Shown here piece after piece: positions 1-64,000 of a DNA stretch of 64,000 bases. Both the position numbers and the translations under genes were made by a program. Within the stretch, counting starts at the first letter, position 1. Each line of letters starts with the position of its first letter. The stretch is from Candidatus Hydrogenedentota bacterium (GTDB taxonomy: Bacteria; Hydrogenedentota; Hydrogenedentia; Hydrogenedentales; SLHB01). Location: assembly GCA_052033955.1 (NCBI GenBank), contig JBPOJD010000030.1:33679-97678 (forward strand), in the 5' to 3' direction. The notes beneath the pieces were generated by a model. The model saw only the letters and a program-made list of their open reading frames with translations, ran no database searches and was not told the origin of the DNA.

Positions 1-1254
1 CTGCGCGGCCACGGCCTGACGGTCGACGAGGGCGACGGCGAAGACCTGGCGGCGCTCTACCAGCGCATGGCGAAGGCCATGGCGATGACCGGGCCGGTCG
101 CGGTCGTGAACAAGCGGCCCATGGCGCCGGGCGTCCCGGGCATCGAGGGATCGCATGCCGGGCACGAGGTTGTGCGCAAGGACTACGCGATCGAGTATCT
201 GACGGCGCGCGGACACAACGAGGCCGTTGCGTATCTGAACAGCATCGAAGTGCCCAAGGTGTCCGCCACCTTCAAGGGGAGTTCCACGGATCAGGGCAGC
301 AACCGCGGCGCCTTCGGCACCATCGTGAACGGCATCCTGGACGGGATGTCCGAGGCCGCGCGGACCGAGCAGGTGCTGGTCGTGGACAGCGACCTCGAGG
401 GGTCGACGGGGCTCAATTCGATTCGCAAGGAGCATCCCGAGGTCGTCATCAACGGCGGCGTGCAGGAACGCGGCAATTTCTCGTGCGCGGCCGGGTTCGG
501 CTTCACCGAGGGCAAACAGGGCATCTTCAGCACCTTCTCGGCCTTCATCGAGATGATCATCTCGGAGGCCACGATGGCGCGCCTGAACGAGGCCAACGTC
601 ATCTGCCATTTCTCGCATGCCGGCGTCGACGAGATCGCCGACAACACCTGCCACTTCGGCATCAACATCTTTGCCGCCAACTCGGGGCTCCAGGCCCATG
701 ACACGACCCGGCTGTACTATGCCGCCGACGCGCTCCAGCTCAAGCACCTCGTCGAGGGCATCTGGAAGGACCGCGGCGTCCGCTATGTCTTCACCACCCG
801 CTCCAAGGTGCCCTATATCCTGAACGAGAAGGGCGAGAAGTTCTTCGAAAAGTACACCTTTGTGCCGGGCAAGGACGATGTCATCCGCGAGGGCAAGGAC
901 GGTTACGTGGTGAGCTACGGCGAGATGCTGTACCGCAGCCTCGACGCCGTCGAGCGCGCGCGCGAGCAGGGGCTGGACATCGGCCTGATCAACAAGTCCA
1001 CGCTCAACATCGCGGACGAGGACACCTTCAAGCGCCTGGCCTCGGCCCCCTTCGTGCTGCTGGTCGAGAGCCAGAACCGCAACAACGGCCTCGGTGTCCT
1101 GTTCGCCTCGTGGCTGCTCGAGCGCGGCATCACGCCCCGCTACGCCCACATGGGCGTCACCAAGCCCGGCCACGGCGGCACCGCCGAGCAGGTCGCCCAC
1201 CAGGGCCTGGCCCCCGAGCACATCCTCGAAAAGATCAAGGCGATGGCCGGCTGA
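1..1254 (+). CDS. tkt: Transketolase, C-terminal ~420 aa; the 5' end lies outside the window.
   Basis: The track ORF is 67..1254, and its reading frame stays open upstream to position 1. The sequence has the ThDP-enzyme pyrimidine-binding and C-terminal domains of the transketolase family, e.g. GTHDSHG-like 'EGSHAGHEV' and 'FSHAGVDEIADNTCHFGINIFAANSGL'. Confidence 0.75.
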   Translation: MRGHGLTVDEGDGEDLAALYQRMAKAMAMTGPVAVVNKRPMAPGVPGIEGSHAGHEVVRKDYAIEYLTARGHNEAVAYLNSIEVPKVSATFKGSSTDQGSNRGAFGTIVNGILDGMSEAARTEQVLVVDSDLEGSTGLNSIRKEHPEVVINGGVQERGNFSCAAGFGFTEGKQGIFSTFSAFIEMIISEATMARLNEANVICHFSHAGVDEIADNTCHFGINIFAANSGLQAHDTTRLYYAADALQLKHLVEGIWKDRGVRYVFTTRSKVPYILNEKGEKFFEKYTFVPGKDDVIREGKDGYVVSYGEMLYRSLDAVERAREQGLDIGLINKSTLNIADEDTFKRLASAPFVLLVESQNRNNGLGVLFASWLLERGITPRYAHMGVTKPGHGGTAEQVAHQGLAPEHILEKIKAMAG

Positions 1255-1356
1255 CAGCATTGCCAATCGAGCCGAATCCACAAGGCGCCCTGATCGCAGG
1301 GCGCCTTTTTTGTCATAGGCTGGACGAATGCGGCCGTTGGAGAGAGGGGCAGGACA

Positions 1357-2487
1357 ATGAAAAGACTCGCGTGGAGGACCATCTGCGTCGCGGCATGGGC
1401 CGTGCTGGCGGCGGTATCGGCCCTGGCTGCCGAGACCGGCGAACTCCCTGAGCGGGTCGTCTATGCGTTTCCGGAGAATTTCGCCACGGGCGAATTCCTC
1501 CTGTTTGTGCGGGACCGCGCCCGCACCGGACCGCACGAAATCTGGAGCTACGCGCCGGAAACCGACACGCTGCGGCACGTGATGACCGCCCCGGGGGGCT
1601 TTCCGGTCTCCCTTTCCCGCGTGGACTGCTGCGTCGTGTGGGACCACGAGGCGAAACGCCTTCACGTCGGCGGGACCGGCCGCGAGACCGTGACCCACCG
1701 CGTCGGGGGATGGGCGCCGGACGTCGAGGTCGCCGGAAAGGACCTCGAATACCACATCTTTGGACTGGTGGGGGATCCGCCGCGGCTGCTCGTGGGATAC
1801 CGCAGGACCTTCTGGACCTACTTCTCGCTCTTTGGCGATTCCGGGCAACGCACGGAGACAACCAGACGCTGGCTGGAGCTTCGCGACCCGTGGACCTATG
1901 CCAAGATCGCGACAATGGACGGGCTGAGCGAGCCGGACTTTGACCAGATAAACGGCGTCAGGAACGTGGATCACGCTACCTGCCTGACGTATTGCGGCGG
2001 GGGCGCCCGGTTCCTGTCGCTCGAGCCCCTCCGGTTTGAGGGTGTTGATATCGGGTTTGTCCCCGCATACCTTGGGGGTTACCACCCAACGTTCCGCGAC
2101 GACGGGCAGACCGTGGTTCAGCGGCTCCAGATCGATGCCGCCGCGCGAACGGTTACGGTCGAGGAGACCGAGGTGGGCCAATGGCCCCTGCACATTCGTC
2201 TTGGCGCGTTGCGAGACGGCCTTTACCTTGTGAAGTCCGACCAAAAGGCCCAGACCATCGAGGTGCATTCTACGCCGGGGCGCGAACCGGTGGTCGCAAC
2301 CACCATCGAGCCGGGGCGCGACGCCTTCCACGTCCACGGCACCGGGCAGTACGTCATTACCTACGACGGAAACAACAGCCCCGCCTGCGACACCGCCGAC
2401 GTGTGGGCACTGACCTCGGACGGGACGCTGGTCAAGACGCGCACGCTGGAATTCCCGGCCCCCGAACAGATGCCGACCAAGAAGTGA
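1357..2487 (+). CDS. Hypothetical secreted protein.
   Basis: The N-terminus is a signal peptide (MKRLAWRTICVAAWAVLAAVSALAAE). The 376-aa ORF has protein-like composition. I recognise no domain. Confidence 0.55.
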   Translation: MKRLAWRTICVAAWAVLAAVSALAAETGELPERVVYAFPENFATGEFLLFVRDRARTGPHEIWSYAPETDTLRHVMTAPGGFPVSLSRVDCCVVWDHEAKRLHVGGTGRETVTHRVGGWAPDVEVAGKDLEYHIFGLVGDPPRLLVGYRRTFWTYFSLFGDSGQRTETTRRWLELRDPWTYAKIATMDGLSEPDFDQINGVRNVDHATCLTYCGGGARFLSLEPLRFEGVDIGFVPAYLGGYHPTFRDDGQTVVQRLQIDAAARTVTVEETEVGQWPLHIRLGALRDGLYLVKSDQKAQTIEVHSTPGREPVVATTIEPGRDAFHVHGTGQYVITYDGNNSPACDTADVWALTSDGTLVKTRTLEFPAPEQMPTKK

Positions 2488-2543
2488 CGGCCCAAGGGTA
2501 GGTGAAGCGGCCGGCGAGTGGTGTGATCTCGAACGGCGGGCGC

Positions 2544-2963
2544 CTAACAGCCGGCGAGTTTGTCCTTGAGGAACTTGGCGAATCCCCGGACGCCTTTGGG
2601 TCGTACTCTCGTTTCCGTCAAGTCGTCACTTCCGCATTCGATGAAACCAAATCCGCCTTCCGCCCGGCGCGGTGCATGCAATGTCGAGTGAAGCGACGCA
2701 CGAATACTGGCAGGGTCGCCGGGAGCCAGTTCATCTGCCAAAGCGGAAAGCGCCTGCTGGTCAGTGCGCAGGACGCGAAACACAGCGTCCGCCGTATCGC
2801 GATCCTGAACGAGATCGACTTCCCCCCACTCAAGCGCCTGTACGAAGCCTTCGCTCACCAACGCCTTGTCGGCCAGCATTCGCCGGGTATACCCTGCGCA
2901 GCCCCGCAGATACTCGAGTGCGGCGCCGATTCGTGTTGCATGGATGGTATTGAGCGCGGCCAT
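2544..2963 (-). CDS. Hypothetical protein, 139 aa, downstream gene of a two-gene cassette in a GC dip.
   Basis: The ORF sits 2 bp downstream of the 2966..3295 gene on the same strand, and local GC is about 55-57% against roughly 67% around it. It may belong to a HEPN/nucleotidyltransferase-type pair, but I could not confirm any motif. Confidence 0.45.
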   Translation of the reverse strand: MAALNTIHATRIGAALEYLRGCAGYTRRMLADKALVSEGFVQALEWGEVDLVQDRDTADAVFRVLRTDQQALSALADELAPGDPASIRASLHSTLHAPRRAEGGFGFIECGSDDLTETRVRPKGVRGFAKFLKDKLAGC

Positions 2964-2965
2964 GG

Positions 2966-3295
2966 TCAGGATCTCTCTGCGTTTCTTGAGGCCTCGATGT
3001 CCTCTAGGTACTTTTTGTGGATAACCCGCATGTGCTGCCGAATGCCCCAGTAGACATCGACCCCGTCCATTTTCCTACGATACAACACCGGGTTCGTGAG
3101 CCGCAATTCCGTCAACGCGTCCAATTTCTTGGCGACTCGCTCCATATCCCGGCGGAAGCCCGCCCGGTCGTCCTGGTCGGGGATATAGGCGCCGAGAATC
3201 TTGGCCGCCAGTACCAGTTTGCGGAGTTCGTCTTCCTTCGGGTGTAATCCCCGCTTGAAGAAGCCTTTCCATAGTGATTGCCACTTCACCGACAC
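2966..3295 (-). CDS. Hypothetical protein, 109 aa, upstream gene of the two-gene cassette; possibly HEPN-like.
   Basis: The protein is predicted helical and forms an operon-like pair with 2544..2963. The C-terminal stretch 'IRQHMRVIH' fits a loose Rx4-6H pattern. Confidence 0.45.
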   Translation of the reverse strand: MSVKWQSLWKGFFKRGLHPKEDELRKLVLAAKILGAYIPDQDDRAGFRRDMERVAKKLDALTELRLTNPVLYRRKMDGVDVYWGIRQHMRVIHKKYLEDIEASRNAERS

Positions 3296-3446
3296 GTCCC
3301 CACCTGCTGACCCCCGCCGTTACCCATACAACGGCTGACGGTAGCGGAATAACCAGGGGCGTGTCAATGACCCTGTGTAGCTAGTATACCAGATAATCCC
3401 TGATTGGCAAGCGCGAATTCCGCAAACCCCGCGATCCCCGAGAGCC

Positions 3447-5444
3447 CTACAGGCCCTCCTCGATCTGGCGCCGCTCCAGGGCCATCAGGCGGTCGCGGTA
3501 CTCGGCGGCCTTCTCGAACTCCATCTTGTCGGCGGCGTCTTTCATCTGCTTGCGCAGCTTCTGCATGGTCTTCTGGAGGTTCTGTCCGGTCAGGTAGAGG
3601 TCGGCGTCCTCGGCGGCCATCGAGACGGTGACGTAATCGCGCTCGTGGATGCTCTGCATGACGTCGGCGATCTTCTTCTGCACGGACCGCGGCGTGATCT
3701 TGTGGGCCTTGTTGTAGGCGAGCTGTTTCTCACGGCGGCGCTTCATCTCGTCGAGCGCGCGCGCCATGGAGCCGGTCGTGGTGTCGGCGTACATGATGAC
3801 GCGGCCGCCCACGTGGCGGGCCGCGCGGCCGCAGGTCTGGATCAGGCTCGTCTGGGACCGCAGATAGCCCTCCTTGTCCGCGTCCAGGATCGCCACGAGC
3901 GACACCTCGGGGATATCGAGCCCCTCCCGCAGCAGGTTGATGCCGACCAGCACGTCGTATTCGCCCTTGCGCAGGCTGCGCATCAGTTCGATGCGTTCGA
4001 GGGTCTCGACGTCCGAGTGCATGTACCGCACGCGGACGCCGAGGTCGGTGTAATACGCGGTGAGGTCCTCGGCCATGCGTTTGGTGAGCGTGGTCACAAG
4101 CACCCGCTCGCCGCGGCCGGCGCGGACGCGGATTTCATCGAGCAAATCATCCACCTGGTTGCCCGCGGGGCGGACCTCGACCTCGGGGTCGACCAGCCCG
4201 GTGGGCCGCACAACCTGCTCCACAATCAACCCCTCGCTCTGCCGCAACTCGTATTCGGCGGGCGTGGCGCTCACGTACAGCCGCCACGTCGCCTTGCGCT
4301 CGAATTCGTCGAACTTCAGCGGCCGGTTGTCCCGTGCGGACGGCAGACGGAACCCGTAATCGACCAACTTGTCCTTGCGCGACCGGTCGCCGCGGTACAT
4401 GGCGCCGATCTGCGGCACGGTGATGTGGCTCTCGTCGATGACGATAAGCGCGTCGTCGGGAAAGTAGTCAATCAGGGTGAAGGGCGGCTCGCCGGGCATG
4501 CGTCCGTCGAGGTGGCGCGAGTAGTTCTCGATGCCGCTGCAGTACCCGAGTTCGCGCATCATCTCGATGTCGTACATCGTGCGCTGTTCGAGACGTTCGG
4601 CGTAGAGCAGCCTGTTGTCGGCGCGCAGCTCGTCCAGCCGCTGGGAGAGTTCCACCTTGATGCCGTCGATGGCATGGAGCAGGACGTCGCGTGTGGTGGC
4701 GTAGTGGGAGCCCGGGTGGATGACGACCCGGCCCATGCGCCGGTGCGTGACCCCGCGCAGCGGGTCGATGGCCGAGATCGCGTCAATCTCATCGCCAAAG
4801 AACTCGACGCGAATCGCCGTGTCCGCCTCGTAGGCGGGGAAGATGTCCACAACGTCGCCGCGCACGCGGAAGGTGCCGCGATGGAAATCAACGTCGTTGC
4901 GGGTGTACTGCATCGCCACGAGGCCCGCGAGTACATCCTCCCGCGACCGCTCGATGCCGGTCTCGAGTTCGAGGCGCAGGCCTTGGTACATCTCGGGCGA
5001 TCCGATGCCGTAGATGCACGATACGCTGGCCACAATAAGGCAGTCGCGCCGCGTCAGCACCGCGCGCGTGGCCGAGTGACGCATCTTGTCGATCTCATCG
5101 TTGATCGACGAGTCTTTCTCGATGTAGGTATCGGTGGTCGGGATGTACGCCTCGGGCTGATAGTAGTCGTAGTAGCTGACAAAGTACTCGACGGCATTCT
5201 CCGGGAAGAGGTCCTTGAACTCCTGGTAGAGCTGGGCGGCGAGGATCTTGTTCGGCGCGATGACGAGCGTGGGCCGGTTCAGCTCGGCGACCACGTTGGC
5301 CACGGTAAAGGTCTTGCCCGAGCCGGTCACGCCCAGCAGGACCTGCTCGCGGATGCCGTCGCGCAGGTTCTGGGCGAGGCTCTCGATGGCCCGGGGCTGG
5401 TCGCCCTGAGGGGTGAAGGTGCTGACGATCCGGAACTGGTCCAT
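3447..5444 (-). CDS. uvrB: Excinuclease ABC subunit B (UvrB).
   Basis: The protein has the helicase motif I 'GVTGSGKTF', the UvrB interaction and beta-hairpin regions, and the C-terminal UVR domain ('[27 protein letters not shown]'). It is 665 aa. Confidence 0.95.
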
Positions 5445-5453
5445 GGCCGCCGC

Positions 5454-7475
5454 TCAGACCTTCGAGCGGCGTTTGACCGAGGTCGTGGCGACCTCGCGAA
5501 CGCCAGGGACCGCACGCAGCGTGCGCAGCACGTGCTCGGTGCTCTCCTCGTCGGACGATTCAAAGACGAAATCGAAGAAGCCGAGGCCGTTGTCCTCCGG
5601 ATGCAGCGTCGCGCGCAGGATGTCGATGTTCATCGGGCGGATGGCGTTGGTGATGTCGGCGAGCACATTGGGCCGCTGCACGATGTTCACGCGCATCGCG
5701 GTCTCGAAGTGGCCCTCGCCTTCCCACGAGGCCTCCATGATGCGCGCGGGATCACGCTTGGTGTTCAGAAAGCTGCGGCAGTCCACACGGTGAACCGTGA
5801 CGCCCGGATTCTTGGTGACATAGCCCAGGACGGGTTCGCCGGGCATCGGGTTGCAGCATTTGCCGAACTGCATCAGCATGTTCTTGGTGCCCTGAATCCG
5901 GATGAGCTTCTGGCGCGTGGCCTCGTCCACCTGGCGCACGACCCGCCGCGGGGCCGGGGGCGCCGGGGCAGGGCGCGGCTTGTCCGGCAGGGCGTCCATG
6001 GGGGACTCGATCGGTTCGAGTTCGCCCATCTCGCGCAGCCGTTGCCGGATCCGGGTGCGGGCGCGGCCCGTCACGACGATATCGAGCCAGCTCAGGTGCG
6101 GGGTCTGGTTCTTGGAGGTCAGGATCTCGACGACATCGCCGGTCTGCAGGTTGTACTTGAGGTTGACCATGCGCCCGTTGGCGCGCGCGCCGATGCAGCG
6201 GTTGCCGACGTCGGAGTGGATGCTGTAGGCAAAATCCAGCGGCGTGGCGCCCGCGGGAAGCTCCTTGACCTCGCCTTTGGGCGTGAACACATACACCTCG
6301 GACGCCCCGAAGTCCCGCCGCACGTTGTCCATCAGCTCCTCGGGGGCGTGGGCGTCCTCGAGCCACTCGTGCATCTGCTGGAGCCACTGCAACTGGCTGT
6401 CCAGTTTCGTGCTGCGCCGGCCGCGCTCGCCTTCCTTGTATTTCCAGTGCGCGGCGATGCCCACCCGCGCCGTGCGGTCCATTTCCTCGGTGCGGATCTG
6501 CACCTCCAGCGGCAGCCCGTTGTCGCGCATGACGGTCGTGTGAATCGACTGGTACATGTTGGCCTTCGGGATCGCGATGTAGTCCTTGAAGCGGCCCGGC
6601 ACCGGCGGCCAGACGTGGTGGACCACGCCCAGCGCGTTGTAGCATCCCGCCACCGTCTGGGTGATGATGCGCAGGGCGAGGATGTCCATGACCTGATCAA
6701 AGCTCTTTCCCTGTGACTGCATCTTCTGGTAGATGCCGTACAGGTGCTTGGGCCGGCCAAACACGCGCGCATTGACCTCGGCCTCGGCGAGCCGCACCTC
6801 GAGGAACTCGATGGTGTCCTGCAGCAGCTCTTCGCGCTCCTTGCGCTTCATGGCCACCTGGCCCGCCATTTCCTTGTACTCTTTCGGGTACAGGTAGTGA
6901 AAGGCGTGGTCTTCCAGCTCCCATTTCCACTGGGCGATACCGAGGCGGTTGGCGAGCGGCGCGTAGATATCGAGCGTCTCGCGGGAAATGCGCTCCACCT
7001 TGGCCGGCGGGAGATAACTGATCGTGCGCATGTTGTGCAGGCGGTCAGCCAGCTTGATCAGGATGACGCGCACGTCCTTGGCCGTGGCGATCAACATCTT
7101 GCGCATGTTGTAGGCTTGTTTTTCGAGATGGGGCTCGGCGGCGTTCGCGCAGGCCAGCGTGCTGATCTTCGTCACGCCGTCCACCAGCGCCGTGACCTCC
7201 TCGCCGACCTCGGCCACCAGTTGCGCCCGCGTCATCTCGGAATCCTCGAGCACGTCGTGCAAGAGGCCCGCCGCGACGGTCTTGATGTCCACACCGAGTG
7301 AACACAGAATCTTCGCGACCGCCATGCTGTGCGAAATGTAGGGTTCCCCGCTCACGCGGACCTGCCCCGAGTGGGCCTTGTTGGCCACCCGGTAGGCGTG
7401 GCGCACCAAGTCATCGTCCCCGTCCGGGAAGGTTTTTCGCACCTGCTTGAGCAGTTTTGCAAATTCTTTGCGCAT
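5454..7475 (-). CDS. rel: Bifunctional (p)ppGpp synthetase/hydrolase (Rel/SpoT family).
   Basis: The domains are an N-terminal HD hydrolase ('GLLHDVLED'), a RelA_SpoT synthetase domain, and TGS and ACT C-terminal domains. It is 673 aa and lies directly upstream of uvrB on the same strand. Confidence 0.93.
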   Translation of the reverse strand: MRKEFAKLLKQVRKTFPDGDDDLVRHAYRVANKAHSGQVRVSGEPYISHSMAVAKILCSLGVDIKTVAAGLLHDVLEDSEMTRAQLVAEVGEEVTALVDGVTKISTLACANAAEPHLEKQAYNMRKMLIATAKDVRVILIKLADRLHNMRTISYLPPAKVERISRETLDIYAPLANRLGIAQWKWELEDHAFHYLYPKEYKEMAGQVAMKRKEREELLQDTIEFLEVRLAEAEVNARVFGRPKHLYGIYQKMQSQGKSFDQVMDILALRIITQTVAGCYNALGVVHHVWPPVPGRFKDYIAIPKANMYQSIHTTVMRDNGLPLEVQIRTEEMDRTARVGIAAHWKYKEGERGRRSTKLDSQLQWLQQMHEWLEDAHAPEELMDNVRRDFGASEVYVFTPKGEVKELPAGATPLDFAYSIHSDVGNRCIGARANGRMVNLKYNLQTGDVVEILTSKNQTPHLSWLDIVVTGRARTRIRQRLREMGELEPIESPMDALPDKPRPAPAPPAPRRVVRQVDEATRQKLIRIQGTKNMLMQFGKCCNPMPGEPVLGYVTKNPGVTVHRVDCRSFLNTKRDPARIMEASWEGEGHFETAMRVNIVQRPNVLADITNAIRPMNIDILRATLHPEDNGLGFFDFVFESSDEESTEHVLRTLRAVPGVREVATTSVKRRSKV

Positions 7476-7594
7476 GGATAGTTACACGTCGGCACGCCGC
7501 CATCGCGGCCGCGCCGGAGGTTCAAGGATATAGTGTACCATGCCGCCCCCGGGCAATCCCAGCGGACCGCGATCCGCCCGGCTGAAGTAATTAC

Positions 7595-7623
7595 TTGCCA
7601 AACGGCTCCAAACTTAGTATATT
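7595..7623 (+). promoter_or_regulatory. Sigma70-type promoter TTGCCA-N17-TATATT for the M23 peptidase gene.
   Basis: The hexamers and spacing are read directly from the sequence. The track ORF 'start' TTG at 7595 is the -35 box, and the real ATG is at 7631. Confidence 0.5.
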
Positions 7624-7630
7624 ACTAGTT

Positions 7631-8191
7631 ATGCGGTGCCAAGCGTTTGTTTCGGCTCCCCAACAGACGGATCGGGACGCCTCAGCTCACCGGCCTGTTC
7701 CGTCGGCCGATCGCCGATGCACGCTGGTATTGCTCGTGGCGCTCATTGTTGGTGGTTGCACCACCATCGGGGACAATGGGCGCCACACTTCTTCCAGTCC
7801 CCCGCAGGGATGGCCCTTGCCGCCCGCCTGCCGACAGGTGACCAGCGCATTCGGGCCGCGCGCCGCCGCAACCGGCGGCCCGAGCCGCCTGCACCAGGGC
7901 ATCGACATCGCGGCCCCAAAAGGGACTCCGGTCCACGCCACCGCGCCCGGCCGGGTGGTCTTCGCGGAGTCATGGGGAGCCTACGGCCGCATCGTGGTGC
8001 TGGATCACGGCAACGGCTACGAAACCCGCTACGCCCACCTGCACCGCATCTCGGCCAAGCCGGGCCGCACCGTGCGCCGCGGCGAGGAGCTTGGGAAGGT
8101 CGGCCGCACCGGGAACGCCACCGGCTACCATCTGCACTATGAAGTGCGTCATCAGGGGCAACCGCTCGACCCCGTGCGCTTTCTTGAGTGA
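7631..8191 (+). CDS. M23 family peptidoglycan metalloendopeptidase, lipoprotein.
   Basis: The C-terminal LytM/M23 domain is present ('GIDIAAPKGTPVHA...GYHLHYEV'). The N-terminal signal peptide has a lipobox-like 'IVGGC'. I moved the start to the ATG at 7631. Confidence 0.85.
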   Translation: MRCQAFVSAPQQTDRDASAHRPVPSADRRCTLVLLVALIVGGCTTIGDNGRHTSSSPPQGWPLPPACRQVTSAFGPRAAATGGPSRLHQGIDIAAPKGTPVHATAPGRVVFAESWGAYGRIVVLDHGNGYETRYAHLHRISAKPGRTVRRGEELGKVGRTGNATGYHLHYEVRHQGQPLDPVRFLE

Positions 8192-8208
8192 CACACCCGC
8201 CAAACGAT

Positions 8209-8238
8209 TTGTCAGAATCCGATTTATTTTGATACAAT
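8209..8238 (+). promoter_or_regulatory. Sigma70-type promoter TTGTCA-N18-TACAAT upstream of the sigma54 regulator gene.
   Basis: The elements sit in an AT-rich patch 40-70 bp upstream of the ATG at 8278. Confidence 0.45.
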
Positions 8239-8277
8239 ACGACCGATACCCTTTTCTTAACTGTCGCGATAAGCAAC

Positions 8278-9636
8278 ATGCACATTGACCGTCCATATCG
8301 AGTGTTGATAGCGAGCCCAGACGCGCCGTACGCGCGCGTGCTCGAAAACCACATCCAAATCGATGGGTACGAGACCGAGCGGGTGTCGGACGCGCCCGGG
8401 GTCCTGCGCCTGCTGGGGCGGCGCGCCTACGATGTGATTCTGCTGGACCTGCACCTGACCGAGGACGTGGACGTCCATCTCGTGTCCTATGCGCGGCGCA
8501 AGCTGCCCCAGGCGCAACTCATCCTGCTTTTCGACAGCCATCAGGTGGACCGGGCGATCGAGGGGCTGCGGCAGGGGGCCTACTTCTACCTTCCCAAGAG
8601 CTGCCAGCCGTCAGACGTGGCACTGGTGGTCAACAAGGCGATGCGGACGCTCCAGGCCCAGGCACGGATCAGCCAGTACGAACAGACCCTCTTCGAGGAG
8701 ATGGCCGGGAGCACCCCGGCGATGAAGCGGGTCATCGAGCTGATCACGAAGGTCGCCCCAACCGACAGCACGGTGCTGCTGCTCGGCGAGAGCGGCACCG
8801 GCAAGGAGGTGGTGGCCAACACCCTCCACCGCCTCAGCAACCGGCGCGACCAGCCGTTCATCGCGATCAACTGCGCCGCGCTGCCCGAGCAATTGCTCGA
8901 GAGCGAGATGTTCGGGCACGTCAAGGGGGCCTTTACCGGCGCGGACAGCGACAAGCGGGGTCTGTTCGAGGAAGCCGACGGCGGCACGATCTTCTTGGAC
9001 GAGATCGGAGACATGTCGCCGCTCACCCAGTCCAAGCTGCTCCGGGTGCTCCAGAGCGGCGAAACCCGGCGGGTCGGCTCGAACGCGCCCCAGCGCGTGG
9101 ACGTACGGGTCGTCGCGGCCACCAACGTGGACCTGGTCGAAGCGGTGCAGGCGAAGCGATTCCGTGAGGACCTGTATTTCCGGCTCAACGTCATCCAGAT
9201 CCGCATCCCGCCGCTGCGCGAGCGCATGGACGCCCTCCCGATGCTGGTCAACCACTTTCTCCAGCGCTACAACACCAAATATGGAAAGACGATACGCGGC
9301 GTGGATCCCCACGCCCAGGTTCTGCTCCGCACCTACACCTACCCGGGCAACGTGCGGGAACTGGAGAGCATCATCGCCCACGCGGTCATCATGAACGACG
9401 GCGACGAGATCCGGGCGCAGGACCTGCCCGACCACGTCCGTTTTGGAACTGGGCCGCAGCTTGCGCTGCCGGATTACGCCTCCGAGGCCCTTCCGACGCT
9501 GTCGGAGATGGAGGCCCGGCTCATCCGGACGGCCCTCGAGCGCCTGGACGGCAACCAGACCGAGGCGGCGCGGCAACTGGGCATTTCCCGGTCTACCTTG
9601 TGGCGAAAAATCAAGGAATACGATATAACCCAATAG
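8278..9636 (+). CDS. Sigma54-dependent response regulator (NtrC family): receiver domain, AAA+ sigma54 activator domain and Fis-type HTH.
   Basis: The receiver domain has the Asp in 'ILLDLHL'. The AAA+ domain has the Walker A 'GESGTGKE', the GAFTGA loop ('GAFTGA') and 'ESELFGH'. The C-terminal HTH is 'QTEAARQLGISRSTLWRKIKEY'. Confidence 0.92.
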   Translation: MHIDRPYRVLIASPDAPYARVLENHIQIDGYETERVSDAPGVLRLLGRRAYDVILLDLHLTEDVDVHLVSYARRKLPQAQLILLFDSHQVDRAIEGLRQGAYFYLPKSCQPSDVALVVNKAMRTLQAQARISQYEQTLFEEMAGSTPAMKRVIELITKVAPTDSTVLLLGESGTGKEVVANTLHRLSNRRDQPFIAINCAALPEQLLESEMFGHVKGAFTGADSDKRGLFEEADGGTIFLDEIGDMSPLTQSKLLRVLQSGETRRVGSNAPQRVDVRVVAATNVDLVEAVQAKRFREDLYFRLNVIQIRIPPLRERMDALPMLVNHFLQRYNTKYGKTIRGVDPHAQVLLRTYTYPGNVRELESIIAHAVIMNDGDEIRAQDLPDHVRFGTGPQLALPDYASEALPTLSEMEARLIRTALERLDGNQTEAARQLGISRSTLWRKIKEYDITQ

Positions 9637-9684
9637 GCACGGATCGAGACACGGCGCGAGGCCGCCCTGAAAGGACACACACCG

Positions 9685-11037
9685 TTGACGCCGGAAAACC
9701 ACCCGCTCAAAGGCGCGCAGGGAGCGCAGCATATCGGCCACCTCCTGGTGGAGGACGGCCTGATCAGCCAGGACGGGCTCGATCGGGCGCTGGCGGCGCA
9801 GAAGCAGCATCAGGGCAACCTGGTGGACATCCTGATCGCCCAAGGTGCGGTCGATTACCGGACCTTCGCCCAGTTCCTTTCCCGCCAGAAGCGCCAGGCC
9901 AGCATCGAGCTGTCCCGCTACGAACTGCGCCCGGAGGTCATTGCCCTCGTGCCGTCCGCGTTCGCGTTGCAGCACGAAGTCGTGCCGATCGACCGGCTGG
10001 GCAATCTGCTCACCGTCGGCGCCGTCCGCCCGCTGAGTGCCGGCGTCGAGGAGGAGCTGAAGAACCTGACGGACCTGAGCGTCAAGACCCTGTTGTGCGC
10101 GCCGGGCGACGTCCGGAGCGTGATCAAGCGCTACTATGGGGGCGGGGACGCGGTTCCGGCGGCGCGGGCGGACGCCGAGACGGCCGATCTCGAGAGTCCG
10201 CTGCGGTTGGGCGGTGTAGCCCAGTTGCTCCGGCGGCTGGACAGCCTGCCGACCCTGCCCACCACGGTGCAGCGTGTGCGCGAGATGCTTGACGACCCCG
10301 CGGCGGGCGCCGGCGACGTGGCCCGGGTCATCTCGAACGACCCGCCGATCGCCGCCAGACTGCTCAGCGTGGCGAACTCCGCCGCCTACGGCCTGCGCCA
10401 CCACGTCGACACGGTCGGCCTCGCGGTAACCGTGCTGGGACTCAAGGAGACCTACGGACTGGTGCTGTGCACCTCCGTGATTGACCTGCTTCGCGGCAAC
10501 ACGGTCTTCGACTACCGGTCCTTCTGGTTCGAATCGGTGTGTTGCGCCAACATCGCGACCGCCATCGCCCGGCGCTATGCCCGGGAGAAACGGTCCGGGA
10601 TCTTCTCGGCCGGGCTCCTGCACGACATTGGCCGGCTCGCGTTGAGCCAGGTCGCGCCCGAGCACTACGGCCAGATCGACCGTGAACTGCGTGGTCCCCG
10701 GCTCAGGCAGTGCGAGGAGGAGCGGATCGGCATTGCCCACACCGAGGCCGGGTACCAACTGGCCGTCCAGTGGGGCCTGCCGCCCGACATCGCCGAGGCG
10801 ATCCGGTTCCACCACGCCCCCGCGTTCGCCCAGGAGAACCGCGATCTGGTGGCCATGGTGGCGATTGCCGACGCGGTGGCCGTGTCGCAGCGGCCGGGCA
10901 GCGACGACAGACAACCCGATTTCGCGGCCTGCCGGGAGAGTCTGGAGGTGCTGGGCCTGAGCGAGGCAGACGTCATGGAGGTGCTGACGAAGGGCCCGGA
11001 CCACGACGCCGTGGACGTCTTTGTCTCGCCCAATTAG
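9685..11037 (+). CDS. MshEN (GspE/MshE N-terminal, c-di-GMP-binding type) domain fused to an HDOD domain.
   Basis: The N-terminus has two tandem MshEN-like motifs ('IGHLLVEDGLISQDGLDRALAAQ' and 'LVDILIAQGAVDYRTFAQFLSRQ'). The C-terminal ~280 aa match HDOD ('LPTLPTTVQRVREML...', 'GLLHDIGRLAL', 'IAHTEAGYQLAVQWGLP', 'AIRFHH'). Confidence 0.75.
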   Translation: MTPENHPLKGAQGAQHIGHLLVEDGLISQDGLDRALAAQKQHQGNLVDILIAQGAVDYRTFAQFLSRQKRQASIELSRYELRPEVIALVPSAFALQHEVVPIDRLGNLLTVGAVRPLSAGVEEELKNLTDLSVKTLLCAPGDVRSVIKRYYGGGDAVPAARADAETADLESPLRLGGVAQLLRRLDSLPTLPTTVQRVREMLDDPAAGAGDVARVISNDPPIAARLLSVANSAAYGLRHHVDTVGLAVTVLGLKETYGLVLCTSVIDLLRGNTVFDYRSFWFESVCCANIATAIARRYAREKRSGIFSAGLLHDIGRLALSQVAPEHYGQIDRELRGPRLRQCEEERIGIAHTEAGYQLAVQWGLPPDIAEAIRFHHAPAFAQENRDLVAMVAIADAVAVSQRPGSDDRQPDFAACRESLEVLGLSEADVMEVLTKGPDHDAVDVFVSPN

Positions 11038-11079
11038 AGCATGAACCGGGCCAGGCATCGTGTCGCACGGTTTCCGTAC

Positions 11080-11350
11080 GGGCGGGTTTGAAACCCGCCC
11101 CTACAAGACGAGATGCGCAACCCCGTGCCGACGCGTTACAAACCCGCCCCCGCAAAACGAGACGCGTGACCCCGTGCGGACGCGTTACAAACCCGCCCCC
11201 GCAAAACGAGACGCGTGACCCCGTGCCGACGGGCTGCAAACCCGCCCCCGCAAAATGTGACATGCGAACCCTGTAGGGGCGGGTTTCAAACCCGCCCCCG
11301 CGAGGCATAGGAAACCAATCACACATCCGGTTTCAAACCCGCCCCTGCAT
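11080..11350. repeat. Degenerate tandem repeat array of about six copies with a ~49-bp period, flanked by and containing GC-rich palindromes (GGGGCGGGTTT[G/C]AAACCCGCCCC).
   Basis: The core 'AAACCCGCCCC' recurs at 11091, 11140, 11189, 11238, 11288 and 11335. Copies 2 and 3 are nearly identical and the outer copies are diverged. The array lies in the convergent intergenic space between the 9685..11037 (+) gene and the 11369..12049 (-) gene. Confidence 0.8.
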
Positions 11351-11368
11351 CCGGCCTGGCGTGGCCAA

Positions 11369-12013
11369 TCAGGCGGGAGGCACGGCGGTTTCGATGCGGG
11401 TGGGCGACGCCTCGTTCGCGATCTGCTGGAGGTAGCGCAGGCACGCCTCGTCATCCCAACGCGCGCCGCTTTCATAGCGGAAGGCAATCCGGTCATCGGG
11501 CGTGAGGATGAAGGTCGTCGGGGTGCCACGGCCCTTGTACGCCTCGGGACGCGGCCCGGATGCCAGCAAGATGGGTACGGTCAGTCCCTGCTGTTCCACG
11601 ACGGCCCGGATTTCGGTCGTGAACGCCGCCATGTCCTCGTCCTTTTCCTTCTCGGCCACGCACCAGAAGACGACGTCCTCCTCCGCAGCCTTCTCGTAGA
11701 GGTCCTGGATGTGCGGCAGGGTCGCGATGCAGTAGGGACAGTGCGGATGCCAGAAAGTGAGAAAGACCGTCTGTCCCTGAAGCTGCCGCGCGGACACGGG
11801 CTCGCCCGTCTCCAGATCGGTGACGTCCCAGTCGTAGGCGGCGGGCGCATCGGGAAACGCCGGCGCCTTCAGGCGTGCCGCGGCGCGCTTGACAAGAAAC
11901 CGGTAACCGGTGTCCGTGCGGGTCATCCCGACCACCAGCAGCGCCTCCACGAACAGCACCAGCAGCATGCCGGCGACCAGGCCGCAAGCGAAGAGGAGTT
12001 TTGGGCGTTTCAT
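11369..12013 (-). CDS. TlpA/ResA-like membrane-anchored thioredoxin-fold protein with a CPYC active site.
   Basis: The active site reads 'WHPHCPYC', and the N-terminal TM/signal is 'MKRPKLLFACGLVAGMLLVLFV'. The track ORF extends to 12049 with an Arg-rich leader. A start at 12013 is more plausible. Confidence 0.7.
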   Translation of the reverse strand: MKRPKLLFACGLVAGMLLVLFVEALLVVGMTRTDTGYRFLVKRAAARLKAPAFPDAPAAYDWDVTDLETGEPVSARQLQGQTVFLTFWHPHCPYCIATLPHIQDLYEKAAEEDVVFWCVAEKEKDEDMAAFTTEIRAVVEQQGLTVPILLASGPRPEAYKGRGTPTTFILTPDDRIAFRYESGARWDDEACLRYLQQIANEASPTRIETAVPPA

Positions 12014-12089
12014 GGGAACCATTCTACGTCGCGCGCGGCGGCGGCGCAAGAAGCAGGCGCCGCCCCGCCCGCGTCATCCGGGTGCCCCG

Positions 12090-13265
12090 TCAGAACCGCA
12101 ACACCGCCCCGATCCCGTCCGCGCTGCGCGTAAGGTCCTCAGCGGCATCCTCCCGCATCTGCTCGACCATGCCGCCGCTCCGCGCGACCTCCTCGACCAG
12201 CCGCTCGATCAGGTCGTCGACGCCGCGCACCGCGCCCCCGCACTCCGGGCACTGGTCCGGCACGGCGGGTGACAGTCTGCCGCAGTCCGTGCATTCGGCG
12301 CCATTTGCCTCGAAACCCTCGGCGTACACGAGCGACTGGACGCGGTGCCCGGACACGGCCTCCACGGTCGGCGGCAGGCCAATGACCGCGTGATTGCGTT
12401 TGCGGGCCAAGGTGAGAAGCCGCTGCAACAGATCGCGTTCGGTGCTGCGCTCGTAGTCGCGGATGATGGGCCGCGTCGCGTCCAAGAGATCCTTGTCGGC
12501 AGCGGTCACGGCCATGGCAGTCGATCCGATGACGCGGTCGCGCATGCGGTCGCTCAAGAGCCGCTGCAATTCACTGGTGGTCTCGACCGGACCGGCAAGG
12601 ACGATGCGGCTGAACTCCTGACGCCGCCCGAAGTCGTCCATGATCTCCGCCACCCGCTTCAAATGTGAGCGCGCGTGCTCGTCGGCCTTGCGCTGTAACT
12701 GCATCTGGGACCACATCTGGTCCTTGCCCGACGCGTCGAAGCGTTTCACGTCGCCTTCGGCGGCGGTCTCCTCATACTCCTCAATTTCGTCGAACATGAC
12801 TGTGAACAGCCTCGCCTGGGCCCGGTCCGCGAGGATGATCCCGTAGCGCTCATGCTCGTCACGCGCCTCGATCAGGGGGCGCACATGGGGCCGGGCCGCC
12901 CAGCGCGCCGAGGTCTCGAGCGGCAACCGCAGGCTGCCGTGCCACTGGAACCCGTCGGAATGGTTGGCGACATAGAGGAGTGTGCGGCCCACCGGGCTGT
13001 AGCTCTTGACAAACTTCGTGCAGATCTCGGCGTCGCGGGCAAATTCCTTGCGTTCTGCGCCGCTCAGATCCTCCTCGATGCCGCGCAACACGTTGTGCAG
13101 CGCGACCTCAAAGCCCCGGTTCAGATTGGGGGCGTAGCCCTGGTTGACGTTCAGGTAGACCGTCAGTACGTGCGACCCCGCCGGGGCCGCGTAACCGAGC
13201 AGCCGCTTCAACTCGTCATCGGTTATCATGGGCATCTCCTGACATGGCTGTTGGTGTTGCGCCAC
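12090..13265 (-). CDS. eRF1/Pelota (Dom34)-like protein, a bacterial 'baeRF'-type, with an inserted C4 zinc ribbon; it has no GGQ motif.
   Basis: The central and C-terminal domains are collinear with eRF1 domains 2-3. 'IILADRAQARLFTV' matches eRF1 'FIVIDGSGALFGTL', 'RIVLAGPVETTSEL' matches 'GLVLAGSADFKTEL', and the C-terminal 'GIGAVLRF' matches 'GIGGILRY'. The GGQ position reads 'SGKDQ'. The insert is 'CTDCG-x10-CPECGG'. Confidence 0.75.
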   Translation of the reverse strand: MAQHQQPCQEMPMITDDELKRLLGYAAPAGSHVLTVYLNVNQGYAPNLNRGFEVALHNVLRGIEEDLSGAERKEFARDAEICTKFVKSYSPVGRTLLYVANHSDGFQWHGSLRLPLETSARWAARPHVRPLIEARDEHERYGIILADRAQARLFTVMFDEIEEYEETAAEGDVKRFDASGKDQMWSQMQLQRKADEHARSHLKRVAEIMDDFGRRQEFSRIVLAGPVETTSELQRLLSDRMRDRVIGSTAMAVTAADKDLLDATRPIIRDYERSTERDLLQRLLTLARKRNHAVIGLPPTVEAVSGHRVQSLVYAEGFEANGAECTDCGRLSPAVPDQCPECGGAVRGVDDLIERLVEEVARSGGMVEQMREDAAEDLTRSADGIGAVLRF

Positions 13266-13361
13266 GCACCTCTGGACTCGCCATAGATAACAGAAAAGAC
13301 GCCGTGCTCCATTCGCTCCGGCGCGCCATCGCCGGAACGTATAGGTTCTTTACAATGGAAC

Positions 13362-13398
13362 GGGGCCGCCACGGGTCCAATGGTCCCATGGCGGCCCC
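13362..13398 (-). terminator. GC-rich imperfect palindrome downstream of the alpha-mannosidase stop.
   Basis: GGGGCCGCCA...TGGCGGCCCC forms 10-bp arms with an internal loop. It lies just 3' of the GH38 gene stop on the minus strand. Confidence 0.4.
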
Positions 13399-13417
13399 GG
13401 TGTGGCCTGTCAGCCGG

Positions 13418-16213
13418 TTACATGGTCAACTCGACCGTCACGATGGCGCCCTTGGGGGCCGGGATCTCGACTGCCCCGTCCTTCAGCTTCAGGTCGCGGT
13501 CGGGCTCTTCGCTGAGCTTGAGCAGCCGCGCCTGCTTCACCGGGAGCGCCACGCGCAAGGTCGCCTTGGCATCCTTCCCGGTGGGATTGAAGAACCGCAC
13601 GATGACCGCGTCGCGCTCATCGGCCTTCTTCACCGCGCTCAGAACGACGCTGTCGCCGTCGAGACTCAGGAAGCTGTGCTCCGCCGGGAACTGGCCCTCC
13701 TGCCGGCCGAACTGGCAGGCGCGCAGCGGGGTATTGAACGCGAGCGCCGAGGGATAGAGGCCGGCCTTGTCCCACATCTTGGTATGGGGCTGCAACGCAT
13801 AGCGGTACCGGAACGAACGCAGCGACTGCGCGCTTTCGTCGCCGGGATATTCCATCCACAGGCGGTTGTCGCACGGGATCCGCAGCCGGACGCCGCGGAC
13901 CAGACCCATCGCCAGCGTGCCCGTCTCGTCGTGCTCGAGCACTTCGTAATCTTTGGCGGCATCGCTCAGCACCGCGAGCCCGTTCTTGCCGTCGAAGAGG
14001 TCGAACCACAGTTGTGCCGGATGACGCGCCAGCGCGGGACCCCGCAGCTCGGCGTTCCGGCCGGGCGCCACGGGAAATTCCGTCACCGTGAACGCGCCCT
14101 CGGCCCAGGTCTTTTCCGCCTGGAGCCCGGTCGGGAAACACACCTTGAGATAGTGGTCCCGGGCGCGGTTGTCGATTTCGGTCTCGACTTCCAGGTAGGG
14201 CTGGCCCTTGCGGAGCGTGGCGCGCACCTGTACCGGCACCGCAACCGTCGCCTCGCTGCGCCGCTGGGCGGTCCAGTCGTAGGAGGCGGGCAGATGCAGC
14301 GTCTGCCGCACGTCGAAGACCACCGCCAGGGGACCGCTGACCGCGATGGCGACCTGCGCCGGCTGGCCCAGGCTGCGGATCACGGCGTCGTTCGCGGGCG
14401 GGTCGGACATCCACATGTTGCCGGTCTCGCCCTGGTCCAGGAAGTAGTTCAGCGACGGGTAGACGTGGCCCGTGGCCTTGTCGGTCAGGTCAAAGGTGCC
14501 GTCGGCGTTGGCGCGGACCCGTACCAGGTCGTTCTCCGCCTGATTGGGACCGCTCAGCAGGCTGTCGGCCAGGATGCGCGGCGGGTCCCAGTCCTCGTGC
14601 GGGTAAGGATACTCGTTCTTCTGCTCCCATTTGAGCTTGAAGACCTTGTGACCCATCGCCGGGACATTGGCGGCCTCGAAATAGAGGTGCACCTTCGTGC
14701 AGTAGAACGGCATGTTGCGCGAGCGCGGGTGATACACGCCCGCCCGGGTCTGCTGGCGGCCGGCTTCCTGCACGGCGACCGGGTTGCCGTCGAGATCCTC
14801 AATCACGACATGCTTGAGCTGCACGTCGGCGGGCACGTCCACATACGCCTCGACGACCTCGGTCCGGGCAACGGCCGAGGGGTTGTGCACGGCCAGGAAG
14901 TACTCGCAGTCCTCGATGCCGCTCGTGTCGATTTCCTTGGTGATGTTCTCGAGCCCCTTGCGCAGCAGTCCCTTCGAAATGACGTGCGCCTGCTTGAGAC
15001 GTCCGAGTTCGCCTTCCGCCAGCGTGACGGGGCCGAGCCCGTGGAGCGAATCGTGCGCGTGGCTCTGGAAGAGCAGCCGCCAGATCTTTTCCAGGTAGGT
15101 GGCGGGATAGGAACTGATGCCGTGCGCCCAGGCGATCGTCGAGAGGGGTTCGGCCCAGCGCAGCAGCGCGTTCTCGGTGTGGCTGTTCTCGATCAGCATC
15201 TCCGGGTGAACCGACATGACGTCGGTGTGGACCGCGCCCACCGGGCCGTCGCGCATCGCGCCGCGGACGACGTCGAGGTCCTTGCGGCCCTGGAGCTTCT
15301 CGCGCAGTTCGGCCAGGTAATCGCCCAGACGGCTCTGGATGATCTCGTGGTCCGGGAACAGCTTCTGAATCTCGGCGTAGACCTGCGGGCTGAGCGGGTG
15401 CGGCTCGGTGAAGTCGGTGCCGTCGAAGAACAGGACCGACTCCGGCATGGCCGTCGACTGGACGGTCTTCAGCGTGCGCTCCATGCCTTCCTTGATACGG
15501 GTCGGGTGGTAGGCCGTTTCCGGGTCGAGGATTTCGTAGAACCACCCCCGGCCTTCCGGATCCGCCGTGTGGAAGACCTTGCCCAGGTCGCCCCACGTGT
15601 ACCGCCACTCCTTGTGCCACGGGTCGCGGTCGTACATGATCGGAATATGCCCGGCGAAGAAGAAATTCCAGCGGGCCTCGGGTCCCAGGCGCGAGGCCAG
15701 CGCCCGCGTGCCGTCCGGACCCTCCCAGATGAACTCCGGGTATTTCGTCCGGCTCGCGTCCATGTATTTGTAGAAGATGATCGTGTCGATGCCGAACTGG
15801 GCATAGATCTGCGGCAACTGGGCGATCTGGCCAAAACTGAAGACGTTGTAGCCGCAGCGCATCGCGCCGCCGCACTGATCGGCCCGCTTGAGGCCGTAGG
15901 CGAGATTGCGCACCACCGACTCGCCGTTCACCGGCGCGCAATCCGGCAGGGTGAACCACGGGCCGGCCTCGAGGCGGCCTTCCCGCACCAGCCGCTCGAT
16001 CGTGGTGCGCTTCTCGGGCCGGATCTCCAGGTAATCCTCGACAAGCGTGAACTGGCCGTCCAGCATGAAGGATTTGTAGTCCGGGTCCGATTCCATGATG
16101 TCCAGCAGATGATCCAGACAATCGACCAGCCGCATCCGCGTCCGTTCGAACTCCCACCGGAACTCGCGGTCCCAGTGGGTATAGCGCACAATATGTACCC
16201 GGGTCCTAGCCAT
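13418..16213 (-). CDS. Glycoside hydrolase family 38 alpha-mannosidase.
   Basis: The protein has the GH38 N-terminal catalytic domain ('HIVRYTHWDREFRWEFE', 'GPWFTLPDCAPVNGESVVRNLAYG') and the central and C-terminal GH38 domains. I moved the start from the track's 16339 to the ATG at 16213 (MARTRVHIV...). Confidence 0.85.
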   Translation of the reverse strand: MARTRVHIVRYTHWDREFRWEFERTRMRLVDCLDHLLDIMESDPDYKSFMLDGQFTLVEDYLEIRPEKRTTIERLVREGRLEAGPWFTLPDCAPVNGESVVRNLAYGLKRADQCGGAMRCGYNVFSFGQIAQLPQIYAQFGIDTIIFYKYMDASRTKYPEFIWEGPDGTRALASRLGPEARWNFFFAGHIPIMYDRDPWHKEWRYTWGDLGKVFHTADPEGRGWFYEILDPETAYHPTRIKEGMERTLKTVQSTAMPESVLFFDGTDFTEPHPLSPQVYAEIQKLFPDHEIIQSRLGDYLAELREKLQGRKDLDVVRGAMRDGPVGAVHTDVMSVHPEMLIENSHTENALLRWAEPLSTIAWAHGISSYPATYLEKIWRLLFQSHAHDSLHGLGPVTLAEGELGRLKQAHVISKGLLRKGLENITKEIDTSGIEDCEYFLAVHNPSAVARTEVVEAYVDVPADVQLKHVVIEDLDGNPVAVQEAGRQQTRAGVYHPRSRNMPFYCTKVHLYFEAANVPAMGHKVFKLKWEQKNEYPYPHEDWDPPRILADSLLSGPNQAENDLVRVRANADGTFDLTDKATGHVYPSLNYFLDQGETGNMWMSDPPANDAVIRSLGQPAQVAIAVSGPLAVVFDVRQTLHLPASYDWTAQRRSEATVAVPVQVRATLRKGQPYLEVETEIDNRARDHYLKVCFPTGLQAEKTWAEGAFTVTEFPVAPGRNAELRGPALARHPAQLWFDLFDGKNGLAVLSDAAKDYEVLEHDETGTLAMGLVRGVRLRIPCDNRLWMEYPGDESAQSLRSFRYRYALQPHTKMWDKAGLYPSALAFNTPLRACQFGRQEGQFPAEHSFLSLDGDSVVLSAVKKADERDAVIVRFFNPTGKDAKATLRVALPVKQARLLKLSEEPDRDLKLKDGAVEIPAPKGAIVTVELTM

Positions 16214-16331
16214 ACACGCGTTCTCCTGAAAAACGGGGGAAAGATTGCGGTTCAAAGGCCATGCTGTATAACATGACCAACAAAAGGATGCAACGTTTTG
16301 GCCGCGGCCCCGCGACGCCGGCCCTCGGGAG

Positions 16332-16808
16332 ATGCCCATGAGCGACCAGCCGAAGTACCACTACACCGCCGGCGGCGTCGTGCTCGACGTCCAGCGGCGG
16401 ATGCTCGTACTCGAGCGCGACGTGCCCCGCGACGGCCAGATCATACACGAAGTCCGCCTGCCCAAGGGCCACCTTGACCCTGGCGAAACCGACGACGTGG
16501 CCGCCCTCCGCGAGGTCTGGGAGGAATCGGGTTACGGCGGCGTCGAGATCATCGGCGACCTGGGCGTCGCGCGGAGCGAATTCGCGTTCCAAGGCCGCCA
16601 ACACGTCCGCGACGAGCATTATTTCATCATGCGCCTGCTCGAGAGTTCCCGCACCGGCCGCCCACCCCATCCCGATTCCGAGGAGGCCCTGTTCGAGCCC
16701 GTATGGGTCGACGTGGAAGACGCCGAATCCCTCCTGACCTACCCGACCGAACAGGAATTCGCCCGCCGCGCCCTCGGCTGGCTGCGCGCCCATCCCGAGT
16801 GCCTGTAA
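16332..16808 (+). CDS. NUDIX hydrolase.
   Basis: The Nudix box is 'GHLDPGETDDVAALREVWEESG'. The protein is 158 aa. Confidence 0.85.
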   Translation: MPMSDQPKYHYTAGGVVLDVQRRMLVLERDVPRDGQIIHEVRLPKGHLDPGETDDVAALREVWEESGYGGVEIIGDLGVARSEFAFQGRQHVRDEHYFIMRLLESSRTGRPPHPDSEEALFEPVWVDVEDAESLLTYPTEQEFARRALGWLRAHPECL

Positions 16809-17023
16809 CCCCCGCCGCGAACCAGAACTGGGGACGATGCACGCGGAGCGACGAAGGAGCGCGCACGGAAGCATCGGCGGTTTTCGTAACCCCAGGTGCC
16901 GTGCACCGGTAAGTCAGTATCCACATCCCATCTTCACGCTCTCCAGGGAAGGCGTAAGGCCTCGCGTATCGCTGAAACGAGGCAGGCGTCTTGATTGGAA
17001 GCTATCCCAAGACCGCCTCCTTC

Positions 17024-17105
17024 TGTCATTTCGAGCGATAGCGAGAAATCTCGTTCGCGCAATGTGGTTGAAGAGTCGAGATTCCTCACGTCGTTCGGAA
17101 TGACA
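17024..17105. other. Imperfect inverted repeat of 15-nt arms with G·U-compatible substitutions, inside an AT-richer 0.43-kb non-coding stretch; candidate structured RNA or regulatory element.
   Basis: TGTCATTTCGAGCGA pairs with TCGTTCGGAATGACA, and both mismatches are U·G/G·U compatible. An inner local hairpin CGAGAaaTCTCG is also present. Confidence 0.3.
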
Positions 17106-17292
17106 CAGGGGCGGTCATGGCGGGTCTTGGGAAAACCTCTGGTAATCTGCCCGGCTGTTTTGCTCAATTTACACCAAGGTTCGGAGGCGCGCTGCAATTC
17201 CGCAGGCGGGCTGCTATCATGTCGGAAATCACGCTGTGGTGCGGTCGGAACATTTCCTGAAGCCGCGGCAAGGCGCCGCAAAGGGACAACAC

Positions 17293-18753
17293 ATGCTCGT
17301 GCTCGCAACCAGATCCGCGGTTTCCGTTATCGTGTTCGCCATTGTCCTGGGAGGATCCGGCTGTCACAGCACACCCTCCGCGCGGATCGTCGCGCCGGCT
17401 ACGCCTTTCGCGATACCCGAACCGCCCGAGACGACAGACGTTGCGTCGTCCGGCACGGCCGCCGTGCCGTCACAGGTCTCGTTGGCGCAAATCGTTGGCG
17501 CCCGCACGGCCCGGTCATCCAGCTGGCAGCGCAACGGCGGAAACCGGGACTTCGTCAACGTGGCCCCGGGCGCAACCGAGGTGCTGCTCGACACCGAGGG
17601 GCCGGGCATGGTGACGCACATCTACTTCACGCTGGTGGAACCGGACGTGCTGGATTTCCGCGACACGATACTCCGGATGTACTGGGATGGCGAGTCCACG
17701 CCGAGCGTCGAGGTGCCGCTGGGGGACTTCTTCTGCGTCAGCAACTGCAGGATACGCCACTTCAGCTCCGCGCTGGTGTCGGTCAATCCCGGCGGAGACG
17801 ACAAGATCGGCAACAGCGGCTACTCGTGCTACTTCCCGATGCCATTTGGCACCCATGCCCGCATCGAACTCGAAAACCAGAGTGACCGTTACCTCGGCGG
17901 CGGGTACGCGGGGCTCTGGTATCACGTCGAGTACGAGCGGTACGAGCAGCCGTTGCCGCCCGATCTGGGCCGTTTTCACGCGCAATACCGCCAGGAAACG
18001 CCCACGACGGCCGACGGGGACCCCTTTGCCCAGGAGCCGGCATTCAACCAGACCGGTGACGGGAACTTCGTCATGCTGGAGGCCGAGGGCAAGGGGCACG
18101 TGGTGGGTACGTTCCTGCAGATAGACAACCTTGCCCCGGGGTGGTACGGCGAAGGAGATGACATGATCTTCATCGATGATGATACCTGGCCGCCGTCACT
18201 CCATGGCACCGGGACCGAAGAAGTCTTTGCCGGCGGCCCGACGCCGGATGTGGAGTTCGCCGGACTGTACACGGGGTTTCTCATGGTTGAAAATGCGCAC
18301 CGCAAGGATTTCATGGGAACCAATGCCCTGTATCGGTGGTACGTGCCGGACCCCATTCGGTTTCAGAAGCGCGTCAAGATGACGATCGAACACGGCCACG
18401 CAAATCAGGCCGCGAACAACTACGCCAGTGTCACCTACTGGTACCAGCAGGAACCGCACGCGCCCTTTCCTGCACTTCCGGGCGTCGCGGAGCGTCGGCC
18501 CAATCTCCCGCAGTCCTTCTGGGAGGCGCACGACAGCGCGCAGCGCCTGTACCGGGAGTTTGTGCCGATTCGGCTCGACATGCTGTATGGCGACAAGGAA
18601 TTCGCGCGACACGAGTACCGGGCTGCCGACTACGCGGGCCGCTTTCTCAACGACGGCTGCGGCCTGATGCACATCCAGGACTACGACGGCGCCCGGCGCA
18701 TGTTCGACCGCGCCTGGGAGATCTGGACATCGAGGGAGCAATGGGCGCGGTAG
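17293..18753 (+). CDS. DUF2961/GH172-like lipoprotein, putative glycoside hydrolase.
   Basis: The lipoprotein signal is 'MLVLATRSAVSVIVFAIVLGGSGC'. The motifs 'ILRMYWDGESTPSVEVPLGDFF' and 'WYGEGDDMIFIDDDTWPPSLHGTGTEEVF' are, from memory, typical of DUF2961. The track start at 17236 is a GTG lying in the 5' UTR. Confidence 0.6.
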   Translation: MLVLATRSAVSVIVFAIVLGGSGCHSTPSARIVAPATPFAIPEPPETTDVASSGTAAVPSQVSLAQIVGARTARSSSWQRNGGNRDFVNVAPGATEVLLDTEGPGMVTHIYFTLVEPDVLDFRDTILRMYWDGESTPSVEVPLGDFFCVSNCRIRHFSSALVSVNPGGDDKIGNSGYSCYFPMPFGTHARIELENQSDRYLGGGYAGLWYHVEYERYEQPLPPDLGRFHAQYRQETPTTADGDPFAQEPAFNQTGDGNFVMLEAEGKGHVVGTFLQIDNLAPGWYGEGDDMIFIDDDTWPPSLHGTGTEEVFAGGPTPDVEFAGLYTGFLMVENAHRKDFMGTNALYRWYVPDPIRFQKRVKMTIEHGHANQAANNYASVTYWYQQEPHAPFPALPGVAERRPNLPQSFWEAHDSAQRLYREFVPIRLDMLYGDKEFARHEYRAADYAGRFLNDGCGLMHIQDYDGARRMFDRAWEIWTSREQWAR

Positions 18754-18778
18754 CGAGGGCACGCGCCGCCGGATCCCA

Positions 18779-18807
18779 TTGCAGCGCAACAGGGCGGGTG
18801 CTATAAT
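18779..18807 (+). promoter_or_regulatory. Sigma70-type promoter TTGCAG-N17-TATAAT upstream of yebC-ruvCAB.
   Basis: There is a perfect -10 and a good -35 about 50 bp upstream of the yebC ATG. Confidence 0.5.
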
Positions 18808-18855
18808 TCCGCTGTTATCGAAGCTCGAAACGTCTATACCGGGAGATTTTAGCGT

Positions 18856-19608
18856 ATGTCGGGTCATTCCAAGTGGAGTACCATCAAACGGAAGAAGGGC
18901 GCTGCGGACGCCAAGCGCGGGAAGATCTTCTCGCGGTTGGCGAAGGAAATCGCCATGGCGGCGAAGGCGGGCGGCGGCGATCCGGAGATGAACCCGAAGC
19001 TGCGCACGGTGCTGCTTGCCGCCAAGGGCCAGAACATGCCGAAGGAGAACGTCGATCGCGCGATCAAGCGCGGTACGGGCGAGCTTCCGGGGGTCAGTTA
19101 CGAGGAGAACCGGTATGAGGGCTACGGATCCGCCGGGGTGGCGCTGATCATCGACGTCCTCACCGACAATAAGAACCGCACGGTGGCGGAGATTCGCCAC
19201 CTTCTGGGCAAGCACAACGGCAGCCTGGCCGAGTCGGGCGCGGTGACGTGGAACTTCGAGCCCCGCGGCCGCATCGTCATCGACAAGGGCGTTGCGGGCG
19301 AGGAGGCGATGTTCGAGAAGGCCATCGAGGCGGGCGCGGAAGACGTGGACGCCGAGGGCGACGTGTATGTGGTCTATACGGCCCCGCAGGATGTGCATGC
19401 CGTGGCGGAGGCGTTTGCGGGCATGGGCATCGAGGCCCAGGAAATCGAGCTGATCATGCATCCGAAGACGACCATCAAGGTCGAGGGCAAGGAGGCGATC
19501 TCGCTGCTCAAGCTGATGGACGCGCTCGAGGAACACGACGACGTGCAGAACGTCTTCGCCAATTTCGACATCTCGGAAGAGGACATGGCGGCATTCGCGG
19601 CGGAGTAA
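18856..19608 (+). CDS. yebC: YebC/PmpR family DNA-binding transcriptional regulator.
   Basis: The N-terminus reads 'MSGHSKWSTIKRKKGAADAKRGKIFSRL'. The protein is 250 aa and sits in the conserved position upstream of ruvC. Confidence 0.92.
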   Translation: MSGHSKWSTIKRKKGAADAKRGKIFSRLAKEIAMAAKAGGGDPEMNPKLRTVLLAAKGQNMPKENVDRAIKRGTGELPGVSYEENRYEGYGSAGVALIIDVLTDNKNRTVAEIRHLLGKHNGSLAESGAVTWNFEPRGRIVIDKGVAGEEAMFEKAIEAGAEDVDAEGDVYVVYTAPQDVHAVAEAFAGMGIEAQEIELIMHPKTTIKVEGKEAISLLKLMDALEEHDDVQNVFANFDISEEDMAAFAAE

Positions 19609-19635
19609 ACCACCCCTGCGGGGCAGGATGGGCGG

Positions 19636-20124
19636 GTGCGGATACTTGGTTTTGATCCCGGCACGGCTACCACGGGCTACGGCGTCGTGGAAGGGCGGGG
19701 GAACCGGCTCACCTACATCGCCCACGGGGTCATCGCCACGCCACCGCACACCCACTTCGCGTTGCGCCTGAAGAGCATCCACGAACAGGCCAGCGAACTG
19801 CTGGCGGCCCACCGGCCCGACGCCGTTGCCATCGAGAAGTTGTTCTTCTCGCAGAACGTCACCACGGGCATTGCCGTGGCCCAGGCGCGCGGGGTCATCG
19901 CGGTCGCGGTGGCCATGGCGGGCATTCCCATCGCCGAGTTCAGCCCGCTGGAGGTGAAGAGCGCCGTGGTGGGCTACGGGAAGGCCACGAAACGCCAGGT
20001 GCAGGAAATGGTGAAGATCCTGCTCAATCTGGACGACATCCCCCGGCCCGACGATGCCGCGGACGCCCTCGGGCTGGCGATCTGCCAGTATCACACCGGG
20101 GCCGCCACGCTCTCCCAGCTCTAA
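19636..20124 (+). CDS. ruvC: Holliday junction resolvase RuvC.
   Basis: The N-terminus 'MRILGFDPGTATTGYGVV' is the RuvC catalytic fold. The protein is 162 aa. Confidence 0.93.
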   Translation: MRILGFDPGTATTGYGVVEGRGNRLTYIAHGVIATPPHTHFALRLKSIHEQASELLAAHRPDAVAIEKLFFSQNVTTGIAVAQARGVIAVAVAMAGIPIAEFSPLEVKSAVVGYGKATKRQVQEMVKILLNLDDIPRPDDAADALGLAICQYHTGAATLSQL

Positions 20125-20133
20125 GGAGGTCCG

Positions 20134-20736
20134 ATGTTTGCTTTCCTTCGGGGAACGGTCGCCGAAAAAGGCCCCAACCGCATCGTCCTCGATGTGGGCG
20201 GGGTCGGCTACGACCTGCGCGTATCCGACTCGACGCTGCGCCGCGTGCACACCGGCGAAGCGGCCCAGCTCGTCACCTTCTGTTATATCCGCGAAGACGC
20301 CTTCCAGATTTTCGGCTTCCTCAGCGAAGAAGAGAAGCTGCTGTTCACGGCGCTGCTGGGCATCAATCACGTGGGCCCCAAGGTGGCGCTCGCCATCCTC
20401 TCCGTGCTGAGTCCCGCGGCACTGGGCCAGGCCGTCATTCACAACGACGTGAACGCCTTTACCAAGGCGCCCGGTGTCGGCAAGAAGATGGCGCAGCGCG
20501 TCGTGCTCGAGATGAAGACCAAGCTCGGGCAGGACGCGGAACTCGAGGCGATTCTCGGGGAAGGCCCGGCCCAGGCAGACGGCGAAACCGACGATGTGGT
20601 CGAGGCGCTGTGTTCGCTCGGTTGCACCCAGGCCGAAGCCGTCAAGGCGGCTGCCGCGGCCCGCAAACAGGCCGGAGCCGACGCGCCGGACGAAGAGGTC
20701 GTGCGCGCGGCGTTGCGCTCGATGGCGAGGATCTAG
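20134..20736 (+). CDS. ruvA: Holliday junction branch migration protein RuvA.
   Basis: The protein reads 'MFAFLRGTV...[10 protein letters not shown]' and has HhH motifs ('[14 protein letters not shown]', '[15 protein letters not shown]'). Confidence 0.93.
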
Positions 20737-20740
20737 GCCC

Positions 20741-21763
20741 ATGGCACGCGAGGAAGTGATCAGTCCGGCGCCGGTCGACGACGACGGGACCTTTGACGAC
20801 CAGATCCGCCCGCAACGGCTCGAGGATTTCCCTGGGCAGGAGGCGCTGAAGGAAAAACTGCGGATCGCGATCGCGGCGGCGCGGCAGCGCCAGGAGCCGC
20901 TCGACCACCTGCTCATGTGCGGGCCGCCGGGGCTCGGCAAGACGACCCTCGCCCGCATCCTTGCCAACGAGATGGGCGTGGCGATGAAGGCCACCTCCGG
21001 CCCGGTGATCGAACGCCAAGCCGATCTGTCGGCGATCCTCACCAGCCTCGAGGCCTTCGACGTGCTGTTTATCGACGAGATTCACCGCCTCAATCGCGCC
21101 GTCGAGGAGACACTGTACTCCGCGATGGAGGATTTCGAGGTGGACATCATGCTCGGCAAAGGCCCCACGGCGCGGTCGATGAAGATCGGGCTCAAGCCCT
21201 TTACCCTGATCGGCGCGACCACGCGCGCTGGCCTGCTGACCCCGCCCCTGCGCGCCCGCTTCGGCGACATCTGCCGCTTCGACTTCTATTCGCCCGAGGA
21301 GTTGCAGTGCATCGTACTGCGCTCGGCCCGCATCCTCGACGTGCCCATCGAAGACGACGGCGGCCTCGAGATCGCCGCGCGGTCCCGCGGGACGGCCCGC
21401 ATCGCCAACCGGCTGCTGCGGCGCGTGCGCGACTTCGCCCAGGTCAAGGGGAACGGCGTGGTCACGCAGGACATGGCGGCAAAAGGGCTCAAACTCCTGC
21501 AGATCGATGAACTCGGCCTCGACGAGATGGACCGCGTCATCCTGCGCACGCTGATCGACAAATTCAACGGCGGTCCCGTCGGGCTGTCCTCGCTCGCCGT
21601 TGCCATCGGCGAAGAGCCGCAGACCCTCGAAGAGGTTCACGAGCCGTACCTGATCCAGATCGGCTTCATGAAACGCACCCCGCAAGGCCGCGTCGTCACC
21701 CCGAACGGCTACCGCCACTTCGGCGTACACCCCCCGCAGAGCGGCCAGCCGGGCTTGTTCTGA
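20741..21763 (+). CDS. ruvB: Holliday junction ATP-dependent DNA helicase RuvB.
   Basis: The Walker A is '[11 protein letters not shown]', with sensor and winged-helix C-terminal regions. I moved the start to the ATG at 20741, directly after the ruvA stop. Confidence 0.95.
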
Positions 21764-21840
21764 GGCTGGACGGAGTTTGACAGGTTCTGGCGCAGGGGCT
21801 AGAATTCAGCGGACGCAATGGGGACGGGGATGCCCGCGGT

Positions 21841-24009
21841 GTGCGCCGGAAGGAACGCAGGATGAAACAGTACAGTTTCGGGACGTTCTTGGTGGACGAT
21901 GCCAATCGGGCCGCCTTTGAAGCGTGCCGCAACGTGGCGGACCTGCAGGATGTCGACCCGATGCCCGTCGTCCTGGTCGCGGACAAGGGCTGCGGCAAGA
22001 CCCACCTTCTCTATTCCATCGTCAACCGCGTGCGCGCGACGTCCGCCGACACCGGGCTGGCCTACATCACCGCCGACAACTTTCATCCGCGTGTGCGCGC
22101 CCTCGTGTCGGACCCGGCGCCGCTCCAACAGGCGGCGACCGCCATCCTCATGGTCGATCAGCTCGATGCCTTCGCGGACTGTCTTGACGAACTGGAAGCG
22201 GTGGTCCGCGTCTTCCTGCACTATGGCCACCCGGTAATTGTTGCGTCGCGGACGCAACCGGAACGGCTGGAGCACCTGCCGGCGGGGCTTCGCGATGTGA
22301 TGCGCGGCGGCCAGACCATCGAGATCGCGTATCCGGACGCGGCGGCGCGCGCGGAAATCATTCACCGGCAGGTCTGTGAGGAACTTGAGGCGCGCATCCG
22401 GCAACAGGAAGAAGAACTGGCCGTGTTGCGCGCGGCCGCGCCCGGGCCGCCGGAAGGCGATGCGGAGCTGGCAGCGCTTCGCGCTGAACTCGATGACTCG
22501 AAGGCGCACAGCGAGGCAGTGCAGCACGAACTCGAGCATCTGCGGGCGGAACTGGCGTTGCAGACCGCCTCGGACAAGGAGGCCCGCTATCTGCGGGGCC
22601 GGTTGGAGGCCGCCGAGCATGAGGTCGAGCGGCTGCGTGCGGATCTGGCGCACCACGCCGAGCCGCCCGCGGACACCGACGAACGCGACGCGGAACTCGC
22701 CGCGCTGCGTGCGCAACTGAGCATGGCGCAGAATGCCGCGGAGGCGGCCAAGTCCGAACTGGAAGCGCTCCGCCATGAGGCGGACGACGCGCGCGCGGAA
22801 GCCGAGGAATTGTGGGCCGAACTCGAACGGATGCAGACCGTCGCGCCGGACCCGGAGGTCGAGGCGGCCCGTCAACAGGCCACAGAGGAATTGGCTGCCT
22901 TGCGCGTGGAGGCCGCGGCGCTTCGTGTGCGGCTGGCCGAGGCCGAAGCCGCCGCGGCGGCGCCGGATCCGCAGGTGGACATCCTGCGTACCCAGCTCGA
23001 ACAGGCCCGGCGCGAGGAAGCGCAGGCCTCGCGGGAGGCGGGCGAGATGCTGCGCCGGGTAACGGCGCTGTTGACGGATGTCGAAGCCAACGGTGTCGAG
23101 CTGGCGGACCTGCCGGAGGACTTGCGCGCCGGGTTTGAGCAGGTGGAAGCGCTCATCCGGCAAGGCGTGCGCGGCCGCAACCACGAGGAACTTGAAGCGG
23201 CCCGGGCCATGGCCAATGACGCGCTGGGGCGGCTCGAGGCGCTGCGGCGTCAGTTTGACGACGAGCGGCGCACGTTGAAGCAGTCCTACAACGAAGCTTT
23301 GGCCAACCTGGAGTCGCGTCTGCTCGACGCGGGCGATGCGCGCAAGGCGCTCGAGATCGAGCGCGATGAGGCCCGTCGGGACGCAGCCACGGTGCGTACT
23401 GCGCACGAGGCCCTGCAGGCCGAAACAGAGCGGCTGTCGCAGCAGCTCAAGGCGAGCCGCGACAAGATCGAGGCAACCCAGCGCGAGGCCGAGACCATGG
23501 CGGCGGCAGCCGAGGAAGAGAGCCGGGCAGCCGAACACCGCGTGGCCTCGCTGCAGGCCGATCTGGATTTCACGCGCGACAGTGGCCGCAATGTTGGGGC
23601 CGAGCTTGCCGCGCTGCAACGACGGTTGACCGAAGCGGCGTCGGTTGCGGCCGATCTCGGCCGGCGGCTGACCATCAGCATGCAGGGCCCGGTGGAGGTA
23701 CCGCGACCCGCGGTGGCGCCGCTGTCTGCGGAGACCAAGGACGCGGAGGCGGCCTTCTTTGGCGATGCCGCGAAGGAAGACGATTTCCCGCCATTTCCCG
23801 CAGGCTTTGCCGTAGCCGGGGACGACGGCTTCGGCGATGACGACGAAGACTGCATCGACCTCGAGCGTTTTGGCGTCACCCCCAACGAACAGGACCGTCT
23901 GTCGCAGCCCTTCACGCCACTGAATCCGCGGGACCTCGAAGTGCCGGTCTCCGGCAAGCCGCGCAAGACCGGGCGCCACCCTTTCCGGGGTGAGAGCGAA
24001 GCCATCTGA
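21841..24009 (+). CDS. DnaA/Hda-like AAA+ ATPase domain fused to a ~450-aa Ala/Glu/Arg/Leu-rich coiled-coil region and an acidic C-terminal tail.
   Basis: The N-terminal ~190 aa follow the DnaA domain III pattern ('FxxFxV...N..A', 'VLVADKGCGKTHLLYSI', 'ILMVDQLDAF', 'VIVASRTQPERL...L.SR'). No DnaA domain IV is present. The rest is heptad-like low complexity. The true start may be the MKQYSF at 21862. Confidence 0.65.
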   Translation: MRRKERRMKQYSFGTFLVDDANRAAFEACRNVADLQDVDPMPVVLVADKGCGKTHLLYSIVNRVRATSADTGLAYITADNFHPRVRALVSDPAPLQQAATAILMVDQLDAFADCLDELEAVVRVFLHYGHPVIVASRTQPERLEHLPAGLRDVMRGGQTIEIAYPDAAARAEIIHRQVCEELEARIRQQEEELAVLRAAAPGPPEGDAELAALRAELDDSKAHSEAVQHELEHLRAELALQTASDKEARYLRGRLEAAEHEVERLRADLAHHAEPPADTDERDAELAALRAQLSMAQNAAEAAKSELEALRHEADDARAEAEELWAELERMQTVAPDPEVEAARQQATEELAALRVEAAALRVRLAEAEAAAAAPDPQVDILRTQLEQARREEAQASREAGEMLRRVTALLTDVEANGVELADLPEDLRAGFEQVEALIRQGVRGRNHEELEAARAMANDALGRLEALRRQFDDERRTLKQSYNEALANLESRLLDAGDARKALEIERDEARRDAATVRTAHEALQAETERLSQQLKASRDKIEATQREAETMAAAAEEESRAAEHRVASLQADLDFTRDSGRNVGAELAALQRRLTEAASVAADLGRRLTISMQGPVEVPRPAVAPLSAETKDAEAAFFGDAAKEDDFPPFPAGFAVAGDDGFGDDDEDCIDLERFGVTPNEQDRLSQPFTPLNPRDLEVPVSGKPRKTGRHPFRGESEAI

Positions 24010-24583
24010 GGTGGCCGCGTTCGAAGACAGCGTCCTGGACCTGTTCGAGACCATCCACCCGCTTGACCGCATCCCGCGCGCGGGGTATGTCCTCCGCGGA
24101 GTGACCGATCCCGAAAGCGTGGCAGCGCACAGCCATTTCGTGGCGTTGCTGGCGCTGCTCGTGCTCGACGCACACCCTGGTCTGGCTGACCGCGACACGG
24201 TGCTCGGCATGGCCCTGTTGCACGACCTCCCGGAGGCCCTGCTGATGGATATCCCGATGCCCGTCGCCGATGCCCACCTCAAGGCGGCCAAGGTCGAGGC
24301 GGAGCTGTCCATTGGCAACCAAATGCTCGCGGCCTTTCCCGAGAAATACCGGCGATGGCTCGCCGAGCTGGCCGAAGCCGTGACGGTCGAGGCCCGGCTC
24401 GTGCGCGGGCTCGACAAGTTGCAGATGATGATCAAGATCGTCATGTACCAGCGTGAGCATCGCGGACGGCTCGATGAATTCTGGAGCAATCCGCGCAATT
24501 TCGACGATTTCGGCATCGAGCCCGTGTCGCGCCTCTTCGATGCCGTCTGCCAGCGCGCAGGCAAGACCCGCCCCGCAGCATGA
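23990..24583 (+). CDS. HD-domain phosphohydrolase, YfbR-like 5'-deoxynucleotidase family.
   Basis: The HD motifs are 'ESVAAHSHFVALLAL' and 'ALLHDLPEALLMDIPMP'. It overlaps the preceding gene's stop, or starts at the in-frame GTG around 24011, which suggests translational coupling. Confidence 0.75.
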   Translation: MRAKPSEVAAFEDSVLDLFETIHPLDRIPRAGYVLRGVTDPESVAAHSHFVALLALLVLDAHPGLADRDTVLGMALLHDLPEALLMDIPMPVADAHLKAAKVEAELSIGNQMLAAFPEKYRRWLAELAEAVTVEARLVRGLDKLQMMIKIVMYQREHRGRLDEFWSNPRNFDDFGIEPVSRLFDAVCQRAGKTRPAA

Positions 24584-24599
24584 GTTGGGAAACGCCAAG

Positions 24600-24623
24600 C
24601 GCCGCCGGATGACTCCGGCGGCG
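24600..24623. terminator. Perfect 10-bp-stem hairpin (CGCCGCCGGA-tgac-TCCGGCGGCG) between convergent genes; a candidate bidirectional terminator.
   Basis: The hairpin lies between the HD-hydrolase stop (24583, +) and the gspF stop (24648, -). Confidence 0.45.
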
Positions 24624-24647
24624 CCTGCTGGGGATCTTGTCTTTGGC

Positions 24648-25853
24648 CTATGCGCCTGCTGATGCGGCGATCTGTTCGATCATGCCCACCATCGGCACAA
24701 ACAGGGCCAGCGCGAGCAGCACGACGATGATGCCGATGAACAGCGTCAGGATCGGCTGCAGGGCATCGCCGAGGGTGTCCACCTGGATGGCGACTTCCTT
24801 CTCGTAGGTGGTGCCGATCTCGTCGGCGATCTCGTCCATCGAGCCGGCTTCTTCACCGGTCAGGAGCATGTCGGCCGCCACGGGCGGGACACTCTCCTGA
24901 TGGTGCCGCAGGGGCTCTTCGAGTCCTTCGCCGCGTTCGACCGAGTCGCGCATGTCCTGGATGGCGCGCACCATGGCCTGGTTGTGGACGGCGTTGCGCA
25001 CGAGGTCCAGCGAGGCCATCATGCTGAGGCCGCTGCGGAGCAGCAGGGCCAGCGTGCGGGTGAACTCGACCATCGCGTTCTTGCGGATGATATCGCCCAC
25101 CACGGGGATGCGGAGCTTGATCCGGTCCGCGTTCAGGCGGCGCAAGGGACTGCGCACGTACCAGAGCTTGTACAGGGCGATAAGCCCGATGATGAGCAGG
25201 GCGAAGAACCACCACCAGTGGCCGAGAAAGTTCGCGACGGCGATGAATCCGCGCGAGAAGGCCGGCAGTGGCACGTTGAGCTGCTTGAACAGTTCCTCGA
25301 ACTGCGGGATGACCCATTTCGTGATGAGCAGCACGACGGCGAACGAGGCCACCACGAGGATCACCGGGTAGAGCATCGCGCCCTGCACGCGCTTGCGGAG
25401 CAGTTCACGCTCCTCGCGGTATTCCACCAGGCGGCGGAGCACGGTGGTGAGGGTACCGCTCGCCTCGCTGGCCTTGATCAAGTTGACGAAGACCGGCGGG
25501 AAGTGGCGCGGGTGACGGTCGAAGGCCTGCCAGAGCGGGTTGCCCGACTCGACATAGTTCGAGACGTCCGTCGCCAGCGCGCGGATGCCGGCGTTGTGAC
25601 CGCGAAGCGCCAGGGTGTGCAGGGCCTTGAGCAGCGGCGTGCCCGCTTCGAGCAGCATGATCAGTTGCCGCAGGAAGACCGTGATGTCGTGGTGGCGCAC
25701 CGATCCGCGCCGGAGGAGGTCCCCCCATCGCGACGGCTGGGGCTGCTCGACCCGCGATTCCTCGACCCGCGCAACGGAGACCGCGCTCTTGCTGCGGGCG
25801 CTGCGGCGCACGCGCTTGGGGCCCTCGGCCGGTTTATCGGCATTCGTGGCCAT
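24648..25853 (-). CDS. Type II secretion / type IV pilus platform protein (GspF/PilC family).
   Basis: It has two T2SSF-type repeats and three TM segments, including 'LLEAGTPLLKAL' and 'MLLTGEEAGSMDEI'. Confidence 0.85.
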   Translation of the reverse strand: MATNADKPAEGPKRVRRSARSKSAVSVARVEESRVEQPQPSRWGDLLRRGSVRHHDITVFLRQLIMLLEAGTPLLKALHTLALRGHNAGIRALATDVSNYVESGNPLWQAFDRHPRHFPPVFVNLIKASEASGTLTTVLRRLVEYREERELLRKRVQGAMLYPVILVVASFAVVLLITKWVIPQFEELFKQLNVPLPAFSRGFIAVANFLGHWWWFFALLIIGLIALYKLWYVRSPLRRLNADRIKLRIPVVGDIIRKNAMVEFTRTLALLLRSGLSMMASLDLVRNAVHNQAMVRAIQDMRDSVERGEGLEEPLRHHQESVPPVAADMLLTGEEAGSMDEIADEIGTTYEKEVAIQVDTLGDALQPILTLFIGIIVVLLALALFVPMVGMIEQIAASAGA

Positions 25854-25945
25854 AGTGTCCTTCCTCCCTGACGAGTTGGCTGTATCGTCCCATTATCTGG
25901 CGTACCCGGTTCACGGCGCGCGCCGTTGGCCCACGCACGTCTGCT

Positions 25946-26869
25946 TCACTTGTCCTCTTCCGACCAGTACCGGATGTGCGGCGCGCCCGTGTCCGGGAAC
26001 AGCACTACCGCTTCGACCACCGCCGAGGCGGCCGCGTGCTGGTTATCCGCGGGGCCGTCCTCAACGAGTTGTGCCTCGCCCCGGAACCGGTAACAGCGCG
26101 ACGTGGTGGCCAAGGCCTCCGGCGGCAGGTTGAACTGCGTTACGTCGATGCCCGCGGCGACGGCCAATTCATCCACCGACGCGAAAGGCCGGGCCTCAAC
26201 GACCCGTTCGGCCCCGCCGGGCGGCATGGCCAGAAGGGCCGCCATGACCTCAGCGGGCGCGCTGTTGATGTTGAGGTAAGCCAGAGGCTGGTCCTGATCC
26301 TCGGCGGTGTGGACGGTGAGGAGGTCGAGCGGGGCGCGCGCAAACTGTTCGGGTGTCATGAGGCCGCGCGCAACGAGTTCGTCGAGTTCGACGAACCAGC
26401 GCCCACCGAAATCATTCTCGACACCGGGACGCGGCACGCTCTGCGTGATGGCGCGTGCCACGCCGCGGTCGACCCCCAGCAGCGCCTCGAGCAGCGGTCG
26501 CGTCGCATGGTTGAGGTTCACCTTCTGCGACTCATCCGTGATGGCAACGCGTGCCGTAATGCGGCGCGTGTCGTCCGCTACCAGGCCCTCGGGGGTCTGC
26601 ACGTAGACCGGCCAAGTGATTTCGGCGTTGTTGGGCGGCGTCTGGCCCGCTTGGAGGCGCGCGGCCACCTCGGCGATCGCCGCGGTGATCGCGCCCGCCG
26701 CGCCCTCGCCCGTACGTATCTCGCGGAGGACGAGGTCCGTGCGTGCGCTCTCGGTCGTCATGTAGCCAAGGTAGGCGGCGCCCAACAGCGAGAACACCAA
26801 GAGCAGGCCCAACGCCGTGAGCAGCGCTACCCCTGACTGGCGTGCCGAGATCTTCTGGTCGTGATGCAT
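25946..26869 (-). CDS. GspK-like minor pseudopilin.
   Basis: The N-terminal hydrophobic segment is 'QSGVALLTALGLLLVFSLLGAAYLG'. Size and placement after the other pseudopilins fit GspK. I moved the start to an internal Met at aa 26 of the track ORF, whose own start is a TTG. Confidence 0.55.
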   Translation of the reverse strand: MHHDQKISARQSGVALLTALGLLLVFSLLGAAYLGYMTTESARTDLVLREIRTGEGAAGAITAAIAEVAARLQAGQTPPNNAEITWPVYVQTPEGLVADDTRRITARVAITDESQKVNLNHATRPLLEALLGVDRGVARAITQSVPRPGVENDFGGRWFVELDELVARGLMTPEQFARAPLDLLTVHTAEDQDQPLAYLNINSAPAEVMAALLAMPPGGAERVVEARPFASVDELAVAAGIDVTQFNLPPEALATTSRCYRFRGEAQLVEDGPADNQHAAASAVVEAVVLFPDTGAPHIRYWSEEDK

Positions 26870-26879
26870 GCTTACCCCG

Positions 26880-27509
26880 CTAGTGTGCGTGAATCGGGAA
26901 CACGGCCTTGCGCGCGACCTGCTCGCTGGGCTGATCCGGATCAAGAAGGGTCATGCTGACCCGCAGAGCGGCCGGCAACTGGGCGCGGTCCCACCCGCGA
27001 ACCCACTCGCCGGATCCGTCCGCCGGTGCGTACTCAATCGTGAAGCGCAACACGCCCGCGGCCATGACCGCCGGGTTGCCCGAGGGTTCGGCCGCGCCGA
27101 ACTCGCCCGTCGTGCGCACGAGCTGGGCCGGTTCCTGAGATGTGTCGATGCGGTACATGACCAGCCCGGCCACGTCGATGTCGTCCTTCTTCGCGGCGGC
27201 CCGCACCGGCAGCACGACGCGGTCGCGCGGCAGCACGCGGTCGAAGAACAGCTCGCTCTTCTCGTCCACCAGGATGCCGCGCAACGGCTCGCCGGAGAGT
27301 TCCTGCGAGATGACCTCGTTGACGTCGCGCTGAATCTGTTCAAAAGCGTGTTCGATGCGCGCATCGAGTTCGCTGCGGCCGCGGACCTGGGCCCAGCCGC
27401 TGGTCATCTTGAAGAAGATCGCCGTGCCCAGTGTGGACACAACGCCAATGACCGCCAGCACGGTCACGACCTCGACCAGGGTAAATCCAGCTCTGCGGGA
27501 ACGGTTCAT
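26880..27509 (-). CDS. Prepilin-type N-terminal cleavage/methylation domain pseudopilin (GspJ-like).
   Basis: The prepilin motif is 'RAGFTLVEVVTVLAVIGVV'. I moved the start to the MNRSRRAGF... Confidence 0.65.
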   Translation of the reverse strand: MNRSRRAGFTLVEVVTVLAVIGVVSTLGTAIFFKMTSGWAQVRGRSELDARIEHAFEQIQRDVNEVISQELSGEPLRGILVDEKSELFFDRVLPRDRVVLPVRAAAKKDDIDVAGLVMYRIDTSQEPAQLVRTTGEFGAAEPSGNPAVMAAGVLRFTIEYAPADGSGEWVRGWDRAQLPAALRVSMTLLDPDQPSEQVARKAVFPIHAH

Positions 27510-28018
27510 GGCGCCTCCTCGACGCTGGCCCGGGGCATGGCCGATGTGAGAATGAAGGCGCTCCCGCGCGTCTGCGGCGCCCATCGCACCACCACCGTGA
27601 GTTCGACGTGGGCCGCATCGGCGCGGGGCAGCCGCGCGAAGGCTTCCCAGGTAAATGCGTCATAGAACGCCTCTTCGCGTTGGGCGGCGGCCTCTACGGC
27701 AGGCATGGCCTCGGGGGCGGACAGGGTTGCCGTCCCGGATGTGGCCGTCACGGACATGAGCTGCCCGGGGGTGTCGAGCGTGGGCCATTCGAACAGGCCG
27801 GGCTGCCGCTGGAGCAGCTCGAGCTGTTCCTGGGCAAAGGCGGCGGCCACCTTGCGGGACCGGTTGGTCTTGGCGAGTGTGACGCTGGCGACGAAGAGGG
27901 TGATGATGACCGTGATGGCCACGCTGATGACCGCCAGTGCCGCGAGCACCTCCACCAGTGTGAAGCCTCGTTGGCGCCTGCGGGGGGACAAGGCGCCCGA
28001 AAGACGAAATGGCGTCAC
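27506..28018 (-). CDS. Prepilin-type pseudopilin (GspH/GspI-like).
   Basis: The prepilin motif is 'QRGFTLVEVLAALAVISVAI'. It overlaps the next pseudopilin gene by 4 bp. Confidence 0.65.
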   Translation of the reverse strand: MTPFRLSGALSPRRRQRGFTLVEVLAALAVISVAITVIITLFVASVTLAKTNRSRKVAAAFAQEQLELLQRQPGLFEWPTLDTPGQLMSVTATSGTATLSAPEAMPAVEAAAQREEAFYDAFTWEAFARLPRADAAHVELTVVVRWAPQTRGSAFILTSAMPRASVEEAP

Positions 28019-28099
28019 GTGGCCCTCTCCTTCCTGGTCCGGTATCCCGCGCCAGCGGCGAAGACGGCGCGGGCTGTTAAAAGTGCGCTACTCCCGTTC

Positions 28100-28129
28100 A
28101 TCGTATCGTCAATTGTGGGAAAAAGTCAA
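28100..28129 (-). promoter_or_regulatory. Candidate sigma70-type promoter (TTGACT-N17/18-TACGAT) for the pseudopilin/gspF operon, with a direct repeat ACAATTGAC x2.
   Basis: The elements sit in an AT-rich patch 80-110 bp upstream of the first pseudopilin start on the minus strand. Confidence 0.35.
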
Positions 28130-28203
28130 TTGTTTCCGAGCGAAAGGAAATATCGTTGCGGACGGAGCGGCGGCGCAGAAACTGTGCTTACAGCCGCGCC
28201 GGG

Positions 28204-29652
28204 TCAGACGTGGCGCGCGACGACGGCCAGCCCGGCCGCGACGCTGGTGAAGGTGTCGCGTTCGAGCATCTTGCCGGGGCCGAAGCGTTCCTCGAGCATG
28301 TGGCGAATGGACGGGATGAGGCTCGTGCCGCCCGTCGTCAGGACGCAGTCGATGTCGTCGGCGCGCACCTGCGCCGCGCTCTCGGCCTCCTGGATGGTGT
28401 GGCGCATGCGGTCGAGCATGTGGTGGATCGAGTCGGCCAGTTCGTCGCGGTCGATGGGTTCATGGATGTGGACCTGGTCGCGATGCAGTTCGATGGTGGT
28501 CTGCATTTCGGAGGAGAGGCGTTTCTTGGCGGCCTCCACCTCGCGGGCGAGCGGATAGCCGAGGTTGCGCCGCACGAGCCCGCGCAGGGCGCGGATGGCC
28601 TCGGGCTGTGTCGAGCTGCTTTCCATGGCGATCAGCCAGTTGATGGTCTCCTCGGTGTTGAGCTTATACAGGTTCTGCCAGTCGGCGACCGACGTGTACA
28701 GATACTGCGGGACCGGCAACTGCGAGGGACCGTAGCGCGACCGGCTTCCCAGGCAGGGAAAGACCTTGGTGCGAGTGATCTCGCGATCGATGGCGTCCCC
28801 CGCGATGGGCAGGCCCGACACCCCAAGGATACGGCTCTCGGCGAGCCGTTCGGCCGTTCCCTCGGCGCCGCCGAATTCCATGACGCACACGTCGCAGGTG
28901 CCACCGCCGATATCGACCACCATCAGGCGCTGGCGCCGTTCGGTGGCGATGGCGTACTCGACGCAGGCGGCCACGGGTTCGTAGAAGAACACGACGTCGG
29001 TGAATCCCGCGAGATGCGCGGCCGTCCGCAGGCGGCGCTCGGCCACATCGTCCTCGCGCTCGCGATCCGAGAAGCGCACGGGGCGGCCAAACACGGCCGT
29101 ATCGATGGACTCGCCGGCCGCTTCATCCACGCGCTCCTTGATGCGGCGCAATATCATCGCGGTCAGCTCTTCGATCTGGTAGTGCTGGCCGAAGATCTCG
29201 GTGCCGTGGTAGCCGCTGATGCGCAGCGAACTCTTGAGCGACTGGAACAGGCGTCCGGGCGAATTGACTTCGACGAGCGCCTGGGCCTTGACCGCCTCGC
29301 GGATCTCGTCGCCGACATCGCGCGGTCGATAAGCCTCGCTCTTGTCGGGCTCGGCGCCGACATAGCCCTCGATGGTGATCCCCAGGTCGATCTTCTCGAG
29401 GATCACCTCACGGTCCACGTTGCGGTCGATAAAGGCATTCGCGGCCGCGCGCCCGACGATACGCTCGCCGTCGCGCGCGATGTAAAGCAGCGAGGGCAGC
29501 GAGGTGGGGCTGTCGTTGGCGAAATCGAGCGGGAGGACCCGCACCTGGCCCGCTTCGTTGGCCAGGGCCGCGCTCGAGTTGGTCGTGCCGAAATCTATGC
29601 CACAGAAATGTCTTGCCACGGTACCGGTTGCTGCTTGGTGTTGCGGTTGCAC
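28204..29652 (-). CDS. Hsp70-family ATPase, YegD-like.
   Basis: The phosphate-1 motif is 'GIDFGTTNS', with 'VVFFYEPVAACVEYA' and 'MVVDIGGGTCDV'. The 482-aa protein is collinear with E. coli YegD and has no DnaK substrate-binding domain. Confidence 0.8.
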   Translation of the reverse strand: MQPQHQAATGTVARHFCGIDFGTTNSSAALANEAGQVRVLPLDFANDSPTSLPSLLYIARDGERIVGRAAANAFIDRNVDREVILEKIDLGITIEGYVGAEPDKSEAYRPRDVGDEIREAVKAQALVEVNSPGRLFQSLKSSLRISGYHGTEIFGQHYQIEELTAMILRRIKERVDEAAGESIDTAVFGRPVRFSDREREDDVAERRLRTAAHLAGFTDVVFFYEPVAACVEYAIATERRQRLMVVDIGGGTCDVCVMEFGGAEGTAERLAESRILGVSGLPIAGDAIDREITRTKVFPCLGSRSRYGPSQLPVPQYLYTSVADWQNLYKLNTEETINWLIAMESSSTQPEAIRALRGLVRRNLGYPLAREVEAAKKRLSSEMQTTIELHRDQVHIHEPIDRDELADSIHHMLDRMRHTIQEAESAAQVRADDIDCVLTTGGTSLIPSIRHMLEERFGPGKMLERDTFTSVAAGLAVVARHV

Positions 29653-29743
29653 CTTAAGCCATTGCGCTATAAATGGTTAGGGCTGGCAAAACGCGAAGTA
29701 TAGCACGAGCGCCGCAGGCTGTCAACGCGAGCGTCCCGACGGG

Positions 29744-30157
29744 TCAAATGTAGTACATGTGGGACGTGTCGGCGCTGTCGAGGATGGTGCGGACGGTCAC
29801 CGCCCGCAGGACGGCGGTCACTTCGCGGGCGATCGCGCGCCAGGTCGGGGCAAGATCGGCGGTGGACCGGTCATCGACAGGCAAGGGGTCGAGGACCGGC
29901 CCGTCAATGGATTCCACGATGTCCAGCAGCGTGATGTCATCTGGGCTGCGCCCCAGCAGGTATCCCCCCTGCGCACCGCGTACGCTGCGTACCAGACCGG
30001 CGCGCTTGAGCTGCAGGAGGATGTGAACGAGGTACTTCTCGGGGATGCCCCGCTTTTCCGCGATGGCCAGCGCCGTCACGGGTTCATCGCTGTTCTCGTG
30101 CCGGGCCAGTTCCACGACGGCGCGGCATGCGTATTCGCACCGGGAAGAAATGTTCAT
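29744..30157 (-). CDS. Rrf2 family transcriptional regulator.
   Basis: The HTH reads 'ALAIAEKRGIPEKYLVHILLQLKRAGLVRSVRGAQGGYLL'. There is no C-terminal Cys cluster, so the protein probably binds no Fe-S cluster. Confidence 0.8.
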   Translation of the reverse strand: MNISSRCEYACRAVVELARHENSDEPVTALAIAEKRGIPEKYLVHILLQLKRAGLVRSVRGAQGGYLLGRSPDDITLLDIVESIDGPVLDPLPVDDRSTADLAPTWRAIAREVTAVLRAVTVRTILDSADTSHMYYI

Positions 30158-30262
30158 GGCGTACGGGTTCCTGGCGTCAAGCGTGCGCGTCTGCGCCACC
30201 GGACAGTTGTTGCGGCAAACCTTATCTAACTGGTCTAGTTTATAAAGAACCGCCCGCGCGCG

Positions 30263-31054
30263 TCAAGGAATGATTGCTTCGCGCGTCAACGCCAGCAGTT
30301 CGGACGGGACTTCCCGGCGCTGGATGCCCAGCCGGGTCAACGCGAAGTCATAGCGGACGGGATCGGCCGACGACAGTGCGCGGAAGCCCGCGGTCACCTC
30401 GACGGCGGTTCGTTCGTCGGCCTGGCGCCGTTGCGTGAACCCGATCCGGCGCGCGACCCGGTGCATGTGGACGTCCAGCGGAACCATGAGGTCGGAGGGT
30501 GCGAGGACCTCCCAACCGCCGGGATCAACGGCATCGCGCCGGACCATCCACCGCAGGTACAGGTGCAGCCGCTTGCAGGCGCTGCCCCGCGCGGGGTCGG
30601 GCAGAAGCCCCGTCGGGCCGGCTTCCTGGAGTTCGCGGACCAGGCCCGTCAGCGCGGACGTCAATGCGCCATCCCAGTGCCGGGCCAGTGCGGTCTCGAT
30701 TGTGCCGTGCCGCCGCAGGACCTCCCGTGTGCCGGACAGCAGCCGGAACACGTCCCGGTCCGTGGTCCAACGATGCCGGAAGCCCGCGAGCCCGCCCTCG
30801 AGCGCGGCGTCGGACATCCGGAGCAGCCGGGCGCGTGGCCGGGAACCGAGCACCTCCAAGACGCGCGCTACCGACCGCAGAATCTGCCGGACGTTGCCAT
30901 AGGCGAGACTCGACGCGATCAACCCCACGAGTTCGCGGTCGCGGACGTCCTCGCAGGCGTAGAGGAACTCGAGGGGGTCGGGATGGACCCACCGACGGGA
31001 CGCGTAGGTCTGGTAGAGATGGTCGAGGACGGACTCAAGTGTGGGGGGCGACAC
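30263..31054 (-). CDS. Conserved hypothetical protein, possibly DUF2400/TIGR02757-like.
   Basis: The 263-aa ORF has protein-like composition. The family call is from memory only. Confidence 0.45.
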   Translation of the reverse strand: MSPPTLESVLDHLYQTYASRRWVHPDPLEFLYACEDVRDRELVGLIASSLAYGNVRQILRSVARVLEVLGSRPRARLLRMSDAALEGGLAGFRHRWTTDRDVFRLLSGTREVLRRHGTIETALARHWDGALTSALTGLVRELQEAGPTGLLPDPARGSACKRLHLYLRWMVRRDAVDPGGWEVLAPSDLMVPLDVHMHRVARRIGFTQRRQADERTAVEVTAGFRALSSADPVRYDFALTRLGIQRREVPSELLALTREAIIP

Positions 31055-31257
31055 CGGCGCGGCCTTTCGGTTGGAACGCGGTAATGATGACGGTTCCTGA
31101 TCGGACTGTCAACCGCCCGGCAGGCGGGCCGGCGGTTCCCTTCCCCGCACGGGACGTTGGACGTGCGCTATCTGCCTAGACACCCGTCAGTTAGCGGTGG
31201 TATGATCGGCGTTGCATGACGGGCGCTGCGACGTCACGGACCACCAAGGAGGAAAGC

Positions 31258-31419
31258 ATGACACGGTACGAGTGCCAGCTCTGCGGGTACGTGTATGACC
31301 CCGCGGAAGGCGACAGCACGAATGAGATTGACAGCGGCACCGCTTTTGATGAGTTGCCCGAGGACTGGACCTGTCCCGATTGCGGGGCGGCCAAGCGCGA
31401 CTTCGAACCCCTGCCCTGA
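31258..31419 (+). CDS. Rubredoxin.
   Basis: The two metal-binding knuckles are 'CQLCGYVYDP...' and 'WTCPDCGAAK'. AAGGAGG lies 7 bp upstream of the ATG at 31258. Confidence 0.9.
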   Translation: MTRYECQLCGYVYDPAEGDSTNEIDSGTAFDELPEDWTCPDCGAAKRDFEPLP

Positions 31420-31437
31420 GGCGCCGGGACGCGATTC

Positions 31438-32961
31438 ATGGCTACATCCAAGCTGAGCCAGATCAACCGGCAGGAGGGCCTGAGCGCGATCGTTGTCGGC
31501 GCGTCGGGCGACCTGGCCTTGCGCAAGATCTATCCGGCCCTGTTCGCCCTGTTCTGCCAGGATCTGCTGCCGCAGGACTTGGTCGTGGCGGGCTACGCGC
31601 GCACGCCGATGACGGACGAAGAGTTCCGAGGACGGGTGAGCGAGCACCTGACGTGCCGCTACGTTCCCGAGGACAACGCCTGTGCGCGGCTGATGACGGA
31701 TTTTCTGGGCCGCTGCCATTACGTGGCAGGCCAATACGACTCGGCGAGCGATTTTCTCGATCTCTACGCGCGGCTCAAGCCGCTGGAACAGGAACGCGGC
31801 AACAACCGCCTGTTCTACATGGCCATCCCGCCGTTTCTGTTCTTGCAGGTGGCGCATGCCCTGGGCAAGGCCGGGCTGGTGCGGTGCGAGGGCGACCGGC
31901 CGTGGGCCCGCGTGGTCATCGAGAAGCCCTTCGGCGAAGACCGCGCGAGTTCGGATGAGCTGACGCGCAACGTCGCCCAGGTCTTCTCGGAACCGCAGAC
32001 GTTCCGCATCGATCACTATCTGGGCAAGGAGGTCATCCAGAACCTGCTGGTGCTGCGCTTTGCCAATCTCATCTTCGATCCCCTCTGGAACCGCAACTAT
32101 ATCGACCGCGTGAGCATTTCCTGGACCGAGGATGCCGGTGTGGATGGACGCGGCGGTTACTTCGATTCCTACGGCATCATCCGCGATGTCATGCAGAACC
32201 ACCTGATTCAGATTCTGTCGCTGGTCGCGATGGAAGAGCCGGTCAGCCTGGATGCGCGTGCCATCGGCGACGAAAAGGTCAAGGTCCTCCGGTGCATCCG
32301 GCCGCTGCGGCTGGACGACATGCACCTCGGGCAGTACACCGCCGGCGCGCTTCACGGACGCCCGCACGCGGGATACCTTGAAGAAGACAAGGTCGGTCCT
32401 GGATCGATCACGCCGACCTACGCCGCCGCCGTTCTCCGCGTCCACAACCGCCGCTGGGACGGCGTCCCCTTCATCATGCAGGCGGGCAAGGGCCTTGATT
32501 CCCGGATGACCGAAATCCGCATCCGCTTCCGCCACATGCCCGCGAACATCTTCGGCCGTGACCTCCAGGCCGCGGCCCCCAACGAACTGGTCATCCGCGT
32601 CCAGCCGGACGAACACATCGCCCTGCGCATCATGAACAAGATGCCCGGACTCGGCGTGCGCCTCGTCGAAACCCTCTTGGACCTGCGCTACGAGGCCGCG
32701 TTCCCCATCACGATTCCCGACGCGTACGAGAGCCTCCTGCTGGACGTGGTCCGGGGGGATAAGAGTCTTTTCATCCGGGCCGACGAGTTGCAGGCGGCGT
32801 GGGACATCTTCACGCCGGCGTTGCACGAACACGAGCGGTCGGGGATGCGGCCGGAGGCCTACGCATTTGGAAGCAGCGGCCCTACGGGCGCGTTGCGGCT
32901 TCTGGAGGATGCAGCGGGTCATGTGCCCGCAGGGGAGGAATACGGGCGCCCCGGCGCCTGA
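31438..32961 (+). CDS. zwf: Glucose-6-phosphate 1-dehydrogenase.
   Basis: The NADP-binding motif is 'GASGDLALRKIYPALF', and the signature 'RIDHYLGKE' is present. The protein is 507 aa. Confidence 0.92.
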   Translation: MATSKLSQINRQEGLSAIVVGASGDLALRKIYPALFALFCQDLLPQDLVVAGYARTPMTDEEFRGRVSEHLTCRYVPEDNACARLMTDFLGRCHYVAGQYDSASDFLDLYARLKPLEQERGNNRLFYMAIPPFLFLQVAHALGKAGLVRCEGDRPWARVVIEKPFGEDRASSDELTRNVAQVFSEPQTFRIDHYLGKEVIQNLLVLRFANLIFDPLWNRNYIDRVSISWTEDAGVDGRGGYFDSYGIIRDVMQNHLIQILSLVAMEEPVSLDARAIGDEKVKVLRCIRPLRLDDMHLGQYTAGALHGRPHAGYLEEDKVGPGSITPTYAAAVLRVHNRRWDGVPFIMQAGKGLDSRMTEIRIRFRHMPANIFGRDLQAAAPNELVIRVQPDEHIALRIMNKMPGLGVRLVETLLDLRYEAAFPITIPDAYESLLLDVVRGDKSLFIRADELQAAWDIFTPALHEHERSGMRPEAYAFGSSGPTGALRLLEDAAGHVPAGEEYGRPGA

Positions 32962-33015
32962 GGGTGGTGGGACAGCCGGCTGTGCCGGGAGCTGACGGCC
33001 GGCGGAATAAAATGG

Positions 33016-33030
33016 TAATGAGAATCATTA
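33016..33030. promoter_or_regulatory. Fur/PerR-box-like palindrome TAATGAGAATCATTA overlapping the promoter of the Fur-family gene.
   Basis: The palindrome is a 6/7-6/7 inverted repeat (TAATGAg-a-aTCATTA) 13 bp upstream of the ATG at 33043. Confidence 0.5.
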
Positions 33031-33042
33031 CTAGTTGGTAAG

Positions 33043-33450
33043 ATGAATACGGAAACCAGCATAGCTCGAATGACTCGGCAGCGGCGCATCATCCTCGACG
33101 AGTTGCGTCAGCTCACAACCCATCCCACGGCGGACGACCTCTATGAGATCGTGCGCAAACGATTGCCGCGCATAAGCTTGGGAACGGTGTACCGCAATCT
33201 GGACGTGCTCTCGCGGACGGGCGTGATTCTGCGCCTGGAAATGGGCGGCAGTCAGTACCGTTTTGACGGAAATCCGTGGCCTCACGCCCATGTGCGGTGT
33301 GTGGACTGCGGGCGGGTGGCGGATGTGCATGCCGAGCAGGCACCCGTGCCCCTGCCGGACCCGGATGCTGCCTGCGGCTATCACGTGACCGGTTACCGGA
33401 TGGAGTATACCGGGACCTGTCCGGAGTGCCGCAGCGCCGCCACGAGTTAG
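33043..33450 (+). CDS. Fur family transcriptional regulator, PerR-like by context.
   Basis: It has an N-terminal winged helix and C-terminal Cys pairs 'CVDCG...CPEC'. It sits upstream of ferritin and peroxiredoxin genes. Confidence 0.85.
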   Translation: MNTETSIARMTRQRRIILDELRQLTTHPTADDLYEIVRKRLPRISLGTVYRNLDVLSRTGVILRLEMGGSQYRFDGNPWPHAHVRCVDCGRVADVHAEQAPVPLPDPDAACGYHVTGYRMEYTGTCPECRSAATS

Positions 33451-33525
33451 GATATTGGTCGAGACGCGACACGGCGGCATGGGTGCCGTCGTGAAACCCC
33501 ATACCTGGAAGTGGAGGGAGATTCG

Positions 33526-34014
33526 ATGTTAAGCAAGAAAATGCTCAAGGCGTTGAACGATCAGGTGAACGCGGAACTGTACTCGCATTACCTTTATCTG
33601 GCGATGGCGGCGCACTGCGAGGCCGAGAACCTCAGCGGTTTCGCGCACTGGCTGAAGGCGCAGTCGTACGAGGAGTACGGCCACGGGTTGAAGATCTTCG
33701 GCTACATCCAGCAGCGCGGATCGCGCGTGAGTCTCAAGGCGATTGAAGAGCCGCCCGCGAAATGGGCGTCGCCGCTCGCGGTTGTGGAAGACGTGGCGAA
33801 GCACGAGCGTCTGGTTACCTCCAAGGTAAACGATCTCGTCGACCTTGCCATCGCGGAGAAGGACCACGCGACGCTGGCGTTCCTGCAGTGGTTCGTGACC
33901 GAGCAGGTCGAAGAGGAGGCCACGGCGGACGCGCTCGTACAGAAGCTGAAGCTGGTGCGCGACACCCCGAGCGGACTGTTCATGGTGGATCGCGAACTGG
34001 CTGCGCGCCAGTAG
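33526..34014 (+). CDS. Ferritin-like protein (non-heme ferritin / Dps superfamily).
   Basis: Di-iron ferritin-fold helices are present ('ELYSHYLYLAMAAHCE', 'EEYGHGLKIFGYI'). The start is taken at MLSKK... Confidence 0.8.
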   Translation: MLSKKMLKALNDQVNAELYSHYLYLAMAAHCEAENLSGFAHWLKAQSYEEYGHGLKIFGYIQQRGSRVSLKAIEEPPAKWASPLAVVEDVAKHERLVTSKVNDLVDLAIAEKDHATLAFLQWFVTEQVEEEATADALVQKLKLVRDTPSGLFMVDRELAARQ

Positions 34015-34059
34015 TCCTCGGACGATTCTGCAGCAATTTTGTGAAAGGATAGGTGAACC

Positions 34060-34656
34060 ATGTCGTTTCTCGTAGCCCAGGAAGCCCCTGATTTCAGCGC
34101 CACCGCGGTGATGCCGGACAACAGTTTCCAGGAGTGGTCGCTTGCATCGCAGCGAGGCAAGTACGTGCTGCTGTTCTTCTATCCGCTCGATTTCACCTTC
34201 GTGTGCCCGAGCGAGATCATTGCGTTCGACAAGAAGCTCGACGAGTTCGCCAAGCGCGAGTGTCAGGTGATCGGCGTGTCCGTGGACTCGCATTTCACCC
34301 ACCACGCGTGGAAGAACACGCCCGTGAACCACGGCGGCATCGGCAACATCCAGTATCCGCTGATCGCGGATATCTCCAAGTCGATTTCGCGCGCCTACGG
34401 CGTGTTGCACGACGACAGCGTGGCCCTGCGCGGCCTGTTTCTGATTGACCGCGAGGGGATCATCCGGCATGCCACGATCAATGACCTTCCCCTCGGCCGA
34501 AACGTGGACGAGGCGCTGCGGATGATCGATGCGCTGCAGTTCACGGAGAAGTTCGGCGAGGTCTGCCCCGCCAACTGGCAAAAGGGCGAGAAGGGAATGA
34601 AGGCCTCGAGCGAAGGCGTGGCGGATTACCTGCAGGAGAAGTACACCGCGAACTGA
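34060..34656 (+). CDS. Typical 2-Cys peroxiredoxin (AhpC/Prx1 family).
   Basis: The peroxidatic Cys is in 'FTFVCPSE' and the resolving Cys in 'EVCPANW'. The protein is 198 aa. Confidence 0.92.
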
Positions 34657-34716
34657 CCACACGGGTATATATGCGGGCGGGCCGGCACAGGGACACCCTG
34701 CCGGCCCGTTCTGTGT

Positions 34717-35814
34717 TTATGCGCCGTGCTCCACCTGGTCGATGATGCCCGCGAGCAGTGTGCAGCCCTCGTCGTCGTAGCACACCGCCCACTGTCCGGG
34801 TGTCACGCTCCGCTGGGGCACATGCAGCCGGACACCAAAGCCGTCGTGGTCCGCGGTCACCGTGGCAGCGACGGGTTCATGGTGGTACCGGATCTGGACG
34901 AGACACTCGAAGGGCGCGTCCTGCGGCGCCAGCCCGGACCAGACCGCCTCGCGCGCGGTGAAGCGTTCCGCGAAGGTCGCATCCTCGAATCCAACGACCA
35001 CGGCGTTGCGGGCCGGTTCGATGCGGACTACATACAATGGCCGGGGCGCCGCGATGCCCAAGCCCCGCCGTTGGCCGACGGTGTAGAAGGGCAGTCCCTG
35101 GTGCTGCCCGAGTTCGTTGCCGTCGGTGTCGACGATGGGCCCGGGCCGCGCCGCGACATTCCGGCCGCGGAGGAACTCCCGGTAATCGCCGCCGGGCACA
35201 AAGCAGATGTCCTGGCTTTCGGGCCGTTCCGCGGCAGCAAGGTCAAGCTGGCGGGCAATCTCGCGCGTCTGCGCCTTGGTCATTTCACCGAGCGGAAACA
35301 GGCACACGCCAAGCTGATCCTGGCTCAGACCGGCCATGACGTAACTCTGATCCTTGGGCGTGTAGACGGCGCGCTGGACCGCATAGCGTTCGCCGCGGCG
35401 GGCCAGGCGGATGTAGTGGCCCGTGGCGATGCGGTCGCACCCGAGCGCGCGGGCCTTCTCGGCCAGCCCGCCGAACTTGAGCCGCTGGTTGCAGCGGACA
35501 CAGGGGTTGGGGGTGCGCCCGGCGGCATACTCGCGGGTAAAATCCCCGATGACCGCCTCGTCAAAATCCTCGACGTAGTTGAAGGTGTAATGCGTAAACC
35601 CCAGTTTGTCGGCCACTTGGCGGGCATCGGCGGCCAGTTCGGCGGAACAGCAGGGGCTGTACACCGACTGATGCTCTTCCTCGGCCACGACCCGCATGGT
35701 CACGCCGACCACGTCGTGACCGGCCGTGGCGAGCAGGGCCGCGGCCACGGAACTGTCGACCCCGCCGCTCATGGCGACGAGCACGCGGTGCCTCTGGGGG
35801 GAAGGGATGGTCAT
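34717..35814 (-). CDS. mnmA: tRNA-specific 2-thiouridylase MnmA.
   Basis: The PP-loop is 'VLVAMSGGVDSSVAA', and the catalytic Cys residues are conserved. I moved the start to the ATG at 35814. Confidence 0.9.
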   Translation of the reverse strand: MTIPSPQRHRVLVAMSGGVDSSVAAALLATAGHDVVGVTMRVVAEEEHQSVYSPCCSAELAADARQVADKLGFTHYTFNYVEDFDEAVIGDFTREYAAGRTPNPCVRCNQRLKFGGLAEKARALGCDRIATGHYIRLARRGERYAVQRAVYTPKDQSYVMAGLSQDQLGVCLFPLGEMTKAQTREIARQLDLAAAERPESQDICFVPGGDYREFLRGRNVAARPGPIVDTDGNELGQHQGLPFYTVGQRRGLGIAAPRPLYVVRIEPARNAVVVGFEDATFAERFTAREAVWSGLAPQDAPFECLVQIRYHHEPVAATVTADHDGFGVRLHVPQRSVTPGQWAVCYDDEGCTLLAGIIDQVEHGA

Positions 35815-36029
35815 CTTGGGCTGCCAGGAGTTGAATCGTCCACGATACGCCGTATCACCGTGCCGTGCGGACCCAACAGGGACCAATCTGGTATTATTCC
35901 GCACGGACCACCTCGACGCCCCAGTCTACGATACCCGTGGCGGGCCTGCAACTGCGCTGTACCGGGCGGGCTGAGTATGGTAGGGTAAGCGTCTGGATCC
36001 CATGATAACCGGCGGTACGAGAGAAAGGC

Positions 36030-36950
36030 ATGGACATGAACGAGCAGTGGACCTTCCTGGGCCGGATCGCGGCCGGCCTGTGTCTGGCAGCAATCCTTGG
36101 TGCGGCCGGGTGCATTCCCAGTGCGGAAGCACCCCAGGAACAGGCGCAGATCCAGCCGCCCGCCGAAGCGCCCGCGGCGCCGGTCAACGACGCGCCAGGC
36201 GCCAACAATCCGGATGCGCCGCCGCTGGACGAGCTTCTGGCAAAGTGGGAGACCTATGCGGCCAACCCGGCCGCGCACATGGACGATCTCCAGGTGCGTC
36301 AGCTGGTAGGTGATCTTGCATACTACCATGGTAGTGCGGGCTGGCAGCCCCTCTATGACTCGCTCGGCGCCGCCGAGACCGATCCGATGCTCAAGGTCAT
36401 GATCACCAAGTACCTGGCCTCCTTCGCGCAGCAGATAGCGCTGGATGATTCGCTGCTCGAACTGACCAAGCCGGATCGCGATGAGACTACCCGGGCCTGC
36501 GCCACGCACATCCTGGCCCAGGCGCAGGACCTCCGGCACGAGGAGCGGTTCAAGGAACTCGCGCAGGACAACAACCCCCGCGTGCGGCTTTCGGCGCTGA
36601 TCGGCCTGGCGAGCCTGGGCAATGTGCAGGCGCAGGACTCGCTGGCGAAGTACTACTGGCAGACGGATGCGTCCGTGTCCGAGCGCGAGAATGTGCTGGT
36701 CGCCCTCACCCGCGTCCCGCGCGAAGCGGACGAGCCGGTCTTCGTGGATGCGGTCAAGAATGAGGACCTGGCCATGGACGCCCGCCTGACCGCGGTCCTT
36801 GCGCTCGGGCAGATCGGCGGCGACAGCGCCGTGGCCCTCCTTGATGACCTTTCGAAGAATGAACCGGATCTCGGCATTCGCCAGACGGCGGTGATGGCCC
36901 TGAAGGCCGTGCAGGAACGCCAGGAACTGACGCCGTCCGAAGGCGAATAG
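36030..36950 (+). CDS. HEAT/PBS-lyase-repeat lipoprotein.
   Basis: The lipoprotein signal is 'LCLAAILGAAGC'. The rest is repeated 'R.RL.A...LG.LG' helical repeats. Confidence 0.6.
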   Translation: MDMNEQWTFLGRIAAGLCLAAILGAAGCIPSAEAPQEQAQIQPPAEAPAAPVNDAPGANNPDAPPLDELLAKWETYAANPAAHMDDLQVRQLVGDLAYYHGSAGWQPLYDSLGAAETDPMLKVMITKYLASFAQQIALDDSLLELTKPDRDETTRACATHILAQAQDLRHEERFKELAQDNNPRVRLSALIGLASLGNVQAQDSLAKYYWQTDASVSERENVLVALTRVPREADEPVFVDAVKNEDLAMDARLTAVLALGQIGGDSAVALLDDLSKNEPDLGIRQTAVMALKAVQERQELTPSEGE

Positions 36951-37020
36951 CCGGGCATTGTCAGCATGCGGATCGGCGCGGTATAATCGCACTATAGTGC
37001 TTGTTACCCGCATCCTTAGC

Positions 37021-37356
37021 GTGAGGTTGAAAGCGTTGTTATTCCGCAAGCGAGACAAAGATCGGAGCGCCGTCCTTGGCGGTCGGCGCGACACCGCCTC
37101 TTCCTTGGCCAATCCCGGTCTGTACCGCATCGAATTCGACATGATGCTCAAAGGTGCGACCATCAAACGCGGCAAGCGGACCATCCGACAGTATGGGGTC
37201 ACGGTCAATGGCTCGACCCGGATGGTCAACAGCGGCGACGTGGTGGACCGGGAGACCTACGACGCATTGCTTGCCGTAGGCGCGATCCGGCCGGAGTCCG
37301 CTGCGGCGTCCGGCGGTGACGTCCAATCGCCGCAGGCTGGCGAGGCGGCGGGCTGA
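37021..37356 (+). CDS. Small hypothetical protein with an uncertain start; alternatively 37141..37356.
   Basis: A sigma70-like promoter TTGTCA-N18-TATAAT lies at about 36958-36987, and the track's TTG 'start' at 36958 is the -35 box. The conserved-looking core is 'YRIEFDMMLKGATIKRGKRTIRQYGVTVNGSTRMVNSGDVV'. I recognise no family. Confidence 0.3.
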   Translation: MRLKALLFRKRDKDRSAVLGGRRDTASSLANPGLYRIEFDMMLKGATIKRGKRTIRQYGVTVNGSTRMVNSGDVVDRETYDALLAVGAIRPESAAASGGDVQSPQAGEAAG

Positions 37357-37361
37357 CCGGC

Positions 37362-38765
37362 GTGGCGGGCTCGATATCGATAGCGATGATCGTCAAGAAC
37401 GAGGCAGGGCAACTGGCCGAATGCCTCAAGAGCGCGGCGCCGCTTGCCGACGAGATCTGTATCGTCGACACCGGATCCGAGGACAACACCATCGAGGTCG
37501 CGCGCCGCTACCACGCCAAGACCAGTTTCTTCATCTGGTGCGATGACTTCAGCGCGGCCCGCAACGAGTCGCTGCGGGCATGCACCTGCGACTGGGTGTT
37601 AATCCTTGATGCCGACGAACGTCTGGCGCCGCAGGACGTCGACCGGATTCGCGTCTTGGCGCGCACAGGCGCGAACTGTGCGTACCGGTTCACGACGCGC
37701 AACTACACCAGTTCGACCAGCGTCAGCAGTTTTCAGCGCTGCGAGCCAGGCGATCCGTACGCGCGCGGCTTCGCGGGATGGTACCCGAGCGTCAAGGTGC
37801 GCCTGTTTGCCAACCATCGCGGCATCGAGTTCACGGGCCGCGTGCACGAGAACGTGGTGGCGGCGCTCGAGCGCGAGGGGATCCCGATTGAAGAAACCGA
37901 TATCCCGATCCACCACTACCCCTTCACGAAGAGCCCCGAGCACATCCTGAACAAGCAGGCCCTGTATCTGAAACTGGGCCACGACAAGGTGCAGGACCAG
38001 CCCTCCGATCCGAAGGCGTACACGGAACTCGGCGATCAGTATGCCGAGGCCCGCGACTACGCCAACGCCGCCGGGGCCTATCGCGAGGCCCTGCGCCTGG
38101 ATCCGAGCAATGCGCAGACCCTGAAGAATCTCGGGAGCATGCTCCATCTGCTCAAGCGCGGCGACGAGGCCAAGCGCGCCCTCGAACTGGCGTTGGCCCT
38201 GAATCCGGAGCTGACCGACGCCTGGCGCAATCTGGGCGTGGTGTACGCCGACCAGAAAGAATGGGTCGCTGCCGAGGAGTGCTTTCGCCATGCCCTGGCG
38301 ATCAATCCCGGCTGGGTCGAGGGCCTGCGCTATCTGAGTCTGACGCTTGAACGGAGCGGCCGCTTCGCCGAGGCCGCCGTGCATGCCGCCCAGGCCCTCG
38401 AGCAGGAGCGGTCGGTCGAGGCGCTCAAACTGTACATCCATCAGATGCTGCGGCTCGAGCAACGCGACGAAGCGCGCCAGGTGCTGAAACGGCTGATTGA
38501 CCAGGGCGTGCGCGATCCGGAGTTCCTCAACGCCGTTGGCGAACTCTATTACTACGATGAGCTGTTTGACGACGCCATCACGTATTTCGCGGCGGCGGGC
38601 GAAGCGGGCATAAGCGGTGCCTACAACAACATGGGCGTCGTGTACTATCGCCAGAAGAAATACGACGATGCCGTGGATGCCTTCGAGCGTTGCCTGGCCC
38701 TCGATCCTTCGCACCGCGGCGCGCGCACCAACATCGAGAAGATCATCGCCAGCCGCGGCCAGTAG
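37362..38765 (+). CDS. Family 2 glycosyltransferase domain fused to TPR repeats.
   Basis: The N-terminal GT2 signature is 'IVKNEAGQLAECL...ICIVDTGSEDNT...DADE'. The C-terminal ~230 aa are TPR repeats. Confidence 0.8.
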   Translation: MAGSISIAMIVKNEAGQLAECLKSAAPLADEICIVDTGSEDNTIEVARRYHAKTSFFIWCDDFSAARNESLRACTCDWVLILDADERLAPQDVDRIRVLARTGANCAYRFTTRNYTSSTSVSSFQRCEPGDPYARGFAGWYPSVKVRLFANHRGIEFTGRVHENVVAALEREGIPIEETDIPIHHYPFTKSPEHILNKQALYLKLGHDKVQDQPSDPKAYTELGDQYAEARDYANAAGAYREALRLDPSNAQTLKNLGSMLHLLKRGDEAKRALELALALNPELTDAWRNLGVVYADQKEWVAAEECFRHALAINPGWVEGLRYLSLTLERSGRFAEAAVHAAQALEQERSVEALKLYIHQMLRLEQRDEARQVLKRLIDQGVRDPEFLNAVGELYYYDELFDDAITYFAAAGEAGISGAYNNMGVVYYRQKKYDDAVDAFERCLALDPSHRGARTNIEKIIASRGQ

Positions 38766-38798
38766 CGGCGCGGGCCTCTCCCCTTTTCTGCCGTGACC

Positions 38799-38826
38799 TA
38801 AAGATCTGCCATCGCCGTGCCGATAC
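38799..38826 (+). promoter_or_regulatory. Sigma28 (FliA)-type promoter CTAAAG-N15/16-GCCGATAC upstream of the flagellin gene.
   Basis: It matches the class III flagellar consensus TAAA-N15-GCCGATAA and lies about 85-110 bp upstream of the flagellin ATG. GGAGGAGG lies 8 bp before the ATG. Confidence 0.6.
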
Positions 38827-38908
38827 AACCAGCGAAGCCGACGGCGCCACGCTGCGGCTGACCGATGCAAGGATGCAAAGGTAACCCGGATCACGGAGGA
38901 GGCATATC

Positions 38909-39727
38909 ATGGGTCTTCGTATCAACACCAATGTAGCGGCGCTCAACGCCGGCCGCACCCTGCGGCAATCCACCCACGACCTGAACCGGAGCCTGGAACG
39001 TCTCTCCAGCGGGTTGCGCATCAACCGCGCCGCGGATGACGCCGCCGGACTCGCCATCGCCGAGGGTTTCCGATCCGTCGTCATCGGCGCGCGCGTTGCC
39101 CAGCGCAATGCCCAGGACGGCATCAGCATGGTGCAGACGGCCGAGGGCGCGCTCAGTGAGACCACCAACGCGCTGCAGCGCATCCGCGAGCTGGCCGTGC
39201 AGGCCGCCAACGGCACCCAGAGCGACAGCAACCGGCTTGCCCTGGACGACGAAGTGCAGCAGTTGCTCGCGCAGATCGACGACATCGCTCTGCAGACGGA
39301 GTTCAACGGGTTGTCCGTGCTCAGTTCCTCGCAGACGGTGACCCTTCAGGCCGGGCCGCACGCGGGCCAGACCTTGGCCATCTCGGTAAACGGCGCCAAG
39401 ACCAACGACCTGGGCGTCAACACCGTCACCATCTCGTCCATCGCATCCGCCTCGTCGGCGCTCAAGACCATCGACGACGCGCTCACCAGTGTGACGCGCC
39501 TGCGCAGCGCCTTCGGCGCCTTCCAGAACCGCCTCGAGTTCACCATCAGCACCCTGGCGATTCAGGAACAGAATTCGGCAGCGTCGGAAAGTGCCATCCG
39601 CGATGCCGACATTGCCCGCGAGACCATCCAGTTCACGCGCAACCAGATCCTGGTCAACGCCGGCACCTCGGTGCTGGCCCAGGCCAACGTGGTGCCGCAG
39701 TCGGCGTTGCAGCTCCTCGGCGGATAA
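38909..39727 (+). CDS. fliC: Flagellin.
   Basis: The conserved N-terminus is 'MGLRINTNVAALNAGRTL...LSSGLRINRAADDAAG' and the C-terminus is 'QILVNAGTSVLAQANVVPQSALQLL'. The protein is short, at 272 aa. Confidence 0.9.
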   Translation: MGLRINTNVAALNAGRTLRQSTHDLNRSLERLSSGLRINRAADDAAGLAIAEGFRSVVIGARVAQRNAQDGISMVQTAEGALSETTNALQRIRELAVQAANGTQSDSNRLALDDEVQQLLAQIDDIALQTEFNGLSVLSSSQTVTLQAGPHAGQTLAISVNGAKTNDLGVNTVTISSIASASSALKTIDDALTSVTRLRSAFGAFQNRLEFTISTLAIQEQNSAASESAIRDADIARETIQFTRNQILVNAGTSVLAQANVVPQSALQLLGG

Positions 39728-39885
39728 CGCCGGTCTTGATCCTCGCTCGACAGTGGAATCGCCGCTGCCGGCGCGCCAGCCACTCACGGTCAAACGCGCA
39801 CAATGGGAAGACCGGGGCCGTGGCCCCCGCCGCCGCTCCGCCGGGATACAGTCCGGTTACGTTCGCCGGCAGCGCAGACAGTTAC

Positions 39886-39921
39886 CAGGCGCCTGCCCGT
39901 CCATGATGGGCAGGCGCCTGG
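39886..39921 (+). terminator. Hairpin with a perfect 14-bp stem (CCAGGCGCCTGCCC...GGGCAGGCGCCTGG) downstream of the flagellin gene.
   Basis: The hairpin sits about 160 bp after the flagellin stop and is followed by TGCTTGGTGTG. Confidence 0.5.
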
Positions 39922-40010
39922 TGCTTGGTGTGCGACGAATGAAACCCGCCCGCCGCGTGTTCAAAAGAGACGGCTGCATTTGGGCCGTTGGCCCGCTGTG
40001 AGGCGCTGCA

Positions 40011-40607
40011 ATGAACACAGGGCATTTGACGATCGCGGTTGCCGCGCTGGCTGTCGCGGCCGTTGCCGTGGCGGCGGTGGGGGTTCGCGCCGCTGCGGGG
40101 CGTTCGACCGGTGGAGAGGATCAACCCATGGCACAGGCGACGTTTGCGGCGGGCTGTTTCTGGGGCGTCGAGGACGCGTTCCGGCACGTCAACGGGGTGA
40201 AGGAGGCCACGTCGGGCTATACGGGCGGCCACACGGCCAACCCGACCTACCGGGAGGTCTGTTCGGACACGACCGGGCACGCCGAGGCCGTGCTGGTCGA
40301 GTACGATCCGCAAGTGGTGTCCTACGGGAAGCTTCTGGAGATGTTCTGGGGCATCCACGACCCGACGACACTGAATCGGCAGGGACCTGATGTCGGTTCC
40401 CAGTACCGGTCAGCCGTCTTCTACCACGACCCCGGCCAGAAGGCCGCGGCCGAGGCGTACCGGGCGAAGATCGAGGCGGAGGGGGCCTTCGGACGGCCAA
40501 TCGTGACCGAGATCGTCGCGGCATCCACCTTCTATCCGGCCGAGGAGTACCATCAGCGGTACTACGAAAAGCACGGGATGAAAGGCTGCCACGTTCCGGG
40601 CGGGTAG
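40011..40607 (+). CDS. msrA: Peptide methionine sulfoxide reductase MsrA, with an N-terminal membrane anchor or signal.
   Basis: The active site is 'GCFWG', and '[10 protein letters not shown]' is present. The N-terminus is hydrophobic. Confidence 0.9.
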
Positions 40608-40611
40608 AGGA

Positions 40612-40788
40612 TTACTCGCCGTTCTTCTTTGTCGGCTCCTCGGACTTGGACTCGTCCTTGGGCTTGACGCTGCTCTTGAACTCGTTGATGGCGGATCCGA
40701 GCGAGCGCCCCACTTCAGGGAGTTTGCCCGCGCCGAAGAGAATTAGCACGACGAGCAAGATGAACACCCACTCGACCGGTCCGGGCAT
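40612..40788 (-). CDS. tatA: Twin-arginine translocase subunit TatA/E.
   Basis: A TM helix is followed by an amphipathic helix ('WVFILLVVLILFGAGKLPEVGRSLGSAINEFK'). The start is taken at MPGP...; the track ORF starts further upstream. Confidence 0.75.
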   Translation of the reverse strand: MPGPVEWVFILLVVLILFGAGKLPEVGRSLGSAINEFKSSVKPKDESKSEEPTKKNGE

Positions 40789-40944
40789 GTACATGGTCGT
40801 AAGGCTCCTTATGCCCTGTTCGGGCACCGTTTTCCGCTACCCAGTATACTGCGCCGCCGGGTCCTGCCGCAATCCGGCAAGAAGTTGAACGCCGCGAAGC
40901 GGTGTGCCTCGCGGCGTTCCCGGGGGGTGGGGGGCAAGGGACTG

Positions 40945-41763
40945 CTATGGCGCCAGATCCGCTTGGGCAGGGGGCGGCGGCATCTGCTGCATGGGCTCGC
41001 CCTGAACCTCTTGTGCGCCCGGGGGCGGACCCATGGGCTGACCGGGGCCGCCCTGCATGCCTGGTCTGCCCGGACGCGGCCCCATCGGCTGGCCGGGGCC
41101 ACCCTGCATACCTTGTCCACCGGGACGCGGCCCCATCGGCTGATCGGCTCCGCCCTGCATCCTCGGACGCTGGAGACCTGGCCGGTCGCCCTGGGGGCCC
41201 ATCGGCGGCTGCTGGTCCGGGCCGTCCTGCTGGCGGCCGCGCATGCCTTGCCTGCGGGCCTGCTGGGCCATCTGGCGCATCTGGCCTTCGAAATCTTCCA
41301 GGAACACATACAGCCGGGCCTGCTGCGTCGCGGTGAGACCTTGGGACAGCTCGTCAAAGGTCCGCTGGCGGGTCTCAATCATCTGGCGGTCGTGCTGGCG
41401 GATCTTCGCGAGATTCTCCTGGATTACGGCGGCGTCCTTGCCGGCCTGAACGCTGTCACGCAGTGTTTCAAGCAGCGTCTGCCGCTCGGCCCGCAGGGTC
41501 TGCATGGCGTCGCGCGTTTCGGTCACGCGCTGCACCATCGCAACGGTCTGGTCCTTTTCCAGCGCGAGTTCCCGCGCCAACCGCACCATCAGCAGCGTTT
41601 CGACCAGTTCCCGGGTGTCCTTTCCTTCCAGCGGCGCGTCGGGATCGGCGCCCAGCGCGTCCAGTGGTCCGGGCGGCGGCCCGGGCGGCGGCGGCTGCGC
41701 CACGGCCCCGGTTGCCGTGAGGGCCAGGAGCACTATCGTGAGCGTACAGGCGATGATCTTCAT
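40945..41763 (-). CDS. Periplasmic LTXXQ-motif (CpxP/Spy/ZraP-like) protein with a C-terminal Pro/Gly/Gln/Met-rich repeat tail.
   Basis: It has a signal peptide, and the LTXXQ motif is 'QGLTATQQARL'. The C-terminus carries about three ~17-aa repeats 'MQGGPGQPMGPRPGRPG'. Confidence 0.65.
   Translation of the reverse strand: MKIIACTLTIVLLALTATGAVAQPPPPGPPPGPLDALGADPDAPLEGKDTRELVETLLMVRLARELALEKDQTVAMVQRVTETRDAMQTLRAERQTLLETLRDSVQAGKDAAVIQENLAKIRQHDRQMIETRQRTFDELSQGLTATQQARLYVFLEDFEGQMRQMAQQARRQGMRGRQQDGPDQQPPMGPQGDRPGLQRPRMQGGADQPMGPRPGGQGMQGGPGQPMGPRPGRPGMQGGPGQPMGPPPGAQEVQGEPMQQMPPPPAQADLAP
41010..41210 (-). repeat. Roughly 51-bp in-frame tandem repeats encoding the Met/Pro/Gly/Gln-rich tail of the LTXXQ protein.
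   Basis: The repeated DNA block 'CCATCGGCTGGCCGGGGCCACCCTGCAT...' is visible on the plus strand. Coordinates are approximate. Confidence 0.6.
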
Positions 41764-41767
41764 GGTA

Positions 41768-42379
41768 CTATCCCTTTCCTAGCGTGGAGACAACGAGACT
41801 GTTGAACACTTCGACCTCGGCCGTATCCAGAGAACGGAGGAGGTCCGCCGATTCCGCGGTGGCGTAGACCTCTTCCACGAGCTCGTCAAACCAATCCTCC
41901 TCCGCCAGCATGGCGAGGAGGTCATCCCCGGAGAGCGCGCCGTCAGCGTCGTACGCCGCGAGCGCGGTCTCGATGTCGCCGGTCTCGGCCCGGCTCGCCA
42001 GCTCATTCCAGAGCCGCTCTTCGATTTCCGCCAGCGACACGGCGGGTGGCGCCGTCGTTGCGGGAGGACGCAGGGTGTTGGTGACAACGGCCGCGACAAT
42101 CAGTGCCGCGACCGCCGCGCCGCTCCAGGCTATCGCAACCGGCGCATGCCAGCCGCGCGGCGGCGCTGCTTCCCGGACGTTGGCCATGATGCGTGTCGTG
42201 AACGCGGGCGCCACGTCGGGCGCGGGCAGCTTGTGCAGCGTGAGCGCCATCGCGCGCAGTTCGAGATAGTGCCGCTGGCAGACGGCGCAGCGCCGCAGAT
42301 GCGCGGCGACCGCCTCCGGGTCCTCGGCCTCGCCATCGAGAAAGGCCGAGAGCTGATCGATAACGTGTTCAGTGCTCAT
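41768..42379 (-). CDS. Anti-sigma factor with an N-terminal zf-HC2 motif and a single TM segment.
   Basis: The zinc motif is 'HLRRCAVCQRHY', and the TM segment is 'VAIAWSGAAVAALIVAAVV'. It overlaps the ECF sigma gene by 11 bp. Confidence 0.75.
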   Translation of the reverse strand: MSTEHVIDQLSAFLDGEAEDPEAVAAHLRRCAVCQRHYLELRAMALTLHKLPAPDVAPAFTTRIMANVREAAPPRGWHAPVAIAWSGAAVAALIVAAVVTNTLRPPATTAPPAVSLAEIEERLWNELASRAETGDIETALAAYDADGALSGDDLLAMLAEEDWFDELVEEVYATAESADLLRSLDTAEVEVFNSLVVSTLGKG

Positions 42380-42956
42380 GGAGCAGTTCTCCCAGATGCG
42401 GCGCCAGTTCCGCGCGCAACTGTTCGCGGGCGCGGGACAACCGGCTCTTCACCGTTCCCCGGCGGCACCCAAGCACCGCCGCGATCGCGTCGTAGTCCAG
42501 ACCCTGAATGTCCCGGAGCACCACAATCTCGCGGTATTCGGGGCGTAGCCGTTGCAGCGCCTGCTGCACCAGTTCGTCGGCCTCGCGAAGCTGCGCCACC
42601 TGGTCGGGCTGCGGGTGACGATCCGCCACGGACCGCCCCGCGCCCTCCTCCTCGACGAGGGGCTGTTGCGTGTCGCGTCCCCGCCGGCCGCTGTCGCGCA
42701 GATGGTTCAGCGTCAGGTTCCGGGCGGTGGCGAACAGATAGGTGGAAAACAGCGCCTTGGGCCGGAGCCGGCCGAGTTGACCGTAAACGCGGATGAAACT
42801 TTCCTGGGCGAGATCCTCGGCGTCCTGGCGGGACCCGGCCATGCGCCAGCAAAAATGCACCACATGCTGTTGATGACGGCGGACCAATTCCGCGAAGGCC
42901 TCGGTGTGGCCCTTTCGCGCCTCGTCCACCAACTCCCAGTCTGTGCGTGCCTGCAT
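42369..42956 (-). CDS. ECF (sigma-70 family group IV) sigma factor.
   Basis: Region 2 reads 'DAEDLAQESFIRVY', and region 4 is 'YREIVVLRDIQGLDYDAIAAVLGCRRGTVKSRLSRAREQL'. Confidence 0.9.
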   Translation of the reverse strand: MQARTDWELVDEARKGHTEAFAELVRRHQQHVVHFCWRMAGSRQDAEDLAQESFIRVYGQLGRLRPKALFSTYLFATARNLTLNHLRDSGRRGRDTQQPLVEEEGAGRSVADRHPQPDQVAQLREADELVQQALQRLRPEYREIVVLRDIQGLDYDAIAAVLGCRRGTVKSRLSRAREQLRAELAPHLGELLHEH

Positions 42957-43163
42957 GTGCTCGCCTCACGTCTGCCTGTTGAACACCAGGTTCACGGAAA
43001 GGTTCCCGCGTCTGCCCGAATGGGGAGGAGTCCGATCTCCTATCCTACCACTGAGCAGGGGAACGCCGGTGTTGAGTGACACGCCGAGGGAATGGCAGAG
43101 GGGCTGCAAGGGGCTGAAGCCCCTTGTCTGGGGGACACTCCAAGTGCATGACCGGACAACAGT

Positions 43164-44558
<1,395 letters not shown>

Positions 44559-44624
44559 GGTGTCCTTCCTGTTGGCCGTGTGCGTTTCCCGTGTGACGGC
44601 GCCCGGCGCACACTTCTTTCGACG

Positions 44625-45566
44625 TCAGTCCTTCGATCCGAAGAGCGCGTCCACAAACTGGTTGGGATCGAAGGGCTGGAGGTCATCCACCCCCTCGCCC
44701 ACGCCGACAAACTTGATCGGCAGCCCCAGCTGTTTCTGAATGGCTACCGCGATGCCGCCCTTGGCCGTGCCGTCGAGTTTGGTCAGCACGATCCCGGTCA
44801 CCTGCAGCGCCTCGGCGAAGAGCCGGGCCTGCTGCAGGCCATTCTGGCCCGTGGTGGCGTCGAGTACGAGCAGGACCTCATGCGGGGCGTCGGGCACGCG
44901 TTTCTTGATGACGCGCTGCACCTTGCGCAGCTCCTCCATGAGGTTGGACTTCGTGTGGAGGCGTCCGGCGGTGTCGATCAGCACGCAGTCCGCGCCGCGC
45001 GAGATGGCCGCATCGACGGCGTCGTAGGCCACGGCGGCGGGGTCGGCCCCGTGCTGATGCTTGATCATTCCCGCGCCCGTGCGATCAGCCCAGACGCTCA
45101 GTTGTTCGATGGCGGCCGCGCGAAACGTGTCCGCCGCGCCGAGGACGACCGACTTGCCCTCACTGCGCAGATGCGCGGCGAGCTTGCCGACGGTGGTGGT
45201 CTTGCCGGTGCCGTTGACCCCGGCCACAAGCGTCACATGGGGGCCATCCGGCGCGGTCCAGATCATCCGGTGGCGATCGCCCGGGTCAAGCGCCTGGCGC
45301 AGCTCTTCCTTCAGGACGTCGATCATGGCCTCGGGCGATTCGATCCGGCGTTCGCGGGCCACGCGGCGCATGTCCGCCACGATTTCCATGGCCGTCTCGA
45401 CGCCCAGGTCGGCCCCGATGAGGATTTCCTCGAGTTCGTCGAAGACCTCGTCGTCAAGGCGGGTGCGGCCCGCGAACACGCGGCGCACATTCTCGACCAG
45501 CCCCGAGCGGGTCTTGCTCAGGCGCTCGCGCAGACGGCCGAAAAAGCCGGTTTTCTGCTCTGCCAT
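44625..45566 (-). CDS. ftsY: Signal recognition particle receptor FtsY, short form with NG domain only.
   Basis: The N domain is followed by a G domain with 'GVNGTGKTTT', 'DTAGR' and 'TKLDG'. Confidence 0.93.
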   Translation of the reverse strand: MAEQKTGFFGRLRERLSKTRSGLVENVRRVFAGRTRLDDEVFDELEEILIGADLGVETAMEIVADMRRVARERRIESPEAMIDVLKEELRQALDPGDRHRMIWTAPDGPHVTLVAGVNGTGKTTTVGKLAAHLRSEGKSVVLGAADTFRAAAIEQLSVWADRTGAGMIKHQHGADPAAVAYDAVDAAISRGADCVLIDTAGRLHTKSNLMEELRKVQRVIKKRVPDAPHEVLLVLDATTGQNGLQQARLFAEALQVTGIVLTKLDGTAKGGIAVAIQKQLGLPIKFVGVGEGVDDLQPFDPNQFVDALFGSKD

Positions 45567-45646
45567 GGTTCCTCCTCACGTGAAAGAAAGGCGAAATGGT
45601 AGCATGCGGCAGCGACGGGAACCAACCGCGCACGCGGATGCGGCGG

Positions 45647-46405
45647 TCAGCGGGGAAGCGGGTAGGCGACGATGGTGTACTGCTCGCCGCCGGCATCCAG
45701 CAGTCCGCCCAGGCATGTGAAGGCGCCGCCCTGGCGCTGCGCCACGCCGACCGCATCAAAAAAATCGTCGCCGGTGCGGACACCGACCGAGTTGGGCGCA
45801 CGCAGGCGGTCATTGATATCGATCTGCGCAAAGCCGCGCACCTCGGCGCCGTTGTTCAACTGCGCCACGAAATACAGGACGTTGGCGTCGCGTCTGGCAG
45901 CGGCGAGGCCCAGCGCCCGCGGCAGCAGCGCCTGGCTTCCCTCGGGCACAAGCACATAGAGGCCATCCAGCGGTCCGTTCGGAGACAGGGCCGCCTGGGC
46001 CGCCTCGACATCAGCCGGTCCCGCCCGGCGTCCGCCGATCTGGGAGACCAGCTGCTGGTAGAGTTCGCTCTCGGGGCCGCGCCAATAGGCCGCGGCAGCG
46101 GGAGGACGACCGAGTTCGACCAGCCAGCCGGCAATCGTGTTGACGTTCAGCGCCACCCAGACCACCACGAGGATCCCCGCAAGCGCCAAGCCCCGCGTAA
46201 GCCACACGCCCCGCTCCTCGGGCATATCGAGTTCGGCCACGCCGCCCGCGGCCACACGGTTGCGGCGCTGATCGCGCAAGTTGTTGCCGCAGGTCTTGCA
46301 GAGAAAGGTGTCTTCTGGATTCACCGTGCCACAGCGTTCGCACACCGCGTCGGCGTCGACATGGGAATGAACGACACCGCTGTCGTTCGGGCCGTTGTCT
46401 ATCAC
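45647..46405 (-). CDS. Hypothetical protein with an N-terminal zinc ribbon, one TM helix and an extracytoplasmic domain.
   Basis: The ribbon is 'CERCGTVNPEDTFLCKTCG' and the TM helix is 'LALAGILVVVWVALNV'. It lies 80 bp upstream of ftsY on the same strand. Confidence 0.5.
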   Translation of the reverse strand: MIDNGPNDSGVVHSHVDADAVCERCGTVNPEDTFLCKTCGNNLRDQRRNRVAAGGVAELDMPEERGVWLTRGLALAGILVVVWVALNVNTIAGWLVELGRPPAAAAYWRGPESELYQQLVSQIGGRRAGPADVEAAQAALSPNGPLDGLYVLVPEGSQALLPRALGLAAARRDANVLYFVAQLNNGAEVRGFAQIDINDRLRAPNSVGVRTGDDFFDAVGVAQRQGGAFTCLGGLLDAGGEQYTIVAYPLPR

Positions 46406-46621
46406 CCCGCTACTCCTCGTCTTGTGGGCAGAAGAAAGGCCTGGTGCCCGTCTGCATCCTAGATGCTACTCCGTTGGGCGCTGGAGTGCAAGCCCAAGCC
46501 GGGCGCGCGTTCCCCTGCCGGGCGGGGTTTTCCCGCTATCATCTTGTTGTGCGGACGCGGAGAAGGGTGTATCGTAAAAAGAAAGGCCGTGCAACGCATT
46601 CTGTACGAGGGAGACGCCACC

Positions 46622-47104
46622 ATGAAGCGTGCGGAGTTGTTGGAGAGCCTGTCGAATTCGCGGTACGCGGTGCTGGAACACTTCGACCTGCCCCCGCAGG
46701 ACCGCACCAAGACCTATGCCCCGGGCAAATGGACCGTGCGGCAGATTCTGGCCCATCTGGCCGACATGGAGCTGGTGTGGCTGTACCGTGTGAGCCGGGG
46801 GCTCGCCGAACCGGGCCGTGCCGTCGAGGCAATCGACGGTGACCGCTGGGCGTTGGGGCTGGACTACGCGAGCCGGCCCATTCTCATCAACAAGGAGCTG
46901 TTCCACAGCGCCCGCAGCCAGATCCTCTACTACATCGAGGCCCTGCCCGAGAGCCGACTCCAACAGCAGGTGTATCACCCGGAGGTCGGCACGGTGACGG
47001 TCTGGGAATTGCTGGAGATGCTGGCCGGGCACACCGAGCACCACCTCGCCCAGATCGACAAGGCCCGCAGCACGGGGATGGCCAGCGCCCTCGGCGCGTT
47101 GTAA
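46622..47104 (+). CDS. DinB/YfiT-like (DinB_2) family protein.
   Basis: The four-helix-bundle His motifs are 'ILAHLADMELVW' and 'LAGHTEHHLAQI'. I moved the start to the ATG at 46622. Confidence 0.65.
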   Translation: MKRAELLESLSNSRYAVLEHFDLPPQDRTKTYAPGKWTVRQILAHLADMELVWLYRVSRGLAEPGRAVEAIDGDRWALGLDYASRPILINKELFHSARSQILYYIEALPESRLQQQVYHPEVGTVTVWELLEMLAGHTEHHLAQIDKARSTGMASALGAL

Positions 47105-47107
47105 GGT

Positions 47108-49069
47108 CTACTCGATCTCGATGACGGCCATCGCCTCGCGCGTATCGCCGTACAGGTCCGTGGCCGCCAAGGTGACGCTGTACCGCCCCGGCGCGTCGAA
47201 ACGGCGCCGGATGCTCAGGCCTTTCCCCCGTTTCCCGTCACTGAAGGACCACTGAACGCTTTTTGTGCAGGCAGTGGCGTCGTAGCTCACGGCGGCTCCC
47301 GCCAAAAGGTCGGCGCTGACATCCACCGGCAGCCGGCCGGCGGGCGCCCGCAGCCAGTCTGCGGCCGTCAACGCGATGTCCTCGCCCACCCGCGCGCGCA
47401 GCGGTGCGGCCGGCGGTTCGACGGCGACAGCGGCCTTGCCGAGCAGCACGTCCGCGACGGCATCGAGCGTCGTGGCGGCCAGGCGCGGGTCCGCGTAGGC
47501 CAACAGCACCGCGTCGGCCTCCATCAGGTGCGCAACTTCGTTCGGATGCCCTAGATACACCAGCACCACGCGCGCTTTTTCGGCCTTGAGCCCCCGCACG
47601 AGGTCCCGCTGGCCCTGGGGGCGGATCGTTGGCCCCAGGACCAGCACCACCGTGCGCACGCCCGAGACCTGCCGCGTCACGCGGAAGACCTCAAAGTCCG
47701 CAATGTCGCCTATATGTCTGGCCGTGGACATGGGTTGCTCGCCGACGTTCTTCAGCGCCTTCTTGAGCCGGTCTTTGAGGTCGCGCACGCCCACGATCCC
47801 GGTGACCAGCACCGGCGTCGACTGCTCGCGCGTCAAGGGCAGGATTCCGTCTGCGTTCTTGACCAGCGTGAGCGACTGCCGTTCGATGGCGGCCAGCGTC
47901 TTGAGAGCGGCCGTGTCACGCGGCAGCCGGTCGGCGTCCTTCTGCTCGGGCAAGGGCCGGGCGGCCAGCTTCATCGTCTGCTTGTGGGTGAGGATACGGG
48001 TCACCGCCTCGTTGACCCGTGCCTCGGGTATCCGGCCCGCCTCGACCGCGCGCCGCAGCGCCGGGACGATTCCCTCGAGTACCGACGCCTGGCCTTGCCA
48101 GTAGAGCAGATCCGCGCCGGCGTTCAGCGCAGCCGCACAGGACTGGACCGGGTCCGCGAAGGGCGCGAGGCCGGGGTCGTCCATCGGACCGGCGACGACG
48201 AGTCCCTGGAAGCCCAGTTGGCCGCGCAGTACCGACTGGATCGCGTGGGGAGTGAGCGGCGCGGGACGGTGCTCGGGCGAGTAGGCGGGCACAATCACGT
48301 TGGCAAGCTGGATCGCGGGCACACCGGCATCCACGGCGGCGCGGAACGGCGGCAGATGGCGCTCGGCGAGCATGCTCTCGGACGCCACGAGGACCGGCAG
48401 CTCGTTGCTGGTGCTCAATCCAGGGCCGCCGGGGAAATCGCGCACGATGGCAAGGAGTCCCGACTGGGCGAGCGCAGTCACGGAGGCCGTACCAGCGGCG
48501 GTCGCGAAGCGGATGTCGCTGCCATAGCCGTGGAGCGTGCCGTCGCCCGATGCGAGCAGTGGCGCGACGGCCAAAGACGGTCCCAGAGAGGCGTTGAAGC
48601 CCATCGTCGTGAGGTGACGGCCTGCAATGGCCTCGATCGCGCCCGCGTGCCGGGGATCGCGGGTGGCCGCTACCGCCAACAAGGAGGGAATCTGGAGGTA
48701 GGGCGGAATTGGCCGGGCAGGCGTCTCGAGAACCCGCCGTAGGTCCGTGGCGATGAAAAGCGGCACCGCCCCCGCCTGCTCGTCGCGGCGCAGACCGGTG
48801 ATGAACAAGGCGGTCTGTCCCGGTTGGGTGGGCGGCGCCAGCACCACCCCGGCGGGTGGCAGCGTCTTCAGCAGCTGGCGTTCCCCATGGTCCGCGCCCA
48901 GCCCGCCCTGGAGCGTAACAAGCATGAGCTGGGCGATTCGCTGATCAAGCGGCATCGCCGCGACCTGTTCCGCAACGGACGGCGTCGCAGGCGGCTGCTG
49001 GGGGGCTTGAGCGTGGCCGGCCGCGGCCAACATGAGGGCAAACGTGGACAGCACCAGAGCGTGGTTCAT
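47108..49069 (-). CDS. Glycoside hydrolase family 3-like protein (NagZ/beta-glucosidase-like fold) with a C-terminal PKD domain; secreted.
   Basis: It has the signal peptide 'MNHALVLSTFALMLAAAGHAQA', GH3-like N- and C-domains, and a C-terminal PKD-like segment 'SVQWSFSDGKRGKGLSIRRRFDAPGRYSVTLAATDLYGDTREA'. I moved the start to the ATG at 49069. Confidence 0.7.
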   Translation of the reverse strand: MNHALVLSTFALMLAAAGHAQAPQQPPATPSVAEQVAAMPLDQRIAQLMLVTLQGGLGADHGERQLLKTLPPAGVVLAPPTQPGQTALFITGLRRDEQAGAVPLFIATDLRRVLETPARPIPPYLQIPSLLAVAATRDPRHAGAIEAIAGRHLTTMGFNASLGPSLAVAPLLASGDGTLHGYGSDIRFATAAGTASVTALAQSGLLAIVRDFPGGPGLSTSNELPVLVASESMLAERHLPPFRAAVDAGVPAIQLANVIVPAYSPEHRPAPLTPHAIQSVLRGQLGFQGLVVAGPMDDPGLAPFADPVQSCAAALNAGADLLYWQGQASVLEGIVPALRRAVEAGRIPEARVNEAVTRILTHKQTMKLAARPLPEQKDADRLPRDTAALKTLAAIERQSLTLVKNADGILPLTREQSTPVLVTGIVGVRDLKDRLKKALKNVGEQPMSTARHIGDIADFEVFRVTRQVSGVRTVVLVLGPTIRPQGQRDLVRGLKAEKARVVLVYLGHPNEVAHLMEADAVLLAYADPRLAATTLDAVADVLLGKAAVAVEPPAAPLRARVGEDIALTAADWLRAPAGRLPVDVSADLLAGAAVSYDATACTKSVQWSFSDGKRGKGLSIRRRFDAPGRYSVTLAATDLYGDTREAMAVIEIE

Positions 49070-49203
49070 GCGGACCTCCTCGGCGGCCATTCTAGCAGAA
49101 GAAATGGGCCGGCCGCAGTGCGGCGTCAGCACCGGGGGCATCCTGCGCCCGCCAGTGTTGCCCATTGACATACATACCTTTGGGTATGTAAAATGAGGGG
49201 CCT

Positions 49204-49830
49204 GTGGGAGGCATCGTGGGACGGCGCACCAAAGACGAGGCACTCGAGACGCGGCGGCAAATCCTGGAGGCCGCGCTGGACTTGTTCAGTTCGCAGGGCT
49301 ACTCGCAGACGACGTTTGTCGATGTGGCCCGGCGAATCGGCATGACCAAGGGCGCGGTGTATTGGCACTTCCGGGATAAACCGACGCTGCTTGCGGCGTT
49401 GATCGTGGAGATGCGGCGGCGCGAGGACGCCTTGGTCGCGCAGCAGGTGCCCGAGGTGGCCTGTCTGGAAGACATGAAGCGGTATTTCACGGCGTACAGC
49501 CGGGTGATTGTCGAAGATGACCGGTGCCGGAAGTTTGCGTTTTTTATTGCGTTGCAGATGGAGTGGTCGCTGGAAACGCTCGGCGCGGTGCGGGAGCATC
49601 TGACAACGTTGCAGGCGTGGCCCTTTGATCTGGTGGCGCAGCTGCTGACACAGGCGCAGGCGGCAGGCGAACTGCGCCCGGATATCGACCTGGACCGGTG
49701 GAAAGATATTTTCGCGGGAACGTGGCGGGGACTGATCCTGAGCTATCTGGCGGGATTGAGCGCCGCGGACGTTCTCGAGACGGTGGAGTGCGCATTTGAT
49801 GTGCTGATAGAGAGTGTGCGTGCGCGGTAG
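49204..49830 (+). CDS. TetR/AcrR family transcriptional regulator.
   Basis: The HTH is 'YSQTTFVDVARRIGMTKGAVYWHFRDK'. Confidence 0.85.
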   Translation: MGGIVGRRTKDEALETRRQILEAALDLFSSQGYSQTTFVDVARRIGMTKGAVYWHFRDKPTLLAALIVEMRRREDALVAQQVPEVACLEDMKRYFTAYSRVIVEDDRCRKFAFFIALQMEWSLETLGAVREHLTTLQAWPFDLVAQLLTQAQAAGELRPDIDLDRWKDIFAGTWRGLILSYLAGLSAADVLETVECAFDVLIESVRAR

Positions 49831-49849
49831 TGCCTCAGGCAAGGAGAGC

Positions 49850-51142
49850 ATGGTGAATATGGAGAAGCAGAAAGACGCCCCCTTGGCGCCTTCCGGTTCG
49901 AGATGGCCGGCCGTTGTGATTCAGGCGGTACTGGTGCCGTTGTTGTTGGCGGCGGGCTGGTTCTTGCGAGGACTGATGCCCGCGCCACCGATGGGCCCTC
50001 CGGGGGGTCCCATGGGCGGCATGATGCCCCCGCCCGCGGTGGTGGTCGCAGCGGTGTCGGAAGGTCCGGCGTCGCCGCCCGTATCGTTCCTGGGCCAGGT
50101 TGAAGCCATCGAGGAGGTGGTGATCACACCGCAGGTCGCCGGGTACTTGGACGCGGTGCATTTCCAGGAAGGGAGTCTGGTGCAGCAGGGTGACCTGCTG
50201 TTCACCATCGACCGGGCGCCTTTCGAGGCGCGCGTGGCCCTGTCGGAAGCCGGCGTGCAGCAGGCCGAGGCCAATCTGGGCGGGGCACGCGCGGATCTCG
50301 AAGCCGCCAAGGCCGACCTCGACCGCGCGCAGAAGTATCTCGACCGCTTGCGCAGTGCCGATGCGCGCAGCGTGGTCCAGGCGGACCTCGAAGCGGCTAC
50401 CGCGGACGCGCTGCGGGCGCAGGCGCGGGTGGAACAGGGCGCCGCGGCGGTGCAGCAGGCGGCCGCGGCCCTCGAACAGGCGAAGGCGACCCTTCGGCTG
50501 GCGGCGATCGATCTGGGTTATACGGAGGTCCGCGCGCCCATCACGGGCCGCATCGGCGAGGCGCTGGTCACGGCCGGCAACTACGTCATGCCCGCTTCGG
50601 GTCCGATGGCGCGGCTGGTGCAGATAGACCCGGTCCGGGTGGTGTTTTCGGTGCCGGACCGCGCCTACATCGAGATGATCCAGCAGGCGGCTGAGGGCGG
50701 TGCGGAGGCGATGCGGGCATCCCTCCGCCTTCCCGGCGGCGTCGAGTTCGCGGAGATGGGTGCGCACGATTTCGCGGACAACGTCATGGATCCGGCGACC
50801 GGCACCATCGCCATACGTTCACGTTTCGCCAACAGCGGGGGCGTGCTGGTTCCGAGCATGCATGTGACGGTCATGGTGCAGCCGTCCGGCACGCAGACGG
50901 CGCCGCTCGTGCCGCAACAGGCCGTCATGACGGACCACGACGGAGAGTACGTGCTGATCGTGAACGCGCAGAACGTAGCGGAGGTGCGCCGGGTGCGCCT
51001 TGGCGCGGCTGTCGAGGACAAACGCATCGTTGAGGAGGGCCTCGAACCCGGCGAACAGGTGATTGTCCAAGGCATTCAGAAGGCGATTCCGGGGATGGAA
51101 GTCCAGATCCCGGGCGCCGCGTCCGCGCCAGAAGGAGCGTGA
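49850..51142 (+). CDS. RND efflux periplasmic adaptor (membrane fusion protein).
   Basis: It has a TM anchor, a coiled-coil hairpin ('AEANLGGARADLEAAKADLDRAQKYLDRL') and the beta-barrel motif 'YTEVRAPITGRIGEALVTAGNYV'. AAGGAG precedes the ATG at 49850. Confidence 0.85.
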   Translation: MVNMEKQKDAPLAPSGSRWPAVVIQAVLVPLLLAAGWFLRGLMPAPPMGPPGGPMGGMMPPPAVVVAAVSEGPASPPVSFLGQVEAIEEVVITPQVAGYLDAVHFQEGSLVQQGDLLFTIDRAPFEARVALSEAGVQQAEANLGGARADLEAAKADLDRAQKYLDRLRSADARSVVQADLEAATADALRAQARVEQGAAAVQQAAAALEQAKATLRLAAIDLGYTEVRAPITGRIGEALVTAGNYVMPASGPMARLVQIDPVRVVFSVPDRAYIEMIQQAAEGGAEAMRASLRLPGGVEFAEMGAHDFADNVMDPATGTIAIRSRFANSGGVLVPSMHVTVMVQPSGTQTAPLVPQQAVMTDHDGEYVLIVNAQNVAEVRRVRLGAAVEDKRIVEEGLEPGEQVIVQGIQKAIPGMEVQIPGAASAPEGA

Positions 51143-51145
51143 GGC

Positions 51146-54100
51146 ATGCTGGCACGCTACTTCATCCGCCACCCGCGTTTTGCGGGGGTTATCAGTATCC
51201 TGCTCGTCCTGGCGGGGGTGTTGGCCATGTTTGCCCTCCCGATCGAGCAGTACCCTCAGGTCACGCCGCCTCAGATCCAGGTGAGCGCGTTCTTCCCCGG
51301 GGCGAGCGCCGAGACCCTGGCCACACTGGTCGGCGCGCCGCTTGAGGAAGAGATCAACGGCGTGGACGACATGATCTACATGGAGTCCAGTTGCGACGCC
51401 CAAGGGTCCTATGAGCTTACGATCACGTTCGAGGTCGGCACGGACCGCGATATCGCGCAGGTCAAAGTGCAGAACCGTGTCGCCCAGGCCACGCCGAAGC
51501 TCCCGGTCGAGGTCATCCAGCAGGGTGTCAGCGTCAGCGCCCAGTCACCGGCGATCCTCGGGCTGGTCGGATTCGTCAGCTCGAACCCGGCCCACGACCG
51601 CTTTTACCTGTCCAATTTCGTGCATGGCAGCGTCAGCGACGCCCTCAAGCGCGTGCCGGGGGTGGGCGGGGCAATGACCTTCGGCCCCGAATACAGCATG
51701 CGCGTGTGGCTGGATGCCGACCGGCTCAGCCAGCTCGGGTTGAGTTCAACCGAGGTGGTGCAGGCGATCCAGACCCAGAACGTGCAGGCCTCGCTCGGGT
51801 CCGTGGGAGCGGCGCCGCGCAACGAGGGCCAGCAGGTGATGTACATCCTGCAGGCCGAGGGGCGCCTCAACGATCCGGAGGCCTTCCAGAACATCATCGT
51901 GCGCGCCAACGACCAGGGTGGTCTCGTGCGGCTCCAGGACGTCGGGCGGGTCGAGATTGGCGGCAACTCGTACGCGGCCGAGGGCTTTTTCAACGGCGAT
52001 GCCAGCACGATCATCATGCTGTCGCAGACGCCGGGCAGCAATGCGATCGAGGCGATGGACGACGTGCGGGCCACGCTCGAAGAGATGAGCGCTGCCTTCC
52101 CCGAGGGTATCACATACGAATTTGTCTATGATGCAACCGCGTTCGTGCGTATCAGCATCAGGGAAATCGCCATCACGCTGTTCGTGACCTTTATCGTGGT
52201 CGTGCTGGTGTGCTACATCTTCCTGCAGGACTGGCGCGCAACGCTGATCCCCGCCGTGGCGATTCCCATCTCGCTGCTGGCAACCTTTGCCGTGTTGCTG
52301 GCCGTCGGATACAGCATCAACCTGCTGACGCTATTCGCGCTGGTACTCGCGATCGGCATCGTCGTCGACGACGCGATCGTGGTAGTGGAGCGCGTCATCC
52401 ACCTGATGGAAGAGGAGAAGCTCGACCACCGCGCGGCCACACTCAAGGCGATGCAGCAGGTCACCAGCGCGATCATCGCATCGACCCTGGTATTGATGGC
52501 CATTTTCGTTCCGATCGGCTTCGTGGCGGGCGTCACGGGCAGCATTTACCGCCAGTTCGCCGTCGCGCTTTCAACCTCGGTGCTGTTCTCGTCGCTGGTG
52601 GCGCTGACGCTGAGTCCGGTGCTGTGTGCGGTCTTCCTGCGCATTCCCAAGCATCGCCGCCACGGCCCGCTGGCCTGGTTCAGCAACAACCTCGACCGCG
52701 CCCGCAACGGGTACGTGGCCATGTCGAGCTATCTGACCGCGCGCAAGCTTCTGACCATGATGTGTCTGTTGGTGGTCGCGGCGGTGGCCGGTATCCTCGC
52801 CCTGTTCACACCCACGGGCTTCCTGCCCGAGGAAGACCAGGGGTTCATCTTTGGCGCGGTGCAATTGCCCGAAGGTGCGACGCTGGGGCGCACCAAAGCG
52901 GTGCTGGACCAGATTGTGCCGGAGATGCTGAACACGCCGGGTGTGGCCCAGGTTGTCTCGGTGGCGGGGTTCGGCATGATCGGCGGCCGCGCCGAGAACG
53001 TTGGTTTTTTGGGTGTCGCACTTGATCCCTGGTCGGAACGCACCACGCCCGAGACCCAGGTGGCGGGACTGGTGCAGAACCTGCAAGGGCGGCTCGCGGC
53101 GATCCCGGAGGCCCAGGTCAACCTGTTCACGCCGCCGCCGATCATCGGGCTGGGTGATTCGGGCGGCATGGACATCCGCTTGCAGTCGCTGGGCGACGGC
53201 GATGCCGCCGACCTCGCCACGGCGCTCCAGGGCCTGCTGCTCCAACTCAATCAGGCGCCCGAGATCATGTTTGCCTTCTCCGGATATACGGCCGGCAAGC
53301 CCCACCTGTACGTGGACGTCGATCGCGAGAAGGCGCAGAGCATGGGTGTACCCGTGGCGGCCCTCTTTACGACGCTTCAGGAGTATCTCGGGTCGCGCTA
53401 TGTCAACGACGTCAACTTCGCGGGCCGCGTGAATCAGGTCTATGTGCAGGCGGACTGGGAAGGCCGCAAGGACATCGACGACGTCCGGCGCCTGTTCGTG
53501 AAGAGTCTGAGCGGCGACATGGTATCGGTGGACAGCCTGGTGACAATGCGCACCGTGGTTGCGCCGAGCGTGGTGCAGCGGTTCAATCTGTTCCGCAGCG
53601 CCTCGATCACGGCCGTCGCGACGCCCGGCGTCAGCTCGGGCACCGGACTTGAGGTGGTTGAACGGCTGGCCCGCGCCACACTGCCCGCCGGTTACAACAT
53701 AACCTGGTCCGGCATGAGCTATCAGGAGAAACGCGGCGGCAGCCAGGGGGCGACCCTGTTTGGTCTGGCACTTTTGTTTGGCTACCTGTTCCTCGTGGCG
53801 AAATACGAGAGCTGGACCATTCCGGTCTCGGTGATCCTGTCGCTGGCGGTGGCCATTCTTGGCGCGCTCATCGGGCTTCGGGCTTTCAACATGCCGCTTG
53901 ACATGTACGCGCAGCTCGGGTTGATTATCCTGATCGGCATTGCGAGCAAGAACGCGATCCTCATCGTCGAGTTCGCCAAGGAGGGCCGGGCAGCGGGCAA
54001 CCCGATTGACGAAGCCGCGGCCACGGCCATGTGGGAACGCTTCCGTCCGGTGCTCATGACGGCCTTCACGTTCATTCTGGGCACCTTGCCGCTGGTGTTC

Positions 54101-54298
54101 GCTACCGGCGCGGGGTCGGCGAGCCGTCGCGCAATCGGCACCACCGTGTTCTCGGGCATGGCCGTCGGCACTGTCTTTGGCATCCTGATGATCCCGGCGT
54201 TGTACGCCATTTTCCAGACCCTGCGCGAACGCCTGAAAGGCCCGGCACACGTGCCGGAAACCGCCCCGGAGGAAAGCCCCGATGAAACGCGCCTGTAG
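51146..54298 (+). CDS. RND family efflux permease (AcrB/HAE1 type).
   Basis: The 1050-aa protein has 12 TM helices and two large periplasmic loops. Conserved RND motifs include 'VLAIGIVVDDAIVVVE'. Confidence 0.92.
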   Translation: MLARYFIRHPRFAGVISILLVLAGVLAMFALPIEQYPQVTPPQIQVSAFFPGASAETLATLVGAPLEEEINGVDDMIYMESSCDAQGSYELTITFEVGTDRDIAQVKVQNRVAQATPKLPVEVIQQGVSVSAQSPAILGLVGFVSSNPAHDRFYLSNFVHGSVSDALKRVPGVGGAMTFGPEYSMRVWLDADRLSQLGLSSTEVVQAIQTQNVQASLGSVGAAPRNEGQQVMYILQAEGRLNDPEAFQNIIVRANDQGGLVRLQDVGRVEIGGNSYAAEGFFNGDASTIIMLSQTPGSNAIEAMDDVRATLEEMSAAFPEGITYEFVYDATAFVRISIREIAITLFVTFIVVVLVCYIFLQDWRATLIPAVAIPISLLATFAVLLAVGYSINLLTLFALVLAIGIVVDDAIVVVERVIHLMEEEKLDHRAATLKAMQQVTSAIIASTLVLMAIFVPIGFVAGVTGSIYRQFAVALSTSVLFSSLVALTLSPVLCAVFLRIPKHRRHGPLAWFSNNLDRARNGYVAMSSYLTARKLLTMMCLLVVAAVAGILALFTPTGFLPEEDQGFIFGAVQLPEGATLGRTKAVLDQIVPEMLNTPGVAQVVSVAGFGMIGGRAENVGFLGVALDPWSERTTPETQVAGLVQNLQGRLAAIPEAQVNLFTPPPIIGLGDSGGMDIRLQSLGDGDAADLATALQGLLLQLNQAPEIMFAFSGYTAGKPHLYVDVDREKAQSMGVPVAALFTTLQEYLGSRYVNDVNFAGRVNQVYVQADWEGRKDIDDVRRLFVKSLSGDMVSVDSLVTMRTVVAPSVVQRFNLFRSASITAVATPGVSSGTGLEVVERLARATLPAGYNITWSGMSYQEKRGGSQGATLFGLALLFGYLFLVAKYESWTIPVSVILSLAVAILGALIGLRAFNMPLDMYAQLGLIILIGIASKNAILIVEFAKEGRAAGNPIDEAAATAMWERFRPVLMTAFTFILGTLPLVFATGAGSASRRAIGTTVFSGMAVGTVFGILMIPALYAIFQTLRERLKGPAHVPETAPEESPDETRL

Positions 54299-55877
54299 TC
54301 TCGCGCTGACATTCACCCTGCTGGCCGGATGCACCACCGTCGGCCCGGATTATGTTCGGCCTGATCTGCCCGAGCCGGCCTATGCGGACCTTGTGCCGCC
54401 GTCCGGCCAGGAGGCTGCGCCCGGCGATGAGACCTTCACGCCGGAGACGCTGGCGTCGTGGTGGCAGACACTGGACGACCCGCTCTTGACGGGCCTGATT
54501 GAAAAGGCCTTGGCGGGAAATCTGGACCTGCGGCAGGCGCAGTCGCGGGCGCGTGTCGCGCGCCTGATCCTGGGCATAAGCCAGTCTAGGCTCTATCCCC
54601 ACTTGGACGGCGGCGCCGTCTACCAGCGCACCCGCACCAGCGAAAACCTGGTGGAGAAAGCTGGCCGTCCCGCAGTGCAGGAGGTGGCGGGTTCGATTGC
54701 CACGGGCCTCGGAGTCGCACAGACCTTGGCGGCATTCCAGACCGATCCGGCGTCCGCGTGGCTGAGGGTGCCGGGTCAGGTCGCGGCATGGCCCGTCGAG
54801 CAGGCCCTCGATCTGGAAAATGACTTCTACCGGGTTGGTTTCGACGCGGCGTGGGAGATCGACATCTTCGGCGGGACGCGCCGCGGCGTCGAGGCGGCCC
54901 GGGCCGATGCCGAGGCCAGCCAGGCCAACCTCGAACACGTGTGGGTGTCACTCGCGGCGGCGGTCGCGCAGGGCTATGTCGAGCTCCGCACCTACCAGGC
55001 GCGTTTGACGGTTGCCGAGTCCAATCTGGCCGCGCAGGAGGAGACGCTGGCACTGCTCGAGTCCCGGTACGACGCGGGACTCAGCGACGCGCTGGCCGTG
55101 CAGCAGGCGCGGTATGTGGCGGAAGGCACCCGCGCGTCGATCCCGCCGCTGCGCAGCGGTGTCGAGGCCGCGCTGAATGGTCTCGCGGTACTCACCGGGA
55201 CCATGCCCGGCGATCTGCACGAAACCCTGGCCGCGCGCACGCCTGTGCCAGGCGCTGGTGTGGCTGCGGTGACGGGCATTCCGGCCAATGCGCTGCGGCG
55301 CCGCCCGGACATTCGCCAAGCCGAGCGCGAACTGGCCGCTCAAACCGCGCGCATTGGGGAAGCCAAGGCGGAGCTGTACCCGAAATTTGCATTGACCGGA
55401 TCGATTGGCCTCGAATCGCTGCGCTCGTCGACCCTCTTCGATGGCGGCAGCGACGCGTGGACCATCGGACCCAGCGTGTCGTGGCCCATCTTTCATGCCG
55501 GCGCCATCCGCAAGAACATCGCCGTACAGTCCGAGCGGCAGGAGCAGTACCTGGCCGCGTACGAGCAGACCGTGCTGGGCGCGGTCAGGGAAGTGCGTGA
55601 GGCGCTCATGGACTACGCGCAGGAACAGGAGCGACATGCCGCCCTGGCGAGCGCGGCGGACGCGGCGCAGACGGCCCTTGAGGTCGCGCAGGACAAGTAC
55701 CGGAACGGGTTGAGCGATTTCAACAACGTGCTCGATGCCCAGCGCGCGGTGCTGACGTTCCAGGAGCAGCTCGCGGTGAGTGACGGCATCATCACCATCA
55801 ATCTGATCCGTTTGTACAAGGCCCTCGGAGGCGGCTGGGCGCCCATGGCGCAGGCCGATGGTCCGCAGGGCGAGTGA
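54282..55877 (+). CDS. Outer membrane efflux lipoprotein (NodT/OprM family).
   Basis: The lipobox is 'LLAGCTTVGPDY'. Two OEP repeats are present. The gene overlaps the RND gene by 17 bp. Confidence 0.85.
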   Translation: MKRACSLALTFTLLAGCTTVGPDYVRPDLPEPAYADLVPPSGQEAAPGDETFTPETLASWWQTLDDPLLTGLIEKALAGNLDLRQAQSRARVARLILGISQSRLYPHLDGGAVYQRTRTSENLVEKAGRPAVQEVAGSIATGLGVAQTLAAFQTDPASAWLRVPGQVAAWPVEQALDLENDFYRVGFDAAWEIDIFGGTRRGVEAARADAEASQANLEHVWVSLAAAVAQGYVELRTYQARLTVAESNLAAQEETLALLESRYDAGLSDALAVQQARYVAEGTRASIPPLRSGVEAALNGLAVLTGTMPGDLHETLAARTPVPGAGVAAVTGIPANALRRRPDIRQAERELAAQTARIGEAKAELYPKFALTGSIGLESLRSSTLFDGGSDAWTIGPSVSWPIFHAGAIRKNIAVQSERQEQYLAAYEQTVLGAVREVREALMDYAQEQERHAALASAADAAQTALEVAQDKYRNGLSDFNNVLDAQRAVLTFQEQLAVSDGIITINLIRLYKALGGGWAPMAQADGPQGE

Positions 55878-55994
55878 GCGTCCGCACGCACGGCAAGGGA
55901 CCGGCTTCCGGCGGAAATGGTTGACTTGGCTCGCATCCGCATGCATCCTTGACGCCAATATGAACGGGACCATTTCCCCCCGGAGACACAAAGG

Positions 55995-57632
55995 ATGCCT
56001 ACCGCGACAGACGTGCTTGTGATCGGCTGTGGTATCGCCGGCGCTGTGACGGCGTTGCGGCTGGCCGAGGATCCGCGGCGGCGCATCCTCGTGATCACCC
56101 GGGCCAGCCGTGCCGAGGACTCGAACACGCGCTACGCCCAAGGAGGCATCGTCGGGCGCGGCCCGAACGACTCGCCGCAACTCCTCGAACAGGACATCGC
56201 CGAGGCCGGCGCGGGGTGCTGTCTGCCCAGTGCCGTGCGCGTGCTGGCCGAGGAAGGTCCGGACGTGGTGCGCCGCGTGCTCATCGACATGGCCGGCGTT
56301 CCCTTCGAGCGCGACGAGACGGGCGAGCTGTCCTATGCCCGCGAAGGAGGTCACTCCGCGCGGCGCATCCTGCACGTGGGCGATGCCACGGGGCATGCCA
56401 TCGCGCACAACCTGCTTGCCCGCCTGCAAGAACTGCCTAACGTGACCCTGCACACCGGATTCACCGCCGTGGACCTGATTACGTCGGCGCACCATGACCG
56501 GGATCCGCTGGCGCAGTATGCGCCACTGAAATGCCACGGGGCATATGTGCTGGATACCGCCGACGGCAAGGTGCATCGGGTGCTCGCCAAGGCCACCGTT
56601 CTCGCAACGGGCGGCCTGGGCCGCATCTACCGCCACACGACGAATCCCGAGGGCGCCCGCGGAGACGGGATCGCCATGGCGTTCCGTGCGGGCGCGCGCG
56701 TGATCAACGCGGAATACGTCCAGTTTCACCCAACGACGCTCGCGGTGCCGGGTGCGGACAACTTTCTGATCTCGGAGGCGGTGCGCGGCGAAGGGGCACG
56801 CCTGTTCACACCCGACGGCCGCCATTTCATGGACGATTACGCCCCCCAGTGGGGGGATCTGGCCCCGCGCGACATCGTCTCCCGGGCGATCCACAACGAG
56901 ATGATCGCCCACGGCTATCCTCATGTGCTGCTCGATCTGGGCAGCCAGATGGACGCAGCGCGGATCCGGGAGCGCTTCCCCACCATTCACGCCACGTGCC
57001 TCGAAGTGGGCATCGACATCACCGTGGACCCGATCCCGGTCGTTCCAGCCGCGCACTACTCCTGCGGGGGTGTTCAGGTCGACGAGTGGGGTCAGACCAT
57101 CGTGGACACGCTCTATGCCGTCGGCGAGGTCTCGTGCACGGGCCTGCACGGCGCCAACCGCCTTGCGAGCACGTCGCTCCTGGAGGGCGCGGTGTGGGGA
57201 GACCGCGCCGCGCGGCACATCGCCACCAGGAACGACCTGAGTGTGATTCCGGAACGCCGCATCCCCTCGTGGGCGAACGTGGCCAGCTACGGCGACCCGG
57301 ATCCGGCGCTCATCCATCGCGACCGGCGCAACATCCAGGACACGATGTGGCTCTATGTGGGTCTGGCACGCAACGCCCACCGCTTGGCGCGTGCCTTCGA
57401 GGATCTCGACCATCTCTGGCGCGTGATTGACAATTTCTACCGGGCCGCGCGCCTCAATGACGACCTGATCGGGCTGCGCAACATGGCGCAGACCGCGCGA
57501 ATCGTCGCGCAGGCCGCCTGGCACAACCAGTGCTCGCGCGGGGCTCACTATCGCGAAGACGCGCAGGATCCGCCGCTGCCCGCGGCCTACGGAGGCGGAG
57601 ATCCGCACCGGGAACGCGCGGTGGAGTTCTAG
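55995..57632 (+). CDS. nadB: L-aspartate oxidase.
   Basis: The FAD-binding motif is 'VLVIGCGIAGA', and 'RYAQGGI', 'HYSCGGVQVD' and the C-terminal capping domain are present. Confidence 0.9.
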   Translation: MPTATDVLVIGCGIAGAVTALRLAEDPRRRILVITRASRAEDSNTRYAQGGIVGRGPNDSPQLLEQDIAEAGAGCCLPSAVRVLAEEGPDVVRRVLIDMAGVPFERDETGELSYAREGGHSARRILHVGDATGHAIAHNLLARLQELPNVTLHTGFTAVDLITSAHHDRDPLAQYAPLKCHGAYVLDTADGKVHRVLAKATVLATGGLGRIYRHTTNPEGARGDGIAMAFRAGARVINAEYVQFHPTTLAVPGADNFLISEAVRGEGARLFTPDGRHFMDDYAPQWGDLAPRDIVSRAIHNEMIAHGYPHVLLDLGSQMDAARIRERFPTIHATCLEVGIDITVDPIPVVPAAHYSCGGVQVDEWGQTIVDTLYAVGEVSCTGLHGANRLASTSLLEGAVWGDRAARHIATRNDLSVIPERRIPSWANVASYGDPDPALIHRDRRNIQDTMWLYVGLARNAHRLARAFEDLDHLWRVIDNFYRAARLNDDLIGLRNMAQTARIVAQAAWHNQCSRGAHYREDAQDPPLPAAYGGGDPHRERAVEF

Positions 57633-57714
57633 CCCCGTCTTGACCGGCCCCGGATGCCCTGCGAAAATGGGCGCGACGCGCAATTCGACTGCTTCAAACA
57701 AACGGTGACGCACC

Positions 57715-59871
57715 ATGGCCCACGAGAGCGCTTTTTTTGAGATCGCCGCCATCCTGAGTCTGGCGATCTTTCTGGGTATGGCCGGGCAGAAGCTGCGCCA
57801 GCCACTGCTCATCATGTTTCTCGCCACGGGGATCCTGGCGGGACCGTCGGCGCTCGGGATCATCAAGAGCTACGAGCAGATCGAACTGCTGGCGCAGATC
57901 GGCATCGCCCTGCTCCTGTTTATCGTGGGGCTCAAACTCGATCTGCATCTCATCCGCACGACGGGCGTGGTCGCGGTGGCCACGGGCATCGGGCAGATTC
58001 TCTTCACCTCGCTGATCGGATTCGGCATCGCGCTGGCCCTCGGGATGACAGTCGTCAACGCGGCCTACGTGGCCGTGGCGCTGACCTTCTCGAGCACGAT
58101 CATCATCGTCAAGCTGTTATCCGACAAAAAGGAGATCGATTCGCTGCACGGCCAGATCGCCGTCGGATTCCTGATCGTGCAGGACATCGCCGCGATTCTG
58201 GCGCTGGTGCTGTTGACCACCCTCGGCTCGCACGTGCCGGGGCAGGACTCGGTCTTCTGGGCCTCCGCCCTTATCGTTGGCAAGGGACTGGGCCTGCTGG
58301 TCGTCGTGGGCGCGATGATGAAGTACCTGATTCCGCGGCTGACCCGGCGGCTTTCCCATTCGCAAGAGATGCTCACGCTGTTCGCGATCACCTGGGCGGT
58401 GTTTCTGGGGGCGGGCAGCGAGGTCCTCGGGTTCAGCAAGGAGGTTGGGGCGTTTCTGGCCGGTGTATCGCTGGCATCCACCGGATACCGCGATGCCATC
58501 GGTGCCCGGCTGACGAGCCTGCGCGACTTTCTGCTCCTCTTCTTCTTCATCGACTTGGGCGCCCGGCTGGACTGGTCCACGGTCGGATCGCAACTGGGCG
58601 CGTCGGTGCTGCTTTCGCTGTTCGTGCTCGTGGGCAACCCGCTGATCGTCATGGCCATCATGGGCTATATGGGCTACCGGCGCCGCACCGGGTTTTTGGC
58701 CGGGCTGACGGTCGCGCAGATCAGCGAGTTCTCGCTGATCGTCGCCGCGCTCGGACTCGCCATCGGGCACATCACCCCAGAGACCATGGGCCTGATTACC
58801 CTCGTCGGTGTGCAGACCATCTTCGCGTCCACCTACATGATCCTCTACTCCGGCCCGCTCTACGCCCTGCTGGCGGACTCGCTGAAGATCTTCGAACGGC
58901 GCGATCCCTACGCCGAGGCCGCCATCCAGTCCGTGCCCGATGCCCCGTCGGTGGACGTCATTCTCGTTGGACTCGGCAACTACGGGAGCGGCCTGGCGCA
59001 GTACCTCTTGCGGCGAGGCAAGTCCATCATCGGCGTCGACTTCGATCCCCTCGCGCTCGAACGCTGGCGCGCGCAGGGCGTCCCCGTGCTGTATGGCGAC
59101 ATCGCCGACCCGGAACTGCACGAGCACCTTCCGCTGGACCGTGCGCGCTGGGTCGTCAGCACCGTCCGCTCGCGCGAACTTGGGCTGTCGCTGCTGCACC
59201 ACGTCGCGGCCCGGGGCTATACCGGCAAGGTCGCCCTTACCGCGTCGAGCGAGGACGAAGCCGATCTCTACCAGCGCGAAGGCGTATCCGCAGTATTCCG
59301 GCCCTACAACGACGCCGCCGAACAGGCCGCGGACGCCCTGACGCACGCGATGGACGTGCTGCCGGACAGCGTGGACTGGCCCATCGCATTTCGCGAGGTC
59401 CGTGTTCACTCGGATGCCGTCTTCGCGGGCCAGACCCTGCGCAGCATCCCGCTGCGGTCGCTCACGGGCGTGTCGGTCATGGCGATCAGCCGGGCCGGCC
59501 GTGTGCACTACGAACCCGAGCCCGATTTCCAGATCTATCCCGGCGACCGGCTGGTGATCATGGGCGCGCCGGAGGTCCTCGATCTGGCCGAGGCCCTGCT
59601 CAACGAGACCGGGGAAGGGGACGGTTCGCACGAGGCCATCCGCTTCGCCGTTGCCGAGGTCCGCGTGGGCAACGGCTCGCCGCTGATTGGGCAGACGCTG
59701 GCCGACGTGCGGTTTAGGCAACAGCACGGGGTGACCGTGGTGGGGATTCAACGCGGCGGCGACCGCATCACCACCCCGTCCCCGGATGAATGTTTGGCGG
59801 GGGACGACGGTTTGATCGTTGTAGGCACCGGCGAGGCCGTCGAAGCCCTTCGGCAGGCGGCGCCCATCTGA
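57715..59871 (+). CDS. Kef-type (CPA2) cation/proton antiporter with a C-terminal TrkA-N (RCK) domain and two TrkA-C domains.
   Basis: The N-terminal ~400 aa are a Na+/H+-exchanger-fold membrane domain. 'ILVGLGNYG' is the Rossmann fold of RCK-N. Two RCK-C segments follow ('LRSIPLRSLTGVSVMAISR', 'LADVRFRQQHGVTVVGIQR'). Confidence 0.85.
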   Translation: MAHESAFFEIAAILSLAIFLGMAGQKLRQPLLIMFLATGILAGPSALGIIKSYEQIELLAQIGIALLLFIVGLKLDLHLIRTTGVVAVATGIGQILFTSLIGFGIALALGMTVVNAAYVAVALTFSSTIIIVKLLSDKKEIDSLHGQIAVGFLIVQDIAAILALVLLTTLGSHVPGQDSVFWASALIVGKGLGLLVVVGAMMKYLIPRLTRRLSHSQEMLTLFAITWAVFLGAGSEVLGFSKEVGAFLAGVSLASTGYRDAIGARLTSLRDFLLLFFFIDLGARLDWSTVGSQLGASVLLSLFVLVGNPLIVMAIMGYMGYRRRTGFLAGLTVAQISEFSLIVAALGLAIGHITPETMGLITLVGVQTIFASTYMILYSGPLYALLADSLKIFERRDPYAEAAIQSVPDAPSVDVILVGLGNYGSGLAQYLLRRGKSIIGVDFDPLALERWRAQGVPVLYGDIADPELHEHLPLDRARWVVSTVRSRELGLSLLHHVAARGYTGKVALTASSEDEADLYQREGVSAVFRPYNDAAEQAADALTHAMDVLPDSVDWPIAFREVRVHSDAVFAGQTLRSIPLRSLTGVSVMAISRAGRVHYEPEPDFQIYPGDRLVIMGAPEVLDLAEALLNETGEGDGSHEAIRFAVAEVRVGNGSPLIGQTLADVRFRQQHGVTVVGIQRGGDRITTPSPDECLAGDDGLIVVGTGEAVEALRQAAPI

Positions 59872-59900
59872 GAAGTCTGGTGCCCGGACAGGAGGTTACC

Positions 59901-60197
59901 ATGCGTGTTCTGGCCGATGTCAGCGTTGTGCCCCTCGGGGTTGGCGTATCCCTATCCACCTATGTGGCCGCGTGCGAGAAGGTATTCGAAGAGGCTGGCC
60001 TGCGGCCGGCACTGCACGCCAACGGCACCAACGTCGAGGGCGAGTGGGACGTGGTCTTCCAGGCGGTGCGCCGGTGTCACGAGGCGCTGCACGAAATGGG
60101 CGCGCCGCGCGTCCACACCACGATTCGCTGCGGCACCCGCACCGACAAAGAGCAGACCAACGAGGACAAGGTCATCAGCGTGCGGCGCAAGCTGTAG
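59901..60197 (+). CDS. MTH1187/YkoF family protein (DUF77).
   Basis: The N-terminus is 'MRVLADVSVVPLGVGVSLSTYVAACEKVFEEAGL'. GGAGG lies upstream of the ATG at 59901. Confidence 0.7.
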   Translation: MRVLADVSVVPLGVGVSLSTYVAACEKVFEEAGLRPALHANGTNVEGEWDVVFQAVRRCHEALHEMGAPRVHTTIRCGTRTDKEQTNEDKVISVRRKL

Positions 60198-60205
60198 CGC
60201 CGGAA

Positions 60206-61360
60206 CTACAGTACCTCGACGACGCCTGCCGCGCCCATGCCGCCGCCGATGCACATGGTGACCAGTCCGTAGCGCAGGCCGCGCCGCTGCAACTCGTAGA
60301 TCATCTGCACGGTCAGCTTGGTTCCGGTGCAGCCGAGGGGATGACCCAGCGCGATCGCGCCGCCGTTGACGTTGACCTTTCCGGGGGCGATGCCCAGCTC
60401 GCGCGTGACAAAGATGGCCACGGACGCGAAGGCCTCGTTGATCTCGAAGAGGTCGATGGCATCCAGCGCGACACCGGCCTGTGCACAGGCCTGGCGCACG
60501 GCCACGAGTTGCGCCGGGCCGAGGTACTTCGGCGTATCGCCCGCCACGGAATAGGACAGAAGCCGCGCCATCGGCTTGATGTCCAGCGCTTCGGCCTGGT
60601 CCTTGTGGAGGAGCAGCACGGCGGCCGCGCCGTCGCTGGTCTGGCTCGCGTTGCCCGCCGTGTGCAGGCCGATGCCGGGCACCCCGAAGGCAGGTTTCAG
60701 GGACGCGAGCGTCTCCAGGCTGGTGTCCCGCCGCGGTCCCTCGTCCACCTTGAACACCTTGCCGCCGGCGCCGTTGGCCACCGTCAGCGGCACAATCTGG
60801 TCCTTGAACGCGCCCGCGTCGATCGCCGCGACGGCCTTTTCGTGGCTGGCCAGCGCCCACGCATCCAGTTCCTCACGCGACATGCCGAAATCCCGCGCTA
60901 CGTTGTCGCCGCAGTGGCCCATCGCGGTGTAGACCTCGGGGCGTTCGCGGCACAGGGTCGGATTGGGGGCATAGCGCAGGCCGGTAATCGGGATGTGGCT
61001 CATGGACTCGACGCCACCGGCAATCGCCGTGTGCAGCATGCGGTTGTGGATCTTGGACGCGGCCACGGCAATCGCTTCGAGACCCGACGCGCAGTAGCGG
61101 GTCAGGGTCATGGCGGTGGTCGTATCGGGCAGGCTGGATCGCGCCACCACAATGCGTCCGAGGTTCATGCCCTGCTCGCCCTCGGGGATGGCGCAACCGA
61201 GCACGAGGTCCTGCACGCGTTCGGGCGCAAGCTGCGCCCGCTGCACCACCTCATCGGCGACGGCCGCCGCGAGGTCCTCCGGGCGGCTGTTGGCCAATGC
61301 ACCCTTTTTCGCCTTGCCGACCGCCGTGCGCGCCGCGGCGACGATGTACGCATCCCGCAT
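60206..61360 (-). CDS. Acetyl-CoA C-acyltransferase (thiolase).
   Basis: The active-site Cys is in 'RYCASGLEAI', and the C-terminal 'GCTGTKLTVQMI' and 'CIGGGMGAA' are present. Confidence 0.92.
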   Translation of the reverse strand: MRDAYIVAAARTAVGKAKKGALANSRPEDLAAAVADEVVQRAQLAPERVQDLVLGCAIPEGEQGMNLGRIVVARSSLPDTTTAMTLTRYCASGLEAIAVAASKIHNRMLHTAIAGGVESMSHIPITGLRYAPNPTLCRERPEVYTAMGHCGDNVARDFGMSREELDAWALASHEKAVAAIDAGAFKDQIVPLTVANGAGGKVFKVDEGPRRDTSLETLASLKPAFGVPGIGLHTAGNASQTSDGAAAVLLLHKDQAEALDIKPMARLLSYSVAGDTPKYLGPAQLVAVRQACAQAGVALDAIDLFEINEAFASVAIFVTRELGIAPGKVNVNGGAIALGHPLGCTGTKLTVQMIYELQRRGLRYGLVTMCIGGGMGAAGVVEVL

Positions 61361-61384
61361 GATCCTGCGACTCCTTCGCCGCGG

Positions 61385-63784
61385 TCAGTTCCGCAGCGGT
61401 TTTCCTGTTGCCAGCATGTGTTCGATCCGCTCGCGCGTCTTGGCGTGGCGGCACAGCGCCACAAAGGCCTCACGTTCGAGGTCCAGGACGTCCTGTTCGG
61501 TCATCTCGGCGCCCGGGGTGCGGCCGCCGCCGGTCAGCACCCACGCAAGCTTGCCCGCAATCAACGCCTCGTGCTCGGTCGCGTAGCCGCCCTGCACGTA
61601 CTGGTACACCTGCGAGTCGAGTGCCGCGCGCGCGGGTTCGCCCAGCGCGGTGAGGACCGCCGGCAGCGGCGGCCGGTACCCGGCGAGCACCAGGGCGCGG
61701 CAGACGTCCTTCGCCCGGCGGACCAGGTGGTCCGGATTGACCTCGAGCAGATCGGCATCGCTGATCAGCCCAAACGCGGCCAGTTCGGGACCGCTGGTGC
61801 TGACCTTGGCCATGGCGATGGTTTCGAAGGCCCGCCGCACGAAGGGGAATGGATCGACGCCCGCGACGGTGGCCGGCACAGCGGCCAGCGCGCGGCGCAG
61901 CATCTCCTTGGTCCCCCCGCCGGCCGGAATCACGCCGACGCCCGCCTCGACCAGTCCACCGTAGGTCTCGCCCGCAAACACGACGCGGGCCGCGTGCAGG
62001 CACACCTCGATGCCGCCGCCAAAGGTGTAGTGGTGCGGCGCGGCCACTACCGGACCGCGGCAGAACCGCAAGGCCATCAGGCTGTCCTGGAAGGCCCGGA
62101 TCAGCGCGTCAATCGCGTCCCAGTCCGCGCGGTGGATCGCGTCGAGGATGACCTTCAGGTTGGCCCCGGCGCAGAAATGCGGCCCCTGATTCGCGACGAT
62201 CAACCCGTCAAACTCGCCCTCGTCGACCCGCCGTGCGCCTTCCCTGAGGACATCGAGCACGCCCCGGTCGATGACGTTCATCTTCGTGTGGAATTCCGCG
62301 CAGAGGATGCCGTCGCCGACGTCGATCAGGTCGCACCCCTCGCCGGTATGGACCGCGCCGCCCGCGGCCTTCACCTCGTCGAGGATCACCCGCCCCGGAC
62401 GGACCGGGACCGGCTGGTACTGGCGCGTGGCGAGGTCGAAGCAGTGCAGTTGGCCCTTTTCCACGCGATAGAAGGCGTCGTGCCCGGCCTCGAGCAACGC
62501 CTGCGCGACCGGCGGCAGTGCCAGACCGTCCGCCTGCATGCGCCGGGCCGTTTCCACGGCGCCCAAGGCGTCCCACGTTTCGAAAAGGCCCAGTTCCCAT
62601 CCAAAGCCCCACTTCGCCGCGTTGTCGAGGCTCACAATGTCGTCCGTGCACTCCCCGAGGCGATGGCCGGCATACACCGCGGTGTGTGCGAAGACCTTCC
62701 AGGCGAAACGGCTGGCCGCATCGTCGCCGGAAAGCAGCGCGCGCAGTTTGTCGCGCAACCCGCGTGCCTGCCGTGCGGACTCGACGGATGCGAAGGTCCG
62801 CGTCTCCTGCGGCCCGTATTCGAGCGTGTCCACGTCGATGGCCAGGATGACGGGCCGGCCCTCGGCGTCACGGTCGCGGGTCCGGGTGTAGAATCCGGCA
62901 CCGGTCTTCGCGCCCAGCAGCCCCTGATCAATCATCGCTCCCAGCCACGCCGGTTCATCAAGTATTTCGCGCCGCTCGTCGTTCGGACACCCGTCCCGCA
63001 CATTGGCCACGACATGCCGGTAGGTGTCCAGGCCAACGAGGTCGGCCGTACGGAAGGTCGCCGACGAGGCGTGGCCCATCAGCGGCCCGGTCACGAGGTC
63101 GACCTCGGCCACATTGAGGCCGTCCTCCTTCATCGCGTGCATGATGTACTGGAAGTGGAACGTGAGGATGCGATTGGCGATGAAGTTCGGGGTGTCCTTG
63201 GCGAACACCACGCCTTTCCCCAGCGCCGTCTCGCCGAGTTCGGCCATGGCCGCGATCACCTCGGGCCGCGTGGCGGGGCCGGGGATGATCTCGAGCAGCT
63301 TAAGGTAGCGCGGCGGATTGAAGAAATGCGTGCCGAGGAAATGCTGGGCCATGTCCTCGTCCATGACCTCGGCCAAGGCCGCAAGCGACACGCCGCTGGT
63401 ATTGGTGCTGACCACCGTGCCGGGACGCCGGTGGCGGGCGACTTCGGCCAGAAGGCCGCGTTTAATCTCGGGATCCTCGCGCACGGCCTCGATAATCCAG
63501 TCGCACTCGGCGATGCGCGGCAGGTCGTCCTCGAAGTTGCCGGTCTCGATGAGACGCAGCGCATCCGCGGTGTAGAGGGGCGCGGGCCGGGCCTTGAGCA
63601 GGGCCTGCCGGGCCGTGTTTGCGATCCGGCTGCGCTCGGCGGGGTCGTTGCGCTTTTCTTCGGGCAAGTTTTCGGCCACCATGTCGAGCATGAGGCACCG
63701 AAAGCCGCAGTTGGCGAGGTGGGCCGCGATCGCGCTTCCCATGACCCCCGAACCCAACACGGCCACGCGACGGATGCGATGCAT
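61385..63784 (-). CDS. Bifunctional 3-hydroxyacyl-CoA dehydrogenase (N-terminal) / enoyl-CoA hydratase (C-terminal), FadN-like.
   Basis: The N-terminal Rossmann motif is 'VAVLGSGVMGSAIAAHLA', with 3HCDH N and C domains. The crotonase fold is 'GLIVANQGPHFCAGANL...FGGGIEVCL'. I moved the start to the ATG at 63784, which has an AGGAG RBS. Confidence 0.88.
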   Translation of the reverse strand: MHRIRRVAVLGSGVMGSAIAAHLANCGFRCLMLDMVAENLPEEKRNDPAERSRIANTARQALLKARPAPLYTADALRLIETGNFEDDLPRIAECDWIIEAVREDPEIKRGLLAEVARHRRPGTVVSTNTSGVSLAALAEVMDEDMAQHFLGTHFFNPPRYLKLLEIIPGPATRPEVIAAMAELGETALGKGVVFAKDTPNFIANRILTFHFQYIMHAMKEDGLNVAEVDLVTGPLMGHASSATFRTADLVGLDTYRHVVANVRDGCPNDERREILDEPAWLGAMIDQGLLGAKTGAGFYTRTRDRDAEGRPVILAIDVDTLEYGPQETRTFASVESARQARGLRDKLRALLSGDDAASRFAWKVFAHTAVYAGHRLGECTDDIVSLDNAAKWGFGWELGLFETWDALGAVETARRMQADGLALPPVAQALLEAGHDAFYRVEKGQLHCFDLATRQYQPVPVRPGRVILDEVKAAGGAVHTGEGCDLIDVGDGILCAEFHTKMNVIDRGVLDVLREGARRVDEGEFDGLIVANQGPHFCAGANLKVILDAIHRADWDAIDALIRAFQDSLMALRFCRGPVVAAPHHYTFGGGIEVCLHAARVVFAGETYGGLVEAGVGVIPAGGGTKEMLRRALAAVPATVAGVDPFPFVRRAFETIAMAKVSTSGPELAAFGLISDADLLEVNPDHLVRRAKDVCRALVLAGYRPPLPAVLTALGEPARAALDSQVYQYVQGGYATEHEALIAGKLAWVLTGGGRTPGAEMTEQDVLDLEREAFVALCRHAKTRERIEHMLATGKPLRN

Positions 63785-64000
63785 ACTAGGGGTGTCTCCT
63801 TGTAGCCGGTTCGATCTCCCGTGAGTCAACACGACAAGCTTGCGGATTATTCGCGTTATTCCTGTCCGCGCGCCACGTTGGCTAAAGTTTCGATGCGCCC
63901 TGCCGATACCTTGAGTGCAAGGCTGAGACACGGAGGTCGAGGCGGGCGACACGGATGTCGATTTTTGAAATTGGAGACGTGCGTGGCGGACAATCCCGCC

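Follow-up and report, generated by a model that had tools for sequence, protein, structure and literature searches.

MshEN domains are among the highest-affinity c-di-GMP receptor domains known, and HDOD domains, to our knowledge, are among the commonest bacterial signalling domains for which a mechanism has yet to be described. Several sigma54 activators are controlled by a trans-acting partner or a nucleotide, as in NifL-NifA, PspA-PspF, FleN/FleQ and the c-di-GMP-binding FleQ/FlrA. An HDOD protein has been met in such a gene cluster before: MmoQ is encoded near the activator MmoR.

In MshE of Vibrio cholerae (VcMshE), the backbone amides of G11 and G40 contact the Hoogsteen edge of guanine. 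A G11L variant shows no detectable c-di-GMP binding, and G40I binds with a Kd of 36 uM, which is 72-fold weaker, and without a thermal shift. A natural MshEN domain with G40E does not bind c-di-GMP, and XpsE, another non-binder, carries G40L. Position 1 of the motif is tolerant, as PilF GSPII-B accommodates both K and L there and has a Kd of 6 nM. The second MshEN subdomain, known as T2SSE_N1 or MshEN_C, serves as a protein-interaction surface in secretion ATPases. Among HDOD proteins, 3HC1 from Geobacter sulfurreducens binds two Fe via five His and one Asp (PMC12075610), and those so far assayed have no or weak hydrolase activity.

The combination of MshEN with HDOD is so far undescribed: it is absent from Supplementary Table 4 of Wang et al. 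(2016), and the papers found to name both domains contain no description of a fusion. Here we analyse such a fusion, encoded beside a sigma54 activator in a 64,000-nucleotide stretch of Hydrogenedentota DNA, the whole of which we refer to as the window.

The gene pair and its probable transcription unit

ORF calling recovers two adjacent genes on the forward strand, a 452-aa frame at 8278-9636 (+) and a 450-aa frame at 9685-11037 (+), both as they had been described. Pfam and NCBIfam models identify the first product as a sigma54 enhancer-binding response regulator. The initial annotation, which placed an NtrC-type sigma54 activator 48 bp upstream of an MshEN-HDOD gene, thus agrees with the domain matches and the ORF coordinates alike. 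An 815-aa antisense ORF (8611-11058), preferred by a crude GC3-based gene caller, was set aside as a high-GC shadow ORF, the domain matches of the two sense genes being overwhelming.

The gap between the genes (9637-9684, +) carries a GAAAGGA element, resembling a Shine-Dalgarno ribosome-binding site, ahead of the TTG start of the MshEN-HDOD gene, and a sequence scan predicted no promoter or terminator within it. Ahead of the activator gene, a consensus scan found a sigma70-type promoter candidate at 8209-8238 (+), TTGTCA-18-TACAAT with a TG extended -10, which matches the consensus at 10 of 12 positions. The block TTGnnn...ATTTTGnTACAAT is kept in the orthologous intergenic regions of two related loci, L081 and L082. 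Given the common strand, the 48-bp gap, the lack of predicted internal signals and the conserved extended -10, the two genes are probably co-transcribed, as had been suggested. Together with their adjacency in seven loci with differing flanks, these properties are those of an operon or conserved gene pair. A search of the window for sigma54 promoters (TGGCAC-N5-TTGC, at most two mismatches) gave 59 matches against 73 expected, none of them perfect and none convincing near the locus.

Directly 3' of the MshEN-HDOD gene, at 11070-11350, lie six tandem units of about 49 bp with the palindromic core GGGCGGGTTT(G/C)AAACCCGCCCC. This core has seven matches against none expected, and within the window it is confined to 11070-11350. 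A CRISPR array was rejected in favour of a tandem repeat because the sequences between the cores are themselves repeated. The units may represent a terminator or a REP-like element at the operon end.

The activator matches Sigma54_activat (2.4e-73, 245.8 bits), HTH_8 (60.2 bits) and AAA_lid_14 in Pfam. Its NtrC-type layout consists of an N-terminal receiver (nt 8302-8622, +; aa 9-115), an AAA+ sigma54-interaction domain (nt 8704-9201, +; aa 143-308) and a C-terminal Fis-type HTH (HTH_8; nt 9499-9621, +; aa 408-448). The GAFTGA and Walker A motifs of the AAA+ domain are invariant in an alignment of seven activator orthologues. The receiver is atypical and scores weakly with Response_reg (35.8 bits against a cutoff of 30.2). 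In the same alignment its D57 is invariant and K107 is kept in six of the seven, the first acidic residue varies, and an invariant F85-D86 puts Phe at the usual Thr/Ser position. None of NtrC, AtoC, ZraR, FlbD or FleQ could be named as its orthologue because no NCBIfam equivalog cutoff was reached, the best scores being 396 for NtrC (cutoff 559) and 392 for AtoC (cutoff 714). No kinase gene lies beside the activator at any of the seven linked loci.

The MshEN domain and its predicted nucleotide site

The 450-aa product, 100% identical to the family entry P0001, begins with a complete MshEN domain (aa 16-155). Its MshEN_N four-helix module (aa 16-68; 9730-9888, +), made of two 24-residue motifs and a 5-residue spacer, is matched over aa 17-68 by NF053729, 'cyclic di-GMP-binding domain, MshE-related' (51.5 bits; cutoff 38). 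The MshEN_C, or T2SSE_N1-like, alpha/beta subdomain (aa 74-155; 9904-10149, +) is matched by PF05157 (MshEN; 1.3e-14, 54.4 bits against 23.1). It has PDB matches to the N-termini of PilB and PilF, and contains a sequence strongly conserved in the family alignment, FPIDxLGxLLTVG...RYY. In the AF2 model (pLDDT 89.5), a long linker helix (aa 159-186; 10159-10242, +) leads from MshEN to HDOD (aa 188-379; 10246-10821, +; PF08668, 5.6e-56, 189.6 bits against 22.9). The model matches the HDOD structures 3HC1 and 3M1T and the MshEN structure 5HTL far beyond chance, and PilB-PilZ and GspE-GspL complexes are among its structural matches. Domain models and fold matches therefore uphold the fusion proposed in the initial annotation. 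The two tandem motif copies it quoted are likewise present, at aa 17-39 and 46-68.

H16 to Q68 align without gaps to R9 to Q61 of VcMshE, and also to PilB sequences, so that the 53-residue unit is complete: H16 to Q39, a spacer of the same five-residue length (KQHQG), and N45 to Q68. Motif I reads H16-I-G18...G25...L32...L36...Q39 and motif II N45-L-V47...G54...F61...L65...Q68. Both hydrophobic triads (I17, L32, L36 and L46, F61, L65; L10, L25, L29 and L39, L54, L58 in VcMshE) and both terminal glutamines are retained, and 12 of the 14 key motif positions are kept overall. At position 1, His16 and Asn45 align with Arg9 and Arg38 of VcMshE. Wang et al. (2016) gave this position as Arg, extended it to R/K/L and relaxed it to R/K/P/N; Asn45 is within the relaxed list and His16 is outside every published list. 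Position 3 is glycine in both VcMshE motifs (G11 and G40), whereas here it is G18 in motif I and valine in motif II, with V47 (nt 9823-9825) occupying the Gly40 position. Neither half fits the relaxed motif that Wang et al. used for searching, H16 breaking the first and V47 the second.

The motif I half-site is conserved family-wide (G in 90 of 98, Q in 97 of 98, L in all 98). Position 3 of motif II is V in 82, I in 9 and G in 5 of 107 close relatives; among 124 representatives at 50% identity it is V in 44, F in 31, L in 15, A and W in 8 each, I in 7, C in 4 and G in 3.

The MshEN domain might nevertheless be a genuine high-affinity c-di-GMP receptor, with the protein relaying c-di-GMP levels to the adjacent sigma54 activator. 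This would fit the NF053729 score, the gapless register and the 12 retained positions, which include G18, Q39, Q68 and the hydrophobic clusters. In the main clade, residues that face the ligand and have no structural role (Gln24, and Arg/Lys at position 1) are strongly conserved, suggesting selection for some ligand, and the position-1 Arg is dispensable in PilF GSPII-B. A few lineages do have Gly at position 3 of motif II, and HDOD frequently co-occurs with EAL domains. However, V47 stands at the position where Ile weakens binding severely and where Glu and Leu occur in non-binders, and the relaxed motif is unmet in both halves. The best PDB sequence match to the N-terminal region is PilF GSPII-A, the sole PilF domain that does not bind c-di-GMP. 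Further, the motif has decayed in two activator-linked homologues, P0010 and P0040, which hold 10 and 8 of the 14 positions, so the partnership with the activator is independent of an intact c-di-GMP site. In the sister clade, the motif II Gln has been lost entirely. We therefore regard this explanation as unlikely.

Judged from the sequence, canonical binding of high affinity is itself unlikely, since the bulky V47 stands in place of a glycine required for close contact with guanine, though nucleotide may be bound weakly or in an altered way. The 12 retained positions, the terminal glutamines, the above-cutoff NF053729 score and the tolerance of position 1 leave room for real c-di-GMP binding. 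The initial annotation's candidate c-di-GMP receptor is not supported in that form: the motif is gapless and the N-terminus still scores as MshEN, but Gly40 and Arg9 of MshE align with Val47 and His16, which goes part of the way to what that annotation named as a refutation. It would be premature to label the protein a c-di-GMP receptor, since the predicted pocket is altered in a way known to lower affinity strongly. More generally, 'c-di-GMP receptor' calls from motifs or HMMs, NF053729 included, can pass proteins that lack an experimentally critical binding residue.

The HDOD domain and its putative metal site

The HDOD domain had been taken for a degenerate one without a catalytic His-Asp pair. 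This proved mistaken, as it keeps H313-D314 and four further putative metal ligands, E283, H352, H376 and H377. In alignment, E283, H313, D314, H352, H376 and H377 stand opposite H122, H152, D153, H193, H217 and H218 of 3HC1 (phmmer 5.8e-28), and we infer that they correspond to the di-iron ligands of that protein. Among close relatives, H313, D314, H352, H376 and H377 are more than 90% conserved, and position 283 is E, D or H in 80%. Conservation is lower in the wider family, where 57 of 145 sequences have Arg at position 283 and about 40% have a residue other than His at position 377. Judged from these residues, the domain probably retains a two-metal pocket.

The HDOD region also exceeds the cutoffs of Pfam HD (1.3e-9, 38.7 bits against 22) and TIGR00277 HDIG (31.9 against 27.6). 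We rejected identity as an HD-GYP c-di-GMP phosphodiesterase because there is no GYP motif: the HHExxDGxGYP signature is absent from the domain, which reads IRFHHAPAFAQ, and no HD-GYP-specific model matched. Bd1817 was a weak structural match only (Foldseek, E 0.04).

A related possibility is that HDOD acts as a metal-dependent phosphohydrolase on pGpG, c-di-GMP or another nucleotide, with MshEN recruiting or sensing the substrate by analogy with MshEN-HD-GYP fusions, one of which is known in Myxococcus. The window clade has the full HD-type ligand set and passes the HD and HDIG models, 3HC1 holds two iron ions, and the HDOD domain of DVU0330, in which the HD residues are kept, is weakly active on bis-pNPP. 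Yet hydrolysis of c-di-GMP, or of any natural nucleotide, is not known for any HDOD protein, and here the GYP motif is missing, Glu replaces the first His, and the ligand set is degenerate across much of the wider family. Such an activity therefore seems highly unlikely.

Gene linkage, proposed partnership and relation to known systems

The MshEN-HDOD family comprises well over 100 sequence clusters, with clades defined by average-linkage clustering, and all its named members are Hydrogenedentota. The best candidates from other phyla (L019, L043, L058 and L061) were rejected as stand-alone HDOD or REC-HDOD proteins, and L008 and L013 were left out since the wrong ORF had been picked. The closest HDOD relatives outside the family are REC-HDOD proteins, which supports a logic of input domain followed by HDOD.

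In 7 of about 29 family loci, mostly in one subclade, the activator gene directly precedes the MshEN-HDOD gene and shares its strand: the window, L081, L082, L083, L164, L166 and, outside the window's subclade, L001. The seven activators are 62-91% identical, the gaps are about 26-230 bp, and the flanking genes differ. Retention of the pair amid changing surroundings, L001 included, is a pattern typical of functionally coupled genes. The association with sigma54 activators is thus recurrent, but only part of the family shows it; about 22 loci have no adjacent activator, and the core function of the family therefore does not require one. No conserved family neighbour was found beyond the activator; the genes next to it are either unrelated metabolic genes or DUF1559 pseudopilin-like paralogues, which are abundant. 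Genes for M23 peptidase or MurB turn up repeatedly in the vicinity of several members.

It may be that the protein works on its own, as an adaptor or regulator with a target other than the activator, such as a SadB-like proteolysis adaptor or a regulator of motility or the cell envelope, and that co-transcription in one subclade is incidental. Most family members have neither an adjoining activator nor conserved neighbours, and the recurring M23 peptidase and MurB genes would fit. SadB of Pseudomonas aeruginosa, an N-terminal domain plus HDOD, serves as an adaptor in the proteolysis of AmrZ and binds no ligand in doing so, and T2SSE_N1 is known as a subdomain that binds other proteins. Against this, the pair is kept in seven loci amid changing flanks, one of them outside the subclade, and no other sensory partner is encoded near the activator. 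We consider this explanation unlikely as well.

From the observed architecture, conservation patterns and gene linkage we infer, with confidence somewhat short of even, a two-gene unit in which an orphan activator is co-transcribed with an MshEN-HDOD sensor or modulator of weak or non-canonical nucleotide binding. The unit would be transcribed from its own sigma70-type promoter. The activator is an orphan, intact in its AAA+ and DNA-binding parts, with an atypical receiver and no adjoining kinase gene. The MshEN-HDOD product belongs to a family specific to Hydrogenedentota and would be a signalling protein of the cytoplasm, in which MshEN takes the input position held by the receiver in REC-HDOD regulators and is joined to HDOD by the long helix. 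Through protein-protein contact it may serve as the activator's sensory or modulating partner, as an anti-activator or a co-activator. Either the HDOD metal pocket or a non-canonical MshEN nucleotide site could read the signal, or the two together. Of the two guanine half-sites in MshEN, the one made up of motif I and L46 would still be canonical, the other being altered by V47.

We further speculate that the variant MshEN, in which a conserved bulky side chain occupies the second half-site, and a di-metal HDOD together sense a cue other than canonical c-di-GMP (an asymmetric or linear guanine nucleotide, redox state or a metal) and so control the orphan activator in trans. This is quite unlikely as stated; if true, the MshEN fold would have gained a new ligand specificity, HDOD its first defined output and sigma54 transcription a new second-messenger route. 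The systematic change at the Gly40 position, the conserved probable metal site and the tie to an activator in one clade make the family a tractable system for asking what role HDOD plays, whether MshEN has acquired a second ligand specificity and how signals reach a kinase-less orphan sigma54 activator.

Among known systems, the MshEN domain shares its fold and both subdomains with that of V. cholerae MshE (5HTL; Foldseek TM 0.51, normalised to 5HTL). In common with the MshE, NfrB and PilB receptors it has the tandem motif in identical register, with G18, G25, G54, Q39, Q68 and the Leu/Ile clusters conserved. Unlike them, its family has a bulky hydrophobic residue at the Gly40 position, along with His16 and Asn45, and the domain, known here from sequence, is fused to HDOD and not to a T2SSE ATPase or glycosyltransferase. 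Thermus thermophilus PilF GSPII-A (9G1W, 6F8L), the non-binder that best matches the N-terminal 168 aa, similarly combines a near-intact motif I with a motif II lacking Gly at position 3 ('GGSLAEVLV' against 'GGKIVELLI' in the family). Its motif II is more degenerate (45% of key positions), and it forms part of a pilus ATPase. MXAN_2809 of Myxococcus xanthus (MshEN-HD-GYP-REC-DUF4388) and other non-ATPase MshEN proteins (Wang et al. 2016) likewise place an N-terminal MshEN regulatory module on an HD-superfamily signalling domain, which in the window protein is HDOD without a GYP motif, not HD-GYP.

On the activator side, NifL-NifA, PspA-PspF, FleN/FleQ and FleQ/FlrA resemble the proposed arrangement in that a partner from a gene of its own, or c-di-GMP, sets the output of the activator. 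NifL, PspA and FleN have no homology to the MshEN-HDOD protein, however, and it is gene linkage alone that suggests the partnership here; in FleQ/FlrA, c-di-GMP binds the activator itself. As for HDOD, the fold is that of 3HC1 and of 3M1T from Shewanella (Foldseek TM 0.67 and 0.75, target-normalised), with Glu in place of the first ligand His of 3HC1. SadB differs in that the majority of the His ligands are missing, and the P. aeruginosa protein does not bind c-di-GMP. The layout parallels that of the REC-HDOD regulators GsmR, DVU0330 and MmoQ, in which an input domain likewise precedes HDOD. Where those proteins have a receiver, and others a YbaK-like input, the window protein has MshEN.

Architecture and distribution of the MshEN-HDOD family

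The gene at 9685-11037 (+) encodes a protein of 450 aa with a TTG start, whose product is matched by three domain models: NF053729, 'cyclic di-GMP-binding domain, MshE-related' (aa 17-68; NCBIfam, 51.5 bits, cutoff 38), MshEN PF05157 (aa 74-155; Pfam) and HDOD (aa 188-379; Pfam, E 5.6e-56), with an HD match also above threshold. PDB sequence matches of its N-terminal half are the N-termini of PilB, PilF and MshE, and those of its C-terminal half are the HDOD proteins 3HC1, 3M1T, MmoQ and SadB-like. A confident AlphaFold2 model (pLDDT 89.5, pTM 0.77; 94 homologues) retrieved the same two groups of structures with Foldseek. The agreement of domain matches and model therefore bears out every factual detail of the initial annotation: the fusion of MshEN to HDOD, the neighbouring sigma54 activator, the two peptides it quotes, and the gap of 48 bp (9637-9684, +), which contains a GAAAGGA ribosome-binding-like element.

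The protein is 100% identical to database protein P0001. A search of 5.8 billion proteins identified 109 clusters (90% identity) that share the MshEN and HDOD annotation; all named members belong to Candidatus Hydrogenedentes/Hydrogenedentota and are labelled merely 'HDOD domain-containing protein'. An exhaustive HMMER search of 1.84 billion 50%-identity representatives returned 697 matches at E <= 1e-30. Of the best 145 of these, 124 combine the motif region with the HDOD domain, and the few named representatives are likewise Hydrogenedentota. The fusion appears to be restricted to this one candidate phylum. Beyond the family, the closest relatives in a scan of GTDB species representatives are stand-alone HDOD or REC-HDOD proteins.

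All the domains were known already, and domain databases annotate their combination automatically. MshEN-HDOD is absent, however, from the published list of MshEN architectures, which comprises T2SSE, glycosyltransferase, REC, HD-GYP-REC, CheA, CheX, kinase and M23 (Wang et al. 2016, PMC5013675), and the two papers found to name both MshEN and HDOD give no description of the fusion. The family is further marked by a consistent substitution at a residue that experiments have shown to be critical. One family member, P0147 (MDQ1256850.1, 620 aa), carries the NCBI name 'type pilus assembly protein PilB', a likely mis-annotation that presumably arose from its MshEN domain. A subgroup (P0042, P0082, P0104, P0106, P0108, P0109 and many HMMER representatives) has an extra ~50-110 aa N-terminal to the MshEN motif, with zinc-ribbon-like CxxC...CxxC spacing, a segment that the window protein lacks.

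The putative nucleotide pocket and probable metal site

Residues H16 to Q68 align without gaps to R9 to Q61 of Vibrio cholerae MshE (VcMshE), across its two tandem 24-residue c-di-GMP motifs. At the 14 key positions, the changes from VcMshE to the window protein are R9→H16, L10→I17, G11→G18, G18→G25, L25→L32, L29→L36 and Q32→Q39 in motif I, and R38→N45, L39→L46, G40→V47, G47→G54, L54→F61, L58→L65 and Q61→Q68 in motif II. The extended consensus is fitted at 12 of the 14. Position 1 tolerates substitution: PilF GSPII-B, with Lys and Leu there, binds c-di-GMP with a Kd of 6 nM (PMC11731258). Position 3 does not: its backbone amide touches the Hoogsteen edge of guanine, and a side chain of any kind here runs into the base. 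In MshE, G11L abolishes binding, and G40I raises the Kd to 36 uM (72-fold weaker) without thermal stabilisation. Natural variants agree: the third MshEN domain of Deinococcus PilB (G40E) and XpsE (G11V and G40L) are non-binding. PilF GSPII-A, the top PDB sequence match for the window protein's N-terminus, has Ala at motif II position 3 and is the sole PilF domain that does not bind c-di-GMP.

At this position, 107 close relatives include 82 with V, 9 with I and 5 with G, and the 124 representatives include V (44), F (31), L (15), A (8), W (8), I (7), C (4) and G (3). On these alignments, substitution of Gly40 is a family hallmark and not a peculiarity of the window protein. Motif I, Lys/Arg at the first position of motif II and the Gln closing each motif are nevertheless all strongly kept in the main clade, and such conservation argues for some ligand or constrained surface over free decay. 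In our reading, the guanine site has one canonical half, and a conserved bulky residue fills or narrows the other. Canonical c-di-GMP binding at high affinity seems unlikely for the window protein; a different nucleotide is conceivable as the ligand. A few scattered members (P0027, P0049, P0055, P0058, P0079; P0147, P0160, P0249) carry Gly at the third position of motif II and read canonical 'K-L/T/I-G-E'; these would serve as natural positive controls in c-di-GMP binding assays.

The HD motif had been described as degenerate, which is incorrect. Among close relatives, H313, D314, H352, H376 and H377 each reach 90% conservation or more, and 86 of 107 have E, D or H at position 283. In a phmmer alignment, E283 and these five residues lie opposite H122, H152, D153, H193, H217 and H218 of 3HC1, a Geobacter HDOD structure. 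In 3HC1, two iron ions are bound by ligands from four helices, five of them His and one Asp (PMC12075610), and we infer that these ligands are the aligned residues. Ligand conservation and the alignment to a di-iron protein together point to a probable two-metal pocket, with Glu in place of the first His. The ligand set is less complete in the family at large, with Arg at position 283 in 57 of 145 and a residue other than His at position 377 in ~40%. With such a pocket the protein might be an active HDOD hydrolase, which we regard as very improbable. The biochemistry reported for HDOD proteins is sparse: GsmR is inactive, and DVU0330 is weak on bis-pNPP and inactive on c-di-GMP. SadB of Pseudomonas aeruginosa is a ligand-independent proteolysis adaptor (PMC12075610), and that of P. 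fluorescens has been reported as a c-di-GMP binder.

The activator and its genomic setting

The upstream gene (8278-9636, +) encodes an NtrC-type sigma54 enhancer-binding protein of 452 aa (Sigma54_activat E 2.4e-73, AAA_lid_14, HTH_8). It falls below every NCBIfam equivalog cutoff and is therefore not identifiable as an orthologue of NtrC, AtoC, ZraR or FlbD. Its Response_reg match is weak (35.8 bits, Pfam cutoff 30.2). Aligned across orthologues from seven loci, the receiver (8278-8622) has an invariant D57, K107 in six of seven, invariant F85-D86 at the canonical switch Thr/Ser site and a varying first acidic residue. Control of the activator without phosphorylation is possible. A scan of the 64-kb window (~65% G+C) detected no sigma54 promoter. 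An 815-aa antisense ORF spanning both genes (8611-11058, -), which a naive GC3-based gene caller chose over the real genes, has no domain support and was rejected as a shadow ORF of the kind that high-GC DNA commonly produces.

Seven loci have an orthologous activator (62-91% identical) immediately upstream and in the same orientation: the window (P0001), L081 (P0002), L082 (P0003), L083 (P0010), L164 (P0040), L166 (P0004) and L001, which has no assigned partner identifier. Their flanks vary: some have UvrB/RelA/M23, others MurB, and still others an arylsulfotransferase or methyltransferase. The pair itself is the conserved unit. None of the seven has a histidine kinase gene beside the pair. 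Six belong to the window's subclade or its sister, and L001 to the main clade. Proximity to sigma54 activators, which the initial annotation had proposed surveying, holds in these seven loci but not in ~22 other family loci, which have neither an adjacent activator nor a conserved neighbourhood. An adaptor role unconnected with the activator is improbable. Three genomes share a candidate sigma70-type promoter ahead of the activator, with an extended -10 (8209-8238 in the window), and the 48-bp gap contains no promoter- or terminator-like element; the two genes probably form a single transcription unit.

The earlier proposal of a c-di-GMP receptor feeding sigma54 regulation is only partly supported: it has the 12 matching motif positions in its favour, and has against it V47 at the critical Gly40 site and the motifs of the linked partners. 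Motif integrity across the seven is 12, 11, 12, 12, 10, 8 and 13 of 14, and the motif II Gln is missing throughout the sister clade. Pairing is kept even in loci whose nucleotide motif has degenerated, which speaks against its resting on c-di-GMP sensing, and a true receptor relaying c-di-GMP to the activator is correspondingly improbable.

Several family loci have an M23 peptidase gene nearby: it precedes the activator in the window (7595-8191), L081 and L082, and is downstream and convergent in L165 and L166. In L083 and L164, MurB is found upstream instead. This recurrence may hint at a cell-wall connection, and an MshEN_N-M23 fusion is among the architectures of Wang et al. 2016 (PMC5013675). 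The convergent intergenic region 3′ of the MshEN-HDOD gene (11070-11350) holds six tandem ~49-bp units, each with a palindromic core GGGCGGGTTT(G/C)AAACCCGCCCC (7 occurrences, 0 expected, none elsewhere in the 64 kb). These units are not a CRISPR array and may represent a terminator or a REP-like element. At 11369-13265 (-), a membrane-anchored AhpC/TSA-thioredoxin-like protein adjoins a bacterial eRF1-like protein (baeRF_family10, eRF1_3-like C-terminus, CxxC zinc-ribbon-like segment), a pair also kept in L081, the closest relative. A type II secretion/type IV pilus-like gene set occupies 18196-29703 (-), including T2SSF (24648-25853), a T2SSK-like protein (25946-26944), an actin-like PilM/HSP70-fold protein (28204-29652) and two ORFs of >900 aa (18196-21042, 21799-24564) that match no Pfam family at E <= 1e-6. 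At 37362-39727 (+), a glycosyltransferase-2/TPR protein (37362-38765) is directly followed by a flagellin gene (38909-39727), with no sigma54 promoter match seen upstream of this region on the + strand. HDOD proteins and sigma54 activators are often linked to flagellar regulation in other systems.

A proposed sensing partner

The most likely of the readings considered, though at somewhat less than even odds, is that the MshEN-HDOD protein senses a signal and, as a partner of the orphan activator, modulates it via protein contact. The input could enter through the metal pocket of HDOD, through a non-canonical nucleotide site, or through both, and the T2SSE_N1 subdomain is a candidate module for the contact. 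T2SSE_N1 is a known protein-binding module in the GspE-GspL and PilB-PilZ complexes, both among the Foldseek matches, and MshEN holds the place in the window protein that REC occupies in REC-HDOD regulators.

Follow-up and report, generated by a model that had tools for sequence, protein, structure and literature searches.

The repeat array considered here occupies positions 11074–11349 of the window, by which we mean the whole 64,000-nucleotide stretch of the Candidatus Hydrogenedentota genome that was analysed, and consists of six units at a spacing of 47–50 nt. It is bordered by an HDOD-domain protein gene on the plus strand, with its stop at 11037, and by an AhpC-like gene on the minus strand, with its stop at 11369, 20 nt past unit 6 and about 70 nt past REP2. 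The two genes are therefore convergent, as had been stated in the first-pass annotation, an earlier reading of this DNA. The features of the locus are as follows:

9685–11037, plus strand: gene for an MshEN–HDOD–HD protein, the upstream neighbour, with its stop codon 39 nt before REP1
11074–11349, no strand assigned: the whole REP cluster of six units
11076–11104, minus strand: REP1 (unit 1), intact palindrome GTAC-GGGCGGGTTTGAAACCCGCCC-CTAC
11123–11171, plus strand: unit 2, with an intact right arm (AAACCCGCCCC), a decayed left arm (CCGACGCGTTAC) and a 20-nt linker
11172–11220, plus strand: unit 3, identical to unit 2 at 48 of 49 positions
11221–11269, plus strand: unit 4, in which the left arm has decayed (CCGACGGGCTGC) and the linker has diverged
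11273–11298, plus strand: REP2 (unit 5), intact palindrome GTAG-GGGGCGGGTTTCAAACCCGCCCC, with the GTAG foot on the plus strand
11329–11349, plus strand: unit 6, a half REP (GGTTTCAAACCCGCCCCTGCA) consisting of the right arm alone
11369–12013, minus strand: AhpC/redoxin-like gene (214 aa), the downstream neighbour, converging on the array

The description of the locus as a tandem array of six copies with a period of about 49 bp is borne out by Tandem Repeats Finder, which reports 11091–11255 (period 49, 3.4 copies, 90% matches, score 260), and by an ungapped repeat search, in which a 21-nt core recurs six times in register with spacings of 49, 49, 49, 50 and 47 nt. Units 2 and 3 had rightly been singled out as near-identical, although their identity is 98% and not about 96%, with one differing position in the 49-nt register starting at 11123 and 11172. 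The two palindromes, on the other hand, had been placed on either side of copies 1–4, which is wrong, as they are themselves copies 1 and 5 of the array. The segments between the cores are also repeated, at 80–98% identity, and the linker in the interior of the array reads ACGAGACGCGTGACCCCGTGC. Units 2–4 have kept the right arm and a homologous 20-nt linker, and the three to four changes among their 21 palindrome positions (four in unit 2) all fall in the left arm. With both strands counted, the 11-mer AAACCCGCCCC matches the array seven times exactly and once with one mismatch; across the whole window there are ten matches with at most one mismatch, where 1.9 would be expected, and none of 100 shuffles reached ten. 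The full 23-mer palindrome has no occurrence in the window outside the two intact copies (0 expected). We agree with the earlier reading that the ORFs called over 11060–11530 are artefacts.

REPs are short GC-rich hairpin repeats that are thought to be spread by RayT nucleases and are ordinary constituents of bacterial genomes. They are recognised by their defining signature, a GC-rich hairpin with GT[AG]G at its foot (Nunvar 2010; Di Nocera et al. 2013, PMC3733652). Both intact copies in the array have the form of a GTAG-tagged REP, i.e. a GC-rich stem–loop palindrome within the range of 20–40 nt, situated extragenically between convergent genes in the HDOD/AhpC spacer and carrying the conserved foot. 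In REP2 the foot lies on the plus strand, while in REP1 the canonical GTAG lies on the minus strand and the outer foot is a degenerate GTAC. The two copies are perfect reverse complements over 26 nt, lie 166 nt apart and form a tail-to-tail inverted pair with the GTAG feet pointing inward; the consensus of the palindrome is GTAG-GGGCGGGTTT-S-AAACCCGCCC-CTAC.

The stems of REP1 and REP2 are perfect, GC-rich and 10–11 bp long, with GGG/CCC at the base. As RNA, the predicted hairpins have energies of −21 to −24 kcal/mol (REP1) and −25 to −27 kcal/mol (REP2), and as single-stranded DNA −11 to −14 and −13 kcal/mol, respectively. As the inner copies lack the left arm, only the outer two, REP1 and REP2, still fold; for the decayed units the predicted fold is on a par with that of shuffled sequence, which leaves four of the six units without a fold, and unit 6 has no stable hairpin because the right arm alone remains. 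Folding, which had been proposed as a check on the array, thus gives strong structures for REP1 and REP2 (−21 to −27 kcal/mol, z about −4) and unremarkable ones for the decayed units. The region as a whole can be folded into one long hairpin (z −4.1 and −4.7). Elsewhere in the window, 39884–39922 forms a perfect stem of 15 bp closed by a 9-nt loop, with no T-run; a flagellin-like gene (38909–39727) ends about 155 nt upstream of it. A second tandem repeat at 41010–41160 (period 51, three copies, 81% matches) has nothing to do with the REP array. It falls in a 272-aa minus-strand ORF (40945–41763), whose product has three GMQGGPGQPMGPRPG-like repeats there, close to its C-terminus.

The palindrome has a wide distribution in other bacteria. 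A scan for the exact 21-mer GGGCGGGTTTSAAACCCGCCC, with one genome per species, gave at least 120 genome stretches that contain it, and about 20 phyla are represented among them. The matches listed include Chloroflexota (Dehalococcoidia, Anaerolineae), Binatia, Desulfobacterota/Thermodesulfobacteriota, Nitrospirota, Deinococcota (Deinococcus) and Actinomycetota (Rubrobacter), together with Bacillota (Oscillospiraceae), Omnitrophota, Bacteroidota (Lewinella), Gemmatimonadota and Myxococcota. Outside the palindrome, similarity among the 149 listed copies breaks off sharply after four bases, and GTAG before and/or CTAC after the 21-mer was seen in 129 of them (48 on the left only, 48 on the right only and 33 on both sides). 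In variant copies the stem is kept by compensatory changes, 37 two-sided pairs still being Watson–Crick against 5 that are broken, and GGGCAGGTTTSAAACCTGCCC and GGGCGGGTCTNAGACCCGCCC are recurrent compensatory variants. The centre base of the listed copies is G or C irrespective of the side on which the foot lies; a resemblance of the loop GUUUGAAAC to a tRNA T-arm was considered as mimicry and was dropped because of this indifference to foot orientation.

Among the listed copies, 64% lie outside crudely called ORFs, compared with 11.6% of bases. Convergent spacers are enriched (29 of 86, against a background of 22%) and divergent spacers depleted (9 of 86, against 21%), and the same extragenic pattern, with convergent spacers over-represented and divergent ones under-represented, has been reported for REPs in the literature. 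Regular tandem arrays of the REP are present in 14 of the 120 listed loci, with periods of 34, 142, 113 and 128 nt or alternating 43/66 nt, and OZ244869.1 carries seven dispersed copies in four stretches among the matches listed. All-against-all clustering of the 2,842 ORFs from the 120 loci returned generic families only (SDR, ABC transporters, GGT and thiolase) and no gene linked to the palindrome, and the literature search gave no match to the exact DNA strings or to the peptides that they encode.

Near-exact copies of the REP (93–97% over 26–30 nt) also occur on plasmids NC_014502.1, NZ_CP087953.1 and AP024711.1 of the cultured organisms Gloeothece verrucosa PCC 7822, Desulfosarcina sp. 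BuS5 and Leptolinea sp. HRD-7, which could serve as experimental systems. The GTAG-tagged palindrome was further seen on 43 stretches of putative viral contigs from IMG/VR (L130–L172, e.g. L139, L166 and L172), with up to seven copies in 14.5 kb. A family HMM found no RayT gene on these 43 REP-bearing contigs (442 kb).

A connection with a particular kind of RayT became visible when the E. coli RayT protein was used as a phmmer query over the loci, as this returned two Y1_Tnp genes, at L080 and L017, the detection being weak (E 3e-6 and 0.035). The palindrome lies inside both ORFs, directly after the HUH motif, and is read in different frames, encoding RAGLKPAPT in L017 and RRGGFQTRP in L080; what is conserved is therefore the DNA and not the peptide. 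There are 1,617 homologues of the L080 protein, many of which are named ‘REP element-mobilizing transposase RayT’ by JGI. Among the best 120 of these, 64 encode the palindrome in a hypervariable loop after PNHxHGI, as VGAG[LF]KPAPT or RGGF[QE]TRPY. The in-gene palindrome was found at five independent RayT loci, exactly in L124, L125–127, L128 and L080 and with one mismatch in L017, and four of the five have extra copies about 20–320 nt from the gene.

Close homologues of this RayT differ in whether the loop insert is present, absent or duplicated, a variation among sequences that suggests ongoing insertion, excision or slippage in the gene. Partial REP copies in tandem are frequent in the loop that follows the HUH motif (P0002, P0007, P0014, P0072, P0106; L128 10269–10310), examples being 15-nt repeats (VGAGD seven times, KPAPT three times), 21-nt repeats (GLKPAPTGLKPAPT) and arms split by long inserted loops (GRGGS...TRPY). 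The L017 gene (4464–5040) has an in-frame TAA at 4910–4912, behind which the conserved C-terminus (YIIYNPSRW) is still encoded, and may be a pseudogene or reflect a sequencing error; the family palindrome lies about 40 nt upstream of it, and on the downstream side, at about 5075–5098, there is another GTAG hairpin of different sequence (GTAGGAGCGAGGCATGACTCGCCC).

Both the REP and the RayT correspond to a type that has been described, namely TnpA_Y1 subclass 2.4, which is group 4 of the RAYTs of Bertels (PMC6006769, PMC5581495). Quentin et al. 2018 (PMC6006769) reported that subclass 2.4 REPs are long, with three G–C pairs at the base of the stem, that they sometimes have a ‘double foot’ (GT[AG]G...C[TC]AC), that an in-frame REP inside the tnpA_REP gene is unique to this subclass, and that its distribution across phyla is patchy. 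The proteins are characterised by the motifs NH[IFV]H, WQ and YIxNNP and a variable β3–αC insertion (PMC6006769). Bertels et al. 2017 (PMC5581495) found group 4 in 17 bacterial classes, with a median of about 14 occurrences per replicon for the flanking 16-mers. The family recovered here agrees with the subclass 2.4 description in motifs and in its hypervariable loop, since the best 120 of the 1,617 homologues have NHxH in 117, WQ in all 120 and Y[IVL]xxNP in 115 cases (the strict form YIxNNP in 64) together with the variable insertion.

The palindrome itself likewise has the GT[AG]G foot and a long stem resting on three G–C pairs, occurs in the double-foot form, which is optional in the subclass, is patchily distributed across phyla at low copy number per replicon, and has copies inside the RayT ORF at the RayT loci of other genomes. 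These shared traits of group 4 place the palindrome of the window in the described REP type. The array differs from subclass 2.4 systems in that REPs are seen alone, phmmer and the family HMM having found no RayT gene in the 64-kb window, and from the published cases in that Hydrogenedentota is not among the listed host phyla and most of the array copies are decayed half-REPs. We know of no experimental demonstration that REPs of the double-foot type are mobilised by a subclass 2.4 RayT.

While the palindrome is shared by many phyla, the 49-bp unit is not. The collection of metagenome contigs contains no match to the unit-specific pattern, which joins the right arm to the linker. Within the 64 kb of the source genome the palindrome is confined to the array locus, and about 86 kb from five related Hydrogenedentota-like genomes held no copy, the copy number expected for this REP type being low. 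In the relative L122 (79% amino-acid identity) the gene order is the same and the spacer lacks the REP, carrying an unrelated AT-rich insertion instead. On either side of this insertion (7418–7634) lies one copy of a perfect 19-nt direct repeat, a duplication of the AhpC gene's 3′ end, the two copies being 198 nt apart; with an inverted repeat of 28 nt (93% complementarity) inside it, the insertion looks MITE-like on its sequence. The HDOD–AhpC spacer seems to be a recurrent landing site. In a further relative, L123 (68%), the spacer measures 60 nt and another gene is the neighbour.

Comparison among strains may point to recent change within the array. In two short-read assemblies of near-identical strains the spacer equals that of the window minus exactly one 49-nt unit (unit 2 or 3), which may be real copy-number variation or an assembly collapse of the two 98%-identical units. 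Three short-read assemblies of another close strain (L173, L174 and L175) all end 83 nt past the HDOD stop codon, inside the array, and as three independent assemblies stop at the same base, the repeat evidently breaks de Bruijn-graph assembly; this strain differs from the window at four positions after REP1, having CCGC for CTAC in the foot and two changed linker positions. The 49-nt unit being local and its copy number apparently variable, the array is to be read as a local tandem duplication of REP plus linker. Judged from these alignments, it appears to be young and evolutionarily unstable and not a conserved functional locus, and the absence of the REP array from relatives argues against a selected, locus-specific function.

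The suggestion in the first-pass annotation of a REP- or MITE-like element therefore stands for the palindrome, which is a GTAG-tagged REP present in many phyla and tied to RayT, and fails for the 49-bp unit, which is local. Its converse, that a unit occurring only here would be just a local duplication, is in part what was found, because the 49-bp unit as such is local, being absent from the metagenome collection and from the locus of the relative.

Taken together, the array is very probably a cluster of GTAG-tagged REPs of the ‘long’ or ‘double-foot’ kind that belongs to TnpA_Y1 subclass 2.4 (RAYT group 4), amplified by tandem duplication. Going by the biochemistry of the E. coli RayT/REP system, a RayT would have recognised the hairpin and GTAG foot on single-stranded DNA and seeded a REP between the convergent genes. 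The next step, shown by the anatomy of the array and the comparison of strains, was the head-to-tail multiplication of a 49-nt block of REP plus 20-nt linker through slippage or unequal exchange; the four copies besides REP1 and REP2 arose locally, and the inner ones lost their left arms. If transcribed from either gene, the intact hairpins, 39 and about 70 nt past the stop codons, would probably stabilise 3′ ends or cause pausing and would not be canonical terminators. By analogy with what is known of REPs in enterobacteria, a service as 3′-end barriers or pause sites of the two convergent transcripts would be the sole plausible role for REP1 and REP2 at the RNA level.

An intrinsic (Rho-independent) terminator is a GC-rich hairpin followed immediately by a T-run, and one reading of the locus, proposed in the first-pass annotation, is that of a bidirectional terminator cluster in which two hairpins end the convergent transcripts and the repeats exist for that function. 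The location in a convergent spacer, with the hairpins 39 nt and about 70 nt past the stop codons, fits this well, as do the high stability of the two intact hairpins (−21 to −27 kcal/mol, z about −4), the T-runs into which some copies in other genomes lead (L080 4675 and 5094, L007) and the general preference of REPs for convergent and tandem spacers. No T-run follows any hairpin of the array on either strand, however, and the terminator scan was blank over it, whereas the same genome does use canonical terminators, e.g. at 1282–1307, where an 11-bp stem is followed by TTTTT. A canonical terminator role is unsupported because of these missing T-runs; moreover, four of the six units are unfolded, the orthologous spacer of the relative is without the element, and the identity of 29 nt of sequence over about 20 phyla would be left unexplained. 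We therefore regard a terminator cluster as unlikely to be what the array is, and note that a terminator function could accompany REP identity in a secondary role but could not take its place as the explanation.

That the 223-bp segment 11076–11298 moves as a single composite element, REPIN- or MITE-like, appears more improbable still. The terminal pair does form a perfect 26-nt inverted repeat, the region folds into one long hairpin, and REPINs are defined as inverted REP doublets (PMC3116915); the 166-nt interior, by contrast, is made of head-to-tail decayed REP copies with no unique spacer, its specific pattern has no match in the metagenome collection, it is apparently one unit shorter in other strains, and no target-site duplication is visible around 11076–11298. 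The least credible reading, with very little to commend it, is that of a small-RNA gene, which the first-pass annotation had also entertained, or a degenerate CRISPR array, for which the regular spacing, the conserved core and the structured nature of the region could be cited. The array holds no promoter-like site and no Rfam match at the gathering threshold, the hits at E ≤ 1 being narK (0.41) and a tRNA-Sec over REP1 (0.64), both at chance level. A CRISPR array has unique spacers between its repeats and usually cas genes nearby; here the inter-core segments are themselves repeated with a period of 49 nt, as had correctly been pointed out, and the neighbouring genes (HDOD, AhpC, baeRF and a sigma-54 activator) include no adjacent cas genes. 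Lastly, the closest relative has not conserved the element.

Considered against known systems, the cluster of subclass 2.4-type REPs also resembles the GTAG superfamily of Di Nocera et al. 2013 (PMC3733652), which comprises 24 published families and in which the GTAG tag, the GC-rich stem–loop, the extragenic position between convergent ORFs, tail-to-tail dimers with feet inward and tandem reiteration of the REP with flanking DNA all recur. Head-to-tail units, which dominate in the array, were rare in that survey (PMC3733652), and the GTAG-23 family of Chloroflexi encodes AGLRPAP-type peptides that are similar in style to the palindrome and not identical to it (PMC3733652). The E. coli REP/BIME system with its RayT (TnpA_REP, YafM) shares the combination of hairpin and GTAG guide, which an HUH-Y1 nuclease there recognises on single-stranded DNA; it also shares the location at the 3′ ends of genes, where a stabilisation of mRNA has been proposed. 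The E. coli RayT, with DHLH and YIHYNP motifs, belongs to subclass 2.2, in contrast to subclass 2.4 here, and BIMEs differ from the array in their alternating REP orientation, defined linkers and hundreds of copies. REPINs (Bertels and Rainey 2011, PMC3116915) are likewise pairs of inverted REPs able to form a single long hairpin, with a short spacer, and are replicated as a unit at many loci; the interior of the array differs in being made of tandem decayed REPs, and it lacks matches in metagenome contigs.

A wider reading, which we put forward as speculative and by no means the expected outcome, concerns the near-invariance of the REP over about 20 phyla. The REP may be so constant because a master copy rides in frame within the subclass 2.4 RayT gene, with nuclease and substrate making up one horizontally transferable unit; the Hydrogenedentota array would then be a recent seeding, and copying driven by RayT or by the hairpin would have left its half-REP tandem units, like the 15- and 21-nt repeats inside the loops of RayT, as footprints.

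For the window, the main value of these results lies in annotation, where the array is to be recorded as REP debris and not as a regulatory locus, a small RNA or a CRISPR remnant. The REP type and the RayT subclass were already known; the palindrome of the REP type is seen here in Hydrogenedentota, a phylum unlisted for subclass 2.4, and the locus illustrates how REPs of the subclass 2.4 type decay and are amplified locally. The presence of one exact 21–29-nt REP across about 20 phyla, in differing frames inside RayT genes, goes slightly beyond the statements that we found in the literature; this near-invariance across phyla is a property of the REP family and not of the array locus, and merits a systematic look. 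If the wider reading is true, such arrays would be a readable record of RayT activity.

Follow-up and report, generated by a model that had tools for sequence, protein, structure and literature searches.

Organization of the locus

The window, which is the whole 64-kb stretch of DNA that was analysed, carries two neighbouring genes on its minus strand: a gene for a release-factor-like protein of family 10 of the bacterial aeRF1 proteins (baeRF) and, downstream of it, a gene for a membrane-anchored thioredoxin-fold protein with a CPYC active site (Table 1). Both open reading frames had been recognized in a sequence-only reading, as 12090..13265 (391 aa counted from GTG) and 11369..12049 (226 aa counted from TTG). 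The frames are present as claimed, but both start codons had to be moved, from GTG 13265 to ATG 13229 and from TTG 12049 to ATG 12013. For the release-factor-like gene, the ATG was chosen because about 150 homologues of the protein are 378–380 aa long and start with MI(T/S), and because an AGGAG Shine-Dalgarno sequence precedes it. For the thioredoxin-fold gene, the start was set by the three orthologues of its product, all of which are 214 aa long, and this leaves an intergenic gap of 76 nt. Open reading frames on the plus strand, such as 12852..13286 and 11711..12133, overlap the two genes, which have homologues, and are therefore regarded as antisense frames of a sequence with 66% GC. A search by eye upstream of the baeRF gene revealed no convincing sigma-54 promoter, and an Rfam search of the whole window at gathering thresholds returned no matches.

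Table 1. Features of the two-gene locus. Positions are counted from the first letter of the window; residue numbers refer to the 379-aa and 214-aa proteins.
Feature	Position	Strand	Details	Basis
Balon-type baeRF family-10 gene	12090..13229	minus	379 aa, ATG start at 13229	
Shine-Dalgarno sequence AGGAG of the release-factor-like gene	13236..13240	minus	6 nt upstream of ATG 13229	direct sequence reading
N-terminal domain	12894..13229	minus	aa 1–112; without NIKS	AF2 secondary structure
Middle RNase-H-like domain	12420..12857	minus	aa about 125–270; equivalent to eRF1 domain 2	Pfam, eRF1/aRF1 alignments
GGQ-equivalent loop and start of the following helix	12687..12758	minus	aa 158–181, EGDVKRFDASGKDQMWSQMQLQRK	HMMER register, column counts
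C-terminal Pelota/eRF1-domain-3-like domain	12093..12419	minus	aa 271–379; ends GIGAVLRF	Pfam eRF1_3, alignments
Cys4 zinc ribbon, inside the C domain	12240..12293	minus	C313-x2-C316-x10-C327-x2-C330	conservation, aRF1 alignment
GC-rich intergenic hairpin	12027..12077	minus	core GGCGGCGC-9 nt-GCGCCGCC, 12040..12064; without U tract	
Promoter-like TTGCGC-N17-TAGAAT	12021..12049	minus	ends 6–7 nt before the thioredoxin-fold ATG	
Membrane-anchored ResA/TlpA-type thiol-disulfide oxidoreductase gene (predicted)	11369..12013	minus	214 aa, ATG 12013	
Transmembrane anchor of the thioredoxin-fold protein	11924..11998	minus	aa 6–30	hydrophobic segment after MKRPK
CPYC active site	11729..11740	minus	aa 92–95, within FWHPHCPYC	sequence reading

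Family and fold of the release-factor-like protein

The window protein is an eRF1/aRF1-like three-domain protein of baeRF family 10. It matches the Pfam profile baeRF_family10 (PF18854) with 115.4 bits (gathering threshold 27.1, E = 3.3e-33) over profile positions 1–140 of 143, which correspond to aa 114–254 in the 379-aa numbering, and its relatives score 130–140 bits on the same profile. Pfam eRF1_2 gives a weak match in the middle domain, and eRF1_3 matches aa 276–391 of the 391-aa frame. A HMMER profile of the family finds eRF1 (E = 4.6e-13) and aRF1 (E = 5.6e-10), and its alignment to S. pombe and mammalian eRF1 reproduces the correspondences that had been drawn by eye between IILADRAQARLFTV and FIVIDGSGALFGTL, RIVLAGPVETTSEL and GLVLAGSADFKTEL, and the C-terminal GIGAVLRF and GIGGILRY. 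An AF2 model of the protein (pLDDT 88.5, pTM 0.78) has as its best Foldseek match the ribosome-bound Msmeg1130, over the full length (E = 4e-25, TM 0.81/0.82). Comparison of the model with Rv2629 and the P. urativorans Balon gave TM scores of 0.67–0.71 with E about 1e-19; aRF1/eRF1 (TM about 0.55) and Pelota rank below these Balon-type structures, the full-length matches to aRF1, eRF1 and Pelota spanning E values from 1e-21 to 1e-8 (1.6e-21 for aRF1). The eRF1/Pelota fold proposed from the sequence is thus borne out by Pfam family 10, by the HMMER matches to eRF1 and aRF1, and by the Foldseek results, a similarity well outside what chance would give.

The closest characterized protein is the M. 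smegmatis Balon homologue Msmeg1130 (MSMEG_1130), which was solved on the 70S ribosome (PDB 8V9J, 8V9L). The family profile aligns to it with E = 2.7e-29 over residues 8–377, and its sequence, rebuilt from this profile alignment, scores 125 bits on baeRF_family10. Beyond family and full-length fold, Msmeg1130 and the window protein have in common the lack of both GGQ and NIKS, a glutamine at the position of S174-Q175 (GQM in Msmeg1130, SQM in the window protein), a basic helix that follows the loop, and GxxAxLR at the C-terminus. The H-P of FIHPLVE in Msmeg1130, a candidate for the HP motif by which Balon contacts the decoding centre, aligns with R117-P118 of the window protein, where P118 is invariant. 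Unlike the window protein, Msmeg1130 has a middle-domain loop that is 7 aa shorter and no cysteines at the ribbon site (TVGADGSLYADGEIAPHSHAA). Identity between the two proteins is only about 20%, a point that weighs against a Balon-type reading.

The P. urativorans Balon (8RD8, 8RDV, 8RDW; NF052287) and the M. tuberculosis protein Rv2629 (8V9K) have the same overall aeRF1-like fold but are much more distant in sequence: the window protein scores 43 bits on NF052287, and at E ≤ 0.01 the family profile misses the 8RD8 chain, the P. urativorans sequence having diverged too far for a profile alignment. Neither the HP motif nor the lasso loop or the bL27 trap of Balon was located in the window protein; for the HP motif and the bL27 trap, this counts against a Balon-type reading. 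Similarity to aRF1/eRF1 (4AF1, 1DT9, 3E20) lies in the middle and C domains, which are homologous to those of the window protein, and in the GIGxxLRY/F C-terminus. These factors differ from the window protein in having GGQ and NIKS, in an N domain to which that of the window protein cannot be aligned by sequence, and in conformation, as the TM score of about 0.55 indicates.

For the window protein as well as for its relatives, the best NCBIfam matches are three families of ribosome hibernation factors, with scores for the window protein that stay under the equivalog cut-offs (NF052288, 97.4 bits with a cut-off of 480; NF052289, 69.4/320; NF052287, 42.9/330). The aRF1/eRF1 equivalog model TIGR03676 gives 60 bits, likewise below its cut-off of 234.7. 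Because the scores fall so far under the NCBIfam equivalog cut-offs, the protein belongs to a sister subfamily and is not an orthologue or equivalog of a characterized hibernation factor, which also counts against a Balon-type reading. Its closest relative among GTDB species representatives has 50% identity. The zinc-ribbon sister branch comprises about 150 or more cluster representatives from Acidobacteriota, Nitrospirota, Chloroflexota, Desulfobacterota and other phyla, and the distribution of the family across phyla is patchy. The earlier description of baeRF proteins as rare in bacteria does not hold, as homologues of Balon were reported in about 20% of representative bacteria (Balon paper, Nature, 2024).

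N domain and GGQ-equivalent loop

The family profile aligns with Msmeg1130 from residue 8 and with eRF1/aRF1 only from about residue 111. Within the N domain, which shows no NIKS motif anywhere in the window protein sequence, the loop N35-x-x-R38-G-F40-E41 is conserved. Column counts over 184 non-redundant relatives gave N35 in 162, R38 in 164 and F40 in 147 of them.

The middle-domain loop is 5 aa longer than that of eRF1 and contains no GGQ. In the HMMER alignment, the eRF1 GGQ falls on A166, S167 and W173, its glutamine pairing with W173 and the 5-aa extension separating S167 from W173. The sequence-only reading had placed SGKDQ at the GGQ position; the absence of GGQ stands, but the register does not, since SGKDQ (167–171) falls within the five-residue extension and Q171 is present in only 44/184 relatives. 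Conserved residues of the loop and the following helix are G168, D170, S174, Q175, Q179 and R180, with S174 in 174/184 (95%) and Q175 in 152/184 (83%) of the relatives and the same loop length in 167/184. The AF2 model has pLDDT values below 50 at aa 158–171. Distant members from Chloroflexota read GGWSQ at this site, in agreement with GGxSQ, the motif that characterizes aVLRF1/acVLRF1 families; the window protein reads WSQ without the preceding GG. The earlier suggestion that the protein probably cannot hydrolyse peptidyl-tRNA rested on the mis-registered alignment. Given the conserved S174-Q175 just downstream, inactivity is not proven by sequence, although the loss of GGQ on which the suggestion drew is real. 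Family 10 was singled out as retaining the glutamine and as the baeRF family likeliest to be an active hydrolase (Burroughs & Aravind, 2019). The strong conservation of S174-Q175 and this prediction of possible catalysis both weigh against a Balon-type reading.

Zinc ribbon of the C domain

The four cysteines of the zinc ribbon are present in 180–181/184 non-redundant relatives (about 98%), the AF2 model has pLDDT values of 91–94 across the region, and the ribbon gives weak matches to rubrerythrin-like and DUF7129 zinc-ribbon models. Archaeal aRF1 has a zinc ribbon at the same insertion point: the second knuckle, CPECG, aligns with CSDCG of 4af1. In Msmeg1130 the same C-domain site holds the cysteine-free stretch TVGADGSLYADGEIAPHSHAA. 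Burroughs & Aravind (2019) described this position as the ancestral zinc-ribbon site of aeRF1 and reported a degenerate two-strand insert of baeRF proteins there. Based on this description and on the alignment with 4af1, the ribbon is the ancestral aRF1 ribbon, retained as a trait of the whole subfamily, and not a new insertion. Of the initial view of a C4 zinc ribbon inserted in the C-terminal domain, the ribbon itself is therefore kept, but not its character as a peculiarity of this protein. According to the Balon paper, the site at which Balon binds EF-Tu carries an inserted beta-loop; taken together with the insert site of Burroughs & Aravind, this suggests that the zinc-ribbon site may correspond to the EF-Tu-contacting beta-loop of Balon.

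Gene neighbourhoods of the family

Same-strand neighbours at 84 non-redundant loci of the family include genes for Usp (15 loci), Hsp20 (10/11 loci) and HPF-sigma70 chimeras (8 loci). A Usp, Hsp20 or HPF chimera gene lies within 3 kb at 29 of the 84 loci, nearly always on the same strand. Balon genes have been described in stress operons containing Hsp20 and RaiA/HPF (Balon paper, 2024), and HPF chimeras have been reported beside Balon genes. The neighbourhoods of the family match both of these reports and thus resemble the stress-operon contexts of Balon. At the window locus, the neighbours are a GH38 gene and the thioredoxin-fold gene. A profile search of the 64-kb window for Usp, Hsp20 and HPF genes identified none; its sole match, at 42369–42956, probably reflects only the sigma-factor portion of the HPF-sigma model. 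This lack of Usp, Hsp20 and HPF neighbours is a further point weighing against a Balon-type reading.

The thioredoxin-fold neighbour

That a TlpA/ResA-like protein with a CPYC motif follows on the same strand was correctly recognized from the sequence. Pfam assigns the protein to AhpC-TSA (46.4 bits, cut-off 26) and Redoxin (44.5 bits, cut-off 26.6), among solved structures ResA 4nmu matches it best (E = 2.5e-10), and no glutaredoxin family is among its Pfam and NCBIfam matches at E ≤ 1. With ResA, TlpA and DsbE it has in common the thioredoxin fold, a W-x-x-x-C-x-x-C motif and an N-terminal membrane anchor; it differs from them in scoring below the NCBIfam equivalog cut-offs (ResA 48.8/170, StoA 31.9/210, TlpA 15.8/230, DsbE 12.7/123) and in having the minority variant CPYC as its CxxC. 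CxxC is hypervariable in the redoxin family, and CPYC occurs in 5 of the 152 best relatives, so that the motif, considered unusual at first sight, is better described as such a variant. Outside its own clade, the nearest relative has 43% identity. The N-terminal anchor, the positive charges on its N-side as in ResA/TlpA, and an architecture common to the relatives predict that the active site faces the periplasm. Judged by these sequence features, the gene product would be an extracytoplasmic, membrane-anchored ResA/TlpA-like oxidoreductase.

Pairing of the two genes is found in four contigs of one clade, probably Hydrogenedentota, and thus at 4/85 loci. The taxonomic placement draws on RelA homologues: the named ones, at 64–66% identity, belong to Candidatus Hydrogenedentota. 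In the four contigs, gene order and strand are kept while the proteins diverge down to 62% and 58% identity, and the outer flanks vary, with GH38 or DUF2007 upstream and HDOD or URO-D downstream; upstream of the baeRF gene in the window there is no DUF2007 gene or remnant. A consensus scan of 11000–13600 for promoters and terminators detected no sigma-70 site, and the stretch between the genes yielded no terminator. The promoter-like TTGCGC-N17-TAGAAT became visible only by comparing the four orthologous loci, whose aligned intergenic regions have no other conserved block. Two copies of the pattern are present in the 64 kb, compared with 0.12 expected; the other one precedes a yebC-like gene by 49 nt. 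Its position at the ATG implies a leaderless or near-leaderless mRNA of the thioredoxin-fold gene. The GC-rich intergenic hairpin (RNA fold –50.3 kcal/mol, z –2.3) overlaps the –35-like element and is not conserved in L001. At an orthologous locus with 73% identity, the two genes are separated by a terminator-like hairpin that has a 15-bp stem and, after it, a U tract.

On the basis of the 4/85 pairing, the promoter-like motif and the terminator-like hairpin at the 73%-identical locus, the thioredoxin-fold gene is most likely transcribed separately, from a promoter of its own, and a clade-specific neighbour, not a partner. The co-transcription that had been assumed is doubtful for the last two of these reasons, and what was taken for an unusual operon pairing is confined to one clade and looks incidental. 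We consider it very unlikely that the baeRF and CPYC genes form a functional module, for example a redox-responsive unit linking oxidative or thiol stress to translation shutdown. The maintenance of the pair despite sequence divergence and differing flanks would fit such a module, as would the lack of a canonical terminator between the genes in the window and a Cys4 site that is redox-sensitive in principle. Against it stand the absence of the pairing from all 81 remaining family loci, the conserved promoter-like motif directly at the thioredoxin-fold start codon, the stem and U tract at the 73%-identical locus, and the predicted periplasmic location of the thioredoxin-fold active site, out of reach of a cytoplasmic ribosome factor.

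Predicted function

The gene at 12090..13229 probably encodes a Balon-type ribosome hibernation factor of a subfamily of baeRF family 10 that retains the zinc ribbon. The Balon paper gives the lack of both NIKS and GGQ as a feature of Balon-type factors, and both are absent from the window protein. Acting as a stress-induced A-site hibernation factor is, by analogy with the solved homologues, its most likely function. The view that the function of such proteins had been proposed and not shown is outdated: three Balon homologues have since been solved on ribosomes (Balon paper, Nature, 2024), and one of them, Msmeg1130, belongs to family 10.

The present data directly show the family to which the protein belongs, its fold, the conservation of its motifs and the stress genes that surround the family; the mechanism is derived from the homologues Msmeg1130, Rv2629 and Balon, from which binding to the ribosome, contact with EF-Tu and the absence of hydrolysis would be carried over to the window protein. 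Under stress or starvation, the protein would enter the ribosomal A site as a mimic of tRNA or release factor, independently of mRNA. Its N domain would meet the decoding centre via the conserved N-x-x-R-G-F-E loop, and the middle-domain loop and basic helix (S174-Q175...Q179-R180-K181) would dock beside the peptidyl-transferase centre, leaving the peptide unreleased. The C domain would touch EF-Tu in its GDP form through the zinc ribbon, in place of the beta-loop of Balon. As an outcome, ribosomes would be parked and protected.

The conserved residues of the middle-domain loop could also be those of an enzyme. As an alternative release factor or peptidyl-tRNA hydrolase, the protein would rescue ribosomes as Vms1/VLRF1 proteins do, with Gln175 as a shifted GGQ glutamine. 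The conservation of S174 and Q175, the fixed loop length, the GGxSQ-like motif of the Chloroflexota members and the choice of family 10 as likeliest active by Burroughs & Aravind (2019) are consistent with this reading, and one family member is named Vms1/Ankzf1 family peptidyl-tRNA hydrolase by NCBI. We nevertheless regard it as unlikely, as Msmeg1130 carries GQ at the same position and yet its deposited structures are described as those of a hibernation factor, and the window protein has no GG. Moreover, it reaches only 18.4 bits on the Pfam acVLRF1 profile (cut-off 27.1) and does not match the NCBIfam acVLRF1 model, none of the 46 Foldseek matches with E ≤ 1e-3 is a Vms1 structure, and members of the family lie beside genes of dormancy and stress and not beside genes of RNA repair or rescue. 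These neighbours also bear on a role in a conflict system, that is, as a component of a defence or toxin system targeting ribosomes or tRNA, which the sequence-only reading had raised as one possibility. Conflict-driven origins were proposed for the rescue pathways of baeRF-1 (Burroughs & Aravind), and the patchy spread across phyla would be consistent with lateral transfer; PADLOC, however, found no matches for the two proteins or their neighbours, and the adjacent genes are housekeeping and stress genes, with no nuclease, toxin or mobile-element genes among them. This role is extremely improbable.

Significance of the zinc-ribbon branch

It was not until 2024 that Balon-type proteins were recognized as a third class of bacterial ribosome hibernation factor. 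None of the three homologues solved on ribosomes has the zinc ribbon, and the window protein stands for a large sister branch that keeps it. In this branch, the ancestral archaeal ribbon is retained at the presumed EF-Tu-contact site, and so is a conserved glutamine that would lie close to the peptidyl-transferase centre. It is distinctly unlikely that the branch differs in mechanism from the known Balons, working either as a zinc- or redox-gated hibernation switch or as a Ser-Gln peptidyl-tRNA hydrolase; if such a switch did exist, oxidation of the Cys4 site or loss of zinc would alter the surface by which Balon holds EF-Tu(GDP). On the same unlikely reading, the protein might, within the Hydrogenedentota-like clade, also be co-regulated with an envelope thiol-oxidoreductase in a response to oxidative or thiol stress. 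The locus extends a known family by one member and one phylum, while the claim of an operon with the CPYC gene falls.

Family assignment and fold of the window protein

Both minus-strand ORFs described in the sequence-only reading are present in the window. The larger is open up to a GTG at 13265; because some 150 homologues have lengths of 378-380 aa and begin with MI(T/S), and because the ATG at 13229 is preceded by an AGGAG at a distance of 6 nt, we assign the baeRF gene to this ATG (379 aa). The ResA/TlpA-type thioredoxin-fold protein encoded downstream has three orthologues of 214 aa each, which places its start at ATG 12013 and leaves an intergenic gap of 76 nt. The region has a GC content of about 66%, and long plus-strand ORFs overlapping the two genes were treated as antisense ORFs.

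The window protein belongs to a branch of baeRF family 10 that has kept the zinc ribbon and is sister to the mycobacterial Balon homologue Msmeg1130; it adds one further member to a known family. In Pfam, it matches baeRF_family10 (E 3.3e-33, 115 bits, cut-off 27) and, more weakly, other baeRF families and eRF1 domains 2 and 3. Its top NCBIfam matches are three recently created ribosome-hibernation-factor families (MSMEG_1130, 97 bits; Rv2629, 69 bits; AOC03_06830, 43 bits), with aRF1/eRF1 at 60 bits; the equivalog cut-offs of these four models are not reached. Among PDB sequences, Msmeg1130 is matched at E 1.2e-7 by the single sequence and, over nearly its full length, at E 2.7e-29 by a profile of 47 family members, followed by Schizosaccharomyces pombe eRF1 (4.6e-13), archaeal aRF1 (4AF1, 5.6e-10), mammalian eRF1, Pelota, and Rv2629. 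The profile alignments also recover all three by-eye matches to eRF1 reported earlier. The family alignment yields an AlphaFold2 model of high confidence (pLDDT 88.5, pTM 0.78), with residues 158-171 as its sole disordered segment. In Foldseek comparisons with the PDB, ribosome-bound Msmeg1130 ranks first (E 4e-25, TM 0.81/0.82, 387 columns), followed by Psychrobacter urativorans Balon and Rv2629 (TM 0.67-0.71), aRF1 and eRF1 (TM about 0.55), and Pelota, which scores lower still. Msmeg1130 residues 10-374, rebuilt from the profile alignment and scanned against Pfam, themselves belong to baeRF_family10 (125 bits, E 4.6e-36), and the window protein therefore shares a curated family with a protein solved in the 70S A site.

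Such proteins had been described as rare and of merely proposed function, a statement outdated by the definition of the baeRF-1 families (Burroughs & Aravind, 2019, PMC6514570) and by the findings on Balon (Helena-Bueno et al, Nature 2024, PMC10901736). About 20% of representative bacteria have Balon, an aeRF1 homologue of distant relationship with neither NIKS nor GGQ. Together with EF-Tu(GDP) and without a need for mRNA, it occupies the A site of ribosomes, whether vacant or translating, and Msmeg1130 and Rv2629 share this mode of binding (PMC10901736).

Zinc ribbon and sequence motifs

Motif conservation was counted in alignment columns of 184 non-redundant relatives. The zinc-ribbon cysteines C313, C316, C327, and C330 are kept in 180-181 of them, and the second knuckle aligns with the CSDCG of archaeal aRF1 in the profile alignment, whereas Msmeg1130 has the cysteine-free stretch TVGADGSLYADGEIAPHSHAA at this site. 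Ancestral aeRF1 proteins already had a zinc ribbon within their Pelota domain, and many baeRF families have a degenerate two-strand insert at this site (PMC6514570). The C4 ribbon noted in the C-terminal domain is thus real, but it is a retained ancestral element that defines the subfamily and not a new insertion. Balon contacts EF-Tu through a C-domain insertion, a beta-loop (PMC10901736), and from this and the baeRF survey (PMC6514570) we infer that the ribbon occupies the matching site.

The middle-domain loop is five residues longer than that of eRF1. The sequence-only reading took SGKDQ for the GGQ position, which is a register error: HMMER aligns eRF1 HGRGG-----QS with FDASGKDQMWS, so that SGKDQ lies in the loop extension and the GGQ glutamine falls on W173. 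Q171 of SGKDQ is kept in just 44 of the 184 relatives; highly conserved are G168 (149), D170 (162), S174 (174), Q175 (152), Q179 (156), and R180 (168). The most distant members, from Chloroflexota, read GGWSQ, and Msmeg1130 has AGQM at the position of the Ser-Gln. The N domain lacks NIKS and contains a conserved N35-x-x-R38-G-F40-E41 loop. An H-P of Msmeg1130, opposite R117 and the invariant P118 in the alignment, is only a candidate for the HP motif of Balon, which the paper describes without residue numbers.

Gene neighborhood

Loci were sampled from GTDB species representatives (80 kept of 146 relatives) and other look-ups, and flanking ORFs were clustered and searched with HMMs. A thioredoxin-fold neighbor occurs in the window, L001, and L002 only among 84 non-redundant loci, or in 4 of 85 with L089. 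In L001, L002, and L089, the gene lies directly downstream (baeRF identity 97%, 73%, and 62%; thioredoxin-fold protein identity 100%, 69%, and 58%). The window and L001 share the order GH38, baeRF, thioredoxin-fold gene, followed in the window by a convergent HDOD gene, before which L001 ends. L002 reads GH38, GAPDH, DUF2007, baeRF, thioredoxin-fold gene, and convergent HDOD, and L089 reads DUF2007, baeRF, thioredoxin-fold gene, and convergent URO-D; the outer flanks differ among the four. The DUF2007 gene (86-88 aa, 35-58 nt upstream of baeRF) is absent from the window and the other 84 loci, and perhaps once headed the ancestral unit in this clade.

Across the family, recurrent neighbors are Usp (universal stress protein; 15 loci, all on the same strand), Hsp20 (11 loci, ten on the same strand), HPF(S30AE)-sigma70 fusions, HtrA-like proteases, and AMMECR1-LigB fusions (eight loci each), and a divergent class-V aminotransferase (12 loci). 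In 29 of 84 loci, at least one of Usp, Hsp20, and the HPF chimera lies within 3 kb; the window has none of the three. These neighbors agree with the stress operons in which Balon genes typically lie, alongside RaiA/HPF, Hsp20, OsmC, and the like (PMC10901736), and chimeric HPF genes often adjoin Balon genes (2025 preprint).

The HPF fusions (L012, L014, L027, L031, L032, L046, L059, and L066) comprise about 340 aa, join HPF/S30AE to sigma-70 regions 2 and 4, and adjoin the family-10 gene on the same strand. In L038-L045, a 480-aa fusion of LigB (MEMO1-like dioxygenase) and AMMECR1 lies directly upstream on the same strand, the ORF calls overlapping or lying a few nucleotides apart; the family-10 gene is here a distinct paralogue, found in eight Acidobacteriota and other MAGs. 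Two MAGs contain two zinc-ribbon paralogues each (L012/L045, Blastocatellia bin 121; L014/L044, Acidobacteria J050), which share 49% and 37% identity with the window protein and differ in their contexts, HPF/Usp and AMMECR1/HtrA. This arrangement recalls the genomes with several Balon copies that were described in 2024. The aminotransferase, a cysteine-desulfurase-like gene by provisional Pfam assignment, lies divergently upstream in 12 loci within L063-L085 (Thermoanaerobaculia, Sulfomarinibacteraceae, and related).

RelA/SpoT of the window has a 100% match on a 182-kb NCBI contig, and at 64-66% identity its named relatives come from Candidatus Hydrogenedentota MAGs. Hydrogenedentota genomes are absent from the 80 best family-10 loci taken from GTDB, and the nearest baeRF relatives beyond the clade, from Nitrospiraceae and Acidobacteriota, share 50% identity. 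Such a distribution fits lateral acquisition, which has been proposed for baeRF genes in general (PMC6514570). The block at 5454-11037, just past the thioredoxin-fold gene, is syntenic in L002; chance may explain why its (p)ppGpp synthetase gene lies about 4.6 kb away from that of a putative hibernation factor.

Coordinates of features in the window and of the DUF2007 genes in two related loci
Feature	Position	Strand	Remark
RelA/SpoT gene	5454-7475	-	
M23 peptidase gene	7595-8191	+	
Sigma-54 response-regulator activator gene	8278-9636	+	
MshEN-HDOD-HD protein gene	9685-11037	+	
Palindrome array	11070-11350		six copies, ~49-bp period
Thioredoxin-fold gene	11369-12013	-	
baeRF gene	12090-13229	-	
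15-bp hairpin	13361-13399	-	~20 nt past GH38 stop (13418)
TTGCAG...TATAAT	18779-18807	+	49 nt upstream of yebC/TACO1-family gene, sense orientation
yebC/TACO1-family gene	18856-19608	+	
DUF2007 gene, L002	4682-4942		
DUF2007 gene, L089	902-1168		

Transcription of the gene pair

The 76-nt gap contains neither a canonical terminator nor a sigma-70 consensus, and folds as a strong GC hairpin (-50 kcal/mol, z -2.3) that lacks a U tract. The four orthologous gaps share one conserved block only, TTGC(G/A)C-N17-TA(G/A)AAT-GG, which ends 6-7 nt before the thioredoxin-fold ATG in three loci and 27 nt before it in L089, with a Shine-Dalgarno-like GGGGAG in between. The 64-kb window contains only two matches to TTGC-N18-20-TANAAT, where 0.12 would be expected, and none of 100 shuffles gave at least two. 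The other match precedes a yebC-like gene, which suggests that the pattern approximates the housekeeping promoter of the organism. The two genes are separated in L002 by a 15-bp stem and, directly after it, CUUUUAUU. Given the block, its rarity, and this stem, the thioredoxin-fold gene most likely has its own promoter, with which upstream read-through is compatible; the proposed co-transcription keeps the missing terminator in its favor and has the promoter-like block and the L002 stem against it. In the window, the mRNA is probably leaderless, which would account for the absent Shine-Dalgarno sequence.

The hairpin CGGGGCCGCCATGGG ... CCCGTGGCGGCCCCG, followed by TTCCATTGT, is probably the terminator of the GH38 alpha-mannosidase gene, and the baeRF gene should therefore have its own promoter within 13241-13360; in its upstream region, the window and L001 share 99% identity. 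Copies of the GC-rich palindromic unit GGGCGGGTTTGAAACCCGCCCC fill the convergent gap that separates the HDOD gene from the thioredoxin-fold gene; the array looks like a REP/BIME-type element and could terminate transcription from both directions.

Predicted role of the window protein

Homology, fold, and family gene context point to a probable role in ribosome hibernation, in which the protein, as predicted for zinc-ribbon members, would occupy the A site under stress. The main competing explanation, an alternative release factor that would be active through its conserved Ser-Gln, draws on the retention of S174 and Q175, on GGWSQ, which corresponds to the GGxSQ motif of archaeal and actinobacterial/chloroflexi VLRF1 families, and on the well-conserved glutamine that sets family 10 apart and might make it catalytic (Burroughs & Aravind, PMC6514570). 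We consider it rather improbable, as the AGQM of Msmeg1130 makes a glutamine there compatible with a non-hydrolytic hibernation factor.

The earlier observation is confirmed and its interpretation partly right; a functional link with the CPYC oxidoreductase is quite unlikely. The CPYC protein matches AhpC-TSA and Redoxin in Pfam, ResA in NCBIfam (best match, under cut-off), and ResA 4NMU as the nearest solved structure (E 2.5e-10). It begins, like its relatives, with a short leader, here MKRPK, and a hydrophobic stretch of about 25 residues, which by the positive-inside rule would make the thioredoxin domain face the periplasm, and its active site would then be out of direct reach of a cytoplasmic ribosome factor. 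The rarity of the pairing likewise argues against a link. When 1.84 billion cluster representatives were searched exhaustively, the CPYC protein had 8,429 relatives (E <= 1e-3), the closest beyond its own clade at only 43% identity. The glutaredoxin-like CPYC is present as described, but it is unremarkable, because CxxC is hypervariable in the 152 best relatives (CPPC 32, CGPC 21, CLPC 7, CPYC 5, CVPC 5, and dozens of singletons); nothing besides CPYC resembles glutaredoxin. A conflict-system role of the baeRF protein found no support.
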